In this document: positions 1 to 64,000 of the stretch, piece after piece
How the letters are laid out: the number at the start of each line of letters is the position of its first letter
Position numbering within the stretch: the stretch's first letter is position 1
Assembly: GCA_965153355.1 (NCBI GenBank)
Contig: OZ231126.1
Span: 32,302,001 to 32,366,000 of the forward strand
Reading direction: 5' to 3'
Origin: Flaccisagitta enflata
Taxonomy: Eukaryota
DNA: 64,000 bases
Notes under the pieces: model-generated
Seen by the model: the letters and a program-made list of their open reading frames with translations, nothing else
Databases searched by the model: none
What the model was told of the DNA's origin: nothing
Position numbers and translations under genes: made by a program

Positions 1-774
1 TCATCAACGACGTGAGCAAAAAGGTCCATTTTCCCCAAGAAGTATTTTGCATGTCGACGTCGATGTCGACGTCAATGTTGATCGTTATCCTAATGTTTTT
101 TTTTCAAGTTGCATGACAAAATGAGAATATGAGAATATATGTCACTGACGACGACAATGACAACAACAATGACGTTGTCGATGTTGACGTCGACGGAGAT
201 GTCGAGAACAACTCTCAGGTTAATTCACATAGCCCCCTGACTGTCCATGTCAGAACTTTGGTTTTTAAATGCGCTATTTTAACTGTTTAAGCAGATAATT
301 TTTTCTACTGGTTGGCTAGTTTGTCTGTTGGTGTCTCCATACATTGAGGCTATTCAGAAATACAGTATTTGATATTTTTAAGATAAACTGAAACTAAAAC
401 TGATTGTATGATAATTTGACCCTATGACCCTATGACCCTATTAACTCGATTAGATCATATGCGCTTTCGTATCCCGAATTTTCTTTTCAAAAGGAAAAGA
501 AACACAAAAAGAATATTAAAAAAACACAACCCAGCCATTGTATTTTCCTTCAAGTAAAGACCTTGACACATACAAAGTTACAAACACATACAAAGTTACA
601 AACACAAACAAGGACAAGAGTTGTCCAATTGATACGTCCTCTTTGGATACCTGACATAAATAAATAAAACTTTGAAAAATCAATCAATTAATTGGACAGA
701 CAGTCAGACAGTCAGACATAGCTATTAACACACATTCCTTAAGGGATGCGAGGTGGTTCTCCATGATTGTCTTA

Positions 775-1039
775 GGGCGTGTTTCTGGTGAAGATGAAAA
801 ACGTGTTTGTTCCTGTGAAAAGCGTTTACAGCATGAACACATATCCCACGAGGGAGTGAGCGAAGTGAGTGAGCGAGCCCGTGAACAGAGAAAGCGTAGC
901 AAAACAGAGCGCTGCAGAGCGAGTGAGCAGAGTGAGCGGAGTGAGCGGAGTGAGCGGTACGAGCGAACGAATGTAGCGAGCGCTCGAGCGTCCGAGGGGC
1001 CCGTTAAAAACGCAATTGTCTGTGACTAGAAACCCGCCC
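775..1039. mobile_element. Short MITE with 3-bp TSD (PIF/Harbinger/Tourist-like), family C
   Basis: Termini GGGCGTGTTTCT...AGAAACCCGCCC, flanked by TTA on both sides; internal GAGCGAGT repeats; further copies at 18023-18268 and ~11787-11950. Confidence 0.7.
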
Positions 1040-1343
1040 TTATTCTGAAAAAAATCGCGCACACGAGCACTCTTAGACGTATATACCATTACTTAAGCCA
1101 TACAAATCGGAATTCTGCGTGTACACATGTATACCATCAAAGTCATACTAATCAGAATTCTGCGTGTACATAATGTATAATGTTTACGAGTTCCCTTTTT
1201 TTGGTGCCATTGTTTGGTTTGTTTGGATTTAGCTTTGTAAATCTTTTTGCCGCATTTCCATTTTTTGGAGTGACAACTAAGTTGGTATTTGGACTCCAAA
1301 GGTTGTATTGGATTTTTGCGACCCTTGACTTGTGGCGTGGAAT

Positions 1344-1390
<47 letters not shown>

Positions 1391-1614
1391 GCGCCCTCTT
1401 TTCCTTATTCTTTGCCAACTGTTGTCATCGAAATGTTTATGCATTGAATGGAAATTATGAAATATTCTGATGTGCGCTGTTAAAAGTCAAACCTTTCGTC
1501 TATGCATGGACAAGCATTGTCTGTCTCTGACACGTACATGACCTAAACACTGCCATTATTTTCTCGTTGGTAATTTCCTTTCATGCATTCAAAGAGATAT
1601 ATGTCATTTAAATA

Positions 1615-3009
1615 CAGTTTAGCTTCACTAGAGCGCACCCGCTAATAAGGCATCCCTCGCTTCATGGCATGTTTTCAAAAGTCCCAACTTTTGTCCCTTA
1701 ATTCCTTTGTAGATAAGCCCCGTACATAGGGCACCCGCCTATTAGGCAAATTTCACTATAGCGCATGAAAAATGGGATTTTTGATAGATATTTTGCTCGC
1801 TTTGAAGGCATCAGACAAGCAAATTGAGGCGATGGCTAAAAAAAGGTTGGAAAAGAGGGCAAAATACCAATGAGGGAGAGGATTAAGAAGAAGAGTGAAA
1901 ACTCGATTTGCCAACGTCTCCATGTTGGTGTGCGAATGACATTTTCACCAAAAATAGTTGCTACCTTGCTAGGTTTAAGATCGATGAAAGAGACTTACTG
2001 TTACAAACATTCTTTTCACCCTGTCATATTCAACAAAGTATTTCTTGAAAAGACATAAGTTGGTAAACAAGATCTGTCCGCATTCTTCATGCGCTGAAGT
2101 CTCTTTACTAGTCTTTTTTTCTAGTCTTTTGGTATGTCAGGTGGCGAGCTGGTTAATGATAACGGTAAGGCTGTTTACAATCATTGCCTATTGCAAAAAG
2201 TAAAGGATGATCTAAATTAATTTTGTTGCCACTTCCAAGCATCCTGTTGGATTGTGTATCTAACCAACATATAGAATAACAGGATGTGCAAAAAATTTGG
2301 CAAAAACATAAAAGCACAAAAACCACACTTCTTGATAGCCCAGTAATACAAAATTTAGGGTGTAGCCTCCTAATTAGTTCTACTAGATGTTAGAATGTGC
2401 AGTTTTTCATAAGAATAATCTTGGTTGGCAAAGGAATGAATTTTGCTCTGGTCAAATTTTCCCATTTCACAGAATTTTTACCTGTAAAACAAAGCTGAGG
2501 AAATCAATCACTAAGCTTGATATTACATCCAAATCAGTATCCGAAAGTGGTCAATTCATCAAAGGGTAATCATCATAGAAGCAGTACAGTCATTCTGACT
2601 CAAAATTGGCTTCAAAACAATTGTAAAAAATCAAATAAAACAATATGAAAGTCACTATCAATTTTGTTTTGTTAATCCGAATTTATTTTCCCATAAGCAC
2701 CATAAATGGACCTTTCCTCCCCTCCATTGATTTCAATTCATGAATTCTTGCTGCCTGTGGGCAAATAATTATATGAAACTAAGCAACCCTCATATCAAAG
2801 CTATATTTTGATTTAAAAAATCATTTGAAAGCAGTTTAAAACTGTTCTTAGCAAAATTTTGCCAATTTTTTTGCACATCCTGTTAAGTATATTTGAACCT
2901 TATGTACTCAGTATCCTGCAAAAATGTACATGCTCGGCTATAAGGCACCTCGCCTAGAAGGCATGAAATCATCCGGTCCCTTGAGATGCCTTCTAGTGAA
3001 GCTTAACTG
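1615..3009. mobile_element. Non-autonomous Tc1/mariner-like element (TA TSD)
   Basis: TIRs CAGTTTAGCTTCACTAGA / TCTAGTGAAGCTTAACTG flanked by TA. Confidence 0.7.
2277..2885. mobile_element. TIR element nested in 1615-3009
   Basis: Inverted termini TAACAGGATGTGCAAAAAA..TTGGCAAAA / TTTTGCCAA..TTTTTTGCACATCCTGTTA. Confidence 0.65.
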
Positions 3010-3444
3010 TAGTTTTGTTACTTCATGATGAAGTTTATCGTCATTTGAAATATCATTTGGAAGTGTCACCATTTTGATAAACCTCAAATCTCGATCAAGA
3101 CATTTTCCGTTTCCACAACAACAGCTTCGTAGTCAATACAACTAAATCAACAACAACCATCAACACTTTCGCCGCCCTTCTACCACTACTACCACCGTCG
3201 TCGTCATCACAACGTCTATCACTACCGCGTTCACCTCAGTCGCATGTCGGTACTACTCATCACCGCCAACATGACCACCACCACCACTACATTTCGTTGC
3301 CAAAGCTCCGTTGAACAAAAGCTTTTTTTCTTTCTCAGTTTAAGAATCTATGAATCATTTGGATGTAATCCAAGGAGTGGAACCAAACCCGAAAAACAAC
3401 GAAATCAACAAAAAATACGGAAGACAGGAAAGAAAAGAGAGAGA

Positions 3445-3972
3445 AACTAGTCATCCTAGGATCGCAAATGGTCAGCGGTACCCGATGCCCCGCTGAGAGT
3501 GATCCAGTGAAGAAGTGGAGTGAGAGCAAAGGGCCAATGTTCAGTAGAATGAATTTCCAGATGTCCTGAGGGGGCATATTTCAGGCCTTAGATGACTGAT
3601 TTAGGTCCTCTGAAGGCATATTTAAGAGCTGGAGGGTAGAACTAAGGCTTGGAGAGCAGATTTGAGGTTTGGAGAGCAAATCTGAGGCATGGAGGGCTGA
3701 TTTGATGCAAGAAGGAAGATTGACAGTCTGCAGCTGGAGGGCAGATTTGAGATCTGGAGTGCAGATTTGAGGTGTGGAGGGCAGATCTGAGGCCAGGGGG
3801 ATGATTTGAAGCCTTAAGGGCTAAATTGAGGCCTGGTAGGGCTAATTCAAAGCCTTGATGGTCGATGGGGGGGGGTGGACGTACGGAAGGACAAAAAGAT
3901 GGACGGATGGATGTCTGGAAATTTCCCCCTGGGTTCTACAGGACATTGGCCCTTTGGGGCCGCTGCCCAAAA
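3445..3972 (-). mobile_element. Interspersed repeat family B (HINE/Helentron-like non-autonomous element)
   Basis: Subterminal inverted repeat (GGGCAGCGGCCCCAAAGGGCC...CCTGTAG family consensus), GGAC/GTCC microsatellite, internal ~21-bp tandem repeats; shared with 6183, 16497, 37681. Confidence 0.65.
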
Positions 3973-4167
3973 AGGGGGAAAAAGGAAGAAAAGAAAAAGA
4001 AACGTTCGCGTGTATTTATCTACTTATGTTTTTGTTAAGATCGAGCCTCAAATAAGTTAAGATGACCCCGATGTTGTTTTTTGACTCATGTTTTTTAAAA
4101 TCTTAATTATCTAAATCAAACTGCACAGCGATGACCTCTTGACGAATCTGTTCTTAATTGAATTGAA

Positions 4168-4364
4168 TTTTTATTCGCGTGCTACGCGTCTCTACACCCC
4201 GCTATGTTGGTCTGTCGGTCGGTTGGTCGGTTGGTCCCCTTTTAACTTTTTCGGCGTTTTTGAGCTTTTTGAGCATAGGGCTCCTGCCCAGATGCCCTAG
4301 TGACCTCCAGCACTGCTCCTGCCCACCCACACGCGACTAGGGTAGCCGTGTATCCGGCCTAGTT
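4168..4364 (+). mobile_element. Interspersed repeat family A (DINE-1/HINE-like)
   Basis: T-tract + TCGCGTGCTACGCG 5' hairpin, GTCG/GTTG microsatellite, 3' CACGCGACT..GTGTATCCGGCC; more than 10 copies in the window. Confidence 0.65.
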
Positions 4365-4580
4365 AGGTTCAGGCTTCCATTCGTTCGGTGAGTTCGTCGG
4401 TTTGTCCTTCTGTGACCAAGTTTGTTTCTTCGATGCTTGCACACAAATTGATAAGCCACTTGTCGGTCGGTCTGTTGTTCGCACTGTCGGTTAGTCAGAA
4501 AGTTCTTTTTAGGTGCCTTTTGTTTTTCCCTGCTTAGTTGATGCTTTGGCAGTGTGGCAGTGCGGCAGTGTGGCCGTTAG

Positions 4581-5981
4581 GGCCAACGGTTTTTGCATCA
4601 AATCAATTAAACACCCCAGCCTGCAGCTTTTTTAAACAGACTATGTCTATACTGTTGAAAACTACTCGCTATATGACTTTTCTCCGTTATTTAGAGGTGC
4701 CAGATTTGATATTTTGATCATAACTTGATGGTGGTTGTGGTAAAAATGTAAAATTTAGGTCATTTTGGCCGCCAAATTGGGCCACTTAGCCTTAGAAATC
4801 TAACCTAAAATCCATGAGATTATAAAACTAGAGCTCAAGATCTCACTAGTGGTGCAATCCGCATGTTTCTATCATTTTTCGTTTAGATTTGAGAGCATTT
4901 GAAAGATGGGAAAATGTGCTTCAATTTCAGTAGCATTTTGACATTAAATTTCAATATTTTGTGGCTTGGGATGGACCAATCTTCATAAAATTGATCAAAT
5001 TGAAGAGTTTTTGTTCTAGCTGATGGTAAAAGAATTTTTGATCGATATTGCCCCAAAATTTTAGAGACTGTGCCGATTTTGTAAATTGGTCAATTTTTGA
5101 TGAAAATAGTTACTTCCAATTCATAAAAAGACTTAAATCCATGAGCAAAATAAAGTACTGCTTAAAAAGCTAACCAATGGTGCAATTGGTGTCAATATGT
5201 TTTTGCATTTAGATTTTACAGAACTTCAAAGATCTAAGGGTATGTCAAAGTAACAATTTTTGGGTATTTCAATCTTTGAAGTTCTATAAAATCTAAATGC
5301 AAAAACATATTGACACGCCAATTGCACCACTGGTTAGCTCCTGAGCAGTACTTTATTTTGCTCATGGATTTTAAGTCTTTTTATGAATTGGAAGTGGCCT
5401 AATTTTTCATCCAAAATTGACCAATTTGCAAAAAAATCGACTTTTTTGCACCTGCTTCTACAGTCTCTAAAATTTTTGGGGGGCAATATCGATCAAAAAT
5501 TTTTTTACCATCAGCTAGAACAGGAAAAACTCTTCAATTTGATCACCAATTTTATGCAGATTGGTCCATCCAAAGCCGCAAAATATTGAAATTTGTGAAA
5601 AATGTCAAAATTGCTACTGAAATTGAAGCCGCAATTTTCCCATCAAACCCTTTCATCTTTGAAATGCTCTCAAATCTAAACGAAAAATGATAGAAACATG
5701 CGGATTGCACCACTAGTGAGATCTTGAGCACTAGTTTTATAATCTCATGGATTTTAGGTTAGATTTCTAAGGCTAAGTGGCCCAATTTGGCGGCCAAAAT
5801 GACCTAAATTTTACATTTTTACCTCAACCACCATCAAGTTATGATCAAAATATCAAATCTGGCACCTCTAAATCACGGAGAAAAGTCATATAGTGAGTAG
5901 TTTTTTACAGTATAGACATAGTCTGTTTAAAAAAGCTGCAGGCTGGGGTGTTCAATTGATTTGATGCAAAAACCACTGGCC
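4581..5981. mobile_element. 1.4-kb foldback (palindromic) non-autonomous DNA transposon
   Basis: Left arm GGCCAACGGTTTTTGCATCAAATCAATT... is the reverse complement of the right arm for ~650 bp; centre ~5250; TSD not clear. Confidence 0.8.
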
Positions 5982-6182
5982 GTTTTGTTGTGTGGATGTG
6001 TGACCGTTTGGATTCATGGCCTTGTTGACCTGTCATCGTGCTACCCTGTTGTTGTCTGACTGTGTTCATTTGGCTGCGTATCATTTGACTGCTTGGCAGG
6101 CTAACTACGTCTCTTTTTGCGTCATAGCTTTGTGGCTGCGTATCATTTGACCATATGGCAGGCTAAACACATCCCTTTGGGC

Positions 6183-6775
6183 TTTTTGGGCAGCGGCTCC
6201 AAAGGGCCAATGTCCAGTAGGACACAGGGGGAATTTCCATACGTCCGTCCTTCCGTCCGTCCTTCCGTCCTTCCGTCCGTCCCCCCCACGGGTGGCCATT
6301 GAGACCTCATATCCTCACTCTCAGGCCTGATTTAGGCCCTCTAAGCCCTCAAATTAGTTCTCCAGGCCTCAAATCAGCTCTTCGGGCCTCAAATCAGCTC
6401 TCCAGCCCTCAAATCAGCTCTCAAGGCCTCAAATCAGCTCTCAAGGCCTCAAATCCGCTCTCCAGACCTCAAATCAGCCTTCCAGGCCTCAAATCAGCCC
6501 TCCAGGCCTCAAATCTGCCCCCAAGGCCTAAAGCCTGCCCCAATACCTCAAATCTAATCTTCAGGCATAAATCTTCCCCCCAGACCTCAAACCCTGCCTC
6601 AATTACCTCTTAGGCCTGCTATATTCCCCCTCAGGACGTCTGGAAATTCCCCCTGTGTCCTACAGGACATCGGCCCTTTGGGGCCGCTGCCCTGCTCTCA
6701 CTCCACTACTTCACTTGGTCACCCCAAGCAGGGCATTGGGTACCGCTGACCATGTGGATCCTTGGATGACTAGTT
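6183..6775 (+). mobile_element. Family B HINE-like element
   Basis: Same termini and 21-bp CCTCAAATCAGC repeats as 3445-3972, opposite orientation. Confidence 0.65.
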
Positions 6776-8607
6776 AGTTATGTGACTGCGTGTCATTTGA
6801 CTGTGTGGCAGGCTAACCACGCCGCTATTGGCTTAATAGTTATGTGACTGCTTGTCGTTTGACTGTGTCAGGTTAGTAATACTGCTATTGGCTCCGCAGT
6901 TGTGGCTGCGAGATAGTTTAGCTGTGGGGTCTAGAGCTCACATGGCCCACGCAAGATCTTGGAATATGATAAATGAAAGAAGTTTCAAACACGCTCCGCC
7001 AACGATGACAACTTGAAAAAAAAAAGCAAAATGAGAACAAGAAGGACACAATTAGGACAATCCGCTCCAACGTTGACAGCCCACTCTAGAAAAGAGACGA
7101 GAATATAATCAGGATTTTGATTTTTTGACAAAAGGAAACACCAGGATTGATAGTGTTACGAGGTGTTAGTCAACCATGACAAAGGTGTTAGTCTTCTACT
7201 GAAGATCATTTCGAATGGAATGACTAATCGACAATGACAAAATCATTTGACGAAAAAGATGAATGAAAACCAAAATATTATGTGGTATATCAGGTCTGGT
7301 ACACGGCTACCGAAGTCGCGTGCGGGTGGGCAGGGGCATGCAGTAATGTAAAAGGCTTATTTATGCATTTGAGCAGGAGCAGTATTGCGAAAGACGCCCA
7401 AAAACGCCAAAAACGCCGTAAAAGCAAACGGTGACCGACCAACCAACCAACATGGCACGCGACTGAAAACGGCAAAAACCATTGGATTGTTACTATAAGA
7501 TTGACCATGTCGGTTGTTCCGTCCATCATTTGGGTAGTGACAACGTTTTAAGTCGCACTCCAGCGACTCCAGACATCACAACGCCGTTCAGCGTGTTTTG
7601 GCGTAGGAGTACGAGTATTGTTCAATCAAAACATTCATTGGCAACATCAATTGTTTTTGAGCAATGGCCTTAATGGTCTGATTTATCAACGCCCAAACGC
7701 ATACATACAAGCTTGTCAGCCGTTCACCCAACCTTGCTCCTTTTCCCATCTTTTTGATCGACCGTTTTTTCTTTTTCTTTACCATCTTGGCCATAAATAT
7801 AAGAACAGCTTTAAAGTGTCATCACTCGCCTAATTTTAATCACAGAGAGATGATTTTTTTATCTTCAAAATTTGCATCTTCAAAAAATCTATCAAATGAG
7901 ACCAGGCTGGTTCCTCTATCTTTTTTCATTTAAAAATAACAGCCAAATGAATAAAACATTTGCTTTTTGCAAATGTGGTTTGGGAAATCTTTCTTAGTTT
8001 ATAGAGAATGGTGCACTGGCACACTGCGCCAAATATACTGTAAGATTAACAAGTTAAGCTCGTCTAGGGTTAGCCCACATCAATTTGGATCTCAATCCAA
8101 TTGAGAACTCAAAGATTCAAACGAAAAACCTGCCGAAACAGAGGAAAACAACATACAAAGCACGGCTGAAATGAATCGCATAGATGGTTTGAAACAGCAA
8201 TTCTTCAGAGTACCTCCAGTCTTTCTACGAGTCAATGCCAAAGTGAATGCAGGTGGTGGTGGGTGCCCAACATGGTCATACTAAATATTAGATGCAGTCT
8301 GATATGTTTGCTGATCACTTCTAGTCAATTATTCAACTTATACACCTACTCTTCTTACATTTATGGCCAAGATGGTAAATATGCATCTGCCCAAAAAGAA
8401 GAAAAAGATTTGTAAGTCTGGGATAAGAATTGATGCCGACAATTTGGACAAAATGTCGAGAAAAAAAATGACTCTTTTGGCCAGATGTTCTGTTTTTGAT
8501 GTCCCGTCCCCGTTTTTCTGTGTTTGCCTGCCATTTTCCATCTGTCCATCCATCTGTATCCCTGTCTGTAAATTCTATCTCGAGATGTCTCTAGCTCATC
8601 CCTTTTT

Positions 8608-8810
<203 letters not shown>

Positions 8811-9264
8811 ACTTACTCATACATGCAGAGACAGAGTGTTGCGACAAATATGAGGGTCAAGTGATGACCTTTCCAGTTGTTTTTTTTTCCATTTTAGTGG
8901 CCGTCCAAGTGAGACAATGCACTTGCCATCATGAGCTGAATCTATCAAAACTTTCGCAGCTCGCTATAAACCAGTGCTTATCATAGAAAACGATTTGACA
9001 ATGATTGTTGTACAAGGAATATAAAAGAAAATTTACTAGCCAAAATGTTTCATTGTCATGAAAAACATTGATCTTGAAAAATAAAAAATGATTACAAAAA
9101 AAAAAACAAGAAAAAAAAACCCAAACAAATAAATGAAATAAAAATTTGTCATATCGATATCATCCCTCAGCGCCGTAACCTCGGCGCTCGTGAACTCTCC
9201 GGTGTTTCTCTACAATTCAAATTTTTTCGTTTATGCAAAAAGCCACTACACATCGATCGTGGCT

Positions 9265-9595
9265 AGACAACACACTAAGGGCTGCGGCATCACAACAAGG
9301 GGTATGGCAAGACAACAAGGGCTGCAGCATCACAACAAGGGGTATGGCACGACAACTACAGCTGTGGCATAACAACAAGGGCTGTTGTATCACAACAAGG
9401 GGTGTGGCAAGACAACAAGGGCTGCAGTATCACAACAAGGGGTATGGCAAGGTAACAAGGGCTGCAGCGTCACAACAAGGGGTATGGCACGACAACAAGG
9501 GCTGCAGTATCACAAAAAGTGGTATGGAAAGGTAACAAGGGCTGCAGCATCACAACAAGGAGTATAGCATGACAACTAGCATCACAACAAGGGCA
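9265..9595. repeat. Minisatellite, 40-bp unit made of two 20-bp halves
   Basis: ACAACAAGGGCTGCAGCATC + ACAACAAGGGGTATGGCAAG repeated ~8 times. Confidence 0.9.
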
Positions 9596-10708
9596 GCGAA
9601 AACTCACTAAGGACAACGGCATGACAATAAGGACCGTGGATTAAAAAAAACAGCGACAGAAACAAAACAATGTCTGTATTGTGTGGCTACAGCCAGCATT
9701 GTAGTGTGGCTGTAGCCACTCTAAAGTTCAACTCGATCTTCAAATTAGTTTTTTGTTTTTTTGTGTTTTTTTTTTGTATTTCTTCCCATTTTCTTATTTT
9801 TTTTCTCTATACGGAAATCTTTTTATCTTTTCGGTAAATCTTCTCAAAGAATCTTCCTCTTTTTACGTGTATTTCCTCGGCATGGCAGATAACGCATAAT
9901 GTTTTATATTTTCTCGCGTTTTTATTCCTTCCATTCAAAGAGAGTGTGTGTGAATATATATTTATATTTCTAAAGATAAACATTCATGATTTATGTAGAA
10001 ATAAAACTTTTTTCTTTACATGTTTTTTAGTCACATGCACGCGACTCTATGACCCACTCTGTTTGTCCGTCGGTTGGTCCGTTGGTCGGTCCGTCACGCT
10101 TAATTTCTTTTCACCGTTTTACGTCATTTTAAGCAAAGACAATTTACATTTAGTCTTTTAGTCTTTTAGTCTTTTAGTCTTATATTCTTAACAACAACCG
10201 CACGCGACTGTAAGGTGTTGGCCTTGTTTTCTTGCTTGAAAGCGTGAGGAAGGAGAACGAGAATGTCGCTTCACTTTGTGTTAACAAGTAGCAATTGAAT
10301 CAATGAATAAAGAAAAATCAAACAACTTTAAAAGTAGCAATTGAATCAATGAATAAAAGATAAACAACTTGACAAATAGCAATTGAATGAATGAATGAAT
10401 GAATGAATGAATGAATGAAGGAATGAATTTAATTCAGAGACACGCATAAGTTACAACGTAATTGTAAAGAGCCATGGTTTATGGATAGCCCATGAAAGTC
10501 TAATAAAGCGCTAAGTCAAACAATTTCACAAGTTCCGGCCGATCATCATGATCAAATGATCAAATTTAAAACCTCACACTTATATTTTCTTAGTTCTTTA
10601 AATCCTCAAATGTCCGTTAAACTCTCTTTACGTCGCTCTGTCTGTCTGTGTGTCTGTCTGTGTGTGTGTCTGTGTGTCTGTCTGTGTGTGTGTCTGTGTG
10701 TCTGTCTG

Positions 10709-10767
<59 letters not shown>

Positions 10768-12077
10768 TGGTCCATAGCAAATTCATTGGAACAATCCATC
10801 CACACTTAATTCACATTTACCATTTTGAAAATGATAGTCTACTACACATTTTCTCTTCTTTCTTTTCCCTTCTTACTCGCTCAAATGTAAGCACACGTTA
10901 GCTTTGCCGGTCCTTTTTTCTTCATATGTTTCTTCACGTCCTTTCTTCCAACTTTCACACGTTCTACTCAAATTCGGGTGTTTTTATCGAAAGGCCAATG
11001 GAGGTCGAGGGGTGGTGGGGGTGATGATGGTGGTTGTGGTGATGGCGGAGGAGGAGGAGGAGGAGGAGGCCAACGGAGGTCGAAGGAATCGCGAACACGT
11101 TTTCTTCCCTCTCAGACTCATGCCCCTTGTCATACTTTCTTTCCCTTGATTTTCTTATCTCTACAACTTTTTTTAGTCGCGTGCACGCAACTCTTTGACC
11201 CGCTCTGTCCGTCTGTCGGTCCGTTGGTCCGTTGGTCCGTCGGTCCGTCGGTCCGTCGGTCACGCTTAGTTTTTTTTTGTAGTTTTACGTCATTTTGAGT
11301 CATTTTAAGTAGTGTTTTAGTCTTCTAGTCTTTTAGTCTTTTGGTCTTATGGTCTTAACAACCGCACGCGACTGTAAGGTGTTGGCCTTATTTCCATCAT
11401 TACTCCTTTTGGGCAACGGACTCAAAGTGCCCAATAAATCATATGCTTTCACTTTTAGAATGATAAATGTTTCTTTTCTTTCATCCTTTGTTATTTAAAG
11501 ATGATCAGACTCGATCCACAAAAAAGAGAGCAGAGTTTGTATATCCATTTGTCAGTATGTCAGTGTACTGATGACCATCTAACGATTTTGCGACGATTTT
11601 TTGTCTTCTTTCCATTCTTCGTGCGTTTTATGTCCTTTTTTGTCACAGAAACTGCTTCTGACAGAAACCTTTTCCTTTTTTCCTCCTTTTCTCAATTTAA
11701 ATCTTCGCCTTCTGTTTAAGACAAGTCTTACGCTTCCTTATGTCGGCAAATGATAAGACATCACTGTCAGGGTCACTGTCATGTCAGGGCGCGTTTCTAG
11801 TCACAGACACTCGGTCGCTCGCTACATTCGTTCCCTCGCATCTCTCACTCCGCTCACTCACCTTCCAGCGCTCCACTTCGCTACATTGATTTTGCTACAC
11901 TTGCTTCATTTTGTTTGCTTCACTCGCTTGCTCTATTTTCGGGCTTGCTCAGTATGTATCATATCATATCTTTGCAAACGGCTAACAAGATCTTCAAACA
12001 TGAACTAAATTTGTCTAACAATTCTCCTCCTGCAGACAAAATCAACTTTCTTTCTAGGCGCACAAACAAAATCAACC

Positions 12078-12427
12078 ATGTGCCTGGACAATTGCACGTC
12101 GAAATCTTGTTTCGAAACGTGCCAATGCTTCAGCTGCAAATGTTCCCTCAGCCCGTGCTGCACCAGCTGCTGCAACTGGTGCAAATGCTGGACTTGCTGT
12201 AAGGACTGTTGCCCTTGCTGTTGTTGGCCCCCTCGGCCATGTATGGCGTGGTTCTTGGGGCTGTTCGGCTTCTTCTTCATGCTGTTTGTGATCTCGTCTC
12301 ACGAGTGGGTCGTCTTCGGGGCTTCCGGAGTTGACGGGCCGCTGCGGCATGTGGAATCGGGATTGGATGTGGAACAGTCTTCGTGGGGATTGTTCTCCGG
12401 AAGCGTCTTGGCTGGAGACGAATGGCG
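12078..12427 (+). CDS. Coding exon 1 of a TMEM47/PERP-like (PMP22/claudin clan) tetraspan membrane protein; Cys-rich N-terminus + TM1
   Basis: ATG 12078; acceptor TCCTGCAG just upstream (~12035); TM1 AWFLGLFGFFFMLFVISSHEWV; claudin-like SWGLF motif; donor CG|GTAAGA at 12428 (phase 2). Confidence 0.8.
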
Positions 12428-13193
12428 GTAAGACAACTGATGTCTTTTTAGTCGCGTGCTACGCGGCTCTATAAGCCACTTTTCTGTCCGTCACAAATCA
12501 CTTTAAAGGCATTTTTTCACGTTTTTTTACACTTTAGAGCATTGAAGAATACACTAAGATGTGGAGACCACTAATTTAAGGGTCATTTTGAAAATTCCAA
12601 TCTGTCTGCCTGTCTGTCTGTCCGACCTTTTGTGAAATGCCGACGTACGCGACTTAGGTCTAATGACCTTGTTTTTTTTGTTTTTTTGCTTGGATTCGTG
12701 AGAAATCGTGGAAATTATTGCAATGAGGGTCCACTGACACTTTTGTGGAATAGAGATAAGACGAGGAAAAATTTTAATTTAATAGATAATCTTGGAGGGG
12801 AGTGTTTTGGCTGTTGAACCATGGCAGTGTGATCAATCGTTTGCCTCAGGACTTTGTGAGGGACCATCGCAGCGGTGACTGATTTGCACCACATGCAAAA
12901 AGCTTATTTACTGAACAAGGTTTTTAGTTGCGGACACGCAACTCTATAAGAGGCTTTGTCCGTCCATCGGTCCGTCGGTCCGTCGGTTGGTCCGTCATGG
13001 TGATCGAGTTGGAAAGTGTGGACACGCGCATTTCTGCTCCTGCCCACCCGTCCGCAACTGGTATTGGCCGTGTATCCGACCTTGTTCTCATACTGATTGT
13101 AAAGATTTAAAGTTTACCTCATCTTTTAAGTAGCAAAAGAAGGTTCACCCTGTACAACTTAACATTCACTTTTCCTTCATCTGCCCTTTGATA

Positions 13194-13795
13194 CAGTGGG
13201 GTTCGTGGAATAACAGCCTAAACTGGAGGAAGGTATTAAAGTGTTTCAATTTCATTTGACAAACTTGATATTTGAAATGTAAGTTGTTCAATTGATGCTT
13301 GTGTCCCTGAGTTTTTTGGTTGCTATGGAAACCAAAATGATTATTTCGAACAGTCATAACTGCTATAATATCAATATTTTCACAAATGTGATAAGGGAAC
13401 ATTGTTTAAAATCAAATTTACAACAACTTTTGCACAGTATATTCTGTAAGAATATCGCTCGTTTAGCTGTTGCTAGGAAGCATCATTTAGTGGTTGCTAT
13501 GTGTGATGCTCCCTAGTAACAGCCAAACGAGCAATATTCTTACAGAACATACTGTGGGAAAGTTGTAGCAAATTTAATTCTGAGCAATGTTCCCTGATAA
13601 TATCTGTCAAAATTTTGACATTCAAGCAGTTATGAATGTTTGAAAAAATGATTTTGGTTTCCATAGCAACCAAGAAACTCAGGGACACAAGCACCAATTG
13701 AATGACTTATATTTCAAACATCAAGTTTGTCAAATGAAATTAAGACATTTAAATACCTTCCTCCAGTTTAGGCTGTCATTCCATGAACCCCACTG
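13194..13795. mobile_element. Palindromic MITE (TA TSD) in the intron of the tetraspan gene
   Basis: CAGTGGGGTTCGTGGAATAACAGCCTAAACTGG ... CCAGTTTAGGCTGTCATTCCATGAACCCCACTG, arms ~290 bp, TA flanks. Confidence 0.85.
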
Positions 13796-13943
13796 TACGC
13801 CTGGCCTTCTCTGATAATTCTGATAATTCGTCCTCGTACCAATTCCTCCTCTTGTTCTTCCTCCTTCTCTTCCTGGTCTTCTGTCTTCCCCCCCTTCTCC
13901 TCCTCCTTCCACCGCATCTTCCCCCCCCCCATTCCTCCCACAG

Positions 13944-14412
13944 TTACGAAGCCAAAGTCCGAACCCTTTTCAACAACCCCCAACTCGAGTTCGCCTTCGA
14001 TTCCACAATTCCCGCTTGGATGACTACGATCGGGATTTGCTTCACGGCCGGCCAGCTCATACTCCTCATCGCCTTGGTCATCATCTTCATTGGCCTCTGC
14101 GTTTGCTGCGCGAACAGCTGCTGCGACGGCCGAGGCGGCGGCAGGATGCGCAGCAAACTGTTCCGTCTGGGGATGTATCTGTATCTCCTCGCCGATCTCT
14201 TGTTCTTCTTCCCTCTCATTTACTTCCCCTTTGGCATCGGCGTATTGAAGGAAGAGAATCGCGGCGGAGTCTTTGGTCTGACCATCTCCAGCGTTTACGG
14301 CTGGGGTTGGGGAGTCGTCATTCTGGTGTTTGTTGGGGCGCTGTTGCTGTTGTTGGACAAACCCGTTCCTGATGCGAAACCGAAAGAGGAAGACGAGAGA
14401 TTGTTGGCGTAG
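13944..14412 (+). CDS. Coding exon 2 of the TMEM47/PERP-like protein (TM2-TM4); spliced CDS 272 aa
   Basis: Pyrimidine tract + CCCACAG acceptor, phase-compatible with exon 1 (CG|T = Arg); three TM helices; LIYFP and YGWGWG motifs resemble PERP/TMEM47; TAG stop at 14410-14412. Confidence 0.8.
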
Positions 14413-14495
14413 CGCGTGAGATGGAGAGAGATGGAACAGTGAGGATATGCGGCAACAACAGCGGCGATAACTATAACAAAGATGATATTGCACGG

Positions 14496-14520
14496 CAACA
14501 ATAACAACAACATGGACACC

Positions 14521-14618
<98 letters not shown>

Positions 14619-14676
14619 AAACAACAACAACAACAACAACAACGACAATGACAATGACAACAATGACAACAACAAC
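14496..14676. repeat. (AAC)n microsatellite
   Basis: Directly visible. Confidence 0.95.
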
Positions 14677-15498
14677 ATTGAGAGCAATGAAGAAGACGTC
14701 AATGTCAACGATGATAAATCGGAATCAGCGCGCCGATGCCAGATGCGCCCTGATGATGGATTATTCAATCTATTCAACGACTTCGATTCCATGCATTTAT
14801 TTTTTCATTCATGCAATCATTTCTTCATTTCTTCATGTCACATATACGCTTAGCGCTTTAGCTAGTCTTAATCATTTTGATTTTTGTAAATTTTCATCCT
14901 TCCATAATATTTTTCATAAACGAGCATTTTTTCCCCTCTCAACGAACCATGATTAACACAATTTATAACTACATTAGAACTTTTTAGATTATCCGATTCG
15001 ATGACAACAAGACATCAAACATAACAACAAGACATCAACAACATGACAACAACAACAACATCAACAACATGACAACATCAACATGACAACGACAACATGA
15101 CAACAACATGACAACATCATCATGACAACAAAAACATGACAACAACAACATGACAACAACAACATGACAACAACATCAACAATATGACAACAAGACATCC
15201 ATCAAACGTTACAAAAAAAGATCAAAGGCTCAAAGGCAAAGTTTAACGTTTGGTATCAAGCTTTCCGCCGTAATTCAACAGCTGGGACATCAGTGACTGG
15301 TGCTTTGTCAGGTACAAGTATAAACTGCATGGAATTGCTATTTGAGCACGGGTGCAAAAGCTTTTTATGGCCACCCCTCCCCCTTTCCCAAACTAGTATG
15401 TTCTCTTGATGTACTTTCGTCATGTAATAATTTGCCGAAATGCGCGTCATTGTTCTCTCACATCAGTTTGTTGTTCTATCTCATGCCATACACGTTTT

Positions 15499-15536
<38 letters not shown>

Positions 15537-16496
15537 CTGGTTTATAAACCATGTCAAGTATTGACCCCTGTGGGCCTCATATGACCTTAGTTACCATTCA
15601 TAACATAAGAATGTTAACAACGTAGGGCATTACAGGACTCAGACTCAGAATCGAGATAAATGTGGACGTCATCCAGCCAAAGACTAATGACAACAAACAA
15701 AGAAAGCAAAGTATGATGCCATCTTACTGAGATGATCTTACCAGGCAAGGAAAAAATCATGAAACCATAAAGGCTCGTACTGTGCAGCGCGGCAAAAATG
15801 TTTCTAAAAAAGGGACGCTAAAATCTAGCTTTGTATATTCGCATCTTATCTATTTTCAAATCCATTTCGTCCGATTGTGATTTTGTCTAAATCAATCAGC
15901 AGAGATACCGAATCTGCTAGACTGCCGCGTAGCATCAAAAATACAGCATAAGCTGCCGCACTTATCAAATGTACATCTAGGCTGTGGATCGGGTGTAGGA
16001 CTACACCCCTCCATTCTGGGTGGTGTTTTGTTACTGCTTCCCCATTTGAAACAACACCACTAATACAGTTAACATCGAAGCATACAGATGGCGCAGGGCA
16101 ATGGTGTAGGAGTCGCAGGTTCACTTCGTTGAGGATATGATAGGAACCCTTTTGCTCATCAGACGTTACCGTCTTACCGAGACAGTCACAAATAAGCAAC
16201 CACGGTCAAGGTTCGATTTGTCGGATCAAATTTGCACATTGGCGGCTCTCCTGTCTTTTTGTCTTTCACTCATGTTTACCCCTGGGCCGGCCAAATCTGT
16301 CGCACTTTGGCGCGCAACTGCCGCGTAGTATTGCTACCATGCTACACAGAATCGGCACCCCTAATCAATCAGTGCCTGATTGCCATTGTGTTCAAATAAA
16401 ACAGCTACCTACTGCACCAAGTTGTTTTCTGTCCACACTGATTGCTATAGAGTCAGGTTCAAATTGTACTCGAACTTTTTGAATCGTCCCATGGTC

Positions 16497-17230
16497 TAAC
16501 AGGTCGCCCAAGGGCAATATGTGGTCAGCGATACCCGTTGCCCTGCTTTGAGTGATTGTGAATTGGAGTCAGGGGGAGCAGGGCAGCGGCTCCGAAGGGG
16601 ACAAAGTCCTGCAGAACACAGGGGGACTTTCGTTCGTCCTGCCTGAAGAAGTGAATGAGATGCTGTAGAGGGCTGACTGAAGGCCTTCAAAAGCCTGAAC
16701 TGATGTCTAAGAGGGCTGATGCAAAGCGTTATAATGCCAATCAGAGGCGTGTGAAGGCTAACTTGAAGCTTGAGAGAGCTGGATTTTGGCTTGAAAGGTC
16801 AGAGGACTGAATTGAAGCCTGAGAGAAATAAATTGAGGCTTAGATCGCTGACTCGAGGCCTGAGAGGCCAGGTTTGAGGCCTGAGAATTTAGATTTTAAG
16901 CCAGAAAAGCCTAATTTGAGACCTGAGAGGCCAGGTTTGAGGCCTGAGAATTTCAATTTGAAGCCTGAAAGGTTGGATTTGAGGCCTAAGAGGTTGGATT
17001 TGAGGCCTGAAAGGTTGGATTTGAGGCCTGAGAGGCCGGATTTGAGGCCTGAGAGGCCGGATTTGAGGCCTGAGAGGCTGGATTTGAGGCCTGAGAGGCC
17101 AGATTTGAGGTATCAGAGGCCAGCTTTGAGGCCTGAGGGGCCTGATGGGGGGGACGAACAAACGGACGAACGAACGAAAGTCCCCCTGTGTTCTACAGGA
17201 CTTCGTCCCCTTCGGAGCCGCTGCCCAAAA
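16497..17230 (-). mobile_element. Family B HINE-like element with expanded 21-bp repeats
   Basis: Same subterminal architecture; (GAGGCCTGAGAGGCCGGATTT)n produces the spurious RPERLDL ORF. Confidence 0.65.
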
Positions 17231-17584
17231 ACCCAGAAAGACCCCCTAAAACGTCATTTACACCATCTGTATCGTCGTCTTGCGTTTTTGTCTAACTGTA
17301 TTAGTGTCCGACTCCATTTTTAGTTGCGGACACGCAACTCTATAAGAGGCTTTTTCCGTCCGTCCGTCCGTCCGTCGGTCGGTCCGTCACGCTCGAGTTG
17401 AAAAGTGGGAAAACGCGCATCTCCGCCCCTGCCCACCCGTCCGCAACTGGTGGCCGTGTATTCGGCCTTGTTATTTAACTCCCGTCGTGTACAACACATT
17501 GAGTTCCTGCATGGGTCTACCTGTACCTCTTTTCAAAAGTGTCCTATTCTACTTGTGACCAACTCCATTTGTTTCCGACACTGA

Positions 17585-17965
17585 ATGTCCAAAGACATCC
17601 AGCCCTAAACACCACTGATGCCTTCTTAACGGCCTTCACAGCGTTAATTCAACTATCTATATAGCTATATGTCTTTTAGCATTCGTGCCCGAGTCCATAA
17701 ACTACGTCGGTATGTCTGAATCTTATCATGTTCGACACAAGAAGGCGTCCAAAGACATCCAGCCCCAAACATCACCCACGCCGTCTTAACGGTCTAAAGG
17801 CTCCCAGCGTCTATTCAACTATCTGTATATCTTTTCGCATTCGTGCCCGACTCCATTAGTGTCCGACTCTGTGTCGGTATGCCTGAATGTTATTATGTCT
17901 GACACTTGCAAGCGTCCAAAGACATCCAGCGCCAAACACCACCGACACCGTCTAAACGGTCTAAA
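17585..17965. repeat. Degenerate ~165-bp tandem repeat (~2.5 units)
   Basis: GTCCAAAGACATCCAGC at ~17587, ~17747 and ~17913. Confidence 0.75.
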
Positions 17966-18022
17966 GAATCCAGGGATCCATTTCTTTCCCTCTTAATCAA
18001 AACAAAGACGCGCCCGCATTTG

Positions 18023-18268
18023 TGGCGTGTTTCTAATGAAGATGAAAAACGCGTTTGTCTCCATTGAACGCGTTTTCAGCGCGAACACATTTTCATGAAT
18101 TCAACTGTCCCATAAGGGAGTAAGCAAAGTCAGTGAGCGAGCCCATAAACGGAGCATAGTGAAGCAGAGTGCTATGGAGCGAGTGAGCGGTGCAAGTGAA
18201 CGAACGTAGTCGGCGACCAAGTGGCCCGTTAAAAACAAACGCGATTGTCTGTGACTAGAAACGCGCCA
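18023..18268. mobile_element. Family C MITE copy, TTG TSD
   Basis: TGGCGTGTTTCTA...TAGAAACGCGCCA flanked by TTG on both sides. Confidence 0.7.
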
Positions 18269-18648
18269 TTGGTCCAGAGAAAAAAATGGAGGGAAAGAAG
18301 AAATAGAGAATAAAAGATGGAATAAGGTTTTCCAGATAAAGAATGGACATTTTCCCAGCAGAGACTGTTTACAGAAATAGATGAGCCATTCTCTAGAACG
18401 AATGTACGGCCGTTAATAAATGATATGTTATGGAAGAATTGGTCATAATTGATTTGCTATTGTCGTGTGTGAGCGAGTAGGTTGGTCGGTCAGTCGATCT
18501 GTATTTTAGTCTTTACCCTTTTGCGTATCTGGCATTATAGCCATTAACGGAGGCCATTTAAAGAAAGGCGAGATGAGGGGAAATCTGGAGAGGGATATTA
18601 AGCTCAACCAACTAAACAAAAAGAACGATAAAATTATGTAAAAGAGAA

Positions 18649-18812
<164 letters not shown>

Positions 18813-19198
18813 AAAAGAAAAAAAAAGAGAGAGAGTATTTGCGACGTCGTTGCAGTGGAAACTCACTAAAGTGGGCCCCGGGGAGAATCAAGGTAAATGA
18901 AGTAGACATCTTGAGACAAATAAGGACAACAAGATATCAAGGACAAAGACAAAATATGGTAAACAAACACGTCTTTCCAAAAATAGGAAAAAAATTGTTT
19001 TGGTCGTTGCTAAATTGGCCGACCCGATATTAGATCCGTTCTTACTTCGTAGTCCCGTCACGAATGTACAATGCAAAGGATACGTTTACTCTCGAAGCTG
19101 TTCCATATCGCTCAAAAATATACAAAAGTGACATTCTTAGGGTGCACTTATGAAGGATTTTGTTCTCCAGATGATAAGATCTGGATAGAGCCACGATA

Positions 19199-22100
19199 AC
19201 CAGATTGGTTCGATTTTGATAAGTTGTTTATACAGTATGATTGTTTTCGTTTGTAACATTTCATGACGACATAACTTTTAAAGTTGTAGAGATAATCATA
19301 TTCTGAAAAATGATAGTGAAAGATATTGAAAATACATTTTATAGTATTAAAATCCCAAAACTTTTTAACAAAATTTGGATCCAGATTTCTTACTATTTGT
19401 TGTAAGTCATATTTGGCTAAAATGAACTGTTTTTCATGTCTTGAGATAAACTGTTTTTCTTTGTATCGCTCTTATTTCTAAACAATTTGACCTACAAATA
19501 CCAGGTTGGTCTCAAATGAAAGATAATTTGAAGTAGTTTTAGAAAATAAAAAGAAAGAAACCTGTTTGGAAACACATATCATACAAAACATGAAAGAAAT
19601 GAGATCATTTTTAGAAATTTAACAAAAGTATGTGCCTATAGTTAATAAATTGTATTCAAAACATCAAATCAGTGCTTACTCATCAGAAAACCTTAAAACT
19701 AGATCAAATTATCTTTCATTTGAGACCAATCTGGCATCTGTAGCTCAAACCGTTTAGAAATGAGAACAATTTAAAGGTAAACAGCAGACTGGGCCGTAGG
19801 ACCCTTGTGAAGGCAGATCGGCTACCAACAGCAGGGACTGGCTTCACTCATCATAACAACAAGATTTGCCAAGTTTTATGACCATATGATCGATTTTACT
19901 CATGGCCGCCACCCCCCCTAAAATCCCAGCATGAGAGTTGTTGTGGTAAAAATTCCAACTTTGGGTCACTTCGGCCTCAAAATTAGGCCCCTTCGAATTT
20001 AAATTTTGACCTAAAATCCATGAGATTATAAAACTAGAGCTTAAGAGCTAACTAGTGGTGCAATCCGCATGTTTTTATCTTAATTTGTTGAGATTTGAGT
20101 GCATTTCAAAGATGAAAGTGTATGAGGGTCAAATTGCGTCCTATTTTCAGTGGCAATTTTGACATTTTTCACAGATTTGAACATATTTTGGCTTTGGATG
20201 GACCAATCTGCATGAAATTGGTGATCAAATTGCAGAGTTTTTGCTGCTCTAGCTGATGGTAAAAAAGATTTTGATCGATTTTGCCCTCCATGTTTTTTAT
20301 TGACTGTAGAAGCAGGTGAAAAAAAGTCGATTTTCTTGAAAATTGAGCAATTTTGGACAAAAAATTAAACCACTTCCATTTTTGAAAAAGACTTAAAGTC
20401 CATGAGCAAAATAAAGAGCTGCTCAAGAGCTAACTAGTGGTGCAATCGGGATGTCAACAGAACTTTAAAAATCAAAGGGAATGTCAAAATGACCATTTAC
20501 GGTCACTTCGGCCGTTTTGGCCTCAATATGGGGTCACTTTGCTGTAGAAATTGATAAAAAAAGAGCTAACCAGTGGTGCAATCCGCATATTTCTATCTTA
20601 TTTTGTAAAGATTTTAGAGTATTTCAAAGATGAAAGGGTAGGAAGGTCAAATCGCAGCTTAATTTTCAATGGCGATTATGACACTTTTCGCAAATTTCAA
20701 TATTTCTTGGCTTTGGATGAACCAACCTGCATGAAATTGGTGACCAAACTGAAGAGCTGCTCTAGCAGATGGTAAAAGAGAGCTGCAGAGCTGCAGAGCT
20801 GCAGAGCTGCAGAGCTGCTCTAGCAGATGGTAAAAGATTTTTTGATCAATATGCCCCCCAATTTTTTTTAATGACCATGGAAGCAGGTACAAAAAGTGTT
20901 TTTTTTTTTGTAAATTGGGCAATTTTGGACAACAAATTTGGCTACTTACAATTCAATAATTGACATAAAATCCATGACCAAAAGAGAGCATTTTAAGGAT
21001 AAGGGAAAATGATATATTTTGAGGTACATTTTGCCACAGTAATTTTGTCAGTTCACACATTAGTCATTGTAAATTTGCTTTGGATGGACCAATTGTCACA
21101 TAATTGGTGACCAAAATGAAAATTTTGCGGTACTCTAGATGATTGTAGGAAAGGTTTGGATCAATATGTCGCCCAAAAGTGTATAGAGGCTCTCAAAGTT
21201 GAAAGAAAGAAAGAAATTAGTGCGATTTTTTCAAATTTTAGGATCAAATAAAAAAGTCATTTCCTATTTGAAAAGTGACTAAAGATAAGTGGACGGACAG
21301 ATGAGCCCAAAATGACAAAAATTAGCAAAACTTTCATTTTATCATACCCACTGTTCTTCGAAGCTGTAATAAATCTATATGCTTCAACATATTGAGATGC
21401 CGATTGCACCACTGGTTAGCTCTTGAGCTGTAGTTTGATTTGCTCATGAATTTCTTGTCTTTTTCTAGCTCGGAAGCACCAAAATTTTGTGACAAAAGTA
21501 ACCAAATGGGCAAAAAAATACTCTTTTTAGCACCTGCTTCTACAGTCTCCAAAACATTTTGAGGGCCATATCGATCAAAAATTTTACCAGAATCAGTTAG
21601 AGCATCAAAAAATCTTCAAATTGGTCACCAATTTTATCCATATTTGTCCATCCAAAGCCGAGATATATCAAAAAATGTAAAAATTGTCAAATTTGACCCC
21701 CAAGTCTATCCAGTAAAATAACCCTCTTACCCTTCCATCTTTGAAATGCTCTCAAACTTAAATGAAAAATGATAGCAACATGCGGATTGCACCACTGGTT
21801 AGCTCTTGAGCTCTAGTTTTATAATCTCACAGATTTTTCTATCGATTTCTGCGGCAAAGTGAAGCCAAATTGAGGCCAAAACGGCCAAAGTGACCATAAA
21901 TGGTCATTTTGACATACCCTTTGATCCTTGAAGTTCTGTAAAATCTAAATGCAAAAACATATTGACATGCCGATTGCATCACTAGTTAGCTCTTGAGCAG
22001 CTCTTTATTTTGCTCATGGATTTTTTAAAAATGGAAGTGGTCTAATTTTTTGTCCAAAATTGCTCAATTTTCAAGAAAATCGACTTTTTAACACCTGCTT

Positions 22101-22887
22101 CTACAGTCAATAAAAAAAGTTGAGGGCAAAATCGATCAAAATTTTTTTTACCATCAGCTAGAGCAGCAAAAACTCTTCAATTTGATCACCAATTTCATGC
22201 ATATTGGTCCATCCAAAGCCAAAATATGTTCAAATCTGTGAAAAATGTCAAAATTGCCACTGAAAATAAGCTGCAATTTGACTCTCATGCCCTTTCATCT
22301 TTGAAATGCTCTCAAATCTCAACAAATTAAGATAAAAACATGCGGATTGCACCACCAGTTAGCTCTTGAGCTCTAGTTTTATAATCTCATGGATTTTAGG
22401 TCAAAATTTAAATTCGAAGGGGCCTAATTTTGAGGCCAAAGTGACCCTAAGTTGGAATTTTTACCACAACAACCCTCATGCTGGGATTTTAGGGGGGGTG
22501 GCGGCCATGAGTAAAATCGATCATATGGTCATAAAACTTGGCAAATCTTGTTGTTATGATGAATGAAGCCAGTCCCTGCTGTTGGTAGCCGATCTGCCTT
22601 CATAAGGGTCCTACGGCCCAGTCTGGTAAACAGTCCATCTGTTAAATTTTCTCAAATTTTTCAATTTTACAACTTGTCAAGTTGGTCCTGTAGTTCATTT
22701 TTTTCACAAGAGAATCAGATTTTTCTAAATAGATCCTTTGATCGATATGTTACAAAATGTATTTTCATAGTCTTTTAGGAACTTTTTTCAGAATTCAATT
22801 ATTTCAATTACTTTAAGAATTATGTCGTCATGAAATGTTACAAACGAAAACAATCATACTGTACTGCTTTAAATTCGACCAATCTGG
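19199..22887. mobile_element. Older TIR element interrupted by the 19785-22625 foldback
   Basis: CAGTATGATTGTTTTCGTTTGTAACATTTCATGACGACATAA (~19233) is inverted at ~22820-22862; boundaries approximate. Confidence 0.6.
19785..22625. mobile_element. 2.8-kb foldback element with 8-bp TSD (hAT-like)
   Basis: Termini CAGACTGGGCCGTAGGACCC / GGGTCCTACGGCCCAGTCTG; TSD GTAAACAG at 19777-19784 and 22626-22633; arms >1 kb built of repeated modules. Confidence 0.85.
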
Positions 22888-23285
22888 CGTCAGTAGCTTA
22901 CTAGTTAGGTGTAGCAGTCTTCCAAAGTCGATTCTATGAGCAAGATAGTACTCGAGAAATTACTTCGGCTCAGTTCCGCGCCAACTAATTCTCAAAGACG
23001 AGAACAAACCCAAACGGGCAACTTGATGCGTCATCCGCGGTGATGCATATCCAATGGTGGTCCTCGTTGTTTTTAAAGAAGCGTAACCGATCGACACACT
23101 TACGGACAGATGGATGGATGAACAAACGGACAAACAGAGGGACGGACGGATAGAGCCTCTTATAGAGATGCAACGACGCATCCCCCCCCCATAAAAAAAA
23201 ACCAGTCGCCCATGGGCAATATGTGGTCAGCGATACCCGTTGCCCAGCTTTGCTTGATTGTGAATTGTAGTGAGGGGAAGCTGCC

Positions 23286-23317
<32 letters not shown>

Positions 23318-23974
23318 AAGGAGAATGCGGAAAGACCATCGATTATTTTTACTGGCGACGTCTCATTGCCTGAACATGAGCAAGAGCTCGTTTCACTGCA
23401 AGAGCTTAGAATTGGGGTATTACCCTACACTTTCACAAATGATTAGGTCAAGGGGTTTTTCAATTTTTAAATAGAAGAATAAATGGAAAAGTATTGTGGA
23501 CAGTACCTACGGTAAGCTTTTCTTGCGCTCTTTTTCTTTCTTTTTTTCAGCAGACTTTTCTAGTTATAGTTTTCTTAAAAACGCACGGGGGAGATTTGTT
23601 TACGAAAAAAAATCAAGGCGCAGAATGCCATGGAAACGACCGGATAAAACTCTTACAAATGCTTTCATCTGATCTAAAATTTCAATGAGACTAAATGAGC
23701 TAGTCTTTGGATAAAGTCTCTGGATTTGTTCACAGTGTTCGTCAAATCATCTCGGTTCTTATTTTTGGTGGAAACACGTCTTTGGTGGCCTTTATTCGCC
23801 TTGCTACAATGATTAATAACCTATTTCTCCCTATCTTTCTTTCTTTTCTTTTTCCTTTGGATTTTTCATGCATTTTCTAAATCTCCTTATTCATATTCCT
23901 ATTCTTTTTCTTATTCTCATTCTTGTTCTTATTGATATTCTTTCTTTTCTTTTTTTTTCTCTTTCTTCTCCTTA

Positions 23975-24525
23975 TTTTTCTTCTTCTGCCCCTTCTACTT
24001 CTTCTTCTTCTTCTTCTTCTCGTTCTTCTTCTCCTTCTTCTTCTCGTTCTTCTTCTCCTTCTTCTTCTCCTTCTTCTTCTCCTTCTTCTTCTTCTTCTTC
24101 TTCTTCTTCTTCTTCTTCTTCTTCTTCTTCTTCTTCTTCCTCTTCTGCCTCTTCTGCCCCTTCTGCCCCTTCTGCTCCTTCTTCTTCTTCTTCTTCTTCT
24201 TCTTCTTCTTCTTCTTCTTCTTCTTCTTCTTCTTCTTCTTCTTCTTCTTCTTCTGCCTCTTCTTCTTCTTCTTCTTCTTCTTCTTCTTCTTCTTCTTCTT
24301 CTTCTTCTTCTTCTTCTTCTTCTTCTTCTTCTTCTTCTTCTCCTTCTTCTTCATTTTCTTCTTCTTCTTCTTCATCTCTTTCTTCTTCTTTTTCTTCTTC
24401 TTCTTCTTCTTCTTCTTCTTCTTCTTCTTCTTCTTCTTCTTCTTCTTCTTCTTCTTCTTCTTCTTCTTCTTCTTCCCCTTCTCCTTCTCCGTCTTCTCCT
24501 TCTCCTTCTTCTTCTTCTTCTTCTG
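23975..24525. repeat. (TTC)n microsatellite
   Basis: Directly visible. Confidence 0.95.
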
Positions 24526-24969
24526 CCATTTTTCTTCAAGAAAATTGCAAGCAAAAAGGGGGAAATAATGAATATGAACGAGTGCTTGCAAAGCATAGAA
24601 CGCACCTTAGAGCATCAATTACGAATGGTCGCTCTCAGAATATGCGATAGATGGACGGCTTAAGAACGCTTGAATGGAGGGAAAATAGAAAATTATACAG
24701 ACTTGTTAATCAGGAGAAAAGCGTGAAAGAAAATTTCCCCCGGGATTTTTCGAAAGAAACAAGTCAGCGAAGGAAAAAGAGCTGTAGAGTGAAATTGAGG
24801 GGGTGTCAACAAGCACCAATCTTGACCGAGGGAAGTAGAAGAGTGGCGTATGATTCTTTTAAGCGTTCTAAAAAGTGCCATGAGCAAAAATATAGACCTG
24901 ATTATAAAAGCAAGAAGAAAATAAAGGAACAAGCTGATAATGAAGGAGAAGAAGAAGATCAACAACAGA

Positions 24970-25163
<194 letters not shown>

Positions 25164-26362
25164 GAAAAGGAAGGAAAAGCAAGAAAGAGACCGAGAGGGA
25201 GGGGAAAAAAACCTTTTAGACTCAAAATCACAAAAGCGTGACGCTTCAAAATGGTGCAAAAAGCATGAATGTCTGACTCGCCGCCCTTCACGGCCAGGGT
25301 AGCCACGGGGGCAGAAGCAACCAGAGCAGCCAAGGAAGTTTGGGCAGCCAGGGCAGCCTGGGCAACCTGAATGATCAGAGGGGGCCATTGCTCCTGGCGG
25401 TGGTCAGGCGGAGTTATATCTGCCAAACCGAGCGGCCATTGTCCATGCTCTGTTAAAACGTGTCTCTATATAAGAGAGTTTATCACCATTAGGGTTTTTT
25501 TGTTGTATGTTTTTGTCCCTCCCGGTCTTCTCACTTTTTCTATTGGAAGACGAAGAACTCCCATTTGGTCTGATCTAGAAATATGTGGCAATTTTTTAAA
25601 CATTCTATACATGCCATTTATCATTATCATTTCTTGTAAGTCGCATGCACGCGACTTTACAACCCGCTTTGTCGGTCCGTCCGTCCCTTGGTCCGTCCGT
25701 CCGTCCGTCTGTCAGTCCGTTGGTCCGTCGGTCCGTCTGTCCGTCCGTCACACTTTACTTTTTTATTATACTTTAAGTTATTTCTAGTCATTTTAAGTCA
25801 TTCTAAGTCATTCTTAGTCATTCTTAGTCATTCTAAGTCATTCTAAGTCATTCTAAGTCATTCTAAGTCAATCTAAGTTATATTAGGTCACATAAGTCAA
25901 ATAGGTCAAACTTGTCATTTCAGTCATTTTAAGTCATTTTGAGTCAATAAAAGTCATCTTAAGTTATCTTTGTCCCGCACGCGACTTATAGGTGTTGGCC
26001 TTGTTCTTATTTTTTTTGCTCAGCCCTTATCATATTCAAAATTCATCCATTCACAATTCATCATCCATCACTCATCATTTCTCAGTTTAATATTCATCAT
26101 ACAAAAAATCGTCCATTTTCTTTTGACGAATGGGCAGAAGCGACAATAAAGTGTAGTTCTCTATTTATTAAATGGTTTGTTTTCTTTGTTTCCCACTACA
26201 TCTTTTTACTTTCTTTCTCTCGTCAAACTTTTTGGTCATTATTTTGGTTCGGAATAAGAGGCCACTCTGGCGATAGAGGTATATCCATCGGAACTTATCT
26301 TGATTCGGGGACTGGGGAAGTGGTCCCTCAAGGAATCTTTCTTCCATCTTCGCCCCCCCCCC

Positions 26363-26584
26363 CACATAGCGAGATTTGGATATACCAGAGAAAAGTTTAA
26401 CCTCAAAAATACAAAATCACCCCAAATACCCCCTTAATCACCACCTCGGGCACCCCTACAACGACCCAACCCCCAAAATCACCATCACATAGCGAGATTT
26501 GGATAAACCAGAGGAAAGTTTAACCTTAACAATGCAAAATCACCCCAAATACCCCCTTTATCACCACCTCGGGCATCCCTACAA
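26363..26584. repeat. ~123-bp tandem duplication
   Basis: CACATAGCGAGATTTGGATA...CACCACCTCGGGCA occurs twice. Confidence 0.8.
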
Positions 26585-26878
26585 GTTGTAGTACAAAGAT
26601 CCCCTCTCTTCCTCGCTCAGTCTTCTCTCCCCCCCCCCCTATCTCGTTCATTCCTCTTTATTCATGCTTTCCTCCGGTTAATCTGGCCTTTTGTCCTGTT
26701 CTTCTCCTCTCCATTTCTTTTGCCCTTTATCTTCGGAAATGCATCTTGATCCGTTTTTTCTCGACCCTCCACTTTTCTTTATAAAGCTTGAACCATTTTT
26801 TCTTCTCATCCTCGTTATTCCTTCTTTTTCTTTTCCTTACCATCCAGTTTTCTTTGTCCTTTCCCCTTCTCTTTGTTA

Positions 26879-27480
26879 CTACCTAGGACATAAGTATTGC
26901 AACACCTAGGGTATAAGTTCATTCATTCATCAATACAATACAAAAAAAATCAATACGAGTGAATTAGTATTTGGTATGTCCTCCTTGGGCCTGAATGACA
27001 GCTTCCATTTGCCTCGGCATCGATTCGTAGAGCTTTTCCGGGTAATCTGCCGTGACTTGTCTCCGGACCTTCCTTGCGATTTTTTTCAACCCTGCGATCA
27101 ATGTGGCGCGCTCTTTCCACTAAGTTTTTCATCCAACTTTGATCGAATTGAGATCTGGTGAGTTCTCAGGCCATCCCTCAAACCTTTTGACGCCGTGATC
27201 TTGATCAAACTAATTCTACAAAAATGGCACTGCTGTCCATAAGATTTTGTAGACAGGTAGCAAAAAGAACTAATGCGACTTTTTTCATGATTTTCAAGAA
27301 GCAACGTTTTTACGTTTCCTTGCACCATTTCTAAACGAATCAACCAAGAATTCTGCGGTTGCGCTAGATTTGAAAAAAATTCGATGTAGATTAAGAATCT
27401 TACAAAGAAAAGGTCAAAATTCTATCCCAAAGCCGAGTTATCTTAGTTTAAAGATGTTGCAATACTTATGTCCTAGGTAG
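26879..27480 (-). mobile_element. Internally deleted Tc1/mariner element with transposase remnant
   Basis: TIR CTACCTAGGACATAAGTATTGCAACA, TA TSD; minus strand ~27138-27173 encodes WPENSPDLNSIK (Tc1 WPxxSPDLNPIE motif). Confidence 0.85.
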
Positions 27481-28530
27481 TATTCCTTTTTTTTTTATCT
27501 CGACCATTCAATTTTCTCTATTCCTCTCTTTCTATTTCCTCCTCTTTTGCCCCCCTACATCTTCTTCTGGTTATGTGCAGATAACCATGTTTCTTTTAGT
27601 TTTCCCCTTCTTCTTCTCCTTCCTTCTCTTTTTCTTTTTCTTCTTCTTTTTCTTCTTCTTCTTCTTCTTCTTCTTTTTCTTCTTCTTCTTCTTCTTCTTC
27701 TTCTTCTTCTTCTTCTTTTTTCTTTCTTCTCCTTTTTTCTTTTTTCTTCTTTTTCTTCCTTTCTCTTTCTTTTCTTAATTCCTCCTCTCTTTTTCCCCCA
27801 TCTTCTTCTTCTTTATCTGTGCATCTTGCCATGTCTTTGGTTTCGTTTTTCCCAGTTTGTATCCGGCTTCAAGAGAGCTTAAGTCGATTTTTCATCGAGA
27901 AAAATGAGGCGAATGAATGGACTTAAAAAGAGGGATGCTTGCTTCTCCCACCCACACTTGCTACATGCTCCCTCAGTAAATTCTAGCTTCTTCTCCTCCC
28001 CCATACTTGCTACATCCTCCCTCCACGATTGCACACTCCTCCCTCCGCAATTGCCGTATCTTCCACGGCCGTCCACAGGAAATAGCTGCTTCTTCAAACC
28101 GTGGCTGCAGTCATCATCCACAAGTGCACAATATCTAGAAGGATTGTAACCACTTACCATATTTCTGTCTACCCGTAACAACTCCACGCTCACAGTGGCC
28201 GCCCTGAATCGTTGCAATTGAAGAGAAAACAAGGCCGGATAAACGGCAGGACAGTCGCGGATGGTTGGGCAGGGGCAGTAATACTAAAACCGCCTGCAAT
28301 TCAAAAGTGTTACAGACCGACGGACGGACCGACGCGGCGAGGTGTAGAGTCGCGTCTGCGTCTAAAATTTCTTGTTTTTTTTCTTTTTGTAAAGAGAAAA
28401 AAACTGATCCAATTATGGAAAAAAAAGTATTTCATTACCATATTGCTGTTAACTGATACGCCGATATGCCGCTGATCGGACACACTTTCTACTGTCGCTT
28501 ATAGATTAAAGCAAGCAACTAAAAACAGAA

Positions 28531-28648
<118 letters not shown>

Positions 28649-31377
28649 GAGACAGAGAAATTAAGAACTCTCATAGCTGACAAAAGGGCGCAAACAGTAA
28701 AAAATCACAGTCCGAAAACACCCAAAAACTATTTTTTTACCGAATGTGTTTTACGAGTCGGAACATACCCAAAAACCATTTCATACCAAACATGTTTAAT
28801 AAGTCTGAACATACCCAAAAACCATTTAGGTAGATGAAAGAAAAATTGAACGTTTCGAAATTGTCAGAGGCAGTAAAATCTCAATCTGCGACTTTTGTCG
28901 AGGGTTCAAAAGAGGAGGAGGAGGAAGAGGAGGAGGAAGAGAACGAGGAGAAAGAAGATGAAGTCAATGGCGTGAGGGGGGCGTGGTAGGCCCAGGACAT
29001 GATCAAGGTGGGGAATCCCCACTGGGTTGGGAAGGTAAGATGAAACAAGGCCGGATACACGGCTACCCCAGTCGCGTGCGGGTGGGCAGGGGCCATATCT
29101 GAGATCACTTCATCATTTGGGTAGGAGCAAAGAGGCCAAATACCGCAAAAACCCATAAAAGTAAAGTGTGACGGACAGACGGCCGGACGGATGGACGTAC
29201 GGACGGCAGGACCGACAGACCGAAAAAGCGGGGTGTTGAGTCGCGTAGCACGCGACTAAAAACTACTAATCGGCGTTCAGGGGTGGCGATGAAAAGTCCA
29301 GACTGACAGCGCAGATTGAGAAGATAATACAACCTTGGAAATAAGTTTATCGCATCACTCAAAGCCTCATATCTCCTTTGCAAATAAAAAAATCTCAGAA
29401 AAATTGGTGAGATTTGGAAACGTCTTCAAATTTTCTAGTAGTTGGTGCCAACCGCATTACTATGCATCTAACCGTTTAAAAATGAGAGCTGAATGAAGTT
29501 AGGTACCTTTTTAGAAAAATGGCAAAAAAATTGTTTTTGAAATGTTATTCATGGAAGATGGCGCATCTGCTCACTGGCTGTTTCAATGAAGCAATGGCAT
29601 CAAAGGCACAGTATCAAAGGTCAAACACTGCTCCAGTTGGCCCAGAAACAGCTCAGATCTCAACCTGATTGAATAGCTATGGTCCCAATTGAAGCAATGC
29701 CAAAATCAACAATGTTCAACATGGATGGCAGGATCAGGACTAAAACAAATCGTGCTAAGCTCCAGAGGAAGATCACACTATCATACCTTCAGTTGCAGTG
29801 CAGAAGCATGCTAAGACGCAGTAGGGCGTTTGAAAAGGTGAAGGAGTGCAATACCAAGTATCAAAATTGTTTCAGACATGTTAATTGTATTGTCTTGCCC
29901 ATAAAACGCCCCTTAGCCAATAATGTGATAAACTTTTTTCCAAGATAGTAGATACAGAATGGAAAGAGAATGAGGAGAGAATGGGCAGAAAATAGATACA
30001 GAATGGACATGGGATGGGCAGAGATTGGGCAGAGATTGGGCAGAATATGGACAGAAAATGGACAGATAATGAATAGAGAGTGAACAGAAAATGAGCTATC
30101 TGATTCCTGCAGGTTTGAGATATGGTAGTAACCGGGGTACAGGTATGGTAGTAACAGGGTAACCCATGAGAATCGGAGCGGGATGGAAAAGGGGTTCAAA
30201 GAAGGGGCGAAGTGAGAGGGAATGGTCTCTCTCTATGGTTGCTTTGATCACTTAAACTCCGGCAATTTCCATCAAATTCTTTTCTTTTGTGTCTTTAACG
30301 TGTTTCGTGCCTGACAGTCTGCCCTCAAACTTAGTTTGCTCTCAATGTTCAATTGTGTCTTTCGATTCTTTAAAAGACCAATCGTAACTATGCTGGTGCG
30401 TTTGTATGTGTTCGTATCCGTCTGATCACTTTTGTCTGTTTCTCCTTTCGCCAGTCATTTTACTACCTAGAGCAAAAGTATGGAAACACTGTAGTGATTG
30501 AATACTTTATGCAAAGAATTTCTATAAAAAAAACCTTAAGAATATATTAGATACCTATTTCAATATCTCGGAGGTTTAACAAGTAATCAAGTATAGGTTT
30601 TTAAACATTTTCAAATGAATGTTGGAGATAAACGCATTAAATGTATCTTCCTTTCCATTAGTTACCACCCCTCTAGATCGAAATGGGGTCCTGGCTTTCA
30701 TTTCAGAGGTAATTTAACGACTAAAGCCTTTTGGCTAGCTGTTCCAGGCAAAAAAAGGTACAATTTTACTAAACTACAGGTAGCATGGGTCAATTGAAGT
30801 CAAGGTATACATGCGGCTGAATGACATGAAAATTGTATACTGTAAACATAGGCCGTTGTCAACTAAGGGGTGAAAAGAGAATAAAAAATAGATTTATGAA
30901 GGTCAATAAAACTAATGATAATTATTGAAGTAACAAAAAAACGATGATAGATCACTAGATAAATCTATTCTTAGACAGTTGCAATATGTTTATTACGGTT
31001 GTATATAACTGCTATACGTGATCGCTAAAAATCATAATTCACTGCAATATGCAAATGAGCTTTTTGGACAATACTTATCACATGCATGTATTTGAATGTG
31101 ATTGCAGTTATGTCAGCTTTTTTAAGCTAATGTATCTCCATTATTATTGAAAAGCCAACAATACACAATGTAAACGCAACTTTATTCAAAGTAATTGCTA
31201 TATCAGTGAGTCAGTTTGGCAGCTGTTTGCCTAATGAAGGCGAACATTGAAAGAAAAATGATACTACGTAATGAATTAGCTGGAAAAATATTGACCTCAC
31301 CATGATTTTCCAATTTCGGTTCAATCCATAAAGATTCAATAACACTTGTAGTGTCCACTGTTCCTGTACCATTTTTT

Positions 31378-31705
31378 AGTAGCATAACAAGAGTTCATGC
31401 AAATTCATAGCAGAATTCTCTATCAGAGGGATATGACTCAAAATCACTTCCACAGATAAACCACAACAAAAATTTGGTCCTGGAACCTGTAAAAATTACC
31501 GCTGCCCCCCTTATCATATCCCAAAGAAAATGTACAAAAAAGATTGTTGCCTATGCTTTAATATGGGAAAGGGGGCAGGTGGCGGCGCTAATACATAGGA
31601 GTTCCAGGGCTAAATTTTTTTCATAGACTATCTGTGAACATGATTTTGGGCTGTATCCTTCTGATAGAGAACTTTTCTATGAAATCTCATTAATTCTTGT
31701 TAGGC
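31378..31705. mobile_element. ~330-bp MITE; second, inverted copy at ~34374-34705
   Basis: TAGCATAACAAGAGTTCATGCAAA... is the reverse complement of ...TTTGCATGAACTCTTGTTATGCTA (~34681-34704). Confidence 0.65.
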
Positions 31706-34700
31706 TCCTTTTCAGCCTTATCAAATGGTTTAAAAGATGTTATTTTCATATGAATTATTGTTCCCCTGAAGAAAAACTTACCATTCAATGCACAGCAATC
31801 ATTCCAGGAATTGGGTCTTTTAATTGAAATGCGATATCATCATGGAGAGGTGGGCAAGGGTCCAAAACCCCCTTCCACACCCCTATATACATGTACGGCC
31901 TCTCAAATGTGCATTTTCACATACCTTGACTCAATGACTCATGCATTATGGACCAACGCAGGGACAGATAAAGCCTTTTAGGAAGTCGCTAGTCCACCAC
32001 TAAAAATGTTACAGACCAAAGGATGGACACAGCAAAGTATAAATTCACATGACAGCCACTAAAAACTACATTCTAATGCTTAATGATGGTTTTTAGTTGT
32101 GGATACACAACTTTAAATGAGGCTTTAATCCCTTTGTTGGTCTGCTGGTCTGTCAGTCCATCCATCCATGGTGATCTCGAGAGTCAGCGTAAAAACGCGT
32201 ATTTATGAATTATGATGCTGCAGATACGATTGTCTGTGCATGTGAGAGTGAGCATGGAGAGTTTCATATGGGGTAAAGTCCCTGCCCACTTATCCGTAAT
32301 GACATTGTGACCCCATGTCTCTGTCACTTGTTGTTATGTATTTGATGTACCTAGTCAGAGAATAGCTTTTTTAATGTATACTCTGTGTAAAAGTTTAAAA
32401 GATTATGTTATGTCATTCTGAGCCATTTTTAAGGACATTTAGGACATTCAAAAGTTTTTCCTGGTCTTTTCAGGAGATTTTTAAAAGATATTTGTCATTT
32501 CTTTTGACAAAATGTTTTTGAACCTTTTGGCTTTGCCTTTTTAACAGAGGATTGGTCCAAGGAGTATTTTGCCAACATCTGAACTCTATCAACGGGGTGT
32601 CCATGGATTTTCATTATGTGTCATATATCTCTTAAAATGCATAGATACCACAACTCTATATAACAGGGTGTGTCTGTCAGTTTGTCTGTTTGTAGGTAAC
32701 ACAGAAAAGGCTAACCAGCAGATCAAGCAGGTAAAAGTTTTGTGCAAGCGAATAAAAGGGCAAAGTTTTTGCTTTATTAGTAGGTCTGTCTGCGTTTGTC
32801 CATGAGTTTGCCCATCTTCCCCCCCCTCAGGACGCAAATCAATCTAATAAAGGTTCAAATCAGCCCTCTTGAGCCCTATATCAGTTTCCTTAGGCATCAA
32901 ATCAGCCTACTCAGTCCTCCAAACAGCCCTCTCAAACCTCAGGATTCAGGACCTTGTATTCTACAGAACTTGTCTCTATGGGCCCTTCCAAAAGTCAAAT
33001 TTGCGTGTCCGCGACTAAAAAGAGATTTATGATCATGAAGCTGTAATTAAGGGCTTTAAAAGGAAAATTCCCCAACAATTTTTTTTCTCAAATTTTCATC
33101 CATTCCTTATTTCTTTTTTGCAACTTATGACTCAAATGATATTTGATGGATTTGCAGAAAATTACATCAGTTCGAATGTTCATGAAACGAATTCTATGAA
33201 AGTGGCTTTTTTAGTTTCTTTGTTTACAAGCAAAAAAAATTATCAACCAATAATTTGGCCGGAGGAACGTTAAAAACTGGTTGATTCCCTTTTTCATACA
33301 AACAACCTGTACAAAACTGCTCAAAACCTATCAATATTGATAAAATAAACCCCAGATCAGTAAAAATGGCATCAGTGTGATGATTGATATGGAGCAGATG
33401 TTATGCCAACAGTAAAAGCGGGTTAACAATATTTTCGCAGATTGGTGGGCAGGGGCATTCAACCCCCACTCCCCACTCCCAACACCCCCACACACAAACC
33501 TGAAGAATGCTCATTTTTTCCCCCTCCTACCAGATAACCGTTAACACGGACAGATGGATAGACCGACTAAGCAATGGAAAAATCTTTTATGTAGTTGCTT
33601 GCCTGTGACAAGAAATGGGCAGAAAATGGCATATCGAGCCCAATATGCTCATAAAGGCCCTTAAATGGTGCTGTTAATTTATGAGGAATTTATTTTAGAC
33701 CATTTTCCTTAGCTGAATTGGTTTCCCTCTCCCAAATAAAGTAACGTAGCTCATGCAACTGCCATGGTTACCTTATTTAGCAGCTTTTTCTACTAAAAAA
33801 GGCCAAAATGCCCAATCGGGGCCTAATTTATGGTGGTAGTTGATAAAGATAATTGTTGGAGACCATTTTTGACAGCAGATTTAGATTCCTCACCCCAAAA
33901 ATAGTATAATTACTTCTGGATACACAATTACTAGCGTCTTAAAGGCTTTTATACCCCAAAAAAGCCAAAAATGCTGCAGTCAAATCGAGGATGACAAATC
34001 GCGTAACACCCCTTACACAAAATAGGACAGTGCTACCCGGTATCAAACAAAATATGCACTTTTTTTGTGATGAACAGTCAGTCAAAACACCAATGATGCT
34101 TTTACAACTCTGAAATGGACGTTTTGAGCTAGATGGGTCCTAACTATTTCCATGGAAACTGTTTAAGAACATTTTTTAATCAATACTTCATGCTCTTTTT
34201 GTTTTTTTTTACAACCACAATGATTCAATAGGGTTGGAATCAGCAAATGAAATAAATTAGTCTATGGCATAGTAGAAGGGACCAAAAATAAGATGAAAAA
34301 AAAATCAATCTATCTCTAAAATGATGTTGTCACTTCAAGCAGAAATCTTTTTGTGATAGTTTTGCTATTATCTAGTAGCCTAACAACAAAAATTGTGATG
34401 TCATAGAAAAGTTCTCTATCAGAGGGACATGGCTCAAAATCATGTTTACAGGTGGTCCATGAAAAAAATTCAGCCCCGGAACCCCTACAAATTAGCGCCG
34501 CCACCTGCCCACTTTGCCATAATGAAATATAGGCAAAAAATTGTTCCTGTACATTTTCTATGGGATATGAGGAGGGTGGCGGCGGTATTTTCTAGAGGTC
34601 CCAGGACCAAATTCTTGTTTTGGGTTGTCTGTGTACGTGATTTTGAGTCATATTCCTTTGATAGAGAACTTTCCTATGACTTTGCATGAACTCTTGTTAT

Positions 34701-34729
34701 GCTATTATTTAGTTGAGGTACCTGTTTTG

Positions 34730-35055
34730 CAGGGGTGTATATTCTTGAGTCGCTTTTGATTTTTTTCCCCCCCCTGCCTTTGATTTTCTTCCCCGCGACG
34801 CGTCGCGTTGCGTTTTTATATCCATGATTTTCTTCCCCATATAGCAATAAAACTATGTAGTTAAGGTTTAAATAGTGTTAAATTGTGTTCTACTAATTGA
34901 GTTTTATGATTTGGTACTGTAAAAAGTTATATTTTCCTCAAATTTCCTTTTTTTCTCTTTTTTCCCCCTTAGATTTCCTTCCCCATCTCCAGACCCTTTG
35001 ATTTTTTCCCCCCCCCCACCGGGGGGGGGGGAAAACTCAAGAATATACAGGCCTG
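34730..35055. mobile_element. hAT-like MITE, 8-bp TSD
   Basis: CAGGGGTGTATATTCTTGAGT / ACTCAAGAATATACAGGCCTG; TSD CTGTTTTG on both sides. Confidence 0.8.
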
Positions 35056-35329
35056 CTGTTTTGTTTTGCTTGTCATCTCTAAACGGCTTGAGCTAGACAA
35101 ATGCGGTTTGCGGTATCATATCAGAAATTTGAAAAAAGTTTTAGAATCTCATTGATTTTTATATAAATTCGTTATTTCAAGCAGAGTTATGGTTATAAAC
35201 GCGTGTTTCCATACTTATGCTCTAGATAGTATCCGTTTACGTGCTTGTTTACACCTGTCTGAATATCTGTCTGCAATAATGCGGGTCTGACTGTCTGTGT
35301 GTCTCTATGTCTGTTGATCAGTCGGTAAG

Positions 35330-35371
<42 letters not shown>

Positions 35372-36116
35372 GCTTCTCTCACTAAGAGGAAAAGACAAGA
35401 AGATGAAAAAGATTTTCGCCTCAAAGTGTCTCTACGTCGCTCGATTCAGCTCACACACAAAATCCATTCCGACTCTACTTTACACTGGAGGCGGAAGCGT
35501 TAGGAGGGGCGGCGGAGGCAAAGGCGGAGGTAAAGGCGAAGATGGAGGCGGAGGTGAAGTCGGATGCGAAGGCGAAGGCGGAGGCGGCGGCGGCGGCAGT
35601 GCTAAAGCGGTAATGGTAGAGAAGGGGGAGGGGGCAATGATAGTGGCAGAGAGAAAAGGGAAGAAAGGAGGTGGGAGGGGGGAGCAGACGGCCGAAGAGG
35701 AAGAGGCGGAGGCAGCGGCAATGATGTCGGTAGAGTGGGAGGCAGGAGCGGAAGTAGGGATGGTTGCGGTAGTGTTAGCAGCAGCGGTGGCTGTTGAAAA
35801 GTCGCTGATGGCAATATATATGACCACGAAAGTGACACTGGCAGAGGTGAAGGAAGCTTTAGGGAGGATCATGAAGACGGTGGTAGTATCAAGCAAAGCA
35901 GTGATGAAGACGGCAGCGGTGAGGCCACAGAGGAGGAAGCAGTGAGGGAGGTGGCGTTTTAGTAGGAAGGGGTGCAGTGGAATCACAGAGGTGGAAGTGG
36001 CCAGCAAAGCAGTGGTGTAGCCGGCTGTGGTGAGGCGTTTGAGATGGATGAAACGATAAAGGTGTCGACGAATACATGTGACGCCTTCAAGCTTAGGCAT
36101 TCACGAAATGGTGGTT

Positions 36117-36237
<121 letters not shown>

Positions 36238-37567
36238 TGTAAGCAACCTGCGGTGTTGTCGACGTCAAAATGACGAATTAAAAAATAGCGGTGTAGAAAC
36301 ACGCTTCGAGCAGCGGAAGAGTTGGCGTCCACAGAGGATATGGTTTTACATATTATATGAAATATTGTTGGTAAATAAAATTGCTGTAATTGTAAGAACT
36401 GGATCGGCATTAAAGGCTGCTGAGACAGAAATATATTTGGCAGTTGTGGCGTAGATTGAAAAAAGAAACACTGCAGTGACAGACGGACGGTAAAAGGCGG
36501 ACACGAGTGGAAGGTACGAAAGAGGGGAAGGGGTAGAAGGAGGGGGTAGAAGGGGGAGAGGGAGGAAGCAGAGATGGAGATGGGGAGGAAGCGGAGAGGA
36601 AGGAGGCGCCCAAGAGTCTAACCACGAAACTCGTATTATAACGACTTTACTGGGCGATTAAACCCAAACGAAAAACCCCGACTCTCAAAGACGAGGAGAG
36701 GAAGAAGAGGAAGAGGAGGAGGAGGAAGAGGAGGAGAAGAATATGGAAATTTGCATAACGATGACATTTCCTGCTCCCGTCGGGAAGGATTACGACGATG
36801 ACGGCACAGGCGGCGGCGGCAATGGGGTGGGATGACTACGGGAATGTGGTGGTGACGGCGGCAGTGTGAAGGTGATTGTGGCAGTGTGGTGGTGACGGCA
36901 AAAGGACAGTGATGAGGGTATAAGAGTGGTGGTGTCTCACCACTGGTGACGGCGGTAGAGTGATGCTGACGGCAGCAGTGTGGTGATGACGGCGGCAGTG
37001 TGGTGATGACGGCGGCAGTGACAGAGGCAGAGTTGAGAGAGTGACAATGACAGCGGTGACGGTGATATTGATAATGACTTGAAATGAGATGGGTGGAGAG
37101 TAATGAAAGTGGTTGCCAAGTCAAGTCACGTCACGTCACGTCATGTCAGGACAGATGATACGACGAAAATGTTGAAATGCCTAGCTAGTTATTACACATC
37201 GTATTTTGCCAAAAAAAGAAAAAAACCCACCAACAGAGACACTTATCTAACATCTAATTATTCAAAACTCCTTCTCTTAACTGCCGCATTTATTAAAGCT
37301 CGCTTGAATGCATTTAGTTGAGGCCCTTTGACTATCAATTTCTCTCACTCACTTTATTCATTTTTCGTCTCATTGATTTTATTCATTTCATTTCCGCTTT
37401 TCCCTATTTTGCGCTCTCCAGTTTCCCTGTCTCAGCCTCTGCCTGTTTCTGTCTACCTCTGTCTCTCACTCTCTCTCTCTTTGTTTGTCTGTCTTTCGGT
37501 CTGTCTCTGTGTCTTTCTATCATGTAGAGAGCAGAAGCTCTCTCTCTCTCTCCAGTCTTTATGTTTG

Positions 37568-38414
37568 AAACAAGGCCGGATACACGGCTACCCCAGTTGC
37601 GTTTGGGTGGGCAGGGGCTATATTTGAGGTCACTTATCATTTGGGCGGGTGCAGTGAGGCCAAAGACCGCAAAAAAACAAAACTAGTCATCCAAGGATCG
37701 CACATGGTCAGCGGTACCCGATGCCCTGCTGGGAGTGATTCAGTGATGAAGTGGAGTGAGAGCAGGGCAGCGGCCCCAAAGGGCCGATGTCCTGTAGAAC
37801 ACAGGGGGGAATTTCCAGACGTCCTGAGGGGGCATATTTCAGTCCTTAGATGACTAATTTAGGCCACAAAGGCATATTTGAAGGCTGGAGGGCAGAATTA
37901 AGGCTTGGAGAGCAGATTTGAGGTTTTGTGGGCAAATTATAGCCACGGACGGCTGGTTTGATGCTTTAGAGGCTAATTGAAGGTCTGGAGGGCATATTTG
38001 GGGTCTGTAGGGCAGATTTGAGGCTGAGGGGGCTGATTATAAGCCTGGAAGGCTGATTTGAGGCCTGGAAGGCTAAATTGAGAGCTGGGAGGGCAGATTT
38101 GAGGTCTTGATGGCCAACGGGGGGGGGGACGGAAGGACGGACGGACGGACGGACGGACGGACGGACGGACGGACGGACGGACGGACGGACGGACGGACGG
38201 ACGGACGGACGGATGGAAGGATGGACGGACGGACGGATGGACGGACGGACGGACGGATGTCTGGAAATTCCCCCCTGTGTTCTACAGGACATCGCCCCTT
38301 TGGGGCCGCTGCCCAAAAAGTAGAGTGTGACGGACGGACGGACGGGACAACGGACCAACGGACCAACGGACCGACAATGCGGGGTGTAGAGTCGCATAGC
38401 ACGCGACTAAAAAA
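37568..38414 (-). mobile_element. Family A element with a family B element (37681-38319) nested in its A-tract
   Basis: Family A ends AAACAAGGCCGGATACACGG and CACGCGACTAAAA enclose a complete family B copy. Confidence 0.7.
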
Positions 38415-39281
38415 AAGGAGCTACGGGAACTTTTCTGACAAATAGAAGCTTGGATATTTCACTCTTGAGGTGGAAAAAGCAAGAGAACTGAGAAGTAAAA
38501 AGAAGTAAAGAGAAGTAGAGAAAAGAGAAGTGAAATAAGAGAGAAATAAAGGAAAGGAAAGGAAAGGAAATGAAGAGAAGTAAAGTAAAGATGATTAAAG
38601 GAAAGGAAAGAGAAGTAAAGAGAAGTAAAGAGGAGAGAAGGAACAAGAAAAGGGCCTTAGAAGAAACAAAAATAAGTGTACAAAAAGGAGAGGTAACTGG
38701 GAAAAAAAGTCAGAGACAGAAATGGCGAGGATGAGCCCTCACGCGCAAGACGAGGAGAGATAGTCCGCCAGCGAATTTGGGGTTGTTCATCAACGGGGAA
38801 TGAACGCATGTTGAACAGTTGAACAGTTGCATAGAGCTGTTCATGAACGACTAAAAAGAGGCTCTTGGCAAACAATTTTGTTCATGGAGGGCCCAAAAAG
38901 ACCTGTTCATGAACGACCATTCATTGAGGGGTAAAAAAAGTCGTTGCTGAACAGGTAAAAAAAACCACTCCACCAATGGTTTTGTTGGTGGAGTGGGTTT
39001 TTTTACCTGATCATGACACATGCTTATCTGGCTGTTAAAGAACAGCAAAAAAAAGTTTTTTGATAACAGTTTTGAGCATCTAGTTTAATCTAACAAAGAG
39101 TTCATTGAGGAAACTTTTTTGACTCTTCATGAATGGCTGGGTTAAGGTAAGGTAAGGTAAGGCGGTAGCGCCCCTAGGCGAACATCTCGTTCGCATTGCG
39201 GGGGCCTCTTAATAGTCTCCAATTTGCGTGTAGCAGTTTTCCGCTTTTCCACCAGCGTGACCAAGTTTTTTTTCGTAGCTG

Positions 39282-42137
39282 CTACACTTCCGGTTGGTTT
39301 TGGGCTCCTTTTTTCCACTTGTCGTAAGCTGCTTTGAACCCATTGACAGTTTTTTTTTCTCTCACGTCATCCGGTATTCCGTTCCATACATGGGCCGCGC
39401 GCACCATGAACGAGTTTTTTCTGATTTCCAGCCTGGCCTTCTTGATTTTTAGTACGTTTTTTCTCCTCGTTTCTCCCTCCTCGGTGATTTTGACATTCCG
39501 TCGCGTCGGCCTTTGCTCGTTGTTTTCAATGTCAAACCATTTCGCTTTATTGACATTGTTGAAACCATTCAAAGTCTTGAATGCTTCTATCGCATCCCCT
39601 CTTTCCCTTCTTTCCGTCAATGGTAGGAGGCCAACGTCCTTCAACTTTTCCTCGTAGGTTTTTCCCCTTGCGTCCGAGAGAAGTCGTATCATGCGTTGTT
39701 GCACTCTTTCAAGAGCATTTTTGTCCATCTCCATCCACGGATTCCACGCTGCCACCGCGAACTCGAGCTTTGGCCTAATGAATGTTTTGTAGATGGGGAC
39801 GAGATTGTTTTTTGTTCTATAATGGAAGGCCCTTTGCATTTGTCCCAGTGCAAAATTTGCCATTTTTGCTGCCACCGCGCATTGTTTGCTGGGCTTCATC
39901 GATGTGTCTACCCATACACCCAAGTCTTTTTCTTCCTCAGCCTCCGCGATCTTTATGCCGTTCATAACGTATTCGTATCTTGGGTTTTTCCTTCCTAAGT
40001 GTAAGATCTTACACTTTGCCGTGTTAAAGCTCATCGCCCATCTTTCAGCCCATTTGACTAGATTGTTAATGATTGTTTGCATCTTGTCCTTATCTTCCTC
40101 ATTCCGTATCTTGAGCGCGACTTTTGTGTCGTCTGCAAACATCCTTATTAACGCGTCAAGCACCTCTTTGCGGATGTCGTTTATGAAGATGTCGAAAAGT
40201 GTTCCACCCAACACTGATCCCTGCACGACACTGCTAAGGACTTCAATCCATTCCGAGTACTTCCCCTCAATCTGCACTCGCTGTTTTCTTCCTTGCAACC
40301 AATCCTTCAGCCATTCCTTCGCTTTCCCGACAATCCCCACGGCCTCCAATTTCACCATCAGTCTTTGGTGGCACACTCGGTCAAACGCCTTGGAGAAGTC
40401 AAGATATAATATATCGAATGACTCTCCCTCGTCCATCCATTTTGTCACTTCATCCATAAATTCGATGAGATTTGTTTGTGGCGACTTTTTTGCTCGAAAT
40501 CCGTGTTGTTCCTCACATAGCAGATTGTTTTTCTCAATGTGCTCCATAACTTGCTCTTTGACCACTCTCTCCATCATTTTCCCCACCACGTTTGTCAGAC
40601 TCACCGGTCTGTAATTGCCTGGGTCCGACTTCTTTCCTTTCAGTTTATAGATAGGAGTCACACTTGCCTCTCTCCAGTCGTCTGGGATTTTTCCTGAGTC
40701 AATTGATTTTTGGAAGAGGATTGTGAGTGGCGGTGTCAGTTCCTCTTTCAACTCTTTCAAAACTCGAGGCGTAATTCCGTCGGGTCCGCACACCGAATGT
40801 TCCTTCAGATTCTTTAGAATCCTTTTCACCGTCGTTTGGTCTATCTTGATTTCCGACAAATACTCCTCACCTCCATACTCCTCGGCTTGAGGAATATTTC
40901 CTCCGCTTAGCGTAAAGACCGATGCTAGATAGTTGTTTAGCACTTCCGCTTGTTCCCGCGGTTCCGTGATTTGTTCTCTGTCGCCGTCCTTTAGCGGTCC
41001 TATCTTTGTTCGCGTTTTTCGTGACCTATTAATAAAGGCGTAGTACATTTTTGAGTCTTCTTTTCTGCATTTTGCGACTTTTCTTTCATATGCATTTTTC
41101 TTATTTCTTATTTTCTTTTTTGTCTCCGTCACTTTCTTCTTATATTCATCCTTATCTCTTCTTGTTCCAGATTCCTTCCACGTTTTCCACGCCGCCTTCT
41201 TCTTCTCAATCGCCTTCCGTATCTCATGATCCATCCACGGAGGCTGCGTCGTTTCTCTTCTTGTCTTAAGTGGAATATGCTTTGCCATAAGATCCTTGAT
41301 ATATTTTTTTAAAGAAAGCCACATGCCATTCACATCGTGCCCTTCCCATTCACGCGACCAGTTAATTTCCGCGATCGATTCCCGCATTACTGCAAAGTTC
41401 GCCCTCCGGTAGTTGAAAGTCTGTCGTTTTTCGGTCTGCCGTTTCTCCCCGACATCAATTGTGAATGATATGAGGTCGTGGTCGCTCCTCCCGATCCTCC
41501 CTTCGGCCCTTACCTCTTTGATTAACTCTTCGCGATTACAGAGAACGAGATCCAGTATGTTACGGTTTTCGTGCGTCGATTCTTTTACATACTGCTCCAT
41601 GAATACCTCCATTGTTGCGTCAAAGAAATCCCTTCCTCGCAAACCCGATCTGCCGTTTTGCCACTCGATATCTGGAAAGTTGAAGTCTCCGATTGATATA
41701 TTCGTTCCATTCATTTCTCTCACCCACTTACACAGACTTTCATCGTTGGCCTTTTGAGAATTTGGCGACCTATACACGACATGGACAGAAACATCTTCAC
41801 ATCCCAGTCTCATTTTTATCGATGCGTATTGGTTAAAGTCGGTGTTACATTCCACCGCTGTCACATTCATTTTAATCTTCGCATAAATTATTATACCACC
41901 ACCTCTTCCCTTCTCTGTATCATTCCGATCATGTCTCGAAATTATTTCATAACCATCTACATGCAGAATTTCGCTTCCAATCCCGTCATGCGTCCATGTT
42001 TCCGTTATTGCCATTAAGTCCGGATCCGTTATTGCCATGATCGCCTTAAATTCATCCATCTTACTAACAATACTTTGTACATTTGCGAACGCCACTTTTA
42101 CACCGCTCTTCGCGTTTCCGCCCGCCATGCTAGCCAT
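39282..42137 (-). CDS. LINE ORF2: AP endonuclease + reverse transcriptase (CR1-type), 951 aa
   Basis: EN motifs ITETW, YRSPN, GDFNFP, LDLVL, SDHDLI; RT motifs NYRPVSLT, QHGF, LDFSKAFD, QGSVLG, FADDTK. Confidence 0.95.
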   Translation of the reverse strand: MASMAGGNAKSGVKVAFANVQSIVSKMDEFKAIMAITDPDLMAITETWTHDGIGSEILHVDGYEIISRHDRNDTEKGRGGGIIIYAKIKMNVTAVECNTDFNQYASIKMRLGCEDVSVHVVYRSPNSQKANDESLCKWVREMNGTNISIGDFNFPDIEWQNGRSGLRGRDFFDATMEVFMEQYVKESTHENRNILDLVLCNREELIKEVRAEGRIGRSDHDLISFTIDVGEKRQTEKRQTFNYRRANFAVMRESIAEINWSREWEGHDVNGMWLSLKKYIKDLMAKHIPLKTRRETTQPPWMDHEIRKAIEKKKAAWKTWKESGTRRDKDEYKKKVTETKKKIRNKKNAYERKVAKCRKEDSKMYYAFINRSRKTRTKIGPLKDGDREQITEPREQAEVLNNYLASVFTLSGGNIPQAEEYGGEEYLSEIKIDQTTVKRILKNLKEHSVCGPDGITPRVLKELKEELTPPLTILFQKSIDSGKIPDDWREASVTPIYKLKGKKSDPGNYRPVSLTNVVGKMMERVVKEQVMEHIEKNNLLCEEQHGFRAKKSPQTNLIEFMDEVTKWMDEGESFDILYLDFSKAFDRVCHQRLMVKLEAVGIVGKAKEWLKDWLQGRKQRVQIEGKYSEWIEVLSSVVQGSVLGGTLFDIFINDIRKEVLDALIRMFADDTKVALKIRNEEDKDKMQTIINNLVKWAERWAMSFNTAKCKILHLGRKNPRYEYVMNGIKIAEAEEEKDLGVWVDTSMKPSKQCAVAAKMANFALGQMQRAFHYRTKNNLVPIYKTFIRPKLEFAVAAWNPWMEMDKNALERVQQRMIRLLSDARGKTYEEKLKDVGLLPLTERRERGDAIEAFKTLNGFNNVNKAKWFDIENNEQRPTRRNVKITEEGETRRKNVLKIKKARLEIRKNSFMVRAAHVWNGIPDDVREKKTVNGFKAAYDKWKKGAQNQPEV

Positions 42138-43276
42138 CGCTCCCTTCCTCTCATCCCGGCCACCACATATCTTCCCCCTGTTCGCGTTCCGTTTTTTGCT
42201 TCCACCTCCGTCCGCTTCTTTGCTTCTTCTCTCATCTTATCTTCCTTTTTCTTAGCCTCGTCTCGTTCCTTATTTGTTAGATCGAGAGCAACAAACACGC
42301 TTTTCCAATCATGGTCTTTTCTCCCAAGGAATCGCGCCTTTTGCAAGAGTTTCTCCCGTGTCTCGTCGTCGCTCACTTTTACAACCAGCGGCCTTGGTTT
42401 TCCTCCGTCTTGCTTCTTCCCAGCCCTATACTTTGGCTCGACTTCTCCAACTATTTCAACCTCTATTGCTTCGGCCAAATCCCTTACAAACCTCTCGTCC
42501 TCCACGACCCTTTCTGCTGCGCTTTCTTTCTCTGACTCCTTCGCTCCATAGATGACAATGTTACAAGCTTTCTCCTCCCTCGTCCTCATCTCCACCGTCA
42601 GTTCTTCCTTGAATTCTTTCTTCGCCTACTCCATCCCAGTTTCAATTTCTTTTTCCATAACGACTATTTGCTCTTTTACCTGGTCTGTGCCATTCTTCAT
42701 CCTTTCGAGTTCGGCCTTGACTTGCTGCAGCTCGAGTTCTGCGGTGTTAGCACGTGCTTCCGCGGCGTTGGCTCTCTGTTCCGCGTCACTGATTTGTCCT
42801 TCGATTCTCTCCATTCTCTCGTTCATTCCCTGGTCCGAATTAGTCTCCAGTTTGGCGACCTTCTCAATGAGGACCTTGTTTTCCATGATGACCGTCCTCA
42901 GTTGTATCTTCACGTCCTTCATTTCGTCTTTGAACTGGGTTTTTGTTTCCTTCCCTTCGTCTTTTACCGCCTTGATCAAGTCGGCTTGCTGGGTGAAGGT
43001 CGTGTTTGAGAAGTCGATGAACCTTCGGCAAATCAGGCAGAAAAACGGAGATATACCGTGAATTTTTGTCATAGTCCCGCAGTTTTCCGCGAACTCGGGC
43101 GTCATTCCATCTACGCAGGCCGTGTGGTAGTGGAAGCCACACGCTCCACCACACGGAAGACTGCTGCCGTTTCCGCTAACACATTCCTGAGCACACTTGC
43201 CATACGGATTCTTCGTCGTTTGCTTCCGCAGTCGAGTGCTGCCGCTGCTCTTGTCGTCCTGCATTGTTAGGCTCAT
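42098..43276 (-). pseudogene. LINE ORF1 (PHD finger, coiled coil, RRM-like), ~392 codons, interrupted by in-frame TAG at 42626-42628
   Basis: The 216-aa and 165-aa ORFs are in the same frame; PHD-like C..CGGAC..HYHTAC..CLIC; NIVIYG..RPLVVK..DLT motifs typical of CR1/L2 ORF1. Confidence 0.85.
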
Positions 43277-43333
43277 CGGGAGAGTGATGTTGTTGGCTCA
43301 GTGTCGCCTTTTTTACCGCGGAGTCGTTTTACG

Positions 43334-43620
43334 CAGCGTCTCGTCACAGCGCAGCGTCTCGTCACAGCGCGGCGTCTCGTCACAGCGCGGCGTCTTGTCA
43401 CAGCGCGGCGTCTCGTCACAGCGCGGCGTCTCGTGACAGCGCGGCGTCTCGTGACAGCGCGGCGTCTCGTGACAGCGCAGCGTCTCGTCACAGCGCGGCG
43501 TCTCGTCACAGCGCGGCGTCTCGTCACAGCGCGGCGTCTCGTCACAGCGCGGCGTCTGGTCACAGCGCGGAGTCACGTCACAGCGCGGAGTCACGTCACA
43601 GCGCGGAGTCTCGTCACAGT
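43334..43620. repeat. 18-bp tandem array in the LINE 5' UTR (~16 units)
   Basis: (GTCACAGCGCGGCGTCTC)n. Confidence 0.95.
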
Positions 43621-45067
43621 GCACTCGTCTTGAGTTTTTTTTCTTTTTTGATTATTCGAAAAGCACACTCGTCTCGAGTTCGAGTTTGAGTTTAGATCAT
43701 AAGTGCAGGGGAAGCAGTTTTCATAATCGGATTGAGTTTGTAATCCTTTGTCTGGCTCAAGATCGCTTGACCAAGGCGACCTCCAGCCGTTTTCGACGAT
43801 AACCGGGAACGCCTGGAGCCTGCCTTAATCAAGCAAATAAAAGAATTTTAGCTTTTAGCTGAAAGATATTTTGTTAGAGATAAAGAGATCTTAGGACTAT
43901 GTTCATCAATACTGCTTTTTGGCTGCTCATGAATAGCAAAATTTCATTCAGTGAATAAAAAATCCAGTGATTGAGTGAACATTCCATGGGCACATATGAA
44001 AGAGATTTTTTTGCCATAAATGGATTAGACTTGACACTAGCTTCATAATTCTTAAACCATAAATGAATCTTATCTGGCTGTTCATGAAGTACCAAATTTT
44101 ACCTTTTGATGAACAGTTTTGATCATAGAGTTATGTTACAGTGAAAACTGAAGATAATACACATTGGGTATGAAGACAAAATTATTGGTGGAGTGGATAT
44201 TTTAGCTGCTCATGAACGCGCTTTTTATGGCCCTCTCTGAACAAAATTGTTGGGCAAATGTCTCTTTCATGATGTTCATCAACACCTGTATGGCATTGTT
44301 GCTGAACAGGCGTTCATTCCCCGTTGCTGAACGCACCCAAATTCGCTGGCGGACTACCTGGACGAGGAAAGGGAGAAAAACTGTAGAATCATAATGGTAT
44401 TTTGGTATGCTAAGCAGCCTGATATCTACGTATACTAGTATCTTTTATCCTCTTTTTTTCCTCCTGTAAAAGATCGATGGGGAAAAAAGGGGTGGAGAAA
44501 TGAAAAAGAGAGTGTTAAGTAGGAGGAGTTAAGGAAAAGAGTCACGGAGCAAAGACGATTACAGAGGGAGCTCCGAGATTGAAACAAGGCCGGATACAAC
44601 AGACTTGAGACTGGACTTGAGAAATTATGCGAAAACCTACTACGATAGCCATATCATTCAAAGATAGCTATGATGCGATAGCCATACCGTAAAAGATCTG
44701 TGTTCCGATTAGTGAGATTCAAAAGACTAATCACTACTGGACAGCGAACACGAATCAAGACGTATGCGACTAGAAGAACAACAAGGCTAGTTAACAGTTA
44801 GTGCAAGAAAAAAAGAAGCTCGTCCATGGCAAAAAAAAATATGAACGGATAGATGGATGGATGGACAAGTATACGGGTAGAAAAGCGGACAAATTGCAGA
44901 TAGACCCGCGTTAACTCTCATGAAAAAAGTCGTAAAACGATTTTCTAGAATAGACAGGTGAAAGACAAAGCAAAACAGGTGAAAGAACAAGAAATTATGC
45001 ATGCAGATCAAGGAAGAGATAGAAGGAATAAAAGAACCAAAACAATTTGAAAAGGTGGAAAAGACAG

Positions 45068-45174
<107 letters not shown>

Positions 45175-47559
45175 CCTGATCAAAATGCTCATCCAGGAGT
45201 AAAACTAGAAGAAAGGACACCCCTTGGGTTCACAGATTCCAAAAAGAAGGGACGTGTTGCAACTGGGCCGACTCAAAATAACATCTTTGCATAGCTTTAA
45301 CAGCTCAAATTTGCTTTTTGATAGTTACAAAAAAATCGCCAACAGATAAGGGAACAAATCATCAGTCCCTTAACAAATTTTAAGATTTCCTTTGTTTGTC
45401 ATGTGGAAATATGTCTCTCGCTAAAACTTTTTCGGCAGTCTCTTGGAATCGGTTTTACTGTAAATGAACTGCATTTGTATAGTTGCACACAAAGAAAAGG
45501 TTTGTCCGTAAGTTAAGGTTTTATATCATTTATAAGTTATAACTAGCGAGTTAGTAGGTAATTTGATCGCACATATTGGAGAGATGAAAAAGGCCCCGAA
45601 CCAAAAAAAGATTTTTGGTGAATTTCGAGGCGGAGCAGAATAAAAAGCTAAAACGATAAAGAGTGGAGGAAAAGAATGACAATAAATAAAAGAAGAGAAT
45701 GACGGTTAATAGTACTTTGAAAACCGAAAGAAGAAGAGGATGAGGTGAAAGAAGAAGAAGAATCGAAACTCCAAAAAAGGAGAAATCCCATCAAAATGGG
45801 CGCCTTTTGTCCCAAATGTCGTTAAAAAGTTCATCCAAGGATTTTTGACTTATGAGTTATGGAAAAAGAGAGGAAAAGAGGAGCGAAACCGGTGGGAGGG
45901 AGGAATGAAATGAATGAAAAGAAATGAATGAAAAGAAATAAATGGATAGAAATGAATGAAGAAACGTGAACCATACCAGAAACAAGAATGAACAATAAAT
46001 TACAAGCAATAGAATAAAATTGAGCTAAGAAAAAAAGAGAGAACTTACAAGCGTAGGATGACAATGGTGGATAAGGCGTAAGGCAATCTAAGGCATTAGA
46101 CCTAAACCCATGGTCATGTGACATAAGGTGTGCGGCGTGAAAAGGTGTGTACTACAGCGTGGAAAAATAAACAAACAAGAACACAAAAAAAGTAACAAAA
46201 AAACAAGGCCGGATACACGGCCAATACCAGTTGCGGACGGGTGGGCAGGGGCGGAAATGAACGTTTTCACACTTTCCAACTCGATCACCACGGACTGACA
46301 AACGACGGGCCGACGGACGGACGGACCGACGGACGGACAGACGGACGGACAGACGGACGGACGGACAAAGAAACGATGAAGAAACAATGAAAAAACAAAG
46401 AAACAAAGAAACAAAGAAACAAAGAAACAAAGAAACAAAGGAACAAAGGAACAAAGGAACAAAGAAACAAAGAAACAAAGAAACAAAGAAACAAAGAAAC
46501 AAAAAAGTCAGTATACATCGAAGATGATAAAAAGTGAGGAACCCTCGCGAAGGGATAAGGAGAGGGTAAAATAAAAAGAAGAAGAAGAAAAAACAATTTT
46601 TCAAACAACACAATGGAAGAAGACGACTGCAAAAGCATGAGTGAAATTTTCACTGCGTCAGGAATTTTTTTTTTTGTGTCCCCCCCCCCACAAAAAAAGA
46701 ATGTTGTAATGAAGATTTCGGAAAAGGGCTAGAAAAATGAGAATGAGGACATTAAAAACGAGAGAATAAAAAAAGAAAAGCAAAATTTGAATAAAAATGG
46801 GGAGAAAGTTAGAGAGAAGGGAACGTTGTAAGAAGGTGATGACCTATGCTTTCACGCAAATGGGGAACTTTCTTCTCTTTCTCCTTCCCTCCCTCCCTCC
46901 CTCCTCAAACCCTAGTCTCGAGGCCCAAATCCCCGTCTTGTGGTCCAAATCCCAGCCTCGAGGCCCAAACCCCAGACTGGGAGAAGAAGAAGGAGAAGGA
47001 CATGAAGGAGAAAATTCCCCATATGTGTGAAAGCATAGGACGTCGACCCCTTTGGGGCCGCTGCCCAAAAAAGGTGGGAACATGGGAAAGTGGCAAAGCA
47101 GGAAAGCGGGATAGGTGGAAGGTGGAAGGAGAATTGAAAACGACTAAGGCTGACGAAGGACGGTTAGTACAATTTTACGACAGAGTCGTTGGAGCAAAAG
47201 AGGATGAAGAAGGCCGAGTGCAGTGGGTGTTTCAAGAGGTAGAGGGTGTATTAAGGATAAGAGGTAGCTTGCTGAGGGAGAAACGGTAAGGACGAAAAGT
47301 GGAAGAATAAAGATATTCTGATGAAACAAGAAATAGAAAACCAATGTGAATTATTTCAGTTGGGTCGTTCTTCGTTCGTCTCTCAAAAGGTCTTAAAGAA
47401 GGTTTTCACTCAGGACCATTTCGATTTAGTCACAGTTACAGAAAAAGTTTTGTGACCAACAAACGGATCAACAAATTGATGGACGGGGCAATGAATTCGC
47501 ATGCCCCCAAAAAACAAAAGGCTCAACGCGGGAATACGTTACTTGATGAGAATATTGAT

Positions 47560-47624
<65 letters not shown>

Positions 47625-48337
47625 TATTGATTGAACATTCCAATAGATCCGTCTCAACGTGAAGGGAATTGTAGGATCGGTGGTGGCGAACTGGGAGTGG
47701 TCGAAGAGGAGGAGGAAGAAATGTAGGACGAGGAGGAGGAGGAGGAGGAAGAAGAAGAAGAAGAGTAAAAGGAAGAAACGAAGGATTTTTGAGTTTCTCG
47801 CTCACGCTTTGCCAAATATCCCAAGCACGTGCGAAGAAACGCATTAAAATGGTTGACAGTATGTCCCATTCAAGCGCTGCCGTTCGCCTTGCAGAATTGT
47901 CTTGTTATTATTACTGGCTCTTTCTAAGGTTGCTGTACGCCTTGCAGAATTGCGTCGTTACCATTCAACGGCAACCATTCAACGGCAACCGTTAGCCTGG
48001 CAGGATTACCCTGTTATCATAACTGCCCCGTACAAAGGCTCCTGTGCGCTTCGCAGAATTAGCTTGTTATCGTTACAATCCAATTCAAACGCTGACGTTT
48101 GTCCCACTCAGTTGCTGTCTTACTTCCTTTCATTCTCAATTTTCCAATCGCCGTCTCACCCACTTTTTTGTCCCATTGGAACGCAGGCATTGGTTTATAT
48201 TCAGCTTTACGCCATACTTTTCTATATCTTAGAATCTCCATACTTCACAACATAAACCACGGCAGTGTTTTTGTTTTCGCTCTTTTTTTTCCGTTTCTAT
48301 TTTGAATCGTCAAAACACTATTGATGATACTCATAAC

Positions 48338-48547
48338 TAGGGATGTGGAAGCGGTTGACCTCTTCCATTTTGGTGGGTGAGATAGCTACTAGTATTTGAA
48401 CTGAAAAATGAAAGCGAAAGCGGAAGCGGATGCGGAAGGGGTGGAAGCGGCAGAATCGGCGGAAGGGGCGGAAGCGGAGGAAGGAGCGGAAGGGGCGGAA
48501 GCGGCGGAAGGGGCGTAAGCGGTACAATAGTCGCTTCCACATCCCTA
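48338..48547. mobile_element. 210-bp hAT-like MITE
   Basis: TAGGGATGTGGAAGCG / CGCTTCCACATCCCTA; near-TSD CTCATAAC vs CTCAAAAC. Confidence 0.75.
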
Positions 48548-48809
48548 CTCAAAACGCAATTACTGGTTTTCATGCGCTCAAACTACGACCGGTACAACAA
48601 ACTGCGGCTGAATGAGGTCGCTGTCACTGTGCCACTGCCACGAGGATCCGACTATCAATTTTACCCACATCTTCGTGATCATTACCGCCAATCTTATTAA
48701 CATCATTACATTACCGCACCATTACCACATCCATCCGTCACGTCATACTAGATACCACTAGTGGTACTGGCCCAGCATCAATCCACATTGTTCCCGGTCT
48801 CTCTCTGTC

Positions 48810-48897
<88 letters not shown>

Positions 48898-50946
48898 CAG
48901 GTTTTCCTGCCTTTCTCCTGACATTTCGTGCTGCTATTTTTGGAACTTGTTTTGTCCTTTTGTCTCAAGGCTCGTTACTATCTTTGTCTCTCTACTCGTT
49001 ATTTCATACGTCGCTTTCTCTGTCTCAAGGCTCGAGAATAACTTTGTCTCTCTCCTCGTTACTTCATATGTCGCTTTCTCTGTCTCAAGCCTTGTCACTA
49101 TTTAGCTTTTCAGTCTTGGGCAGTGGCTCTAAGTCCAAAGGGCCGGTTTCATGTGTTTTTAGGGGGTTTGGGTGGAATTCTCTTATATCTGTAAGACTGT
49201 GTGTGCTTCTCCATTTCTTTATCAATCCATACATCCCCCATTTTAGGATCCTTAAGCCTGTATTTTAGGGCTTTCGACTTTTAGCCTCAAGAGTTGAAAT
49301 TTGGACTGAGTTTGAGATTTTGAGCCGAAATGTCCCAAATGTCTTGAATGTGGGATGTCAGTCTCGAGATAACATAAATATTTGCTCTACACAATGAAGC
49401 TTATTTTACTAAGGGCACGGACACCGCTCGGCTGGCCGGTTCCATTATTGTTTTTTTTTTACTTCTTTTCCTTCTTTTGCCCCGCGGCCAGAAGATGTCG
49501 CTGCTGCGACGTTGCAGCCATTTCTCTTTAGTTGATTTTACGGCCATTTGTCGTAAAAAAAAAGACGTTATCTAAAATCAAAAGAAAGAACCAATCAACT
49601 GAAATGACAAAATGACCAAAAAAGGTAAATTATGACCCCAAGGCATTTAGGTATAAGGAAAACAACAGAAAATACTGGAAATCAGTAGATATTCGAATGA
49701 AAATCCATACTGCCCACATTGGGAAAAAAGATCTCTTTAAAAACTGCATACTTATTTGACTACAGGTCGTCAAATGACACACATTCTTGAACAAAATACG
49801 TGGAAATTGCACCAGATCCTGGAAAACGATTGAGGGTGGCAAATAGCAATTCTCGAATGTGGGGCAATGTGAAAGTGTCAAACGTACCGATGGTAGAAGG
49901 AGGTGGTGATGGAGAAGAATAAGAAGGAGGAGGAGTAGGAGGAGGAGGAGGTGGAAGAGGCAAACGAGGAAGAAGATGTCAAACCTGCTGATGGATTTTC
50001 CGCTAAATAATAAAGTCTGTTGTTGCTCAATGGTTCAAAGTTATTCTAAGTCATTCTAAGATGAATGAAGTCAATTAGGTAAGTCAATCAGGCCAATTTA
50101 GTCAATTATGTCATTTTACATCATTTTTAAGTTATCTTTAGTCATCTTGATTCATTTGGAATCAATTTAAGTCACTTATGTCCCCCACGCGACTCATAGG
50201 TGTTGGCCATGTTAATTCTTGAATTTAGATGTTAGTATATACAAGAAAACATTCGTACAAAATGATGTTTTGACAATATCCTTAGTACTACAGATTATAG
50301 TGAGTCACTACCCCGCGTACCAATAAAAAAGACGCACTTTTGAATGGCTTATTGTAGCACCAAATTCAATAAAACCTAATGAAATTCTAGAACATTGGAA
50401 AGCCCTTTGAAAATACTTTCAGATGTTTTCTACCTTTTTTAGTCGCGTGCACGCGACTCTACAATGCGCTTTGTCTGCCCATCTGACCGACCGTTGGTCT
50501 GTTGGTCCTTCGGTCAAACTTTACTTTCTTCATTACTTTTAGTTATCTAAGTGTTTAGGTCAAAACAGTGTTGAAGTCATTCTTAGTCATTATAATTTAT
50601 TTTAATCATTTTATGTTTATCAGGAAAAAAAGTCCGAGTCAGACTTTTGACATGTTGGAAGAACAGGGTTTTCATTTTCTTTATCACCGAAAGTTTAGGG
50701 CTCTCCTAGGGGCGAATGGGCCCTCCAATGAAATTGATAGCGTAAGTAAATTTGATAATTCTCTTTTATTTGGCGCCAAGCAGAATGCTCTACGACAAAT
50801 ACTTTTTGCGCTATGATTTTTTAAAGATTTATTTACGAAAAATTCAAATGGAATTTTTTTAGATTTTTTTCGATTTTGTGTTTGATCAATGAAGGAGTGT
50901 ATTTATGTTTACTTGAGCATGCAAATACAAGAAAATATGTTTATGA

Positions 50947-51311
50947 AGTATGACATTGAAGTCATACGGACTGAAAGAAAGACGAAATTTCTTTGGAATT
51001 TCTTGGTTTACTCTTTAATTTTATCATTCATATAAAATTAACAATAAAATATATAAAACAACAACAAATAAAGGGCATTCTGTACGCTTAATGTTCTCTT
51101 ACCTGAAAGAAAGACGAAATTTCTTTGGAATTTCTTGGTTTACTGAAATTCCAAAGAAATTTTCGTTTATATATCACCCGCATTAGAAATCTGTAAAGTT
51201 TGTGGTGTAATACGTCAATTGCTAAATTAAATAGGGGTCCCTCATATTCTTATAAAGGACATTCTAATATTAGGGTGTTTCAAGTGGGTATAAGGAGTCC
51301 TATTCCATACT
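50947..51311 (-). repeat. 3' LTR
   Basis: AGTATG...CATACT termini; 3 mismatches vs the 5' LTR by eye. Confidence 0.95.
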
Positions 51312-51319
51312 TCCCCCCT
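51312..51319 (-). other. Polypurine tract
   Basis: Minus strand AGGGGGGA immediately before the 3' LTR. Confidence 0.75.
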
Positions 51320-51601
51320 GTTGACCAAAAAAAACCATTAGTGTGAACTAGGTTTTTTTTTCCTTTTTCAAATTCCCGGAATTTTAAAACAAAGTCGATC
51401 TCCTTTTACCCACCTAAAAATGAAAAACCTCAGAAATGCGGGCGTTTGCGTAACAATAACAATCGTTGAACGAACGGAAAATAACGGTCACGTTTTAACT
51501 TTATAAGTCACGACTTATAGGTTTGGATAGTAACTAAGACAGAAAAGGAGAATTCTAAATATCCAAATTATCAATCAACAACCCTTCCAACCAAAAGAAA
51601 C

Positions 51602-51608
51602 TATAAAA
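51602..51608 (+). promoter_or_regulatory. TATA box of antisense accessory gene 1
   Basis: TATAAAA ~80 nt upstream of GCCATC-ATG (51681). Confidence 0.55.
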
Positions 51609-51680
51609 GACTCGGCGTTTGTTAGGTTACCAAAATTCTTTTCTAATCATTTCTCCGCTTGATTACTGCGACAAGCCATC

Positions 51681-51841
51681 ATGAACGAATATCTCTTTCT
51701 CGCGTTGGCATCTCTTCTCTTCACCATGGGAATGGCTTCTGAATCAAATGAGCAAACCCTTGAGGATTACGTTAAAGATCCAGTTCCCTCGAATAAGTGT
51801 TTTCAAAAATTTGAGGGCTATTTGGAAAGCGTGGGCTACAG
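51681..51841 (+). CDS. Accessory gene 1, exon 1: signal peptide + start of ectodomain
   Basis: MNEYLFLALASLLFTMGMASESNEQ...SVGY; consensus donor AG|GTAAGT at 51842. Confidence 0.75.
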
Positions 51842-52007
51842 GTAAGTGGGGGGGGGAGAAAATTTTGAACACAAGATTAATGCAAAAGTTAGTTTAAGTT
51901 ATTATTACCTTCCTCGCCATGGTAACATATTAATTAGTTCAGGCTTGCATTAAAATCAAATACTTCTATTTCTAAAGGTTAACATGCCTGTCAATCATTG
52001 ATTTTAG

Positions 52008-52320
52008 GAAAGATGGGGATGCTTGTCAATTGATTGTTTATCGCACGGCTACTGGAAGAACCACTACTTCTCGATGTTTACCAGTATCAGAGAAGTATCT
52101 CAAAACTGAGTATAAAAAAAAAGTATTACAGAATACTGACGATGTCGAATATCTTCAATTTGGCACCATTGCCCTGGTGTTGCTCGATATTATTCTCACC
52201 ATATTCAAAATTTTTCAACAAAAGTTACAAACAACGCAAATCCTAGCAAATCAAGGCAATGCTCCCAATACTCCAACACCACTAAGACGAAACAGTCAGT
52301 ATGCCATACAAAACGTGTAA
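52008..52320 (+). CDS. Accessory gene 1, exon 2: rest of ectodomain, TM helix, cytoplasmic tail (spliced protein 157 aa, type I membrane protein)
   Basis: Acceptor ATTTTAG| at 52007, phase-compatible (AG|G = Arg), joins the 52030-52320 frame; TM FGTIALVLLDIILTIF. Confidence 0.75.
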
Positions 52321-53370
52321 ATCAGCATGCTCAGTCATTCGACAGTCGGGAAAAAAGGTAAAGTTCATACAGAGTAGTGAAACAATGGGAAATTAAGCAT
52401 GAGAGAAAAGGATAGAAATCAATAATTTGAAATTTGATTTCACACCGACCCCTTTTTCCATTTCCTTGATCAAAGTCCAAAGCTGGCAGCTGATTTAGCC
52501 AAATTTACTTCATTGGTCACTCATTTTATTCTAACTCCTGCCGTTTTCAATTCGTTTTTATTCTCAAGATTTTCCATTTGGGAACTAAATCATCAATCGA
52601 AAAAAAAAATATAACCATCATCGACTTCATGTCGTAAAAAAAAATATAGGAATTCCATAAAAAAAAAATACGACTACAGTACTGTCTGCGCATTTTCAAT
52701 CACTCCCAAATACCATCTGGTAAGGGCTTAGTGAAAATCCTTTATCCTTCAGACTAAAGAATTGATAATCTGGCACGTCCCTAGATAGCGCCGGGGGCAT
52801 ACTATCCTAAATAATACCGGTTTTTCAAGGGCTCACATTCACTGTCGAGACCTTACTTTAATTCGCCCCCCTGGGGTTAGCAAATTCTTTTTCTTTTCTT
52901 CTCTTTTTTCTTTTCCGTAATTTCTTTAGCCACTTATTTCCATGACTCTAAAATTAGACGCCCTCTCTGATCAACTTCGAGCTGATTGTCATTTGTTTCT
53001 TTGATTCATTTACTACCGCTCATTCACTCCCCCGTTCATACATCGTTCACTATTCATCAATCAGCTGTCAACATTCGTTCGTTTACCTGGCCAGGTTCAT
53101 TCATCACATTCATTCATCGTTCACATTTCACATTCATTGATCATCAGAGCGTCTCTAATATTAAACACTGATTGTTCTATATTCTCATTTTACAGGCTCG
53201 TATTTCTGTCTCAAAAGAAGCGGCTTTATATTACATCTTCTTTTTATTCATTTTCTTTTACTTCATTTCTTTTCTTTCTTTTAACAGCGAACGGCGGTTT
53301 CTTCTTTCTTTTTACATTTAGAGGGAATTTAATTTAAATTTGTTTCAAAAGTCATTATTCAAAATTCAAA

Positions 53371-53802
53371 ATGGCAAACTTTTCCCTTTACACGGGAAGC
53401 TCGGTTGATGATTACTTCTACGAAGAATCATCAACCACGCTTCCCAGTCCAACGGTTGCGTCCGTCCAACCGGACTCTGAGGCGGTGACATGGGGCTCGG
53501 TCGGAGGGGTCATCGGTGCCCTGATGTTGGTCTCAGGGGTCCTCGTAGCCCTCAGGCGCAAACTGGCAGCGGTGGACCGTTTCTTGGCCACCCTGCAGTC
53601 TGTCCCCAGGGCTGCGTTGGAACTTCTGAGGCCCCATCAGGCCCAAGACGCCTCCACCAGCCCCATGGCCACGCCAGCTGCCAGTGGCGTTCCGTTTAGG
53701 AACGCCACCGACAGTGCCAGAGCCCGAGTCCAAAATATTGAGATGCGAGGACTCGCCCCCCGCCATTGCGATGAGAATAATGCCCGTTCGCTGTGGGTTT
53801 AA
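53371..53802 (+). CDS. Accessory gene 2: 143-aa single-pass membrane protein (type III-like; FAST-like architecture)
   Basis: CAAA-ATG-G start, GC-rich ORF in AT-rich flanks, NFS sequon, Ser/Thr-rich N-terminus, Gly-rich TM, RRK, amphipathic helix; AATAAA at 53915. Confidence 0.75.
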   Translation: MANFSLYTGSSVDDYFYEESSTTLPSPTVASVQPDSEAVTWGSVGGVIGALMLVSGVLVALRRKLAAVDRFLATLQSVPRAALELLRPHQAQDASTSPMATPAASGVPFRNATDSARARVQNIEMRGLAPRHCDENNARSLWV

Positions 53803-53914
53803 ATTTTTCCCCACTTAAGATTTTCTTCCCCACTTTCCCCTTAAAGGGTTTTTAATTCAAAATTTTTCTAATTATTTCATTCTTTCATTTCTTGATTTTA
53901 TCCAAAATTTTGCT

Positions 53915-53920
53915 AATAAA
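53915..53920 (+). terminator. Polyadenylation signal for the antisense cassette
   Basis: AATAAA followed by an A-rich tract that ends 7 nt before the pol stop codon. Confidence 0.55.
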
Positions 53921-53948
53921 AAAAATACAAAAAAAAAAAAATACTGTC

Positions 53949-56900
53949 TCAAATCCATTCCAACGCATCGAGGCCGATTCCACCGTAGTGGCTCTTCGTC
54001 GTCAGCCCCGCATTTAGGACGAAATTGGCGTCAATCGACGGCGATAATTGGGCACCACGCGCCCTTCTTCTTGTCATTGGTGGCGAATTCGAGGCCTCGT
54101 TCTTTGTGGCCATTTCTTCCATGCGTTCACACAATCTTAGTAAGTCCTCCTTCGTTTGGTTTCTGGTGATTAGTAGCAAATCACCCGGCAGAATACAGAT
54201 ATCATCTGTCAAGATACTTTTGCATCTAAAAGTATTGGTACCGACGCGGTCCATGACCTCAAAGGCATTTTTTTGTAATTTGAATGCCAACTTTTTTTGA
54301 ATGCCTTTTGCGAACGAAGTCCTTTTTAGTAAGCAAAGATCTCCACTTTTAAGCCTACGGCCATAATCAGTTGGCGAACTGTGATCTTTTTTCTTTAGAA
54401 ACGACTGTACGTTGTAAAGAAGAGACTCTTCCGCCGCCCTTTTCGCCAAAGAAATGGTCTCCTTTGCGGATTTGCTTCCTTTTCCATCTTCCTTTGACGC
54501 AATGTTCATCAACGGCGCCTTTAAGGTAGGTGAAAAGTGTAATTCCCGAGGCGAAATCGCCCCTTCTTCCGTCATAGGGCCTAGCCCACTATGCACCGAG
54601 TTATTGTAACAAATGATTGATTCATTTACCAACTTTGAGAATGGCGTTTTTGGATTAGACGAGTGATACTTCATTATTAAACGACTAATAGTTGATATTA
54701 GTCTTTCAGCCTTTGTTTGGCACCTGCTAATGTTTGCCATTCCATGGGTAATAGTCACACCACTATCCATTAAAAACTTCCTGGTAGCACTGTGCTTTGA
54801 TAATAATGCGTTATCACATACTATAGATTTAGGCAATCCATTCCACGCCTTTCTCATTTCCATCACGCCTTCTAGTACATAGTCATCATTAGTACCATTG
54901 GTTGGCGTACCAAAAGCGTAACGGCTGAAACTGTCACAAAATATTAAGACATATTTTGGCAAGCCTGACGCTGTTTTAAACATTGTATATGGCCCCGCAA
55001 AGTCCATAACTACCAATTCTCCGCTTTGACATGCAATTTGTTCTCCATCATCCTCTTTTCTTGCTCTGTTTGTTATGTGGTTATTCAAAGCGCAACTTGC
55101 GCACCGTGAGATGTATGTGTTCACCTTGAATCTCAGCCTGAACGCGTACCACTTTTTTGCGATTGCCGTAAATGTCTTTCTTTGACCGATGTGTGACAGA
55201 CCAGATGGGCAGTTCACATCAAACTCGTGGGTTTTAGCAATCAGTCTGTCCATTTGTGAATCACCAACCACCAAAAGAGGATCGATTGAACCGTTTCTAT
55301 GTGCCCATAGGCGAAATAAGATACCCTGCTCATTCAGCCTAAAGCATAGCTTATGTCGTAAGAATGTCTGTATATCCTTAAGCAGGCTCAAAGCATTAAT
55401 TTTTCGGGGAATCTCCTCCTCGCCCCTCAAATACTGAGCACACTTCCTAATTGTTTCATCTTCCTGCATTTCCTTTGCCTTTTCCAGATTGTCATCGTCA
55501 TACACGGGCAGGGTCACGTCTCTAAAGATGTCCTCCACTTTTTCGTCATCCGCATCATTCCACCCTTCTCCTATCTCCTCATCTGTCAATCCGAACGAAC
55601 AGATGTTCATCCTCCCAAGCTCCTTCTTTTCCTCCTCCTCTTCCTCCTTGACACTTCGACGGCGAGTTTCCTTCGACGCGACGTCGTCGTCGACGTCGTC
55701 GTCGCCCTCAATGACGTCACCATCGTCCTCAACGACGCTTTCATGCAAGTCGGTGACGAATCCCTCATCACTGACGTCATCAATTTCATCACCTGCTCTC
55801 AAGGAATCCATCACTCTATCATAGGTGAATTCTCTTACACACTCACGTGTTGTTTTTGTCGATTTGTCTTTGTCTGTCTCCACCTCCATTGTCCCTTCTA
55901 TTTGGCTGTCAACCGCGTCCTTGCGGGAATCATAGTCGTCATGAATTGGCTTTTCTTTTTTCTCGACCGAAACTGCCTTCGCTAATTTCTGCTTTCTATT
56001 CCGAACGAAGAAATCTTCCATTCTTTTGCTTTTTGGTGCTGTGAAGAGTTTTTTCCAACTTATTGGATTTCCATCTCCATTTATCAAACGGCCTTCCATG
56101 AACCTTGGATAGGTCCCTACCGGTGATAACTTATTTCCTTGAGGGTCAAATGTCCTTTCCTGCCTGCTAAAGATATCTGCCATGTTCAATTTCCCATCCA
56201 CATGAATGACCTTGAAATCAAACCGTTGCAAAGAAAGGATTTTTCTTGCCAAATCCATTGGCACTCTATCAATACTTGCCCAATCTCTGCAAGTCTCGCT
56301 GTCACTTACAACAAAAAATTGCCTGCCAGAAAGTAGGAAAAAATACTTATGCGTCATTTGCCAAAGGGCGACCAGTTCCTTCAACCAAATTGGGTAACAA
56401 CGCCAATTTTCGGGTATGCATGAGCTCCATACTCCCACCAAATGCAATTCCTTTCTTCCCTGCTCTCCTGATTGCTTGTGCTTCAGTGGCAACATCATCT
56501 GTGTCAGTATCCCACTCAGGCTGCTAGATGAGGCGTCACAAAAACAAAAGATTGTGTCCTCCACATCAGCACTAGGTGTCCTTAATACACAGCATTCTGG
56601 GTCTAATAAATGCTCCTTTATGTCCTGCAATGCCTTATGATGAATCGCTGACGGCCTGAAACGAACACCCGGTTTGTTTAGCTCTCTCAGAGGTGCTGCC
56701 AATTCTGACAGTCTGACTGCCATTCTGTCAAACCAGACAAAAAATGCAAGCATTGCATTTAATTTAGCTTTTGTTTCTGGGAAAGCCAATTTCTTGATTT
56801 TATCAATCTTTTCTGATGACAATGACAGCCTCTCCTCTCCCACTAAGTGACCTAGAATTCTGGCCTCATCTCTGAAGAAAATACATTTCTTTGGGTTCAT

Positions 56901-59894
56901 CAGCAGATTGTAGTAACTTGTTGTGGCCAAAAAGTCAGGCAAATCCTTTTCTATATGTTCTTCCTTGGTCATTGAACAGCATGAAACATCATCCTGAAAA
57001 GGATATGATCTAGGGCAATTTTCATAGCATTTTGATGAGGTAAATTGCCCCAAGTTGGCCGATTGTACATTTCCCATCAATAATCTGAGAGACTTGTAAA
57101 CTTTGCCTAAAGCATAGATACCAAATAGCTGTTGTGTCTGCTCGTCTGTCTTGACCTGATGAAAAAATTCTACGAAGTCAAAGTTTGAGAATACTTTATA
57201 TTGTGACAGCTCTCTTCTGAATGCCTCACAATTTGGCAAAGGGAATGAACTCTTTTTCAGTGATTTGTTGAGAGATTTTTGGTCTACTACCATTCGACTT
57301 TTGTACCTAATTTTGTTCTCACCACTATACCATCTTTCTTCCAAAATGATAAAAGCATTGGATGCATAGATAGAAGCTGATTCTCTGGAATTATCCACCT
57401 CTTTAATAACACCCATGTTGATAAGGTCTTCAATATGCTTTTTCAAATACTTTCTCTTACTGTCTGGACATCTTCTCTGCTTATCCTTGACTGGCACCAC
57501 TCCTGGTTGAACCTCAATATGCACCAATGGGATATTCTGAATGCCAGCTCTGAACTGATCTTTCCTGTCAACATTGTAAAAAATATCCTTGAAACATACT
57601 AAAAGCTCCTTCAACTTGCTCAAATATGGCTCCTCTACTCCTGAAAAATCAAAATTTGCCAGAAATATTTCATCTGATGGCCAAAATTCTGATTTTGCTC
57701 TTTTGTCCTTTTCAAGGTCAAAGTTTGCTTTGACACCCAGCAGATGGAGATTAGGACTTTGTCGCTTCGCCTCTAAATCACAGTAAATTCCTGTGTCCTG
57801 ACACCTTCTCAACAGATCATTACTAAGTCTGCCTTTGTTCACTATATCAGAGAGAAGAACGGGGCCTGTGACGTCATGCAGACCGTTCCGTTTTTCGCCT
57901 GGCTGCTGCCCGCAGCTGCTTTTCATTCCAGCCTCTGCTGCTGCTTCGCTGGGTTTGTGTGACGCTGCCGCTTCTCCAACCACAACCTCCTCCACACGTA
58001 CATCGTCTCGCCCTACGCCGTCTCTACAGACAGCTGACAACTCTCTTCTGTCTGTCCGTCCACTTTTGACTCCGTCCGTCACTCCGCATATCAATCCTAT
58101 CATTTCTTTTTCTAGCCTTTCGCGTTTTTCTTTCTCAGCGCCTTGAGTCCATTTTCGTTCTCTCCTTACTATTTTGTCCTCTGAGGCCTTCTGTCTCCGT
58201 TCCAAATTCGTCTCACCCTCTGTCCGAGTTTTTTTTCTCTCATCATATGATTCTCCGATGGACGTAATATCACTCGCCTCTCTTTCGCGCTTGCTGCCTT
58301 TTGTGTCTGCTTCTACTCTGTCCTTCCTTATTTTGTCCGCACCTTCAAGTGAGCCTTCTATCACATTTTTGCGAGGCTGAATATCAAGCACTTCACACAC
58401 TATTCTCTTTGTGTAACTTTCATCTGTTTTGTTCCTTTTATCATTAGCGATGACATTGACGATGCCGTTGTCACTATCACTGATGACATTGCCGATTTTG
58501 ATGTTACTATTTGCGATGACATTGATGTGTTTGTCGACTAACTTGTCATTGTTGTCAGTGTTGTTTTTGATGATTGTTCTTTTGTTGTCAGTGTTGTTCT
58601 CGACTATTTTGCTCTTGGACCCAGTGTTGTTTTTGACGATTGTTTTTTTGTTGTTTGTGTTGATATTCTCGTATTCATTTTTTTCCTTTACTGTCGCGCG
58701 TTCAACTGTTTGATTTTTGCTTTTTTCATTCATTCCTTTCATCACCACATCTATTTTGCAGACATCAACTTGAAACATCTTCAAGCTACGCGTCTCTTGT
58801 TCGTCTTTGGTGATACCGTGCTTCACAATCTCACCTATCCTCCAACCTGCCTTAATCGTCATTTCCTCGCCGGTAAGATTAGTGACTGGAATCATGAAAT
58901 TTACAGTACCACTCTCATACGTGACCGAGGGTATGTAGACTGAATGTATCTCTTCATCATAGAACGAAAGAAATGAAAATTTACTGTCAGTCCTAAAATT
59001 TGGCTCTATTTTGCACTCGACCATCGTGATTGATGTTGGATCAAGAGTGACAGTCCGTCTGTTTGACATCCAGTAATTTCTCTCAACTTTTGGCCAATTC
59101 CTCTCCATTAAACTACGACTTTCCCACTCCTTCTTTCTTTCCTCCAGGCTATCAACTGCTTCATTCAACGACCTCGACGTCAAAATCCTTTCATCTTTGA
59201 TATACATCAATTCATCCCTCGTGCTCAAGTTGAGGCCCAGGCTCCTATCGCGAAGCAGGTCAGAACCTATAATTGATGTTTCCACATCGCACACATAGAA
59301 TGAACACCTCACACTTTGTGGGTAAAAATGTAGTGTAACATCCACCATATCTGTCACCTCCGCCCCTACTTGGCCTGTAAAACCTAGTAGTTGTACTCCT
59401 GGACCCTTCCTTTTTCTGATGTTTTTTACCAAAGCTGAGGCTATGACACTACACTCTGCTCCAGTGTCAATGAAGAATTCGCCTTTGACCGCGCCATCTT
59501 GACCATTATCACTCCCATCCTCACTCTCTTTGTCCCATGGTGATACCATACATGCCACATAGAATTTACTTCCTTTCATAAAACCCGTTGAACATCCATT
59601 TTCTTCCTCTTCTTCCTCAAATTCCTTTTTATTCACGTTAGCACAATGCAATGACTGTCTGTCACCTTCTCTGTCACTTTCACTGTCATTTTCACTGTCA
59701 CTTTCACTGTCACCTTCTCTGTCACCTTCTCTGCCACTCCTATCGTCACCTTCTTTTTCTTGCCCATTTAAAACATGTCCCACTGAATCTATGTTCAACT
59801 CATATTCATTCGGAGATTTTGATATTGAAAGACATTGTAATTTATCACCGATACTTTTCTCATCCTCTTTATGTGATAATGGTTGCTGTAATTG
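53949..59894 (-). CDS. pol: pol: aspartic protease, dUTPase-like region, RT, RNase H, integrase (open from the gag stop)
   Basis: FIDTGAECSVI..IIGSDLL; RT RMVVDQKSLN, FQDD (56988-56999), ILGH; RH CDAS..KELVAL..SDS; IN H..H..CxxC, MDFAGP, CDN, KAER. Confidence 0.95.
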   Translation of the reverse strand, partial: QLQQPLSHKEDEKSIGDKLQCLSISKSPNEYELNIDSVGHVLNGQEKEGDDRSGREGDREGDSESDSENDSESDREGDRQSLHCANVNKKEFEEEEEENGCSTGFMKGSKFYVACMVSPWDKESEDGSDNGQDGAVKGEFFIDTGAECSVIASALVKNIRKRKGPGVQLLGFTGQVGAEVTDMVDVTLHFYPQSVRCSFYVCDVETSIIGSDLLRDRSLGLNLSTRDELMYIKDERILTSRSLNEAVDSLEERKKEWESRSLMERNWPKVERNYWMSNRRTVTLDPTSITMVECKIEPNFRTDSKFSFLSFYDEEIHSVYIPSVTYESGTVNFMIPVTNLTGEEMTIKAGWRIGEIVKHGITKDEQETRSLKMFQVDVCKIDVVMKGMNEKSKNQTVERATVKEKNEYENINTNNKKTIVKNNTGSKSKIVENNTDNKRTIIKNNTDNNDKLVDKHINVIANSNIKIGNVISDSDNGIVNVIANDKRNKTDESYTKRIVCEVLDIQPRKNVIEGSLEGADKIRKDRVEADTKGSKREREASDITSIGESYDERKKTRTEGETNLERRQKASEDKIVRRERKWTQGAEKEKRERLEKEMIGLICGVTDGVKSGRTDRRELSAVCRDGVGRDDVRVEEVVVGEAAASHKPSEAAAEAGMKSSCGQQPGEKRNGLHDVTGPVLLSDIVNKGRLSNDLLRRCQDTGIYCDLEAKRQSPNLHLLGVKANFDLEKDKRAKSEFWPSDEIFLANFDFSGVEEPYLSKLKELLVCFKDIFYNVDRKDQFRAGIQNIPLVHIEVQPGVVPVKDKQRRCPDSKRKYLKKHIEDLINMGVIKEVDNSRESASIYASNAFIILEERWYSGENKIRYKSRMVVDQKSLNKSLKKSSFPLPNCEAFRRELSQYKVFSNFDFVEFFHQVKTDEQTQQLFGIYALGKVYKSLRLLMGNVQSANLGQFTSSKCYENCPRSYPFQDDVSCCSMTKEEHIEKDLPDFLATTSYYNLLMNPKKCIFFRDEARILGHLVGEERLSLSSEKIDKIKKLAFPETKAKLNAMLAFFVWFDRMAVRLSELAAPLRELNKPGVRFRPSAIHHKALQDIKEHLLDPECCVLRTPSADVEDTIFCFCDASSSSLSGILTQMMLPLKHKQSGEQGRKELHLVGVWSSCIPENWRCYPIWLKELVALWQMTHKYFFLLSGRQFFVVSDSETCRDWASIDRVPMDLARKILSLQRFDFKVIHVDGKLNMADIFSRQERTFDPQGNKLSPVGTYPRFMEGRLINGDGNPISWKKLFTAPKSKRMEDFFVRNRKQKLAKAVSVEKKEKPIHDDYDSRKDAVDSQIEGTMEVETDKDKSTKTTRECVREFTYDRVMDSLRAGDEIDDVSDEGFVTDLHESVVEDDGDVIEGDDDVDDDVASKETRRRSVKEEEEEEKKELGRMNICSFGLTDEEIGEGWNDADDEKVEDIFRDVTLPVYDDDNLEKAKEMQEDETIRKCAQYLRGEEEIPRKINALSLLKDIQTFLRHKLCFRLNEQGILFRLWAHRNGSIDPLLVVGDSQMDRLIAKTHEFDVNCPSGLSHIGQRKTFTAIAKKWYAFRLRFKVNTYISRCASCALNNHITNRARKEDDGEQIACQSGELVVMDFAGPYTMFKTASGLPKYVLIFCDSFSRYAFGTPTNGTNDDYVLEGVMEMRKAWNGLPKSIVCDNALLSKHSATRKFLMDSGVTITHGMANISRCQTKAERLISTISRLIMKYHSSNPKTPFSKLVNESIICYNNSVHSGLGPMTEEGAISPRELHFSPTLKAPLMNIASKEDGKGSKSAKETISLAKRAAEESLLYNVQSFLKKKDHSSPTDYGRRLKSGDLCLLKRTSFAKGIQKKLAFKLQKNAFEVMDRVGTNTFRCKSILTDDICILPGDLLLITRNQTKEDLLRLCERMEEMATKNEASNSPPMTRRRARGAQLSPSIDANFVLNAGLTTKSHYGGIGLDALEWI

Positions 59895-62180
59895 TCATGC
59901 CTGCAATCTGTCTTTGTCTCCGTTTCTGTCAGCGTCTCTGGCCAAGATGATGGCCTCAGATTTATCTTTTGGTCTGTCCTCACACTCTATGGCGATATGA
60001 CATTCTTTCCTCAAATCCACGCCACAACACGGACAAAATGACCGACAAAATTCATATGATCCATTCCATACATGTGTCTTACTTAAACAAGCGGCGCATC
60101 CAGATAATTGCATCTTTTTCATCTTCATGGCCAGGAGGATTCCTTCCGGCGTCATCCCCGATTCTGACGCTGACGAGATCGATGCTCCAATTTCGTTGAC
60201 GTGCGCCTTCCATGATGATTGCGTCCCTCTCGCCTGCGCGCTCGACGCTCCCGACGACGCGTTGGCGCCTCCACGTGCGCCACTTCCGGCGTAACTACCT
60301 CGTGGTAAACTCTGACTCCTAGGCGGCGCATACTTGCTCCAGTTTCCTCCTCCGCCGTTTCCATTCGACCATCCTCTACCGGCGCCACTATTTGACCATC
60401 CTCTACCGGCGCCGCTCGACCATCCTCTACCTGCGGCGCCGCTCGTCCATCCTCTTCCGGCTGGTGCGCTTCCTCCTCGTGGCGCCGGTGCTCCTCTCGT
60501 TTGCGTATTGTGGCCCCTTCCTCTATGTGAAGCTGACGAACTTTGCTGAGAACCTGTGTTGGTTAAAGCCGAAACGTTGCGTTGATGGTTATTTTTGTTA
60601 TCCTTGCCCTCCAAGAATGCTTTATCGAGGCTTATCTGAGCCTCTATGTGTTGAGCGTGATTGGCAAGCCGTCTCAATGTTCTTTGCCCATCCTGATATT
60701 GTGCGTTTGACACTGTGTGTGCTAATGTTCTATTGTATAATCCTGCCAAAAATGGTTGGATGTAGTCGTTCTCTTGTCTGCCAATGATGAATATCAAATC
60801 AACATAATCTGTGAAATACTCTGAAACCGACTCATTGCTTTGTTGTTTACGGTTGTGAAGTCTCCCCAACGCAATCGAGTCTAAATTAGGATAGAGTTGA
60901 TGCTCAAATTCCTTAATGAATGCCATAAAGCTAGAAAACGTTGCCTCGCGCTTGAAGATAGGCTGAAACGTTTTATAGAAGACATGAGCTTTCAAGGCGA
61001 ATATCCCCAAATGAGTGAACATAGGGCAAGCGCCAAAATAGCAAGACAACTGATCAACTAGCTTACGTCTTTGTTCCAAGTACAATAATGCATCCATATT
61101 TTCCTTAAAATCAACATTCACAATTTTCGCCGCCCTCACTACACTATCAGCGTCAGCTTCACCACCACATAGAGTTCCTCCTCTAGGAAACATGAGAACT
61201 ACCCCTGGTTTTTCAAACAACCCTGGATATTGCGGCGTTGAGGGTGGGTTGGGAGATGGGGTGGAAATTGTGTGTGTATTGGCTTGTACATCGTACACCG
61301 ACCTATTCGATGACGCTGGTCTCAAAATTCCATTTACTATCCTTTGACCGGATGCTACTCTTGTCTGACCTGATGTTCCAGTCGTTTGACCTGATGTTCC
61401 AGTCGTTTGACCTGATGCCTCAGCGCCTTGCTTGGACGAATTGGACGAATGAGTCAAGACGGGTGAGAAAGAGAAATGTACTTTCTTCGTTGCTCCAACG
61501 CCGCCTATTGCTCCTGCCTCCGTCGCTCCCGCGTCGTCGTTATCTGCCGGGAACAATCTGTTGCCATCTGCAACGATACTTGCATTATCAATGGGCCATG
61601 TTGTGCGATCCCCGGTGTGGTCCCACCCATCATCATCATCCTCACCATCACCATCATCATCATCTTCATTCTCACTCGAAGACTTTGATTCTGTGTTAAG
61701 TGATACCAATAAGTCGTCTACATCTTTGAAAATCCTTTTCATCTCATTCTCATTCCCGCCTGTAATAAATGCTAGATAGGCGTCATTCAAATTGCGCATC
61801 AGGTGTAACATGACTTGTTTAGTTGCCTGAAGACTTCTAATCCTTTCTTGATTTGACTCGATGGTCTGGGCCTGTCTCTCTACTGTATTTTGTAGCGCAT
61901 CAATCGCTTCTGATTGTTTGCCTTCAGTATCTGCAGACCGTATACATCGTACTAGGTTATTCCTCTGTTGTAATAACTCACGAGTGAACTGATCAACTGG
62001 CATTTTCGTTTTTGATTTACATCCTTTTATCGACCCACCTTTGTGCTGTGATGGAGGCCTCCAGCATTTCGGACACCAAATGGTGGCTGAGACACCAGGT
62101 CTCAGTTGTGATATTCGAGCTGACAAGTCTGCTATCTCTTGAAGAAGCTCATTTGTAGTTACCTCCTCTGGGGTTGACAT
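59895..62180 (-). CDS. gag: gag, 761 aa
   Basis: N-terminal CX2CX6HX7C and coiled coil; capsid MHR-like KQQSNESVSEY; RG-rich GRGWS repeats; C-terminal Cys/His zinc motifs; located after the PBS. Confidence 0.9.
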   Translation of the reverse strand: MSTPEEVTTNELLQEIADLSARISQLRPGVSATIWCPKCWRPPSQHKGGSIKGCKSKTKMPVDQFTRELLQQRNNLVRCIRSADTEGKQSEAIDALQNTVERQAQTIESNQERIRSLQATKQVMLHLMRNLNDAYLAFITGGNENEMKRIFKDVDDLLVSLNTESKSSSENEDDDDGDGEDDDDGWDHTGDRTTWPIDNASIVADGNRLFPADNDDAGATEAGAIGGVGATKKVHFSFSPVLTHSSNSSKQGAEASGQTTGTSGQTTGTSGQTRVASGQRIVNGILRPASSNRSVYDVQANTHTISTPSPNPPSTPQYPGLFEKPGVVLMFPRGGTLCGGEADADSVVRAAKIVNVDFKENMDALLYLEQRRKLVDQLSCYFGACPMFTHLGIFALKAHVFYKTFQPIFKREATFSSFMAFIKEFEHQLYPNLDSIALGRLHNRKQQSNESVSEYFTDYVDLIFIIGRQENDYIQPFLAGLYNRTLAHTVSNAQYQDGQRTLRRLANHAQHIEAQISLDKAFLEGKDNKNNHQRNVSALTNTGSQQSSSASHRGRGHNTQTRGAPAPRGGSAPAGRGWTSGAAGRGWSSGAGRGWSNSGAGRGWSNGNGGGGNWSKYAPPRSQSLPRGSYAGSGARGGANASSGASSAQARGTQSSWKAHVNEIGASISSASESGMTPEGILLAMKMKKMQLSGCAACLSKTHVWNGSYEFCRSFCPCCGVDLRKECHIAIECEDRPKDKSEAIILARDADRNGDKDRLQA

Positions 62181-62398
62181 CTTGGAAAAAAGTCGAAGAT
62201 CCTACCTCGGCTTTTACACGGACGGCGAGAGCCGCCGTTAATGTTTCTGTCTGATCGAAACGAAGATCGATACCGCCTCGCGATGATCGATGAACTTTGG
62301 GAGAGACCCGCGTTGAATCCCTTTTCTTAGAAACGCCGCCGGGGCTCCTGCCCAACTGACCGAATAGCCACTTGTGGCGCGCAGATTTTACTAGACCA

Positions 62399-62409
62399 CC
62401 GTGCCTCCA
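62399..62409 (-). other. Primer-binding site, probably tRNA-Thr
   Basis: Minus strand TGGAGGCACGG directly after the 5' LTR; complementary to ...CCGUGCCUCCA, as recalled for tRNA-Thr 3' ends. Confidence 0.65.
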
Positions 62410-62774
62410 AGTATGACATTGAAGTCATACGGACTGAAAGAAAGACGAAATTTCTTTGGAATTTCTTGGTTTACTCTTTAATTTTATCATTCATATAAAA
62501 TTAACAATAAAATATATAAAACAACAACAAATAAAGGGCATTCTGTACGCTTAATGTTCTCTTACCTGAAAGAAAGACGAAATTTCTTTGGAATTTCTTG
62601 GTTTACTGAAATTCCAAAGAAATTTTCGTTTATATATCACCCGCATTAGAAATCTGTAAAGTTTGTGGTGTATTACGTCAATTGCTAAATTAAATAGGGG
62701 TCCCTCATATTCTTATAAAGGACATTCTAATAGTAGGGTGTTTCAAGTGGGTATAAGGAGTCCCATTCCATACT
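62410..62774 (-). repeat. 5' LTR
   Basis: Matches 50947-51311. Confidence 0.95.
62605..62636 (-). promoter_or_regulatory. LTR core promoter: TATA + Inr
   Basis: Minus strand TATATAAA (62636-62629) lies 29 nt upstream of the A of TCAGT (62607). Confidence 0.65.
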
Positions 62775-63150
62775 ATGAGCACAGCTGCTCATCTGTGAGG
62801 GCATTTTTGAGCATTTTAGCTCATTTAGCTCACTAAGCTCAGTCTGTTTTTTCCGATTTCAAATATGATAAATGAATAAATATTTTCAAACTTGATTAAG
62901 CAAGCAAATAAAAAAACATGTCAGTGAGCAGAGCTGCTCATCTGTGAGGGCGTTTTCAAGTATTCTAGCTCATTTAGCTCATTCAGCTTGCGCTTTTTCT
63001 CTGATTTTAAACAGGATAAATAAATTAATGTTTTGACTTAAGCATGCAAATACAAGAGAGCATGTCAGTGAGCAAAGCTGGTTGTCTGGTTGAATCATTT
63101 TGATCATTTTAGCTCATCTAGCTCATTTGGCTCAGTCCTATTTTTCTCTG
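62775..63150. repeat. ~144-bp tandem repeat that hosts the LTR insertion
   Basis: TGAGCA.AGCTG at ~62776, ~62926 and ~63069; the unit's AGCATGCAAATACAAGA segment also lies left of the element (~50916). Confidence 0.75.
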
Positions 63151-63560
63151 ATTTTCAGTGCAGTCAATACATACAATTGCTTTTGATTTGATCTAACAAA
63201 ATTTCAGTGACTGAAGATGGTGAAAAGTGACCAATGCGTACGACTTTTTTCCTCACGGCGACAGCCGCCATTACTGGTATTTTGTCACTCAGTCAATTTG
63301 TCAATTTAGTCGTTTAAGTCATTTATCATCATTTTATGTCTTTTGAAGTTATTTCTAGTCATCATAAGTCATTTTAAGTCAATTTGAGTCATCCTAAGTC
63401 ATTCATATCCCGTAGGCGACTTATAGGTGTTGGCCTTGTTTGTTTGGAAATAGCATTAGTTTAAATCAAAACTTTGTCTTTTTATTTTCACAATCCTCAT
63501 ATAAAAAGCAAAATAGAGCTTCTCTTTGGAAGGCTCTAGCTCCTAAACCGTTTGAGATAC

Positions 63561-63819
63561 AGACCTGAGATTGGTCTAGATTGAAAGTTTTTTTGAAATC
63601 TTTGAAAATGTCTTAATCAAAAACAAGGCCAACACCTATAAGTCACGTGCGAGACTTACAGATTGACTTAGAATGACTTAGAATGGCTTAGAATGAGTTG
63701 GTTTACCCTAAGATGACTTAAAATGACCTAAAGAAATAAGATTGATAAAAAAAAGTAAAATAGGGACCAACCAACCGACCGACCAACCGGGTGTAGAGTT
63801 GCGTGCATGCGACTAAAAA
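63561..63819 (-). mobile_element. Family A HINE-like copy
   Basis: AACAAGGCCAACACC ... GCATGCGACTAAAAA. Confidence 0.65.
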
Positions 63820-64000
63820 GAATTCTGATTATTCTTTGTTTCTGTTTTATCAATGAAAAGAAAGGAGCGTCATTTTTTTTTTATATGCATCCTAATAGTG
63901 ACTTAAGCTGCTGCTAACGTTCTTACAAGATAAATATATGACAACGAAATCTCGTTAGGATCAACTCTTGGTACCTACTTTCCCTGCGACAAAAATTGGA

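Follow-up and report, generated by a model that had tools for sequence, protein, structure and literature searches.

What is to be made of a retrotransposon that carries, at the position of env, two genes for small membrane proteins encoded on the opposite strand? The question is raised by a locus of the marine plankton organism Flaccisagitta enflata (assembly GCA_965153355.1, contig OZ231126.1, positions 32,302,001 to 32,366,000); this whole stretch of 64,000 nucleotides is called the window below, and positions are counted from its first letter. A first-pass annotation, made from the sequence alone, had described a young, intact gypsy-type element and proposed that the segment between its pol gene and its 3' LTR, here called the cassette, was a maintained accessory module. 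The analysis reported here leads us to a reading to which we would give an even chance of being correct: a young and complete Ty3/gypsy-type element without env, whose two antisense genes are the standard cargo of its family and are kept as helpful accessory membrane proteins. The principal alternatives are weighed below, each beside the evidence that bears on it.

A complete and recently inserted element

The intact LTR retrotransposon, of Ty3/gypsy type, occupies positions 50947-62774 on the minus strand. Repeat search and alignment place its 3' LTR at 50947..51311 (termini AGTATG...CATACT) and its 5' LTR at 62410..62774; both are 365 nt long and on the minus strand, they lie in direct orientation, and they differ by 3 mismatches per 365 nt (alignment columns 281, 341 and 372). 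As in other Ty3/gypsy elements, the flanks carry a short duplication, here the 4-bp ATGA at 50943..50946 and 62775..62778. Both copies are read from the sequence, and the left one is marked as well by loose ends at 50946 that run on into the sequence 3' of 62778 (12 in run X1 and 2 in run X11). These are unoccupied sites, and they fix the borders of the insertion. Read from the sequence, a polypurine tract, AGGGGGGA, adjoins the 3' LTR (51312..51319, minus strand) and a primer-binding site that starts with TGG, TGGAGGCACGG..., adjoins the 5' LTR (62390..62409, minus strand), again as is typical of the group; no tRNA gene matching the latter was found within the window. The window also contains an intact endonuclease-RT LINE, 10 kb from the element.

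The gag gene (59895..62180, minus strand, 761 aa) ends at a TGA that lies in the reading frame of pol. Counted from its first ATG, pol (protease, reverse transcriptase, RNase H and integrase) spans 53949..59579 on the same strand, upstream of that ATG its frame continues unbroken to the stop codon of gag, and the two genes thus form a single frame of 2743 codons with one internal TGA. Pfam locates RVP at residues 34-116 of pol, RVT_1 at 760-911, RT_RNaseH at 1005-1120, Integrase_H2C2 at 1461-1501 and rve at 1520-1612, although the scores of several of these domains fall under Pfam's cut-offs. The resulting order of protease, reverse transcriptase, RNase H and integrase, with the integrase after the reverse transcriptase, is that of Ty3/gypsy elements, and Ty3 Gag-Pol is the best match among solved relatives (E 1e-23). 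The LTRs, the duplication, the empty sites, the priming sites and the nearly uninterrupted frame all bear out the original description of an intact young element.

The distinctness of its lineage, also proposed at that time, is upheld by the pol comparison. Eight relatives share 34-42% identity with this pol, and all others about 23%; against any named gypsy element the figure is only about 23%. Judged by these alignments, the pol lineage is isolated, deep and little sampled. The insect errantiviruses (gypsy, 17.6, ZAM) have the same protease-RT-RNase H-integrase order, and like the present element they make a 4-bp target duplication and have LTR termini of the form AGT...ACT; they differ in having a sense-strand env, whereas the longest sense ORF here in 51312-53948 has 77 aa and no sense-strand env was found there.

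The cassette and its two genes

The cassette extends over 2637 nt (51312-53948) and holds two plus-strand genes whose coding sequence totals 906 nt. Its composition is uneven, with a GC content of 0.595 in gene 2 as against 0.39 in gene 1 and 0.35 in the spacer. Such shifts in composition are what a misassembled segment, or another transposon nested in one copy, might produce, but we regard an origin of that kind as hardly credible. Contigs from independent runs cover the segment at a depth that matches, in order of magnitude, that of the rest of the element. In DNA run X5 the summed word depth was 2481-8489 for the seven cassette bins, 1068-4266 for the pol bins and 2185-7243 for the gag bins; in DNA run X1 it was 43-75 (with one bin at 0), 20-122 and 24-50, respectively. 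Summed word depth does not measure copy number, and the joint between pol and cassette is crossed by none of the listed contigs. The cassette was present, at least in part, in 20 of the 24 listed runs, which come from 11 studies. Nor has it terminal repeats of its own, apart from a 10-nt repeat around gene 2, or any transposon protein domain in Pfam. The agreement of the two DNA runs is what tells against a one-off fragment, and the element as a whole is very abundant and recently inserted.

Gene 1 is predicted to encode 157 aa in two exons. A TATAAA at 51602..51607 (plus strand), about 75 nt upstream of the ATG and 290 nt inside the element, is its putative promoter. Exon 1 (51681..51841) supplies the start codon, a hydrophobic, signal peptide-like N-terminus and one Cys; the predicted GT-AG intron (51842..52007, 166 nt, GTAAGT...TTTTAG) is followed by exon 2 (52008..52320, stop at 52318-52320), which has no Met of its own and carries two Cys, the single TM segment and a conserved tail, RRNSQYAIQ; all three parts are on the plus strand. 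The hydrophobicity profile has one peak, at about residues 105-123. Three homologues were found, among them P0041, 61% identical, in which the two Cys, the TM segment and RRNSQYAIQ are all retained, and its similarity to gene 1 begins exactly at the predicted intron acceptor. From these features the product is a predicted type-I-like membrane protein, with about 85 aa and three Cys outside, a TM segment and a short tail. Downstream of gene 1, still on the plus strand, lie three A-runs (52597..52670) whose length varies among copies, with indels at 52600, 52636 and 52659.

Gene 2 (53371..53802, plus strand) is intronless and encodes 143 aa with one TM segment, again seen as a single hydrophobic peak, at about residues 43-61. 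Its 17 homologues, 51-99% identical and 108-144 aa long, are separated by gaps that are all in frame. A profile search extended the family to 12 clusters at E<=0.001, 6 of them at E<=1e-10, with identity down to 28%. At 28-40% identity the family still keeps an N-x-S/T sequon, a W...G(G) at the start of the TM segment, RR after it, and the motifs RN-x-[TS]-D and IEMR. Length is kept as well: all 48 listed members of the five closer clusters have 135-143 aa, and 23 of the 28 listed members of the distant clusters have 130-147 aa, counts that are biased in that the database consists of called ORFs inside a length band. Gene 2 is thus, as predicted from its sequence, a signal-less single-pass protein with a short acidic N-terminus bearing a glycosylation sequon, and with a basic juxtamembrane helix after the TM segment and then a disordered tail with conserved motifs. 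Protein variation inside clusters avoids the TM segment and the juxtamembrane helix (residues 41-86) only weakly, which does not favor the preferred reading: of the variable sites, this region holds 1 of 13, 7 of 20, 1 of 18 and 5 of 12 in four clusters, a total of 14 of 63 where about 20 were expected.

Because homologues of both genes have diverged and yet kept their length, the two ORFs are judged to exceed chance. The homologues thus confirm that both are conserved coding sequences, and the hydrophobic peaks, the TATA box, the GT-AG intron and the AATAAA of the cassette bear out the picture of two antisense genes for single-pass membrane proteins. No known family was recognized in them: Pfam gave nothing at E<=1 for the exons of gene 1 or the gene 2 homologue P0034, nothing at E<=0.01 for gene 2 itself, and only sub-threshold rows at chance level for the homologue P0026. 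Structural look-alikes in the Atlas were generic only, all scoring under 0.9.

The origin of gene 2

The surroundings of gene 2 bear the marks of a processed retrocopy. A perfect 10-nt direct repeat, CTGTCTCAAA, stands on the plus strand at 53206..53215 and again at 53944..53953, and bounds a 728-nt unit containing the gene; it is a candidate target duplication of the insertion (a shuffle test for a repeat of >=10 nt gave P about 0.03, post hoc). The pol stop codon (53949-53951, TCA when read on the plus strand) falls within the downstream copy, and next to it the unit ends in an AATAAA followed by an A-rich tail (53915..53943, plus strand, 25 of 29 bases A). Together with the missing intron, these features make gene 2 look like a processed mRNA copy that was inserted, fairly recently, at the pol stop codon. 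LINE-mediated retrocopies are alike in lacking an intron and in having an AATAAA with an A-rich tail and a direct repeat, and there is an intact LINE nearby; the difference is that here the target lay inside a retrotransposon, and copy and target were later amplified together.

Since the repeat and the A-tail are intact, the capture would be recent, and the diverged homologues may then be host genes. If a cellular mRNA was indeed the source, the cassette would be, at least in part, captured host material. This bears directly on the earlier view of a maintained module, and that view has survived only in part. In its favor, variation among closely similar copies spares the coding sequences, as described below; against it, gene 2 bears the marks of a fairly recent processed-mRNA capture rather than of an old gene of the element. 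Its long-term retention by the element may be entertained as a candidate only.

Variation among copies

The same marks lend themselves to another explanation, namely that the cassette is a neutral passenger, useless to the element: one or two host genes would have been captured recently and amplified in a burst, the homologues would be ordinary host genes, and the ORFs would be intact because the copies are young. We consider this possible, though doubtful. The A-rich tail, the perfect 10-nt repeat, the contrast in GC and the absence of an intron in gene 2 are all in keeping with it, as are the LTR divergence of just 3/365, the lack of visible expression in poly(A) RNA (about 6% of the run) and the fact that nothing among the listed members ties the diverged homologues to the pol relatives. 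The substitutions point in both directions. Among the 40 of 234 that are shown, gene 2 has 3 non-synonymous as against 2 synonymous, as a passenger might, and both gene 1 variants (51770 C>T in exon 1 and 52317 G>T in exon 2) are synonymous, which does not favor a passenger; pol has 19 synonymous and 3 non-synonymous. All 12 listed indels among copies of at least 95% identity lie in untranslated parts of the cassette (those in the gene 1 intron are +GG and +T), with none in its coding sequences or in gag-pol, and this too speaks against a passenger. Many of the listed indels sit in homopolymer runs. An additional 2.6 kb with AATAAA motifs on the sense strand (53248, 52562 and 52530) should moreover be costly, yet the depth of the cassette is about that of gag and pol. 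Finally, two unrelated membrane-protein genes at one site, one of them with a TATA box and an intron, seem more than a single accident.

Transcription

The plus-strand spliced transcription that had been predicted for the cassette was not seen in the RNA data examined. In poly(A) RNA, 12.16 million records of raw reads, from about 6% of the run, contained only 2 partial reads. Metatranscriptome contigs, which may reflect transcription, span 51368-53262, that is, gene 1 and the spacer, in unspliced form, with the strand unmarked and carry-over of DNA possible; they leave gene 2, gag and pol uncovered. One of them, over 51664-51986, retains the gene 1 intron, and another, from X11, starts at 51368, upstream of the TATA box. 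Spliced plus-strand RNA of gene 1 was found neither in the poly(A) reads nor in these contigs.

Contigs from RNA libraries that are unspliced and extend upstream of the TATA box are compatible with an antisense RNA regulator, a plus-strand transcript that would pair with the genomic RNA and feed small-RNA silencing or self-limitation, the ORFs being incidental. Such a role has been discussed for the antisense ORFs of plants and for micropia (in the part of PMC7264820 consulted). It would leave unexplained the conservation of protein sequence down to 28% identity, the in-frame gaps and the kept motifs, and the contigs share no stretch with gag or pol; we think it improbable.

In our preferred reading, that of helpful accessory proteins, the orientation of the cassette would matter. 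Both the intron and the poly(A) signals would appear as their complements in the genomic RNA, so that neither splicing nor cleavage would act on them and each round of retrotransposition would copy them faithfully. The processed copy of a cellular mRNA that gave rise to gene 2 would have entered at the pol stop codon, the proteins would be made from integrated copies through internal promoters, independently of the LTRs, and the active lineage would retain them for some benefit to the element. Our best guess is that they alter membrane traffic or signalling in the host cell, rather than replacing Env.

A substitute for Env?

The cassette does occupy the env position, and one or both of its small membrane proteins might act in fusion or in particle release, and so provide for cell-to-cell spread independent of Env. 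In the FAST proteins of reoviruses, a brief N-terminal part that is not preceded by a signal peptide lies outside the membrane and is followed by a single TM segment, a cluster of basic residues, a helix and a tail. Gene 2 has this layout in common with them, with about 40 aa before the TM segment that are acidic and carry the conserved sequon, RRK after it and a helix at residues 41-86; the analogy is a functional one only. But residue 2 is Ala and not the Gly needed for myristate, Cys residues are missing from the vicinity of the TM segment, and outside the membrane the protein is acidic and rich in Ser/Thr, so that the acylation site and the outside hydrophobic patch of the FAST type are both absent. 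In addition, neither cassette protein matched a fusion protein by sequence or by fold, the genes stand on the wrong strand to be expressed from the RNA of the element, and the origin of gene 2 is likely a host mRNA. Even though such roles have been proposed for the small TM-bearing ORF3s of rotifer elements (PMC5408684, as far as consulted), we hold an Env substitute to be quite improbable. A more specific version, in which an env-less gypsy lineage of the marine zooplankton uses a host-derived antisense pair, expressed from integrated copies, in place of Env, seems to us very improbable; gene 2 would then act in fusion or release in the manner of FAST proteins, gene 1 would be its glycoprotein partner, and capsids would pass between somatic and germ cells.

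Related arrangements in other elements

ORFs antisense to the element between pol and the 3' LTR have already been described in plants and in a fungus (PMC7264820, consulted in part), and the present arrangement, with two opposite-strand ORFs in that position (the aORF-3R type), is therefore not a new kind. The plant examples are Ty3/gypsy elements (gene23 of maize Grande, RIRE2 of rice, Retand of Silene with its TRP28 domain, and PvRetro13 of Phaseolus; excerpts of PMC7264820 and PMC11963269). As here, the strand opposite to pol carries one or more ORFs in the interval before the 3' LTR, and this pol-to-LTR region is long and has short tandem repeats; the plant ORFs occur in most copies of their families, as those of the cassette may do, and Grande has an internal promoter of its own (same excerpts). 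In contrast, their hosts are plants and not a marine plankton organism, and the proteins described there (gene23, TRP28, SMC-like) are nuclear or predicted to bind DNA, rather than small membrane proteins of the single-pass type; the cassette proteins showed no homology to TRP28 or gene23, and no other family was matched in Pfam. Gene 1 also has an intron, a word for which a term search of PMC11963269 gave no occurrence. Among non-plant gypsy elements, Boty (Botrytis cinerea and Sclerotinia) has one antisense ORF at the same place, according to the corresponding part of PMC7264820; it is fungal, has one ORF instead of two genes, and is likened to our element by description only.

Antisense coding is also known from retroviruses. 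HBZ of HTLV-1 and ASP of HIV-1, the latter a membrane protein for which two TM segments are predicted, are encoded toward the 3' end of the provirus on the strand opposite to gag-pol-env, as the cassette is, according to the part of PMC10186651 consulted. Both are driven by the 3' LTR and lie across sense genes, in the case of ASP within env, whereas the cassette genes have a segment of their own without overlap and the TATA box of gene 1 lies inside the element. Neither cassette protein has sequence similarity to HBZ or ASP. Vesta and Juno of bdelloid rotifers are LTR elements of animals in which a small ORF3 with TM segments and Cys follows pol, where a full env might stand, and extra ORFs have been captured in modular fashion (relevant part of PMC5408684); that ORF3 is on the sense strand and is expressed from spliced RNA of the element, unlike the two antisense genes described here.

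Implications

Antisense cargo of LTR retrotransposons has been known from plants and one fungus, and after 25 years its function is still unknown. What the present element adds is a host from the marine plankton, probably an animal, two proteins of the membrane and not of the nucleus, and a plausible route of acquisition, in which a processed mRNA copy lands at the stop codon of pol in antisense orientation, in which introns and poly(A) signals would survive the RNA stage. As the element is both very abundant and young, its copies constitute a natural data set on a possible selection of cargo by a retrotransposon. Should the cassette proteins aid movement between cells, infectivity could be reached without Env; should they be mere passengers, the element would still be a record of genes multiplied to very high copy number by a retrotransposon.

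Structure and Insertion Site of the Element

The minus-strand Ty3/gypsy element is bounded by LTRs at 50947-51311 and 62410-62774, each of 365 nt and differing from one another at 3 positions, and the target-site duplication ATGA can be read from the sequence at both of its ends. Loose ends at 50946 run directly into the sequence after 62778 in the marine metagenome X1 (n = 12) and in the metatranscriptome X11 (n = 2); unoccupied sites thus exist and the borders of the insertion are exact. The 3' LTR is adjoined by a polypurine tract and the 5' LTR by a primer binding site starting with TGG, for which the window contains no matching tRNA gene. The gag gene (761 aa) and pol share a single frame of 2743 codons, separated by one in-frame TGA (59895-59897, context GCA TGA CAA), an arrangement that implies stop-codon read-through and not frameshifting. 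Within pol, Pfam recognizes a protease, RT, RNase H, an integrase zinc domain and an integrase core in that order, several of them with weak scores, and the acidic residues of the protease, RT and integrase are among the columns conserved with eight pol relatives. The best solved relative is the Ty3 Gag-Pol (E 1e-23), followed by the Ty3 RT, a caulimovirus polyprotein, the foamy virus Pol and gammaretroviral RTs. Downstream of pol, the cassette (51312-53948) has no sense ORF of more than 77 aa, and the element is therefore env-less. What the first-pass annotation had described is confirmed: an intact LTR element flanked by ATGA, lacking env and carrying two plus-strand ORFs.

The product of pol (53949-59579) reaches an unusual length of 1876 aa. 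An Asn/Lys-rich low-complexity insert separates protease from RT (residues about 290-560), and an acidic one separates RNase H from integrase (residues about 1200-1340); both coincide with tandem repeats in the DNA. A nested transposon within the cassette was considered and judged unlikely, as there are no internal terminal repeats except A-runs and a 10-nt repeat. Neither blastn nor tblastx found a second copy of the element in the rest of the window, and no Rfam family matched 50500-63200.

The element is surrounded by a satellite (50400-50946 and 62776-63134) with a 149-nt unit, 2.5 copies of which lie on the right; the summed depth of its left flank reaches 1.3 million in X5, the DNA run of organism A and perhaps the source sample of the window, and 117,000 in X1. 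At lower coordinates, an apparently intact non-LTR retrotransposon occupies 39282-43297 on the minus strand, with a 984-aa ORF containing endonuclease and RT domains, and two upstream ORFs (175 and 223 aa, without Pfam match) may be its ORF1. Microsatellites and short tandem repeats abound in the host DNA of positions 1-50000, and many of its long ORFs are spurious runs of single residues or dipeptides.

Lineage and Abundance

A search limited to proteins of 1031-3283 aa recovered eight pol relatives at 34-42% identity, the following matches being at about 23%, and in the ESM Atlas the RT-RH part matches generic gypsy clusters. Judged by these identities, the pol lineage appears isolated, in keeping with the earlier suggestion of a possibly undescribed lineage. 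No DNA locus for the relatives of gene 2 (alignment A2) or of pol (A3, A4) was confirmed in viral_contigs, metagenome_contigs or genome_contigs; among the matches listed, comparison of contig sizes revealed no contig shared by gene 2 homologues and pol relatives.

The cassette is present, at least in part, in 20 of the 24 listed runs, which come from 11 studies and are mostly marine metagenomes, with organism A in addition. Four runs were compared with 50400-62405 by summed word depth, a measure that does not equal copy number. In X5 this depth was 2481-8489 across the cassette bins, 1068-4266 across pol and 2185-7243 across gag; the corresponding ranges in X1 were 43-75 (with one bin at 0), 20-122 and 24-50. 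Such parity with gag and pol argues that the cassette is not the product of a one-off capture. None of the listed contigs spans the joint between pol and cassette. The element must be very abundant, given that individual contigs of 400-900 nt attain depths of 1500-2500 within a run of 1.18 billion letters.

The Two Cassette Genes

Gene 1 lies on the plus strand, with a TATAAA at 51602 upstream of its ATG (51681), a predicted intron from the donor GTAAGT at 51842 to an acceptor ending at 52007, and a stop codon at 52318-52320. The predicted spliced product of 157 aa has a hydrophobic, signal-like N-terminus and a single hydrophobic peak at about residues 105-123. Support for the putative intron is only indirect: exon 2 is entirely devoid of Met residues, the similarity of the related database protein P0041 (61% identity) begins at the first residue past the acceptor and is absent before it, and the intron carries +GG and +T in some copies. 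No spliced RNA was seen in the RNA runs examined and no spliced protein in the database; P0039, P0103 and P0105, considered as spliced forms, read through the acceptor or differ upstream of it and were set down as genomic. Exon 2 has three homologues (61-98% identity), with conservation of both Cys residues, the transmembrane segment and the RRNSQYAIQ tail.

The product of gene 2 (53371-53802, plus strand) is 143 aa long; its hydrophobicity peaks at residues 43-61, and RRK comes next. Its 17 homologues, found among 5.8 billion proteins, are 51-99% identical, 108-144 aa long and encoded on short contigs, and their gaps are whole codons. When 1.84 billion representatives were searched with a profile, 12 clusters were recovered at E<=0.001, six of them at E<=1e-10 and three at 1e-30. 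Even members at 28-40% identity retain an N-x-S/T sequon close to the N-terminus and a Trp and Gly-rich onset of the transmembrane segment and two basic residues past that segment. Also retained are a stretch rich in Pro, the RN-x-[TS]-D and IEMR motifs, a Cys, and a C-terminus of aromatic and aliphatic residues. All 48 listed members of the five closer clusters are 135-143 aa long, and 23 of 28 listed members of the distant clusters measure 130-147 aa, counts that are biased because the collection holds only called ORFs inside a length band. Neither cassette protein matches a Pfam family. By these comparisons, both ORFs are real conserved coding sequences.

Two gene 2 homologues, P0022 and P0023, are apparent reciprocal mosaics of the window-type and 75%-type subfamilies, with a switch near residue 78; either the subfamilies have recombined or the metagenome assembly is chimeric, and as the latter could produce them they were left out as evidence.

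The AlphaFold2 model of gene 2, with a mean pLDDT of 53 too poor for a fold search, predicts a long helix (41-86), a second helix (113-127) and disorder elsewhere; the ESM Atlas returned only generic small single-pass proteins, all below 0.9. Prediction of a complex between gene 1 exon 2 and gene 2 scored 0.00, a value which, obtained without controls, is neutral on binding.

Origin of the Cassette Genes

Gene 2 has a GC content of 0.595 (GC3 0.65), versus 0.39 for gene 1 and 0.35 for the spacer. It is intronless and ends in an AATAAA (53915) and then a tail in which 25 of 29 residues are A. The 10-nt repeat CTGTCTCAAA stands on both sides of a 728-nt unit (53216-53943), its downstream copy spanning the pol stop codon; repeats of at least 10 nt arose in shuffles with P about 0.03, in a post hoc test. 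An 8-nt repeat, TACTGTCT (52680 and 53942), was set aside as target duplication in view of the longer repeat. Gene 2 thus has the marks (no intron, an A-tail, a flanking repeat) of a processed mRNA copied by LINE machinery, and an intact endonuclease-RT LINE is found in the window at 39282-42236. A processed origin does not apply to gene 1, which has a TATA box and an intron.

Since the repeat and tail are intact, the putative capture of gene 2 was probably recent relative to the 28-85% divergence within its family, and many of the homologues may consequently be host genes or independent captures. These marks favor the main rival to a maintained module, a neutral and recently captured passenger. 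Set against the depth parity and the absence of listed coding indels, we consider such a passenger less likely than a maintained module.

Antisense orientation offers a means by which an intron and poly(A) signals could persist in a retroelement: given the replication mode, genomic RNA would carry only their complements, which would go unprocessed. On the element's sense strand, the cassette itself contains AATAAA three times (53248, 52562 and 52530), which could end the genomic RNA early.

Variation among Near-Identical Copies

Each of the 12 indels listed between copies lies outside translated sequence, in the upstream region, the 5' UTRs, the intron or the A-runs of the cassette; its 906 coding bases, like gag-pol, are free of listed indels. 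By our own arithmetic, the chance of zero coding indels under an even distribution over the cassette is about 0.006, a figure that overstates the case because many of the indels are in homopolymers. The substitution sample is small (40 of 234 shown): 22 lie in pol (19 synonymous, 3 non-synonymous), 2 in gene 1 (both synonymous) and 5 in gene 2 (2 synonymous and 3 non-synonymous, E>D, A>V and N>T). In four gene 2 clusters, 1/13, 7/20, 1/18 and 5/12 variable sites fall inside helix 41-86, that is 14/63 versus about 20 expected, at best a weak signal that protein variation avoids the helix.

Transitions between copies are strongly strand-biased. Over 50400-62405, X5 has 44 C>T and 57 T>C on the plus strand versus 9 G>A and 8 A>G, and X1 has 41 C>T and 49 T>C versus 12 G>A and 11 A>G. 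Read along the sense strand of the element, G/A exchanges are thus in excess, for which purine-rich third codon positions account in part.

Expression

In raw poly(A) RNA data of organism A, of which 12.16 million records or about 6% of the run were covered, just 2 reads matched, both in part, and the whole element appears silent in this sample. In the X11 metatranscriptome, contigs of depth 3-5 cover five stretches of the cassette (51368-51662, 51664-51986, 52178-52440, 52687-52853 and 52919-53262), the second of which retains 145 nt of the gene 1 intron, and none covers the gene 2 coding sequence, gag or pol. These contigs are strandless and so shallow that DNA carry-over is conceivable; plain carry-over nevertheless fits the pattern poorly, because the DNA runs cover gag no less deeply than the cassette. 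Transcription of part of the cassette is therefore possible, its start and splice being predictions from the sequence.

Discussion

The view of the cassette as a maintained accessory module has stood in part: depth parity, homologue conservation and the lack of listed coding indels speak for it, but the marks of recent capture on gene 2 do not. Our best reading, to which we give about an even chance, is that the two genes would supply accessory membrane proteins from integrated copies and have been kept by an active lineage. A reading built on position and layout, in which they replace Env or, like FAST proteins, act in fusion, is much less likely; it is the layout of gene 2 that resembles FAST proteins.

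Antisense ORFs at the same position, between pol and the 3' LTR, are described for maize Grande, rice RIRE2, Silene Retand, Phaseolus PvRetro13 and the fungal Boty; there they occur in most copies, one of these elements has an internal promoter for them, and their function is given as unknown (PMC7264820; PMC11963269). Retroviruses too have antisense genes, among them that of the membrane protein ASP (PMC10186651), the small transmembrane ORF3s of rotifer elements are on the sense strand (PMC5408684), and in PMC8220671 antisense ORFs come up in the introduction alone. Our literature search, which used limited terms in a limited collection, found no description of an animal gypsy-type element with genes for membrane proteins on its antisense strand. 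The placement of antisense ORFs is thus already familiar from plants and a fungus; the present element differs in its membrane-protein cargo.

Follow-up and report, generated by a model that had tools for sequence, protein, structure and literature searches.

Can an LTR retrotransposon, which multiplies through an RNA copy of itself, carry a gene that keeps its intron? The question is raised by a locus in the 64-kb window (the whole stretch of Flaccisagitta enflata DNA analysed here), where a sequence-only reading had proposed a hidden spliced gene encoding a 157-aa type I membrane protein, placed antisense inside a retroelement. Our analysis suggests that this gene, called gene B in the following, is probably a genuine accessory gene of a Ty3/gypsy-type element, spliced, antisense to the element and expressed from an internal promoter. 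Judging from the sequence comparisons presented below, the earlier interpretation appears to have been largely right on the gene, on its boundaries and on its setting in the element, the splice itself being a step that we infer.

The host of gene B is an LTR retrotransposon of 11.8 kb on the minus strand of the window (Table 1). As had been claimed, gene B lies inside this retroelement, between the pol stop at 53949 and the 3′ LTR and on the strand opposite to gag-pol. The two LTRs differ at 3 of 365 positions (51210, 51270 and 51301). No tRNA gene matching the primer-binding site was found within the 64-kb window. The gag and pol genes share one frame with a single TGA between them, and Pfam recognizes in pol the domains RVP (139–221), RVT_1 (865–1016), RT_RNaseH (1110–1225), Integrase_H2C2 (1566–1606) and rve (1625–1717), several of them with scores below the curated cut-off. 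The closest solved structure to pol is that of the yeast Ty3 Gag-Pol (7q5b, E 7e-24). Moreover, contigs that derive from other copies of the flanking repeat pass directly from the left flank to the right flank (loose ends at 50946), which is the pattern of an empty site. Direct LTRs, a target duplication, a primer-binding site, a polypurine tract and the order PR-RT-RH-INT are all found here, as in Ty3/gypsy (Metaviridae-type) elements. The LTR pair, the duplication, the primer-binding site and polypurine tract, the empty-site pattern, the pol domains and the match to Ty3 thus identify the element as an intact and recently inserted Ty3/gypsy-type LTR retrotransposon. In the 2.6 kb that separate the pol stop from the 3′ LTR, the longest minus-strand ORF has 93 codons and overlaps gene A, the second gene described below; this region contains no env, that is, no sense ORF of several hundred residues after pol with surface and transmembrane subunits. 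Elsewhere in the window, a LINE-like ORF of 984 codons (judged by eye) occupies positions 39282–42236 of the minus strand, and the surrounding DNA is rich in microsatellites; both observations point to an animal host. The stretch is represented in marine metagenome runs and in DNA runs of one organism.

Table 1. Features of the retrotransposon and of its two antisense genes, in window coordinates.
Feature	Position	Strand	Remarks
Target-site duplication ATGA	left 50943–50946, right 62775–62778		same 4 bases outside both LTRs
3′ LTR, 365 nt	50947–51311	minus	direct repeat with 62410–62774
Polypurine tract AGGGGGGA (minus-strand letters)	51312–51319	minus	adjoins 3′ LTR; sequence reading
TATAAAA, candidate gene B promoter	51602–51608	plus	73 nt upstream of ATG; sequence only
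Gene B exon 1, coding part, 53 codons + 2 nt	51681–51841	plus	signal-peptide-like N-terminus, Cys40
Proposed gene B intron, 166 nt	51842–52007	plus	GTAAGT...TTTTAG; sequence signals
Gene B exon 2	52008–52320	plus	Cys60, Cys77, membrane span with conserved Asp, 32-aa tail with RRNS, TAA stop
Gene A, 143 aa, unspliced, single-pass	53371–53802	plus	1 kb downstream of gene B, same strand
AATAAA	53915–53920	plus	113 nt past gene A stop; only plus-strand AATAAA between 3′ LTR and pol; A-rich run 53918–53941 after it
pol reading frame, 1981 codons	53949–59894	minus	protease, reverse transcriptase, RNase H, integrase; Pfam
gag reading frame	59895–62201	minus	TGA end; frame shared with pol
Primer-binding site TGGAGGCACGGTGGTC (minus-strand letters)	62394–62409	minus	starts TGG; beside 5′ LTR; sequence reading
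5′ LTR	62410–62774	minus	direct repeat with 50947–51311

The signals on which gene B had been proposed are present in the sequence. The TATAAAA on the plus strand stands where it had been noted, and no ATG occurs between the start site expected from it and 51681; the ATG (51681–51683), likewise recognized earlier, has an A at −3. We also recover the donor CAG/GTAAGT, which would make 51842 the first base of the intron, and the acceptor TTTTAG, whose last base is 52007. The perfect nine-letter donor MAG/GTRAGT occurs on the plus strand of the 64-kb window only once, at gene B, for 0.91 occurrences expected per strand. The pyrimidine tract ahead of the acceptor is modest, and a TTAAC 26 nt before it is a possible branch site. 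Each of the three frames of the proposed intron is interrupted by three to six stops, and the GC content of this intron, 32.5%, is the lowest of the locus, compared with 42% and 38% in the exons. Joined at these two sites, the exons remain in frame, as announced, over 474 nt encoding 157 aa and a stop. The stop-to-stop ORF track indeed contains exon 2 only (51976–52320, 114 aa). Neither AATAAA nor ATTAAA is found within 800 nt 3′ of the gene B stop.

From hydropathy and charge counts, on which the topology rests, the gene B product would most likely begin with a cleavable signal peptide, continue with some 85 aa of ectodomain and a single membrane span, and end in a short cytoplasmic tail. Residues 5–19 are hydrophobic, in agreement with the signal-peptide-like N-terminus described before, and this N-terminus is devoid of basic residues. 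The three Cys expected in the product are located at positions 40, 60 and 77, and its single hydrophobic span, at about residues 105–125 (Kyte-Doolittle values up to 2.26), is followed by the tail of 32 aa.

The strongest argument for gene B comes from its relatives. With the exon 2 ORF as query, a collection of 5.8 billion proteins yielded three clusters of seven proteins, 21 in total and all from marine assemblies, 20 of which form our exon 2 alignment (A1, without P0002). Fourteen of them, which we call lineage 1, are 88–99% identical to the window; the exceptions among these are P0012, which has a frame change, and P0005 and P0007, which diverge upstream of exon 2. We regard the latter two as uninformative, their upstream parts having no counterpart in exon 1 or in the intron of the window. 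The seven members of lineage 2 (112–114 aa, 57–63% identity) are all intact and keep both Cys, the span with its Asp (LLDIIL or ILDIIL) and the RRNSQYAIQ motif, with the stop two codons later, as in the window. A profile of the alignment, run against 1.84 billion representatives, retrieved 10 proteins with E ≤ 0.001, six of them at or below 1e-10, and added five or more remote lineages with 22–47% identity and the same layout. The common plan starts with a DG..C motif, a short beta-like stretch and a second Cys followed by LP. Next come an acidic/basic helix-like stretch and a span that holds a polar residue; the tail, in most of the remote lineages, ends with RRNS. These relatives come from contigs of 0.5–3.2 kb. 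Non-coding sequence would not keep such a plan, and on this comparative evidence gene B is real and codes for a conserved protein on the strand opposite to gag-pol.

The first exon is less widely represented. The exon 1 ORF retrieved three proteins, with 94, 94 and 81% identity; as relatives of exon 1 were found solely at 81% identity or more, the conservation of the donor is shallow. Among the 24 related proteins obtained with the two exons as queries, there is no joined product of exon 1 and exon 2. Searches of Pfam (E ≤ 0.01), PDB sequences and the ESM Atlas gave no family match for the protein of gene B or of gene A, Rfam gave nothing informative, and a scan of metagenome, viral and genome contig collections found no DNA relatives of exon 2 or gene A.

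Gene B has a neighbour on the same strand, gene A, which the sequence-only reading did not mention. The N-terminus of its product is an acidic stretch of 40 aa without Lys, Arg or a signal peptide. It is followed by a Gly-rich span at about residues 41–61 (WGSVGGV..G), then directly by RRK and by a tail in which the blocks TSPM and NATDS are invariant. According to the positive-inside rule, the N-terminus would be located outside. The GC content of gene A is 59%, compared with 35% in its flanks. Among 291 candidates, 21 proteins matched gene A with E ≤ 0.01, with 45–99% identity (50–99% in the BLASTP table). These relatives are 134–144 aa long, except for a partial one of 108 aa (P0029) that was left out of the alignment of the other 20 (A2), and 25 columns are invariant. 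From this protein conservation, gene A too is a conserved antisense gene. Pfam matches among the relatives were weak and compositional, such as that to TM_ErbB1 in 4 of the 21 relatives (best E 0.0026).

Three other accounts of gene A were considered. Gene A could have been joined to exon 1 by alternative splicing, but the acceptors at 53288 and 53321 both lead to stops within 12 codons, and this account is rejected. It could have been a LINE-mediated retrocopy with a target duplication, but its flanks show A-rich low-complexity repeats only, which lend this account no support. Finally, a relation of genes A and B as paralogues is rejected (hhalign probability 0.1%).

Among the alternatives to accessory genes, the one that survives best is that genes A and B are mere passengers, host membrane-protein genes (or retrocopies or fragments of such genes) picked up without any role in the element, in which case the conservation observed in metagenomes would be that of host genes. 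The GC content of gene A in its AT-richer surroundings, together with the AATAAA and the A-rich run that follow it, is as one would expect for a processed retrocopy. For gene B, in contrast, the retained intron argues against a processed retrocopy. The remote relatives come from short contigs, which may or may not belong to retroelements, and the capture of cellular sequence is one origin proposed for plant antisense ORFs (PMC7264820; PMC11963269). Nevertheless, the copy in the window, with just three differences between its LTRs, has kept both ORFs intact, only P0012 shows a frame change among the 14 lineage 1 relatives of exon 2, and two unrelated single-pass membrane genes, both in the slot of env, are difficult to explain as random cargo. 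We therefore consider the passenger explanation, the main rival of our own, unlikely.

We now return to gene B as an accessory gene and to its splice. The boundaries proposed for its exons coincide with those of protein conservation, which ends at the donor and starts again at the acceptor. Lineages 1 and 2 become alike from the Arg codon split by the acceptor (AG/G), the five preceding residues being unrelated. Of the 11 lineage 1 and lineage 2 sequences that cover the site, 10 have this Arg immediately ahead of the conserved block (P0005 differs), and so do P0049/P0057 and P0052. In the lineage of P0055, P0054 and P0056, a Thr takes its place; the sequence upstream reads as hydrophilic and protein-like and ends with ...GY, as exon 1 does. 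The resemblance between the P0055 N-terminus and exon 1 falls short of significance (a score at least as high was reached by 518 of 5000 shuffles) and is no more than a hint. A Leu-Thr pair common to lineages 1 and 2 just upstream of the acceptor corresponds to TTAAC in the window, and this likeness may be that of a branch site rather than of coding sequence. In addition, exon 2 has no Met and is preceded by an in-frame TAA 11 codons upstream of the acceptor; it thus has no AUG start of its own and needs an upstream exon.

A similar picture emerges at the donor. All three relatives of exon 1 keep ...GYR and then GTA, and in two of them the in-frame TAA of the window is replaced by a Tyr codon (GTAY), which indicates that the GT is conserved and not the stop. 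In the 81%-identical variant, the frame shifts right past the donor, and 9 of its 10 replacements are located within residues 1–26, a segment made up of the signal peptide and the start of the mature chain. The splice-site bases of all these relatives were deduced from protein sequences only. At the DNA level, a variant copy present in metagenome contigs has 7 of its 40 listed differences inside the 166-nt intron (binomial p = 1.6e-4), three of these being adjacent and maybe due to one event. Only two differences fall in the exons, both at synonymous third positions; this contrast covers 40 of the 167 differences of the variant copy. Taking the gene as real, the splice at 51841/52008 would very probably be as proposed.

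Several observations could be accommodated by a different gene model, in which exon 2 is real but is joined to another upstream exon or begins at an acceptor at 51977, exon 1 being then a separate ORF or a leader. A second AG at 51976–51977 is in frame, lies behind a good pyrimidine run and would lengthen the product by 10 residues. Lineage 2 speaks against its use, since a start-type codon (NTG) is found in seven of seven sequences at the corresponding AGG of the window; the upstream AG is thus not kept, whereas the downstream Arg is. In P0055, the reading frame extends upstream of the conserved block by 31 residues, among which there is no signal peptide, and the splice junction was unseen in four sequencing runs. 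On the other hand, the conservation of exon 1 stops exactly at a consensus donor, and its signal peptide forms a coherent protein with the span of exon 2. A different gene model is in our opinion very unlikely.

The four runs just mentioned, two RNA libraries of one study and two DNA runs, were compared with the locus as contigs. The locus shows the consensus donor, the GT-AG signals and the in-frame join expected of a two-exon gene, and the RNA contigs over it are unspliced. The joint 51841/52008, for which junction reads had been suggested as a check, was thus not recovered in any of the four runs; the unspliced RNA contigs are themselves compatible with splicing. These contigs, of low depth and strandless, cover the donor (51664–51986) and the acceptor (51960–52112). 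The same libraries also contain contigs over 51368–51662, upstream of the TATA box, and over 51047–51241, in U3. Both of these stretches would be missing from an antisense mRNA starting at 51630 but would be included in sense genomic RNA, at its 3′ end, and the RNA contigs may therefore represent sense genomic RNA or DNA. For this reason the result is neutral: it does not refute splicing, which we continue to infer. Contigs of the RNA libraries are distributed over 51047–53262, and the lack of cover on 53331–56500 (pol and gene A) is in itself no evidence; if anything, this distribution suggests that the part covered belongs to sense RNA, at its 3′ end.

The DNA runs bear on another part of the proposal, namely that an antisense intron should persist. 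In both runs, DNA contigs cross parts of the intron; each of these contigs contains it, and no intron-less joint was reported. In one of the DNA runs, the depth is similar over gene B, gene A and pol, depths not being copy numbers. That there is no gene at all, the ORFs having arisen by chance or the antisense transcript acting as RNA only, for instance as double-stranded RNA against the element, has next to no probability: ORF length alone is unremarkable (at least 114 codons in 251 of 2000 shuffles of the 2.6-kb region) and antisense transcription as such has been considered as a possible regulator in plant elements (PMC7264820), but the protein is conserved down to 22–61% identity with its Cys, span, tail motif and stop position.

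In the model that we favour, an internal TATA promoter belonging to gene B would drive its transcription independently of the LTR, and the transcript would be spliced once, at 51841/52008, to encode the 157-aa membrane protein. In the genomic RNA of the element, the intron would be present as its reverse complement, invisible to the spliceosome, and would be copied into every new insertion. New copies would thus inherit the intron because it is antisense to the genomic RNA and is unrecognized there. The idea of the sequence-only reading that antisense orientation lets the element carry an intron-containing gene agrees with the persistence of the intron; its other half, the splicing of the antisense transcript, is no more than probable.

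The closest parallels are found in plants. Antisense ORFs are located between pol and the 3′ LTR in several plant Ty3/gypsy elements, such as maize Grande (gene 23), rice RIRE2 and the Retand elements of Silene and other plants (PMC7264820; PMC11963269). The two papers describe these ORFs as conserved among copies, the Grande gene being reported to have its own promoter, and their products as nuclear or predicted to bind DNA, with a TRP28 domain (PF04195) in 97% of the Retand clusters and with unknown functions (PMC7264820; PMC11963269). The word 'intron' does not occur in either text, and the review urges a search for spliced antisense transcripts (PMC7264820; PMC11963269). Genes A and B have the same arrangement (aORF-3R): both are ORFs antisense to the element, lie between pol and the 3′ LTR and are conserved. 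The element of the window thus shares with the plant elements the slot, the antisense orientation and the conservation, but differs from them by its animal host, by the presence of two genes, by their predicted single-pass membrane products and by the proposed intron in one of them. Neither TRP28 (PF04195) nor another DNA-binding domain was detected in gene A or gene B by Pfam at E ≤ 0.01.

Outside plants, antisense genes have been described in the deltaretroviruses HTLV-1, -2 and -3 and STLV (PMC11963269). Gene B resembles HBZ in that it codes for a protein on the strand opposite to gag-pol and occupies the 3′ end of its retroelement. Transcription of HBZ, a gene central to retroviral persistence, begins in the 3′ LTR; its main mRNA is spliced, and its product is a nuclear factor of the bZIP class. 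Gene B departs from this type: its candidate TATA box is placed 290 nt into the internal region, no bZIP match was obtained with Pfam and its product is membrane-like.

Introns antisense to a retroelement have a precedent in the telomeric element TART of Drosophila, whose antisense transcripts hold several introns that persist through replication (PMC1636488). TART differs from the element of the window in being a non-LTR element, and the abstract claims no conserved antisense protein for it (PMC1636488). The sequence-only reading had also invoked the logic of retrotransposition indicator cassettes. In these constructs, the intron is set so as to be spliced from the element's own RNA (PMC3035435). 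The principle, that passage through RNA removes solely an intron lying in the direction of the element's RNA, is shared, but the orientation here is the converse: the cassettes lose their intron, whereas gene B keeps it. Moreover, the cassettes are engineered and the proposed intron of gene B is natural.

The position of genes A and B also invites comparison with env. In errantiviruses and retroviruses, env occupies the same slot after pol and gives membrane-anchored products; it is, however, oriented in the sense direction, runs to several hundred residues and has both a cleavage site and a fusion peptide. Gene A and gene B show none of these traits. Reovirus FAST proteins, HIV-1 Vpu and viroporins form a comparison set of small viral membrane proteins. 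The layout of gene A, with a short outside N-terminus, a Gly-rich span, a basic cluster and a tail, presumably resembles that of FAST proteins and viroporins, the likeness being one of layout alone. In a keyword search of open-access text, we found no case of conserved antisense genes for membrane proteins in an LTR retrotransposon of an animal, which is not proof of their absence.

What could two such proteins do for the element? The acidic or polar residue in the span of gene B and the Gly-zipper-like span of gene A suggest helix-helix association. One possibility, which we put forward tentatively and with less than even confidence, is that both are accessory proteins acting for the element at host membranes, in release, in cell-to-cell passage or on a host membrane partner. 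It is more speculative, and improbable, that A and B might act together as a minimal membrane machine, similar to FAST proteins or viroporins, which would replace env in its slot and move capsids or genomes between cells, for example from the soma to the germ line. In this reading, the intron that antisense orientation allows one of the genes to keep would also bring host-like regulation, which is equally improbable.

Antisense accessory genes of LTR retrotransposons have so far been almost restricted to plants, with unknown roles. Antisense accessory ORFs being known already, what would be new here is an animal Ty3/gypsy element with two conserved antisense membrane-protein genes, one of which keeps an intron. 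The locus also calls for caution in annotation, as ORF-based masking of retroelements conceals such genes. If our reading is true, the slot between pol and the 3′ LTR would be used for antisense genes far outside plants, and gene B would provide a natural example of the rule that solely antisense introns survive retrotransposition. Genes A and B would, moreover, offer two small and easily expressed proteins with which to ask what an env-less retrotransposon needs at membranes.

The minus-strand Ty3/gypsy-type LTR retrotransposon lies within a very highly repeated short sequence, related units of which recur at three places in the window (see table). In the DNA run of one coded organism, organism A, the summed contig depth, which is not a copy number, was about 460,000 at the flanking repeat, whereas it ranged from 2,000 to 5,000 inside the element. 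The window also contains very long arrays of micro- and minisatellites, with units of 3, 4, 8, 12, 18, 20 and 21 nt, and several of them are common to distant places in it. Elsewhere, a 984-codon ORF preceded by a 223-codon ORF resembles, by eye only, a LINE-type (non-LTR) retrotransposon that has both endonuclease and reverse transcriptase (RT) parts.

Gene A, the antisense 143-aa membrane-protein gene between pol and the 3′ LTR, forms a GC island (59%, compared with 35% in its surroundings), and on its 3′ side an AATAAA is accompanied by an A-rich run that ends 8 nt short of the pol stop. Together these features are a possible sign that gene A was acquired in the form of a processed copy. 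A duplication flanking the gene could not be shown. In gene B, the proposed two-exon antisense gene, a second AG follows a good pyrimidine run and keeps the frame of exon 2. It is a possible alternative acceptor, the use of which would lengthen the product by 10 residues.

Features of the element and of the window.
Feature	Position	Strand
Satellite arrays (others elsewhere)	8600-8800; 14400-14800; 23800-25250; 43278-43690	
Related units of flanking repeat	25922-26005; 50130-50213; 63357-63440	
984- and 223-codon ORFs	39282-43297	minus
Repeated flanks of element	50900-50946; 62775-62800	
Second AG, gene B	51976-51977	plus
Gene A	53371-53802	plus
AATAAA and A-rich run	53915-53941	
Stretch of pol	56900-59500	minus
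33-nt tandem repeats	58448-58662	
gag/pol junction, TGA CAA TTA	59886-59897	minus

The pol of the element is unusually long for Ty3/gypsy. About 640 residues separate protease from RT, a gap that includes an Asn/Thr/Asp/Lys-rich stretch encoded by imperfect 33-nt tandem repeats, and some 340 more lie between RNase H and integrase. gag and pol share one frame, with a single TGA between them. Together with the CAA TTA after it, this TGA forms the stop-CAR-YYA context, which promotes read-through in plant viruses. The arrangement suggests that ribosomes reach pol by reading through the stop codon and not by shifting frame.

Follow-up and report, generated by a model that had tools for sequence, protein, structure and literature searches.

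What is a small membrane protein gene doing on the opposite strand of an LTR retrotransposon, in the place where retroviruses keep env, and could it help the element to pass between cells? The question comes from a 64,000-nucleotide stretch of contig OZ231126.1 of the Flaccisagitta enflata assembly (hereafter the window, to which all positions refer). The original prediction had described there a small transmembrane protein resembling the FAST fusogens of reoviruses, encoded tail to tail with pol, and had proposed it as a candidate cell–cell fusogen or surface adaptor replacing Env.

An antisense gene in the env slot of a Ty3/gypsy-type element

The gene, ORF2, sits inside a complete, young LTR retrotransposon with LTRs, target duplication, PBS, polypurine tract, gag and a pol of PR-RT-RH-IN order, an organization that places the carrier among Ty3/gypsy-type elements (Table 1). 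The two LTRs show 3 mismatches over 366 compared positions (99.2% identity). The gag frame ends in TGA, followed by CAA TTA, and pol contains the Pfam domains RVP, RVT_1, RT_RNaseH, Integrase_H2C2 and rve; their scores are weak (RVT_1 at E = 3.7e-10, rve under its cut-off), which indicates that the carrier lineage is divergent. The 64-kb window holds no second copy of the element and no tRNA gene, and Pfam recognized no family at E ≤ 0.001 among the 122 other ORFs of at least 75 aa outside the element. Empty-site reads from three runs, X1, X5 and X11, join the two flanks and agree with the target duplication.

Table 1 Positions of ORF2, its neighbouring gene and the carrier element within the window
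Feature	Position	Strand	Description
3′ LTR, 365 nt	50947..51311	-	termini AGTATG...CATACT on the + strand
5′ LTR	62410..62774	-	
Target-site duplication ATGA, 4 bp	50943..50946 (left copy); 62775-62778 (right copy)		
Polypurine tract ACAGGGGGGA (- strand letters)	51312..51321	-	abuts 3′ LTR
PBS-like sequence	62391..62409	-	begins TGG, directly after 5′ LTR
gag, 761 aa	59895..62180	-	weak Retrotrans_gag match
pol	53949..59894	-	frame shared with gag, behind a single in-frame stop
TATA-like box	51602..51608	+	79 nt upstream of gene 1 ATG; putative function
Gene 1 exon 1	51681..51841	+	signal peptide and ectodomain start; ends AG|GTAAGT; model predicted from sequence
Gene 1 intron, 166 nt	51842..52007	+	GT..AG, predicted from sequence
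Gene 1 exon 2	52008..52320	+	remaining ectodomain, membrane helix, cytoplasmic tail with conserved RRNSQYAIQ, stop
ORF2, 143 aa	53371..53802	+	stop included; predicted N-outside/C-inside single-pass glycoprotein
ORF2 glycine-rich transmembrane helix, codons 42-61	53494..53553	+	G45 invariant; G46 and W41 nearly so
AATAAA	53915..53920	+	sole + strand copy in spacer; candidate ORF2 poly(A) signal

Between pol and the polypurine tract lies a 2.6-kb spacer, the slot of env in retroviruses, in which no sense-strand ORF reaches 80 aa (the longest has 77 aa). ORF2 lies in this spacer, between pol and the 3′ LTR and antisense to gag–pol, an arrangement of the aORF-3R type, and the env position supports the original prediction on this point. 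The two genes do converge tail to tail, with the pol stop codon (53949-53951, minus strand) 146 nt from the ORF2 stop; since they do not overlap, ‘antisense’ here denotes the opposite strand inside the element and not an overlap with pol. The interval first assigned to the protein, 53371..53941, reaches past the reading frame, which ends at 53802, and includes a 3′ untranslated stretch with the AATAAA 113 nt past the ORF2 stop and 28 nt ahead of the pol stop codon. The start codon stands in the context AAAATGG. A signal-peptide exon spliced onto ORF2 from exon 1 of the neighbouring backward gene (gene 1) was considered and rejected: an in-frame stop lies 11 codons ahead of the ORF2 start, and all relatives share the start methionine.

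In composition ORF2 breaks sharply with its surroundings, at 59% GC against 33% and 23% in the flanks and with a GC3 of 0.65 against 0.45 for pol, 0.43 for gag and 0.37 for gene 1; the GC3 break would fit a foreign or host origin. It speaks for a passenger, that is, a transduced host gene or gene pair captured once, intact only through young lineages and without a role in the life cycle of the element. Gene capture by LTR elements is documented in the part of the review by Vicient and Casacuberta (2020, PMC7264820) available to us, both backward genes seem to come with signals of their own that resemble a promoter and a poly(A) site, gene 1 contains an intron in the manner of a cellular gene, and the layout of the protein resembles that of ordinary host type III glycoproteins. 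The same part of the review separates transduced genes, found in one or few copies, from true additional ORFs, found in most copies. In DNA run X5, word depth, which is not the same as copy number, was 1152-1527 on ORF2 contigs, 1666-2012 on pol and 2194-2487 on the spacer; ORF2 thus appears to be multi-copy with the element, its depth being of the same order as that of pol and spacer, which weighs against a passenger. In run X1 the flanks stood at a depth of about 50, and the interval 53467-54070 fell to 0-16; among the contig pieces listed none bridges ORF2 to pol.

A conserved family under constraint

ORF2 proved to be a genuine, conserved gene for a small single-pass membrane protein, with 90 distinct relatives at 25-99% identity, 81 of them full length (130-147 aa). 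Seventeen relatives at 51-99% identity (E ≤ 0.01) came from 217 candidates; a profile search of 1.84 billion representatives returned 12 matches at E ≤ 0.001, of 75-147 aa and none longer, and added 9 relatives at 25-35% identity, all of like length. An N-terminal N-x-S/T sequon is present in 80 of the 81 full-length members and has been retained although it moved, standing at N3 in the window's branch and at N5-N10 elsewhere. It is followed by a conserved aromatic patch, [IV]-W/x-D-[FYL]-[LF], in an N-terminal tail that is acidic throughout the family, and then by one glycine-rich membrane helix and RR. The tail contributes the motif N-x-[ST]-D (80/81) and an aromatic–aliphatic C-terminus, [WY][VLI] (76/81); position -2 relative to that end is variable, with E, L, M, T, Q, S or V.

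Within clusters of at least 90% identity, in a comparison that took only intact predicted ORFs as input, the 38 columns that stay conserved from cluster to cluster had 0.58 variants per column and the 96 variable columns 1.16. Recent changes thus tend to miss the conserved positions (permutation p = 0.003; Spearman -0.32, p = 2e-4). Two mosaic variants, P0003 and P0004, point to recombination between element subfamilies. We are highly confident that ORF2 is a real, element-borne gene under constraint and not a chance frame.

These results also bear on a passenger origin. Start, length, motifs and C-terminus are kept over 25-99% identity while recent variants spare the conserved columns, none of the relatives comes from a named proteome, no longer, host-like form occurs among the 1.84 billion representatives, and the mosaic variants again suggest exchange between elements. 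Together with the copy depth, they leave an inert captured gene an improbable account.

Searches beyond this family gave little. Pfam had no match for the window protein. The transmembrane–juxtamembrane model TM_ErbB1 matched 7 of 23 members weakly (best E 0.0026), which we do not take as family identity, the likeness being generic to transmembrane–juxtamembrane segments; a PDB profile search found no family (best E 0.13). A scan of JGI metagenomes with the family alignment produced 599 pattern matches and no relative, and three loci from a scan with P0070 were rejected, all being bacterial genes that matched an 8-residue pattern by chance. IMG/VR scans with the ORF2 family alignment and with the RT-IN part of pol found nothing, and a query with the C-terminal 250 aa of pol found only 3 matches, on contigs of about 1 kb that are uninformative on ORF2–pol linkage. 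That linkage is seen in this window only.

Predicted layout of the ORF2 protein

Most of the layout originally read from the window protein stands. The N-terminus is not hydrophobic, in keeping with the lack of a signal peptide; it is rich in Ser/Thr (13 in the first 41 residues) and carries an N-F-S sequon, at N3. The hydrophobic segment 42-61, with G42xxxG46 and G45xxxG49 (best 19-residue Kyte–Doolittle window 43-61, mean 2.26), is followed by RRK at residues 62-64, and the protein ends in SLWV. The next stretch, residues 65-78 (LAAVDRFLATLQSV), is present and predicted to be helical as proposed, but its amphipathicity is not distinctive, the maximum hydrophobic moment of 0.74 being matched or passed by 17% of 500 shuffles. 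AlphaFold2 modelled a continuous helix over 41-85, at a mean pLDDT of only 54. The sole cysteine of the window protein is residue 133, 72 residues past the helix. Gly2, the myristoylation site whose absence had been entered as a caveat, is missing from the window protein and from all 81 full-length members.

All 24 proteins examined have a single hydrophobic window (Kyte–Doolittle 1.84-2.75), an N-flank charge of -4 to -9 and a charge of +1 to +3 over the 15 residues past the helix. R62 is invariant, and basic residues in the family number only 2-3, net +1 to +3 over 15 residues. From this charge distribution and the conserved sequon, the ORF2 product is probably an N-out/C-in membrane glycoprotein. 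The glycine-rich helix would serve as a signal anchor, the acidic, Ser/Thr-rich N-terminus of 41 residues would be translocated and N-glycosylated, and the RRK-led helix with a mostly disordered tail of about 80 residues would remain cytoplasmic, where the conserved tail motifs (R-N-x-[ST]-D..IEMR, a Cys and the terminal [WY][VLI]) may engage host trafficking or cytoskeletal factors.

Such a protein need not fuse membranes. The element could use it in a non-fusogenic accessory capacity, either to bind host proteins (PDZ, trafficking or cytoskeletal) as an adaptor, or as a decoy, or to clear a surface receptor or restriction factor, or to prevent re-infection. The small accessory membrane proteins of retroviruses and host glycoproteins of type III, for example glycophorin C and SMAGP, are the comparators for this logic. 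Conservation in the family is strongest in the motifs of the cytoplasmic tail and at the very C-terminal end, and a conserved N-glycan site without an acylation site fits an adaptor better than a FAST-type fusogen. In the ESM Atlas the best score was 0.87, and the look-alikes at 0.80-0.84, namely TMEM154, opalin, SMAGP, stannin and UL132, belong to the small single-pass proteins of adhesion or adaptor type, although scores below 0.9 are leads only and one third of shuffled proteins reach 0.8; the weak ErbB1 match points the same way. The likeness to glycophorin or syndecan, which the original prediction had conceded, fits the N-terminal sequon, the aromatic–aliphatic C-terminus and these look-alikes. 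Against an adaptor, the variable residue at -2 from the C-terminus is unusual for a single PDZ class, no host partner has been identified, and the env-slot position and the insect precedent discussed below favour a role in transmission. On balance we regard a purely non-fusogenic adaptor or decoy as unlikely, though a serious contender.

An intron-bearing partner gene and putative expression signals

ORF2 has a neighbour on the same strand. Gene 1 (51681-52320) is a second backward gene, conserved and predicted to encode a type I membrane protein with a signal peptide. Relatives of its exon 2 show 96%, 98% and 61% identity, and their homology begins exactly at the predicted splice acceptor. 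The predicted intron could survive retrotransposition only because it lies antisense to the genomic RNA. The database relatives of gene 1 are all unspliced genomic ORF calls, three of which (P0059, P0091 and P0093) read through the intron, and no spliced form occurs among the database proteins; Pfam found nothing in gene 1, and the ESM Atlas gave no usable match.

Each of the two genes appears to have its own putative expression signals: a TATA-like box ahead of gene 1, a good start context and a single AATAAA past ORF2 suggest that integrated copies could yield transcripts of the pair separately from the genomic RNA that the LTR drives. In the poly(A) RNA run X24 there were no reads on 50900-55400 among the 12.2 million records read, a count that we do not take as a test. 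Metatranscriptome contigs from X11 cover 51368-53262 only, at a depth of 3-5, with the gene 1 intron unspliced and ORF2 uncovered, and the expression check found no joints in any run.

Alternatively, the element might be regulated at the RNA level, by an antisense transcript or by a structure within the GC-rich patch, for example through double-stranded RNA with the genomic RNA, and the open frame would be incidental. Retrotransposons such as micropia and IAP have antisense non-coding transcripts, and for the antisense ORFs of plants a role through dsRNA has been put forward (PMC7264820); in the RNA data used here neither reads nor contigs fall on ORF2, whose protein is predicted from sequence. 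What is preserved down to 25% identity is the start codon, the length, the moved sequon, the helix, the spacing of the motifs and the last two residues, features that selection on RNA would not preserve; nor is there any Rfam match at E ≤ 0.1 over 50500-63200. We therefore give a regulatory RNA very little credence.

Comparison with known small membrane proteins and antisense genes

The closest functional precedent is sORF2 of the Drosophila MDG1-group elements 412, Stalker2, Mdg1 and Blood, a set of FAST-like small proteins found at follicle-cell membranes with capsids (Voichek et al. 2025, bioRxiv 10.1101/2025.03.14.642691). From the portion of that preprint available, 7 of 22 Lepidoptera consensus sequences have an sORF2-like gene on the downstream side of pol, all 105 reported arthropod candidates run forward and depend on the LTR promoter, and the search that yielded the insect set required an N-myristoylation motif. 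Like sORF2, ORF2 encodes a small single-pass membrane protein in an env-less Ty3/gypsy-type element, resembling nothing else in sequence, with an N-terminal ectodomain that lacks a signal peptide and with basic residues and a helical juxtamembrane stretch past the membrane helix. Unlike sORF2, it stands on the strand opposite gag–pol, has putative signals of its own and belongs to a marine plankton organism and not an insect, and its family has no N-myristoylation motif (0/81) and a conserved N-glycosylation sequon. It lacks a Tyr directly past the helix and has a long tail with conserved motifs. At 143 aa with a 41-aa ectodomain it exceeds the 63-107 aa and roughly 30 aa that the preprint's accessible text gives for sORF2-like proteins, and its partner is a type I membrane protein, whereas that of sORF2 is there described as the subnuclear sORF1.

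Against the reovirus and rotavirus FAST proteins p10, p13, p14, p15 and p22, as they are described in Viruses 2026;18:193 (PMC12945298) and by Voichek et al., ORF2 agrees in size (143 aa, family 130-147 aa, within 100-200 aa), in its layout of ectodomain, transmembrane helix and endodomain with a predicted outside N-terminus, and in its juxtamembrane basic residues, glycine-containing helix and disordered endodomain. It differs in having no myristoylation, palmitoylated di-cysteine, polyproline or cystine-noose hydrophobic patch, in an ectodomain that is acidic and probably glycosylated, and in being encoded by the antisense strand of a retroelement. The layout, the predicted N-out/C-in topology and the sORF2 precedent support the label FAST-like; the acylation that raises hydrophobicity in FAST and sORF2 proteins and any sequence similarity are absent, and the amphipathic helix is not statistically distinctive. 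Fusion is known for the FAST proteins and would be presumed for ORF2 by analogy.

For position and strand the nearest parallels come from plants, where, according to Vicient and Casacuberta (2020, PMC7264820), the Ty3/gypsy elements Grande (gene23), RIRE2, Retand and PvRetro13 carry additional antisense ORFs in the interval from pol to the 3′ LTR. As far as these are described there, ORF2 shares their slot, orientation, high-copy family and lack of similarity to known proteins. An own promoter has been demonstrated for Grande and is putative for ORF2. Compared by description and not by sequence, the plant proteins studied are nuclear or contain an SMC domain, whereas ORF2 is a predicted membrane protein; an intron-bearing partner gene goes unmentioned in the part of the review available, and the hosts belong to different kingdoms.

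Membrane glycoprotein genes in the env slot are also known from LTR elements of marine or aquatic invertebrates. In the Oikopleura Tor elements an extra, internal promoter drives env, which frees its expression from the 5′ LTR (Henriet et al. 2015, PMC4402516), and the Vesta elements of bdelloid rotifers carry a short, transmembrane-bearing ORF3 (PMC5408684); in the available portions of both accounts these genes lie in sense orientation, unlike ORF2. In HTLV an antisense promoter resides in the 3′ LTR (PMC7264820, in part). ORF2 resembles retroviral antisense genes in being a protein gene on the minus strand near the 3′ end of a reverse-transcribing element. These genes include HBZ and HIV-1 ASP, the latter reported as a small hydrophobic membrane-associated protein. 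Compared by description, they share sequence with env or the LTR and are initiated in the 3′ LTR, whereas ORF2 stands free in a dedicated spacer. Full-text literature searches brought up no LTR retrotransposon with a small transmembrane protein encoded in antisense; the supplements of Voichek et al. may list non-canonical candidates.

A possible role at the cell surface

Taken as a whole, we tentatively read ORF2 as an accessory surface glycoprotein that the element carries in its env slot, possibly for cell-to-cell spread, and hold this at somewhat less than even confidence. A part in intercellular transfer or fusion proper, which follows from analogy, is less probable and on the unlikely side. 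In that case ORF2 would reside at the cell surface and help capsids to pass from cell to cell without Env, possibly together with gene 1, in the mode proposed for Drosophila sORF2 and the reovirus FAST proteins; both the surface location and the own promoter are presumed by analogy. A transfer model from soma to germline would not hold if the host were unicellular.

The most far-reaching version joins the two backward genes into an independently evolved, two-gene antisense substitute for env, in which a glycosylated, non-acylated FAST-like ORF2 and the small type I glycoprotein of gene 1 would be expressed from their own promoter and allow Env-independent passage of capsids. We consider it decidedly improbable. 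It would uncouple production of the surface proteins from genomic RNA and, if true, would add a new class to the small fusogens and represent the first transmission module that a retroelement encodes in antisense.

Implications

Small membrane proteins that move env-less retrotransposons between cells were recognized only in 2025 and, within the sources available, only in insects, and the ORF2 family would escape the insect search filter that requires a myristoylation site. Its existence indicates that retroelements of other lineages, too, maintain small putative surface proteins, unrelated to those of insects, in the env slot and under constraint. ORF2 stands apart in its opposite strand, in the intron-bearing partner beside it and in its probable glycosylation in place of acylation. 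A role in transfer or fusion, if it has one, would enlarge the set of minimal fusogens and of known routes by which retroelements reach new cells; if it has another function, it would provide a clean antisense accessory gene pair of animal or protist type in a field so far concerned mainly with plants. Either way, the ORF2 protein is small, defined and testable.

Carrier element and genomic setting

ORF2, the 143-aa ORF studied here, very probably encodes, on the element and under selection, a small membrane glycoprotein of predicted N-out/C-in orientation. In this window it plainly belongs to a complete LTR retrotransposon, since it lies within the LTR and target-duplication boundaries. The original observation of a small membrane-protein ORF that runs antisense, tail-to-tail with pol, is confirmed.

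The two LTRs of the carrier show 3 mismatches over 366 compared positions and have inverted termini (AGTATG...CATACT on the plus strand), with a 4-bp duplication, ATGA, on either side. The uninterrupted target site is present in reads or contigs of three public sequencing runs, where the loose ends at 50946 run into the sequence right of 62774. A gag of 761 codons, with a weak Pfam match to Retrotrans_gag, ends in a single in-frame TGA and continues in the same frame into pol, whose domains run from protease through reverse transcriptase, RNase H and integrase zinc finger to integrase core; the modest Pfam scores of the element lead us to assign it to a divergent Ty3/gypsy-like lineage. The hexanucleotide CAATTA directly behind the gag stop is the classic read-through context of plant viruses and, given this context and the shared frame, Gag-Pol is probably made via stop-codon read-through, not frameshifting. 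With 1876 aa counted from its first ATG and 1981 aa between stops, the pol ORF is of unusual length; it has long acidic and basic low-complexity inserts at residues about 300-520 and 1250-1400 and a tandem repeat that encodes N/K/T-rich units.

Features of the element and its surroundings
Feature	Position	Strand	Remarks
Complete LTR retrotransposon	50947-62774	-	
LTR pair	50947-51311 and 62410-62774	-	
Primer-binding-like site			TGG-initiated; adjoins 5' LTR, inside element
Purine tract			adjoins 3' LTR, inside element
gag end, TGA CAA TTA	59889-59897	-	
Tandem repeat in pol (family D4)	58526-58657		33-nt units
pol stop codon	53949-53951		
ORF2	53371-53802	+	
Gene 1	51681-52320	+	start 51681, stop 52318-52320
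Repeat flanking the element	50900-50946 and 62775-63132		
Non-LTR retrotransposon ORF	39285-42236	-	984 codons

The window DNA is eukaryotic, at ~40% GC. The element is inserted into a repeat, probably a major satellite of the host; three copies (family D3) lie right of the element at a start-to-start spacing of 144-149 nt, and word depth in the DNA run X5 climbs to ~570,000 in the flank, versus 1,200-18,000 across the element bins. The window also holds many GA/CT and trinucleotide microsatellites and an intact-looking non-LTR retrotransposon ORF with an endonuclease/exonuclease/phosphatase domain and a reverse transcriptase (RVT_1, E = 1.8e-31). Outside the LTR element, 122 stop-to-stop ORFs of at least 75 aa, a set exclusive of low-complexity ORFs and the non-LTR ORF, yielded no Pfam family at E ≤ 0.001, and a search of the window for tRNA genes found none; the DNA outside the two retroelements seems to be gene-poor and repetitive.

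Two backward genes in the env slot

The 2.6-kb spacer between the pol stop and the purine tract has no sense-strand ORF of 80 codons; its opposite, plus strand carries gene 1 and ORF2, both of which are predicted to encode membrane proteins and occupy the env slot in backward orientation. Gene 1, modelled from sequence, has a TATA-like box 79 nt upstream of its start, a first exon that encodes a signal peptide and ends in a consensus donor (AG/GTAAGT), a 166-nt GT..AG intron and a second exon. Its predicted product, a putative type I membrane protein of ~157 aa, comprises the signal peptide, an ectodomain with cysteines, a single membrane helix and a short tail, with an invariant motif, RRNSQYAIQ, at the cytoplasmic end. 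Database relatives of exon 2 (96%, 98% and 61% identity) become similar exactly at the predicted acceptor and end at the same stop. Introns can survive in a retroelement only when they lie on the antisense strand.

All gene 1 database proteins are unspliced genomic calls, and no splice joint was seen in any sequencing run compared with the window. Contigs of the X11 metatranscriptome cover 51368-53262 at a depth of 3-5; they contain the gene 1 intron in unspliced form and stop short of ORF2. The poly(A) RNA run X24, the sole raw-read RNA run used, placed 0 reads on 50900-55400 in a sample of 12.2 million records (~6% of the run), a result that carries no weight for or against expression.

The ORF2 ATG, with A at -3 and G at +4, stands 11 codons downstream of an in-frame stop, and the sole AATAAA on the plus strand of the spacer sits between the ends of the two coding regions, 113 nt past the ORF2 stop and 28 nt short of the stop codon of pol. 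ORF2 forms a GC island (59% versus 33% and 23% in its flanks), with a GC3 of 0.65 compared with 0.45 in pol, 0.43 in gag and 0.37 in gene 1. A serious rival, which we consider quite improbable, is that ORF2 is a captured host passenger, and this composition would fit it. In X5 contigs, word depth, which does not equal copy number, is 1152-1527 over ORF2, 1666-2012 over pol and 2194-2487 over the spacer, so ORF2 is repeated to the same order as the remaining element. In the marine metagenome run X1, word depth falls from ~50 on the flanks to 0-16 over 53467-54070, from the latter half of ORF2 through its 3' UTR to the final codons of pol; this seems to be the most variable stretch of the element between populations. 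No contig bridging ORF2 and pol was found among the contig pieces listed, and scans of metagenomes and IMG/VR gave no usable locus for the relatives.

A conserved and constrained protein family

Length is weak proof that ORF2 is a gene, because 35 stop-to-stop frames in the window reach at least 150 codons. The matter is settled by conservation, evident from 90 distinct family sequences, cluster members included, at 25-99% identity. A word-seeded search of 5.8 billion proteins gave 217 candidates, 17 of which are relatives at E ≤ 0.01 (51-99% identity, 108-144 aa); a profile search run exhaustively over 1.84 billion representatives gave 12 proteins at E ≤ 0.001, nine of them new at 25-35% identity; all 12 are 75-147 aa long, with no longer or fused form among them. 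The relatives derive from ENA, Logan and one JGI assembly, and none of the 90 carries a name or a Pfam domain. Full-length proteins (130-147 aa) account for 81 of the 90 and shortened or frameshifted ones for nine, a mix expected of a gene on a decaying multi-copy element.

Common to the family is an acidic N-terminal region of ~40 residues, which in the window protein contains no basic amino acid. Of 81 full-length members, 80 have an N-x-S/T sequon no later than residue 10, at Asn3 in the branch of the window and at Asn5-10 in others, so that the site is kept despite its shifted position. There follow a Trp, the glycine-rich start of the sole hydrophobic helix (G45 invariant), A-[VL]-R-R behind the helix (R62 invariant), a conserved helical stretch, proline P98, the tail motif R-N-x-[ST]-D and then IEMR (80/81; N111 invariant in a 23-sequence alignment), a single cysteine near the C-terminal end and a terminal aromatic-aliphatic pair (76/81). 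Such features are hardly compatible with a merely RNA-level function or the opposite reading frame.

Constraint was assessed, instead of by dN/dS, from protein variants within seven clusters of at least 90% identity, sampling only intact predicted ORFs. Recent variants were rarer on the 38 columns conserved between clusters (0.58 per column) than on the 96 variable columns (1.16; permutation p = 0.003; Spearman -0.32, p = 2e-4), which supports purifying selection on the predicted protein.

Three relatives (P0003, P0004 and P0104) are mosaics of two subfamilies, in which the N-terminal half, made up of ectodomain, TM and helix, and the tail at the C-terminus have been exchanged, with a breakpoint at about residue 77. 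The N-half of P0003 is 97% identical to the type of relative P0007 and its C-half 96% identical to the window type; in P0004 the N-half is 100% identical to the window type, and the C-half matches the P0007 type at 87% identity. The swaps suggest recombination among subfamilies of the element near that residue and a modular protein; the X1 depth drop fits P0003 and P0004.

Predicted form of the ORF2 protein

The best 19-residue hydrophobic window scores 2.26 (KD) and the next best non-overlapping one 0.86. Charges flanking the helix are -6 on the N-side and +3 on the C-side of the window protein, and a negative-N/positive-C bias holds in 24 of 24 proteins examined. By the positive-inside rule, the established basis for reading membrane topology, these flanks predict a type III, N-outside/C-inside protein with no cleaved signal; retention of the N-terminal sequon would accord with a glycosylated ectodomain. 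AlphaFold2 (23 sequences) placed helices at 41-85 and, a short one, at 114-125, the rest being of low confidence (mean pLDDT 54). The tail N-x-[ST]-D is also sequon-shaped; because the residues around it are conserved as well and N-P-T occurs in one member, we read it as a putative short linear motif on the cytoplasmic side. The conserved terminal [WY][VLI] might serve as a PDZ-type ligand or as a hydrophobic ER-export signal at the C-terminus; the residue at -2 varies across the family, which speaks against any one PDZ class.

Comparison with known systems and possible role

Drosophila MDG1-group elements have no env and encode a FAST-like small membrane protein, sORF2, found with capsids at follicle-cell protrusions (Voichek et al. 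2025, 10.1101/2025.03.14.642691). The same study lists 105 sORF2-similar genes in arthropod Metaviridae consensus sequences, all forward-oriented, of 63-107 aa and with ectodomains of ~30 residues, in a set chosen by a filter for proteins that have both a TM helix and a motif for N-myristoylation. The definition of FAST proteins (PMC12945298) comprises an ecto/TM/endo layout, combinations of hydrophobic patch, polybasic, polyproline or RPH motifs, and myristoylation or palmitoylated cysteines. The FAST-like layout originally proposed for ORF2 stands as regards size range, ecto/TM/endo order and basic residues. An acylation site is found in 0 of 81 members, and the amphipathic signal is no stronger than in shuffles. 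As ORF2 is moreover longer than sORF2, antisense and equipped with a predicted glycan site, we do not count it among the FAST or sORF2 proteins, though its way of working may still be theirs. That it is instead a non-fusogenic adaptor or modulator is a serious rival, though on balance unlikely.

In orientation and position between pol and the 3' LTR, ORF2 resembles the additional ORFs of the plant elements Grande, RIRE2 and Retand, reported to have their own promoter and, where studied, to encode nuclear proteins of unknown function (PMC7264820). Membrane ORF3s of rotifer Vesta elements are described on the sense strand (PMC5408684), and the Oikopleura Tor env as able to use an internal promoter (PMC4402516). 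A full-text literature search, exclusive of the supplements of Voichek et al., turned up no LTR retrotransposon for which a small membrane protein on the antisense strand, or an antisense pair of genes with an intron, has been described.

In the explanation we prefer, argued from position, layout and precedent only, the ORF2 protein would act at the cell surface and promote Env-independent spread. We put this forward tentatively, at somewhat less than even confidence, and regard the transfer role itself as doubtful. ORF2 is directly testable, and from this it derives its moderate to high interest.
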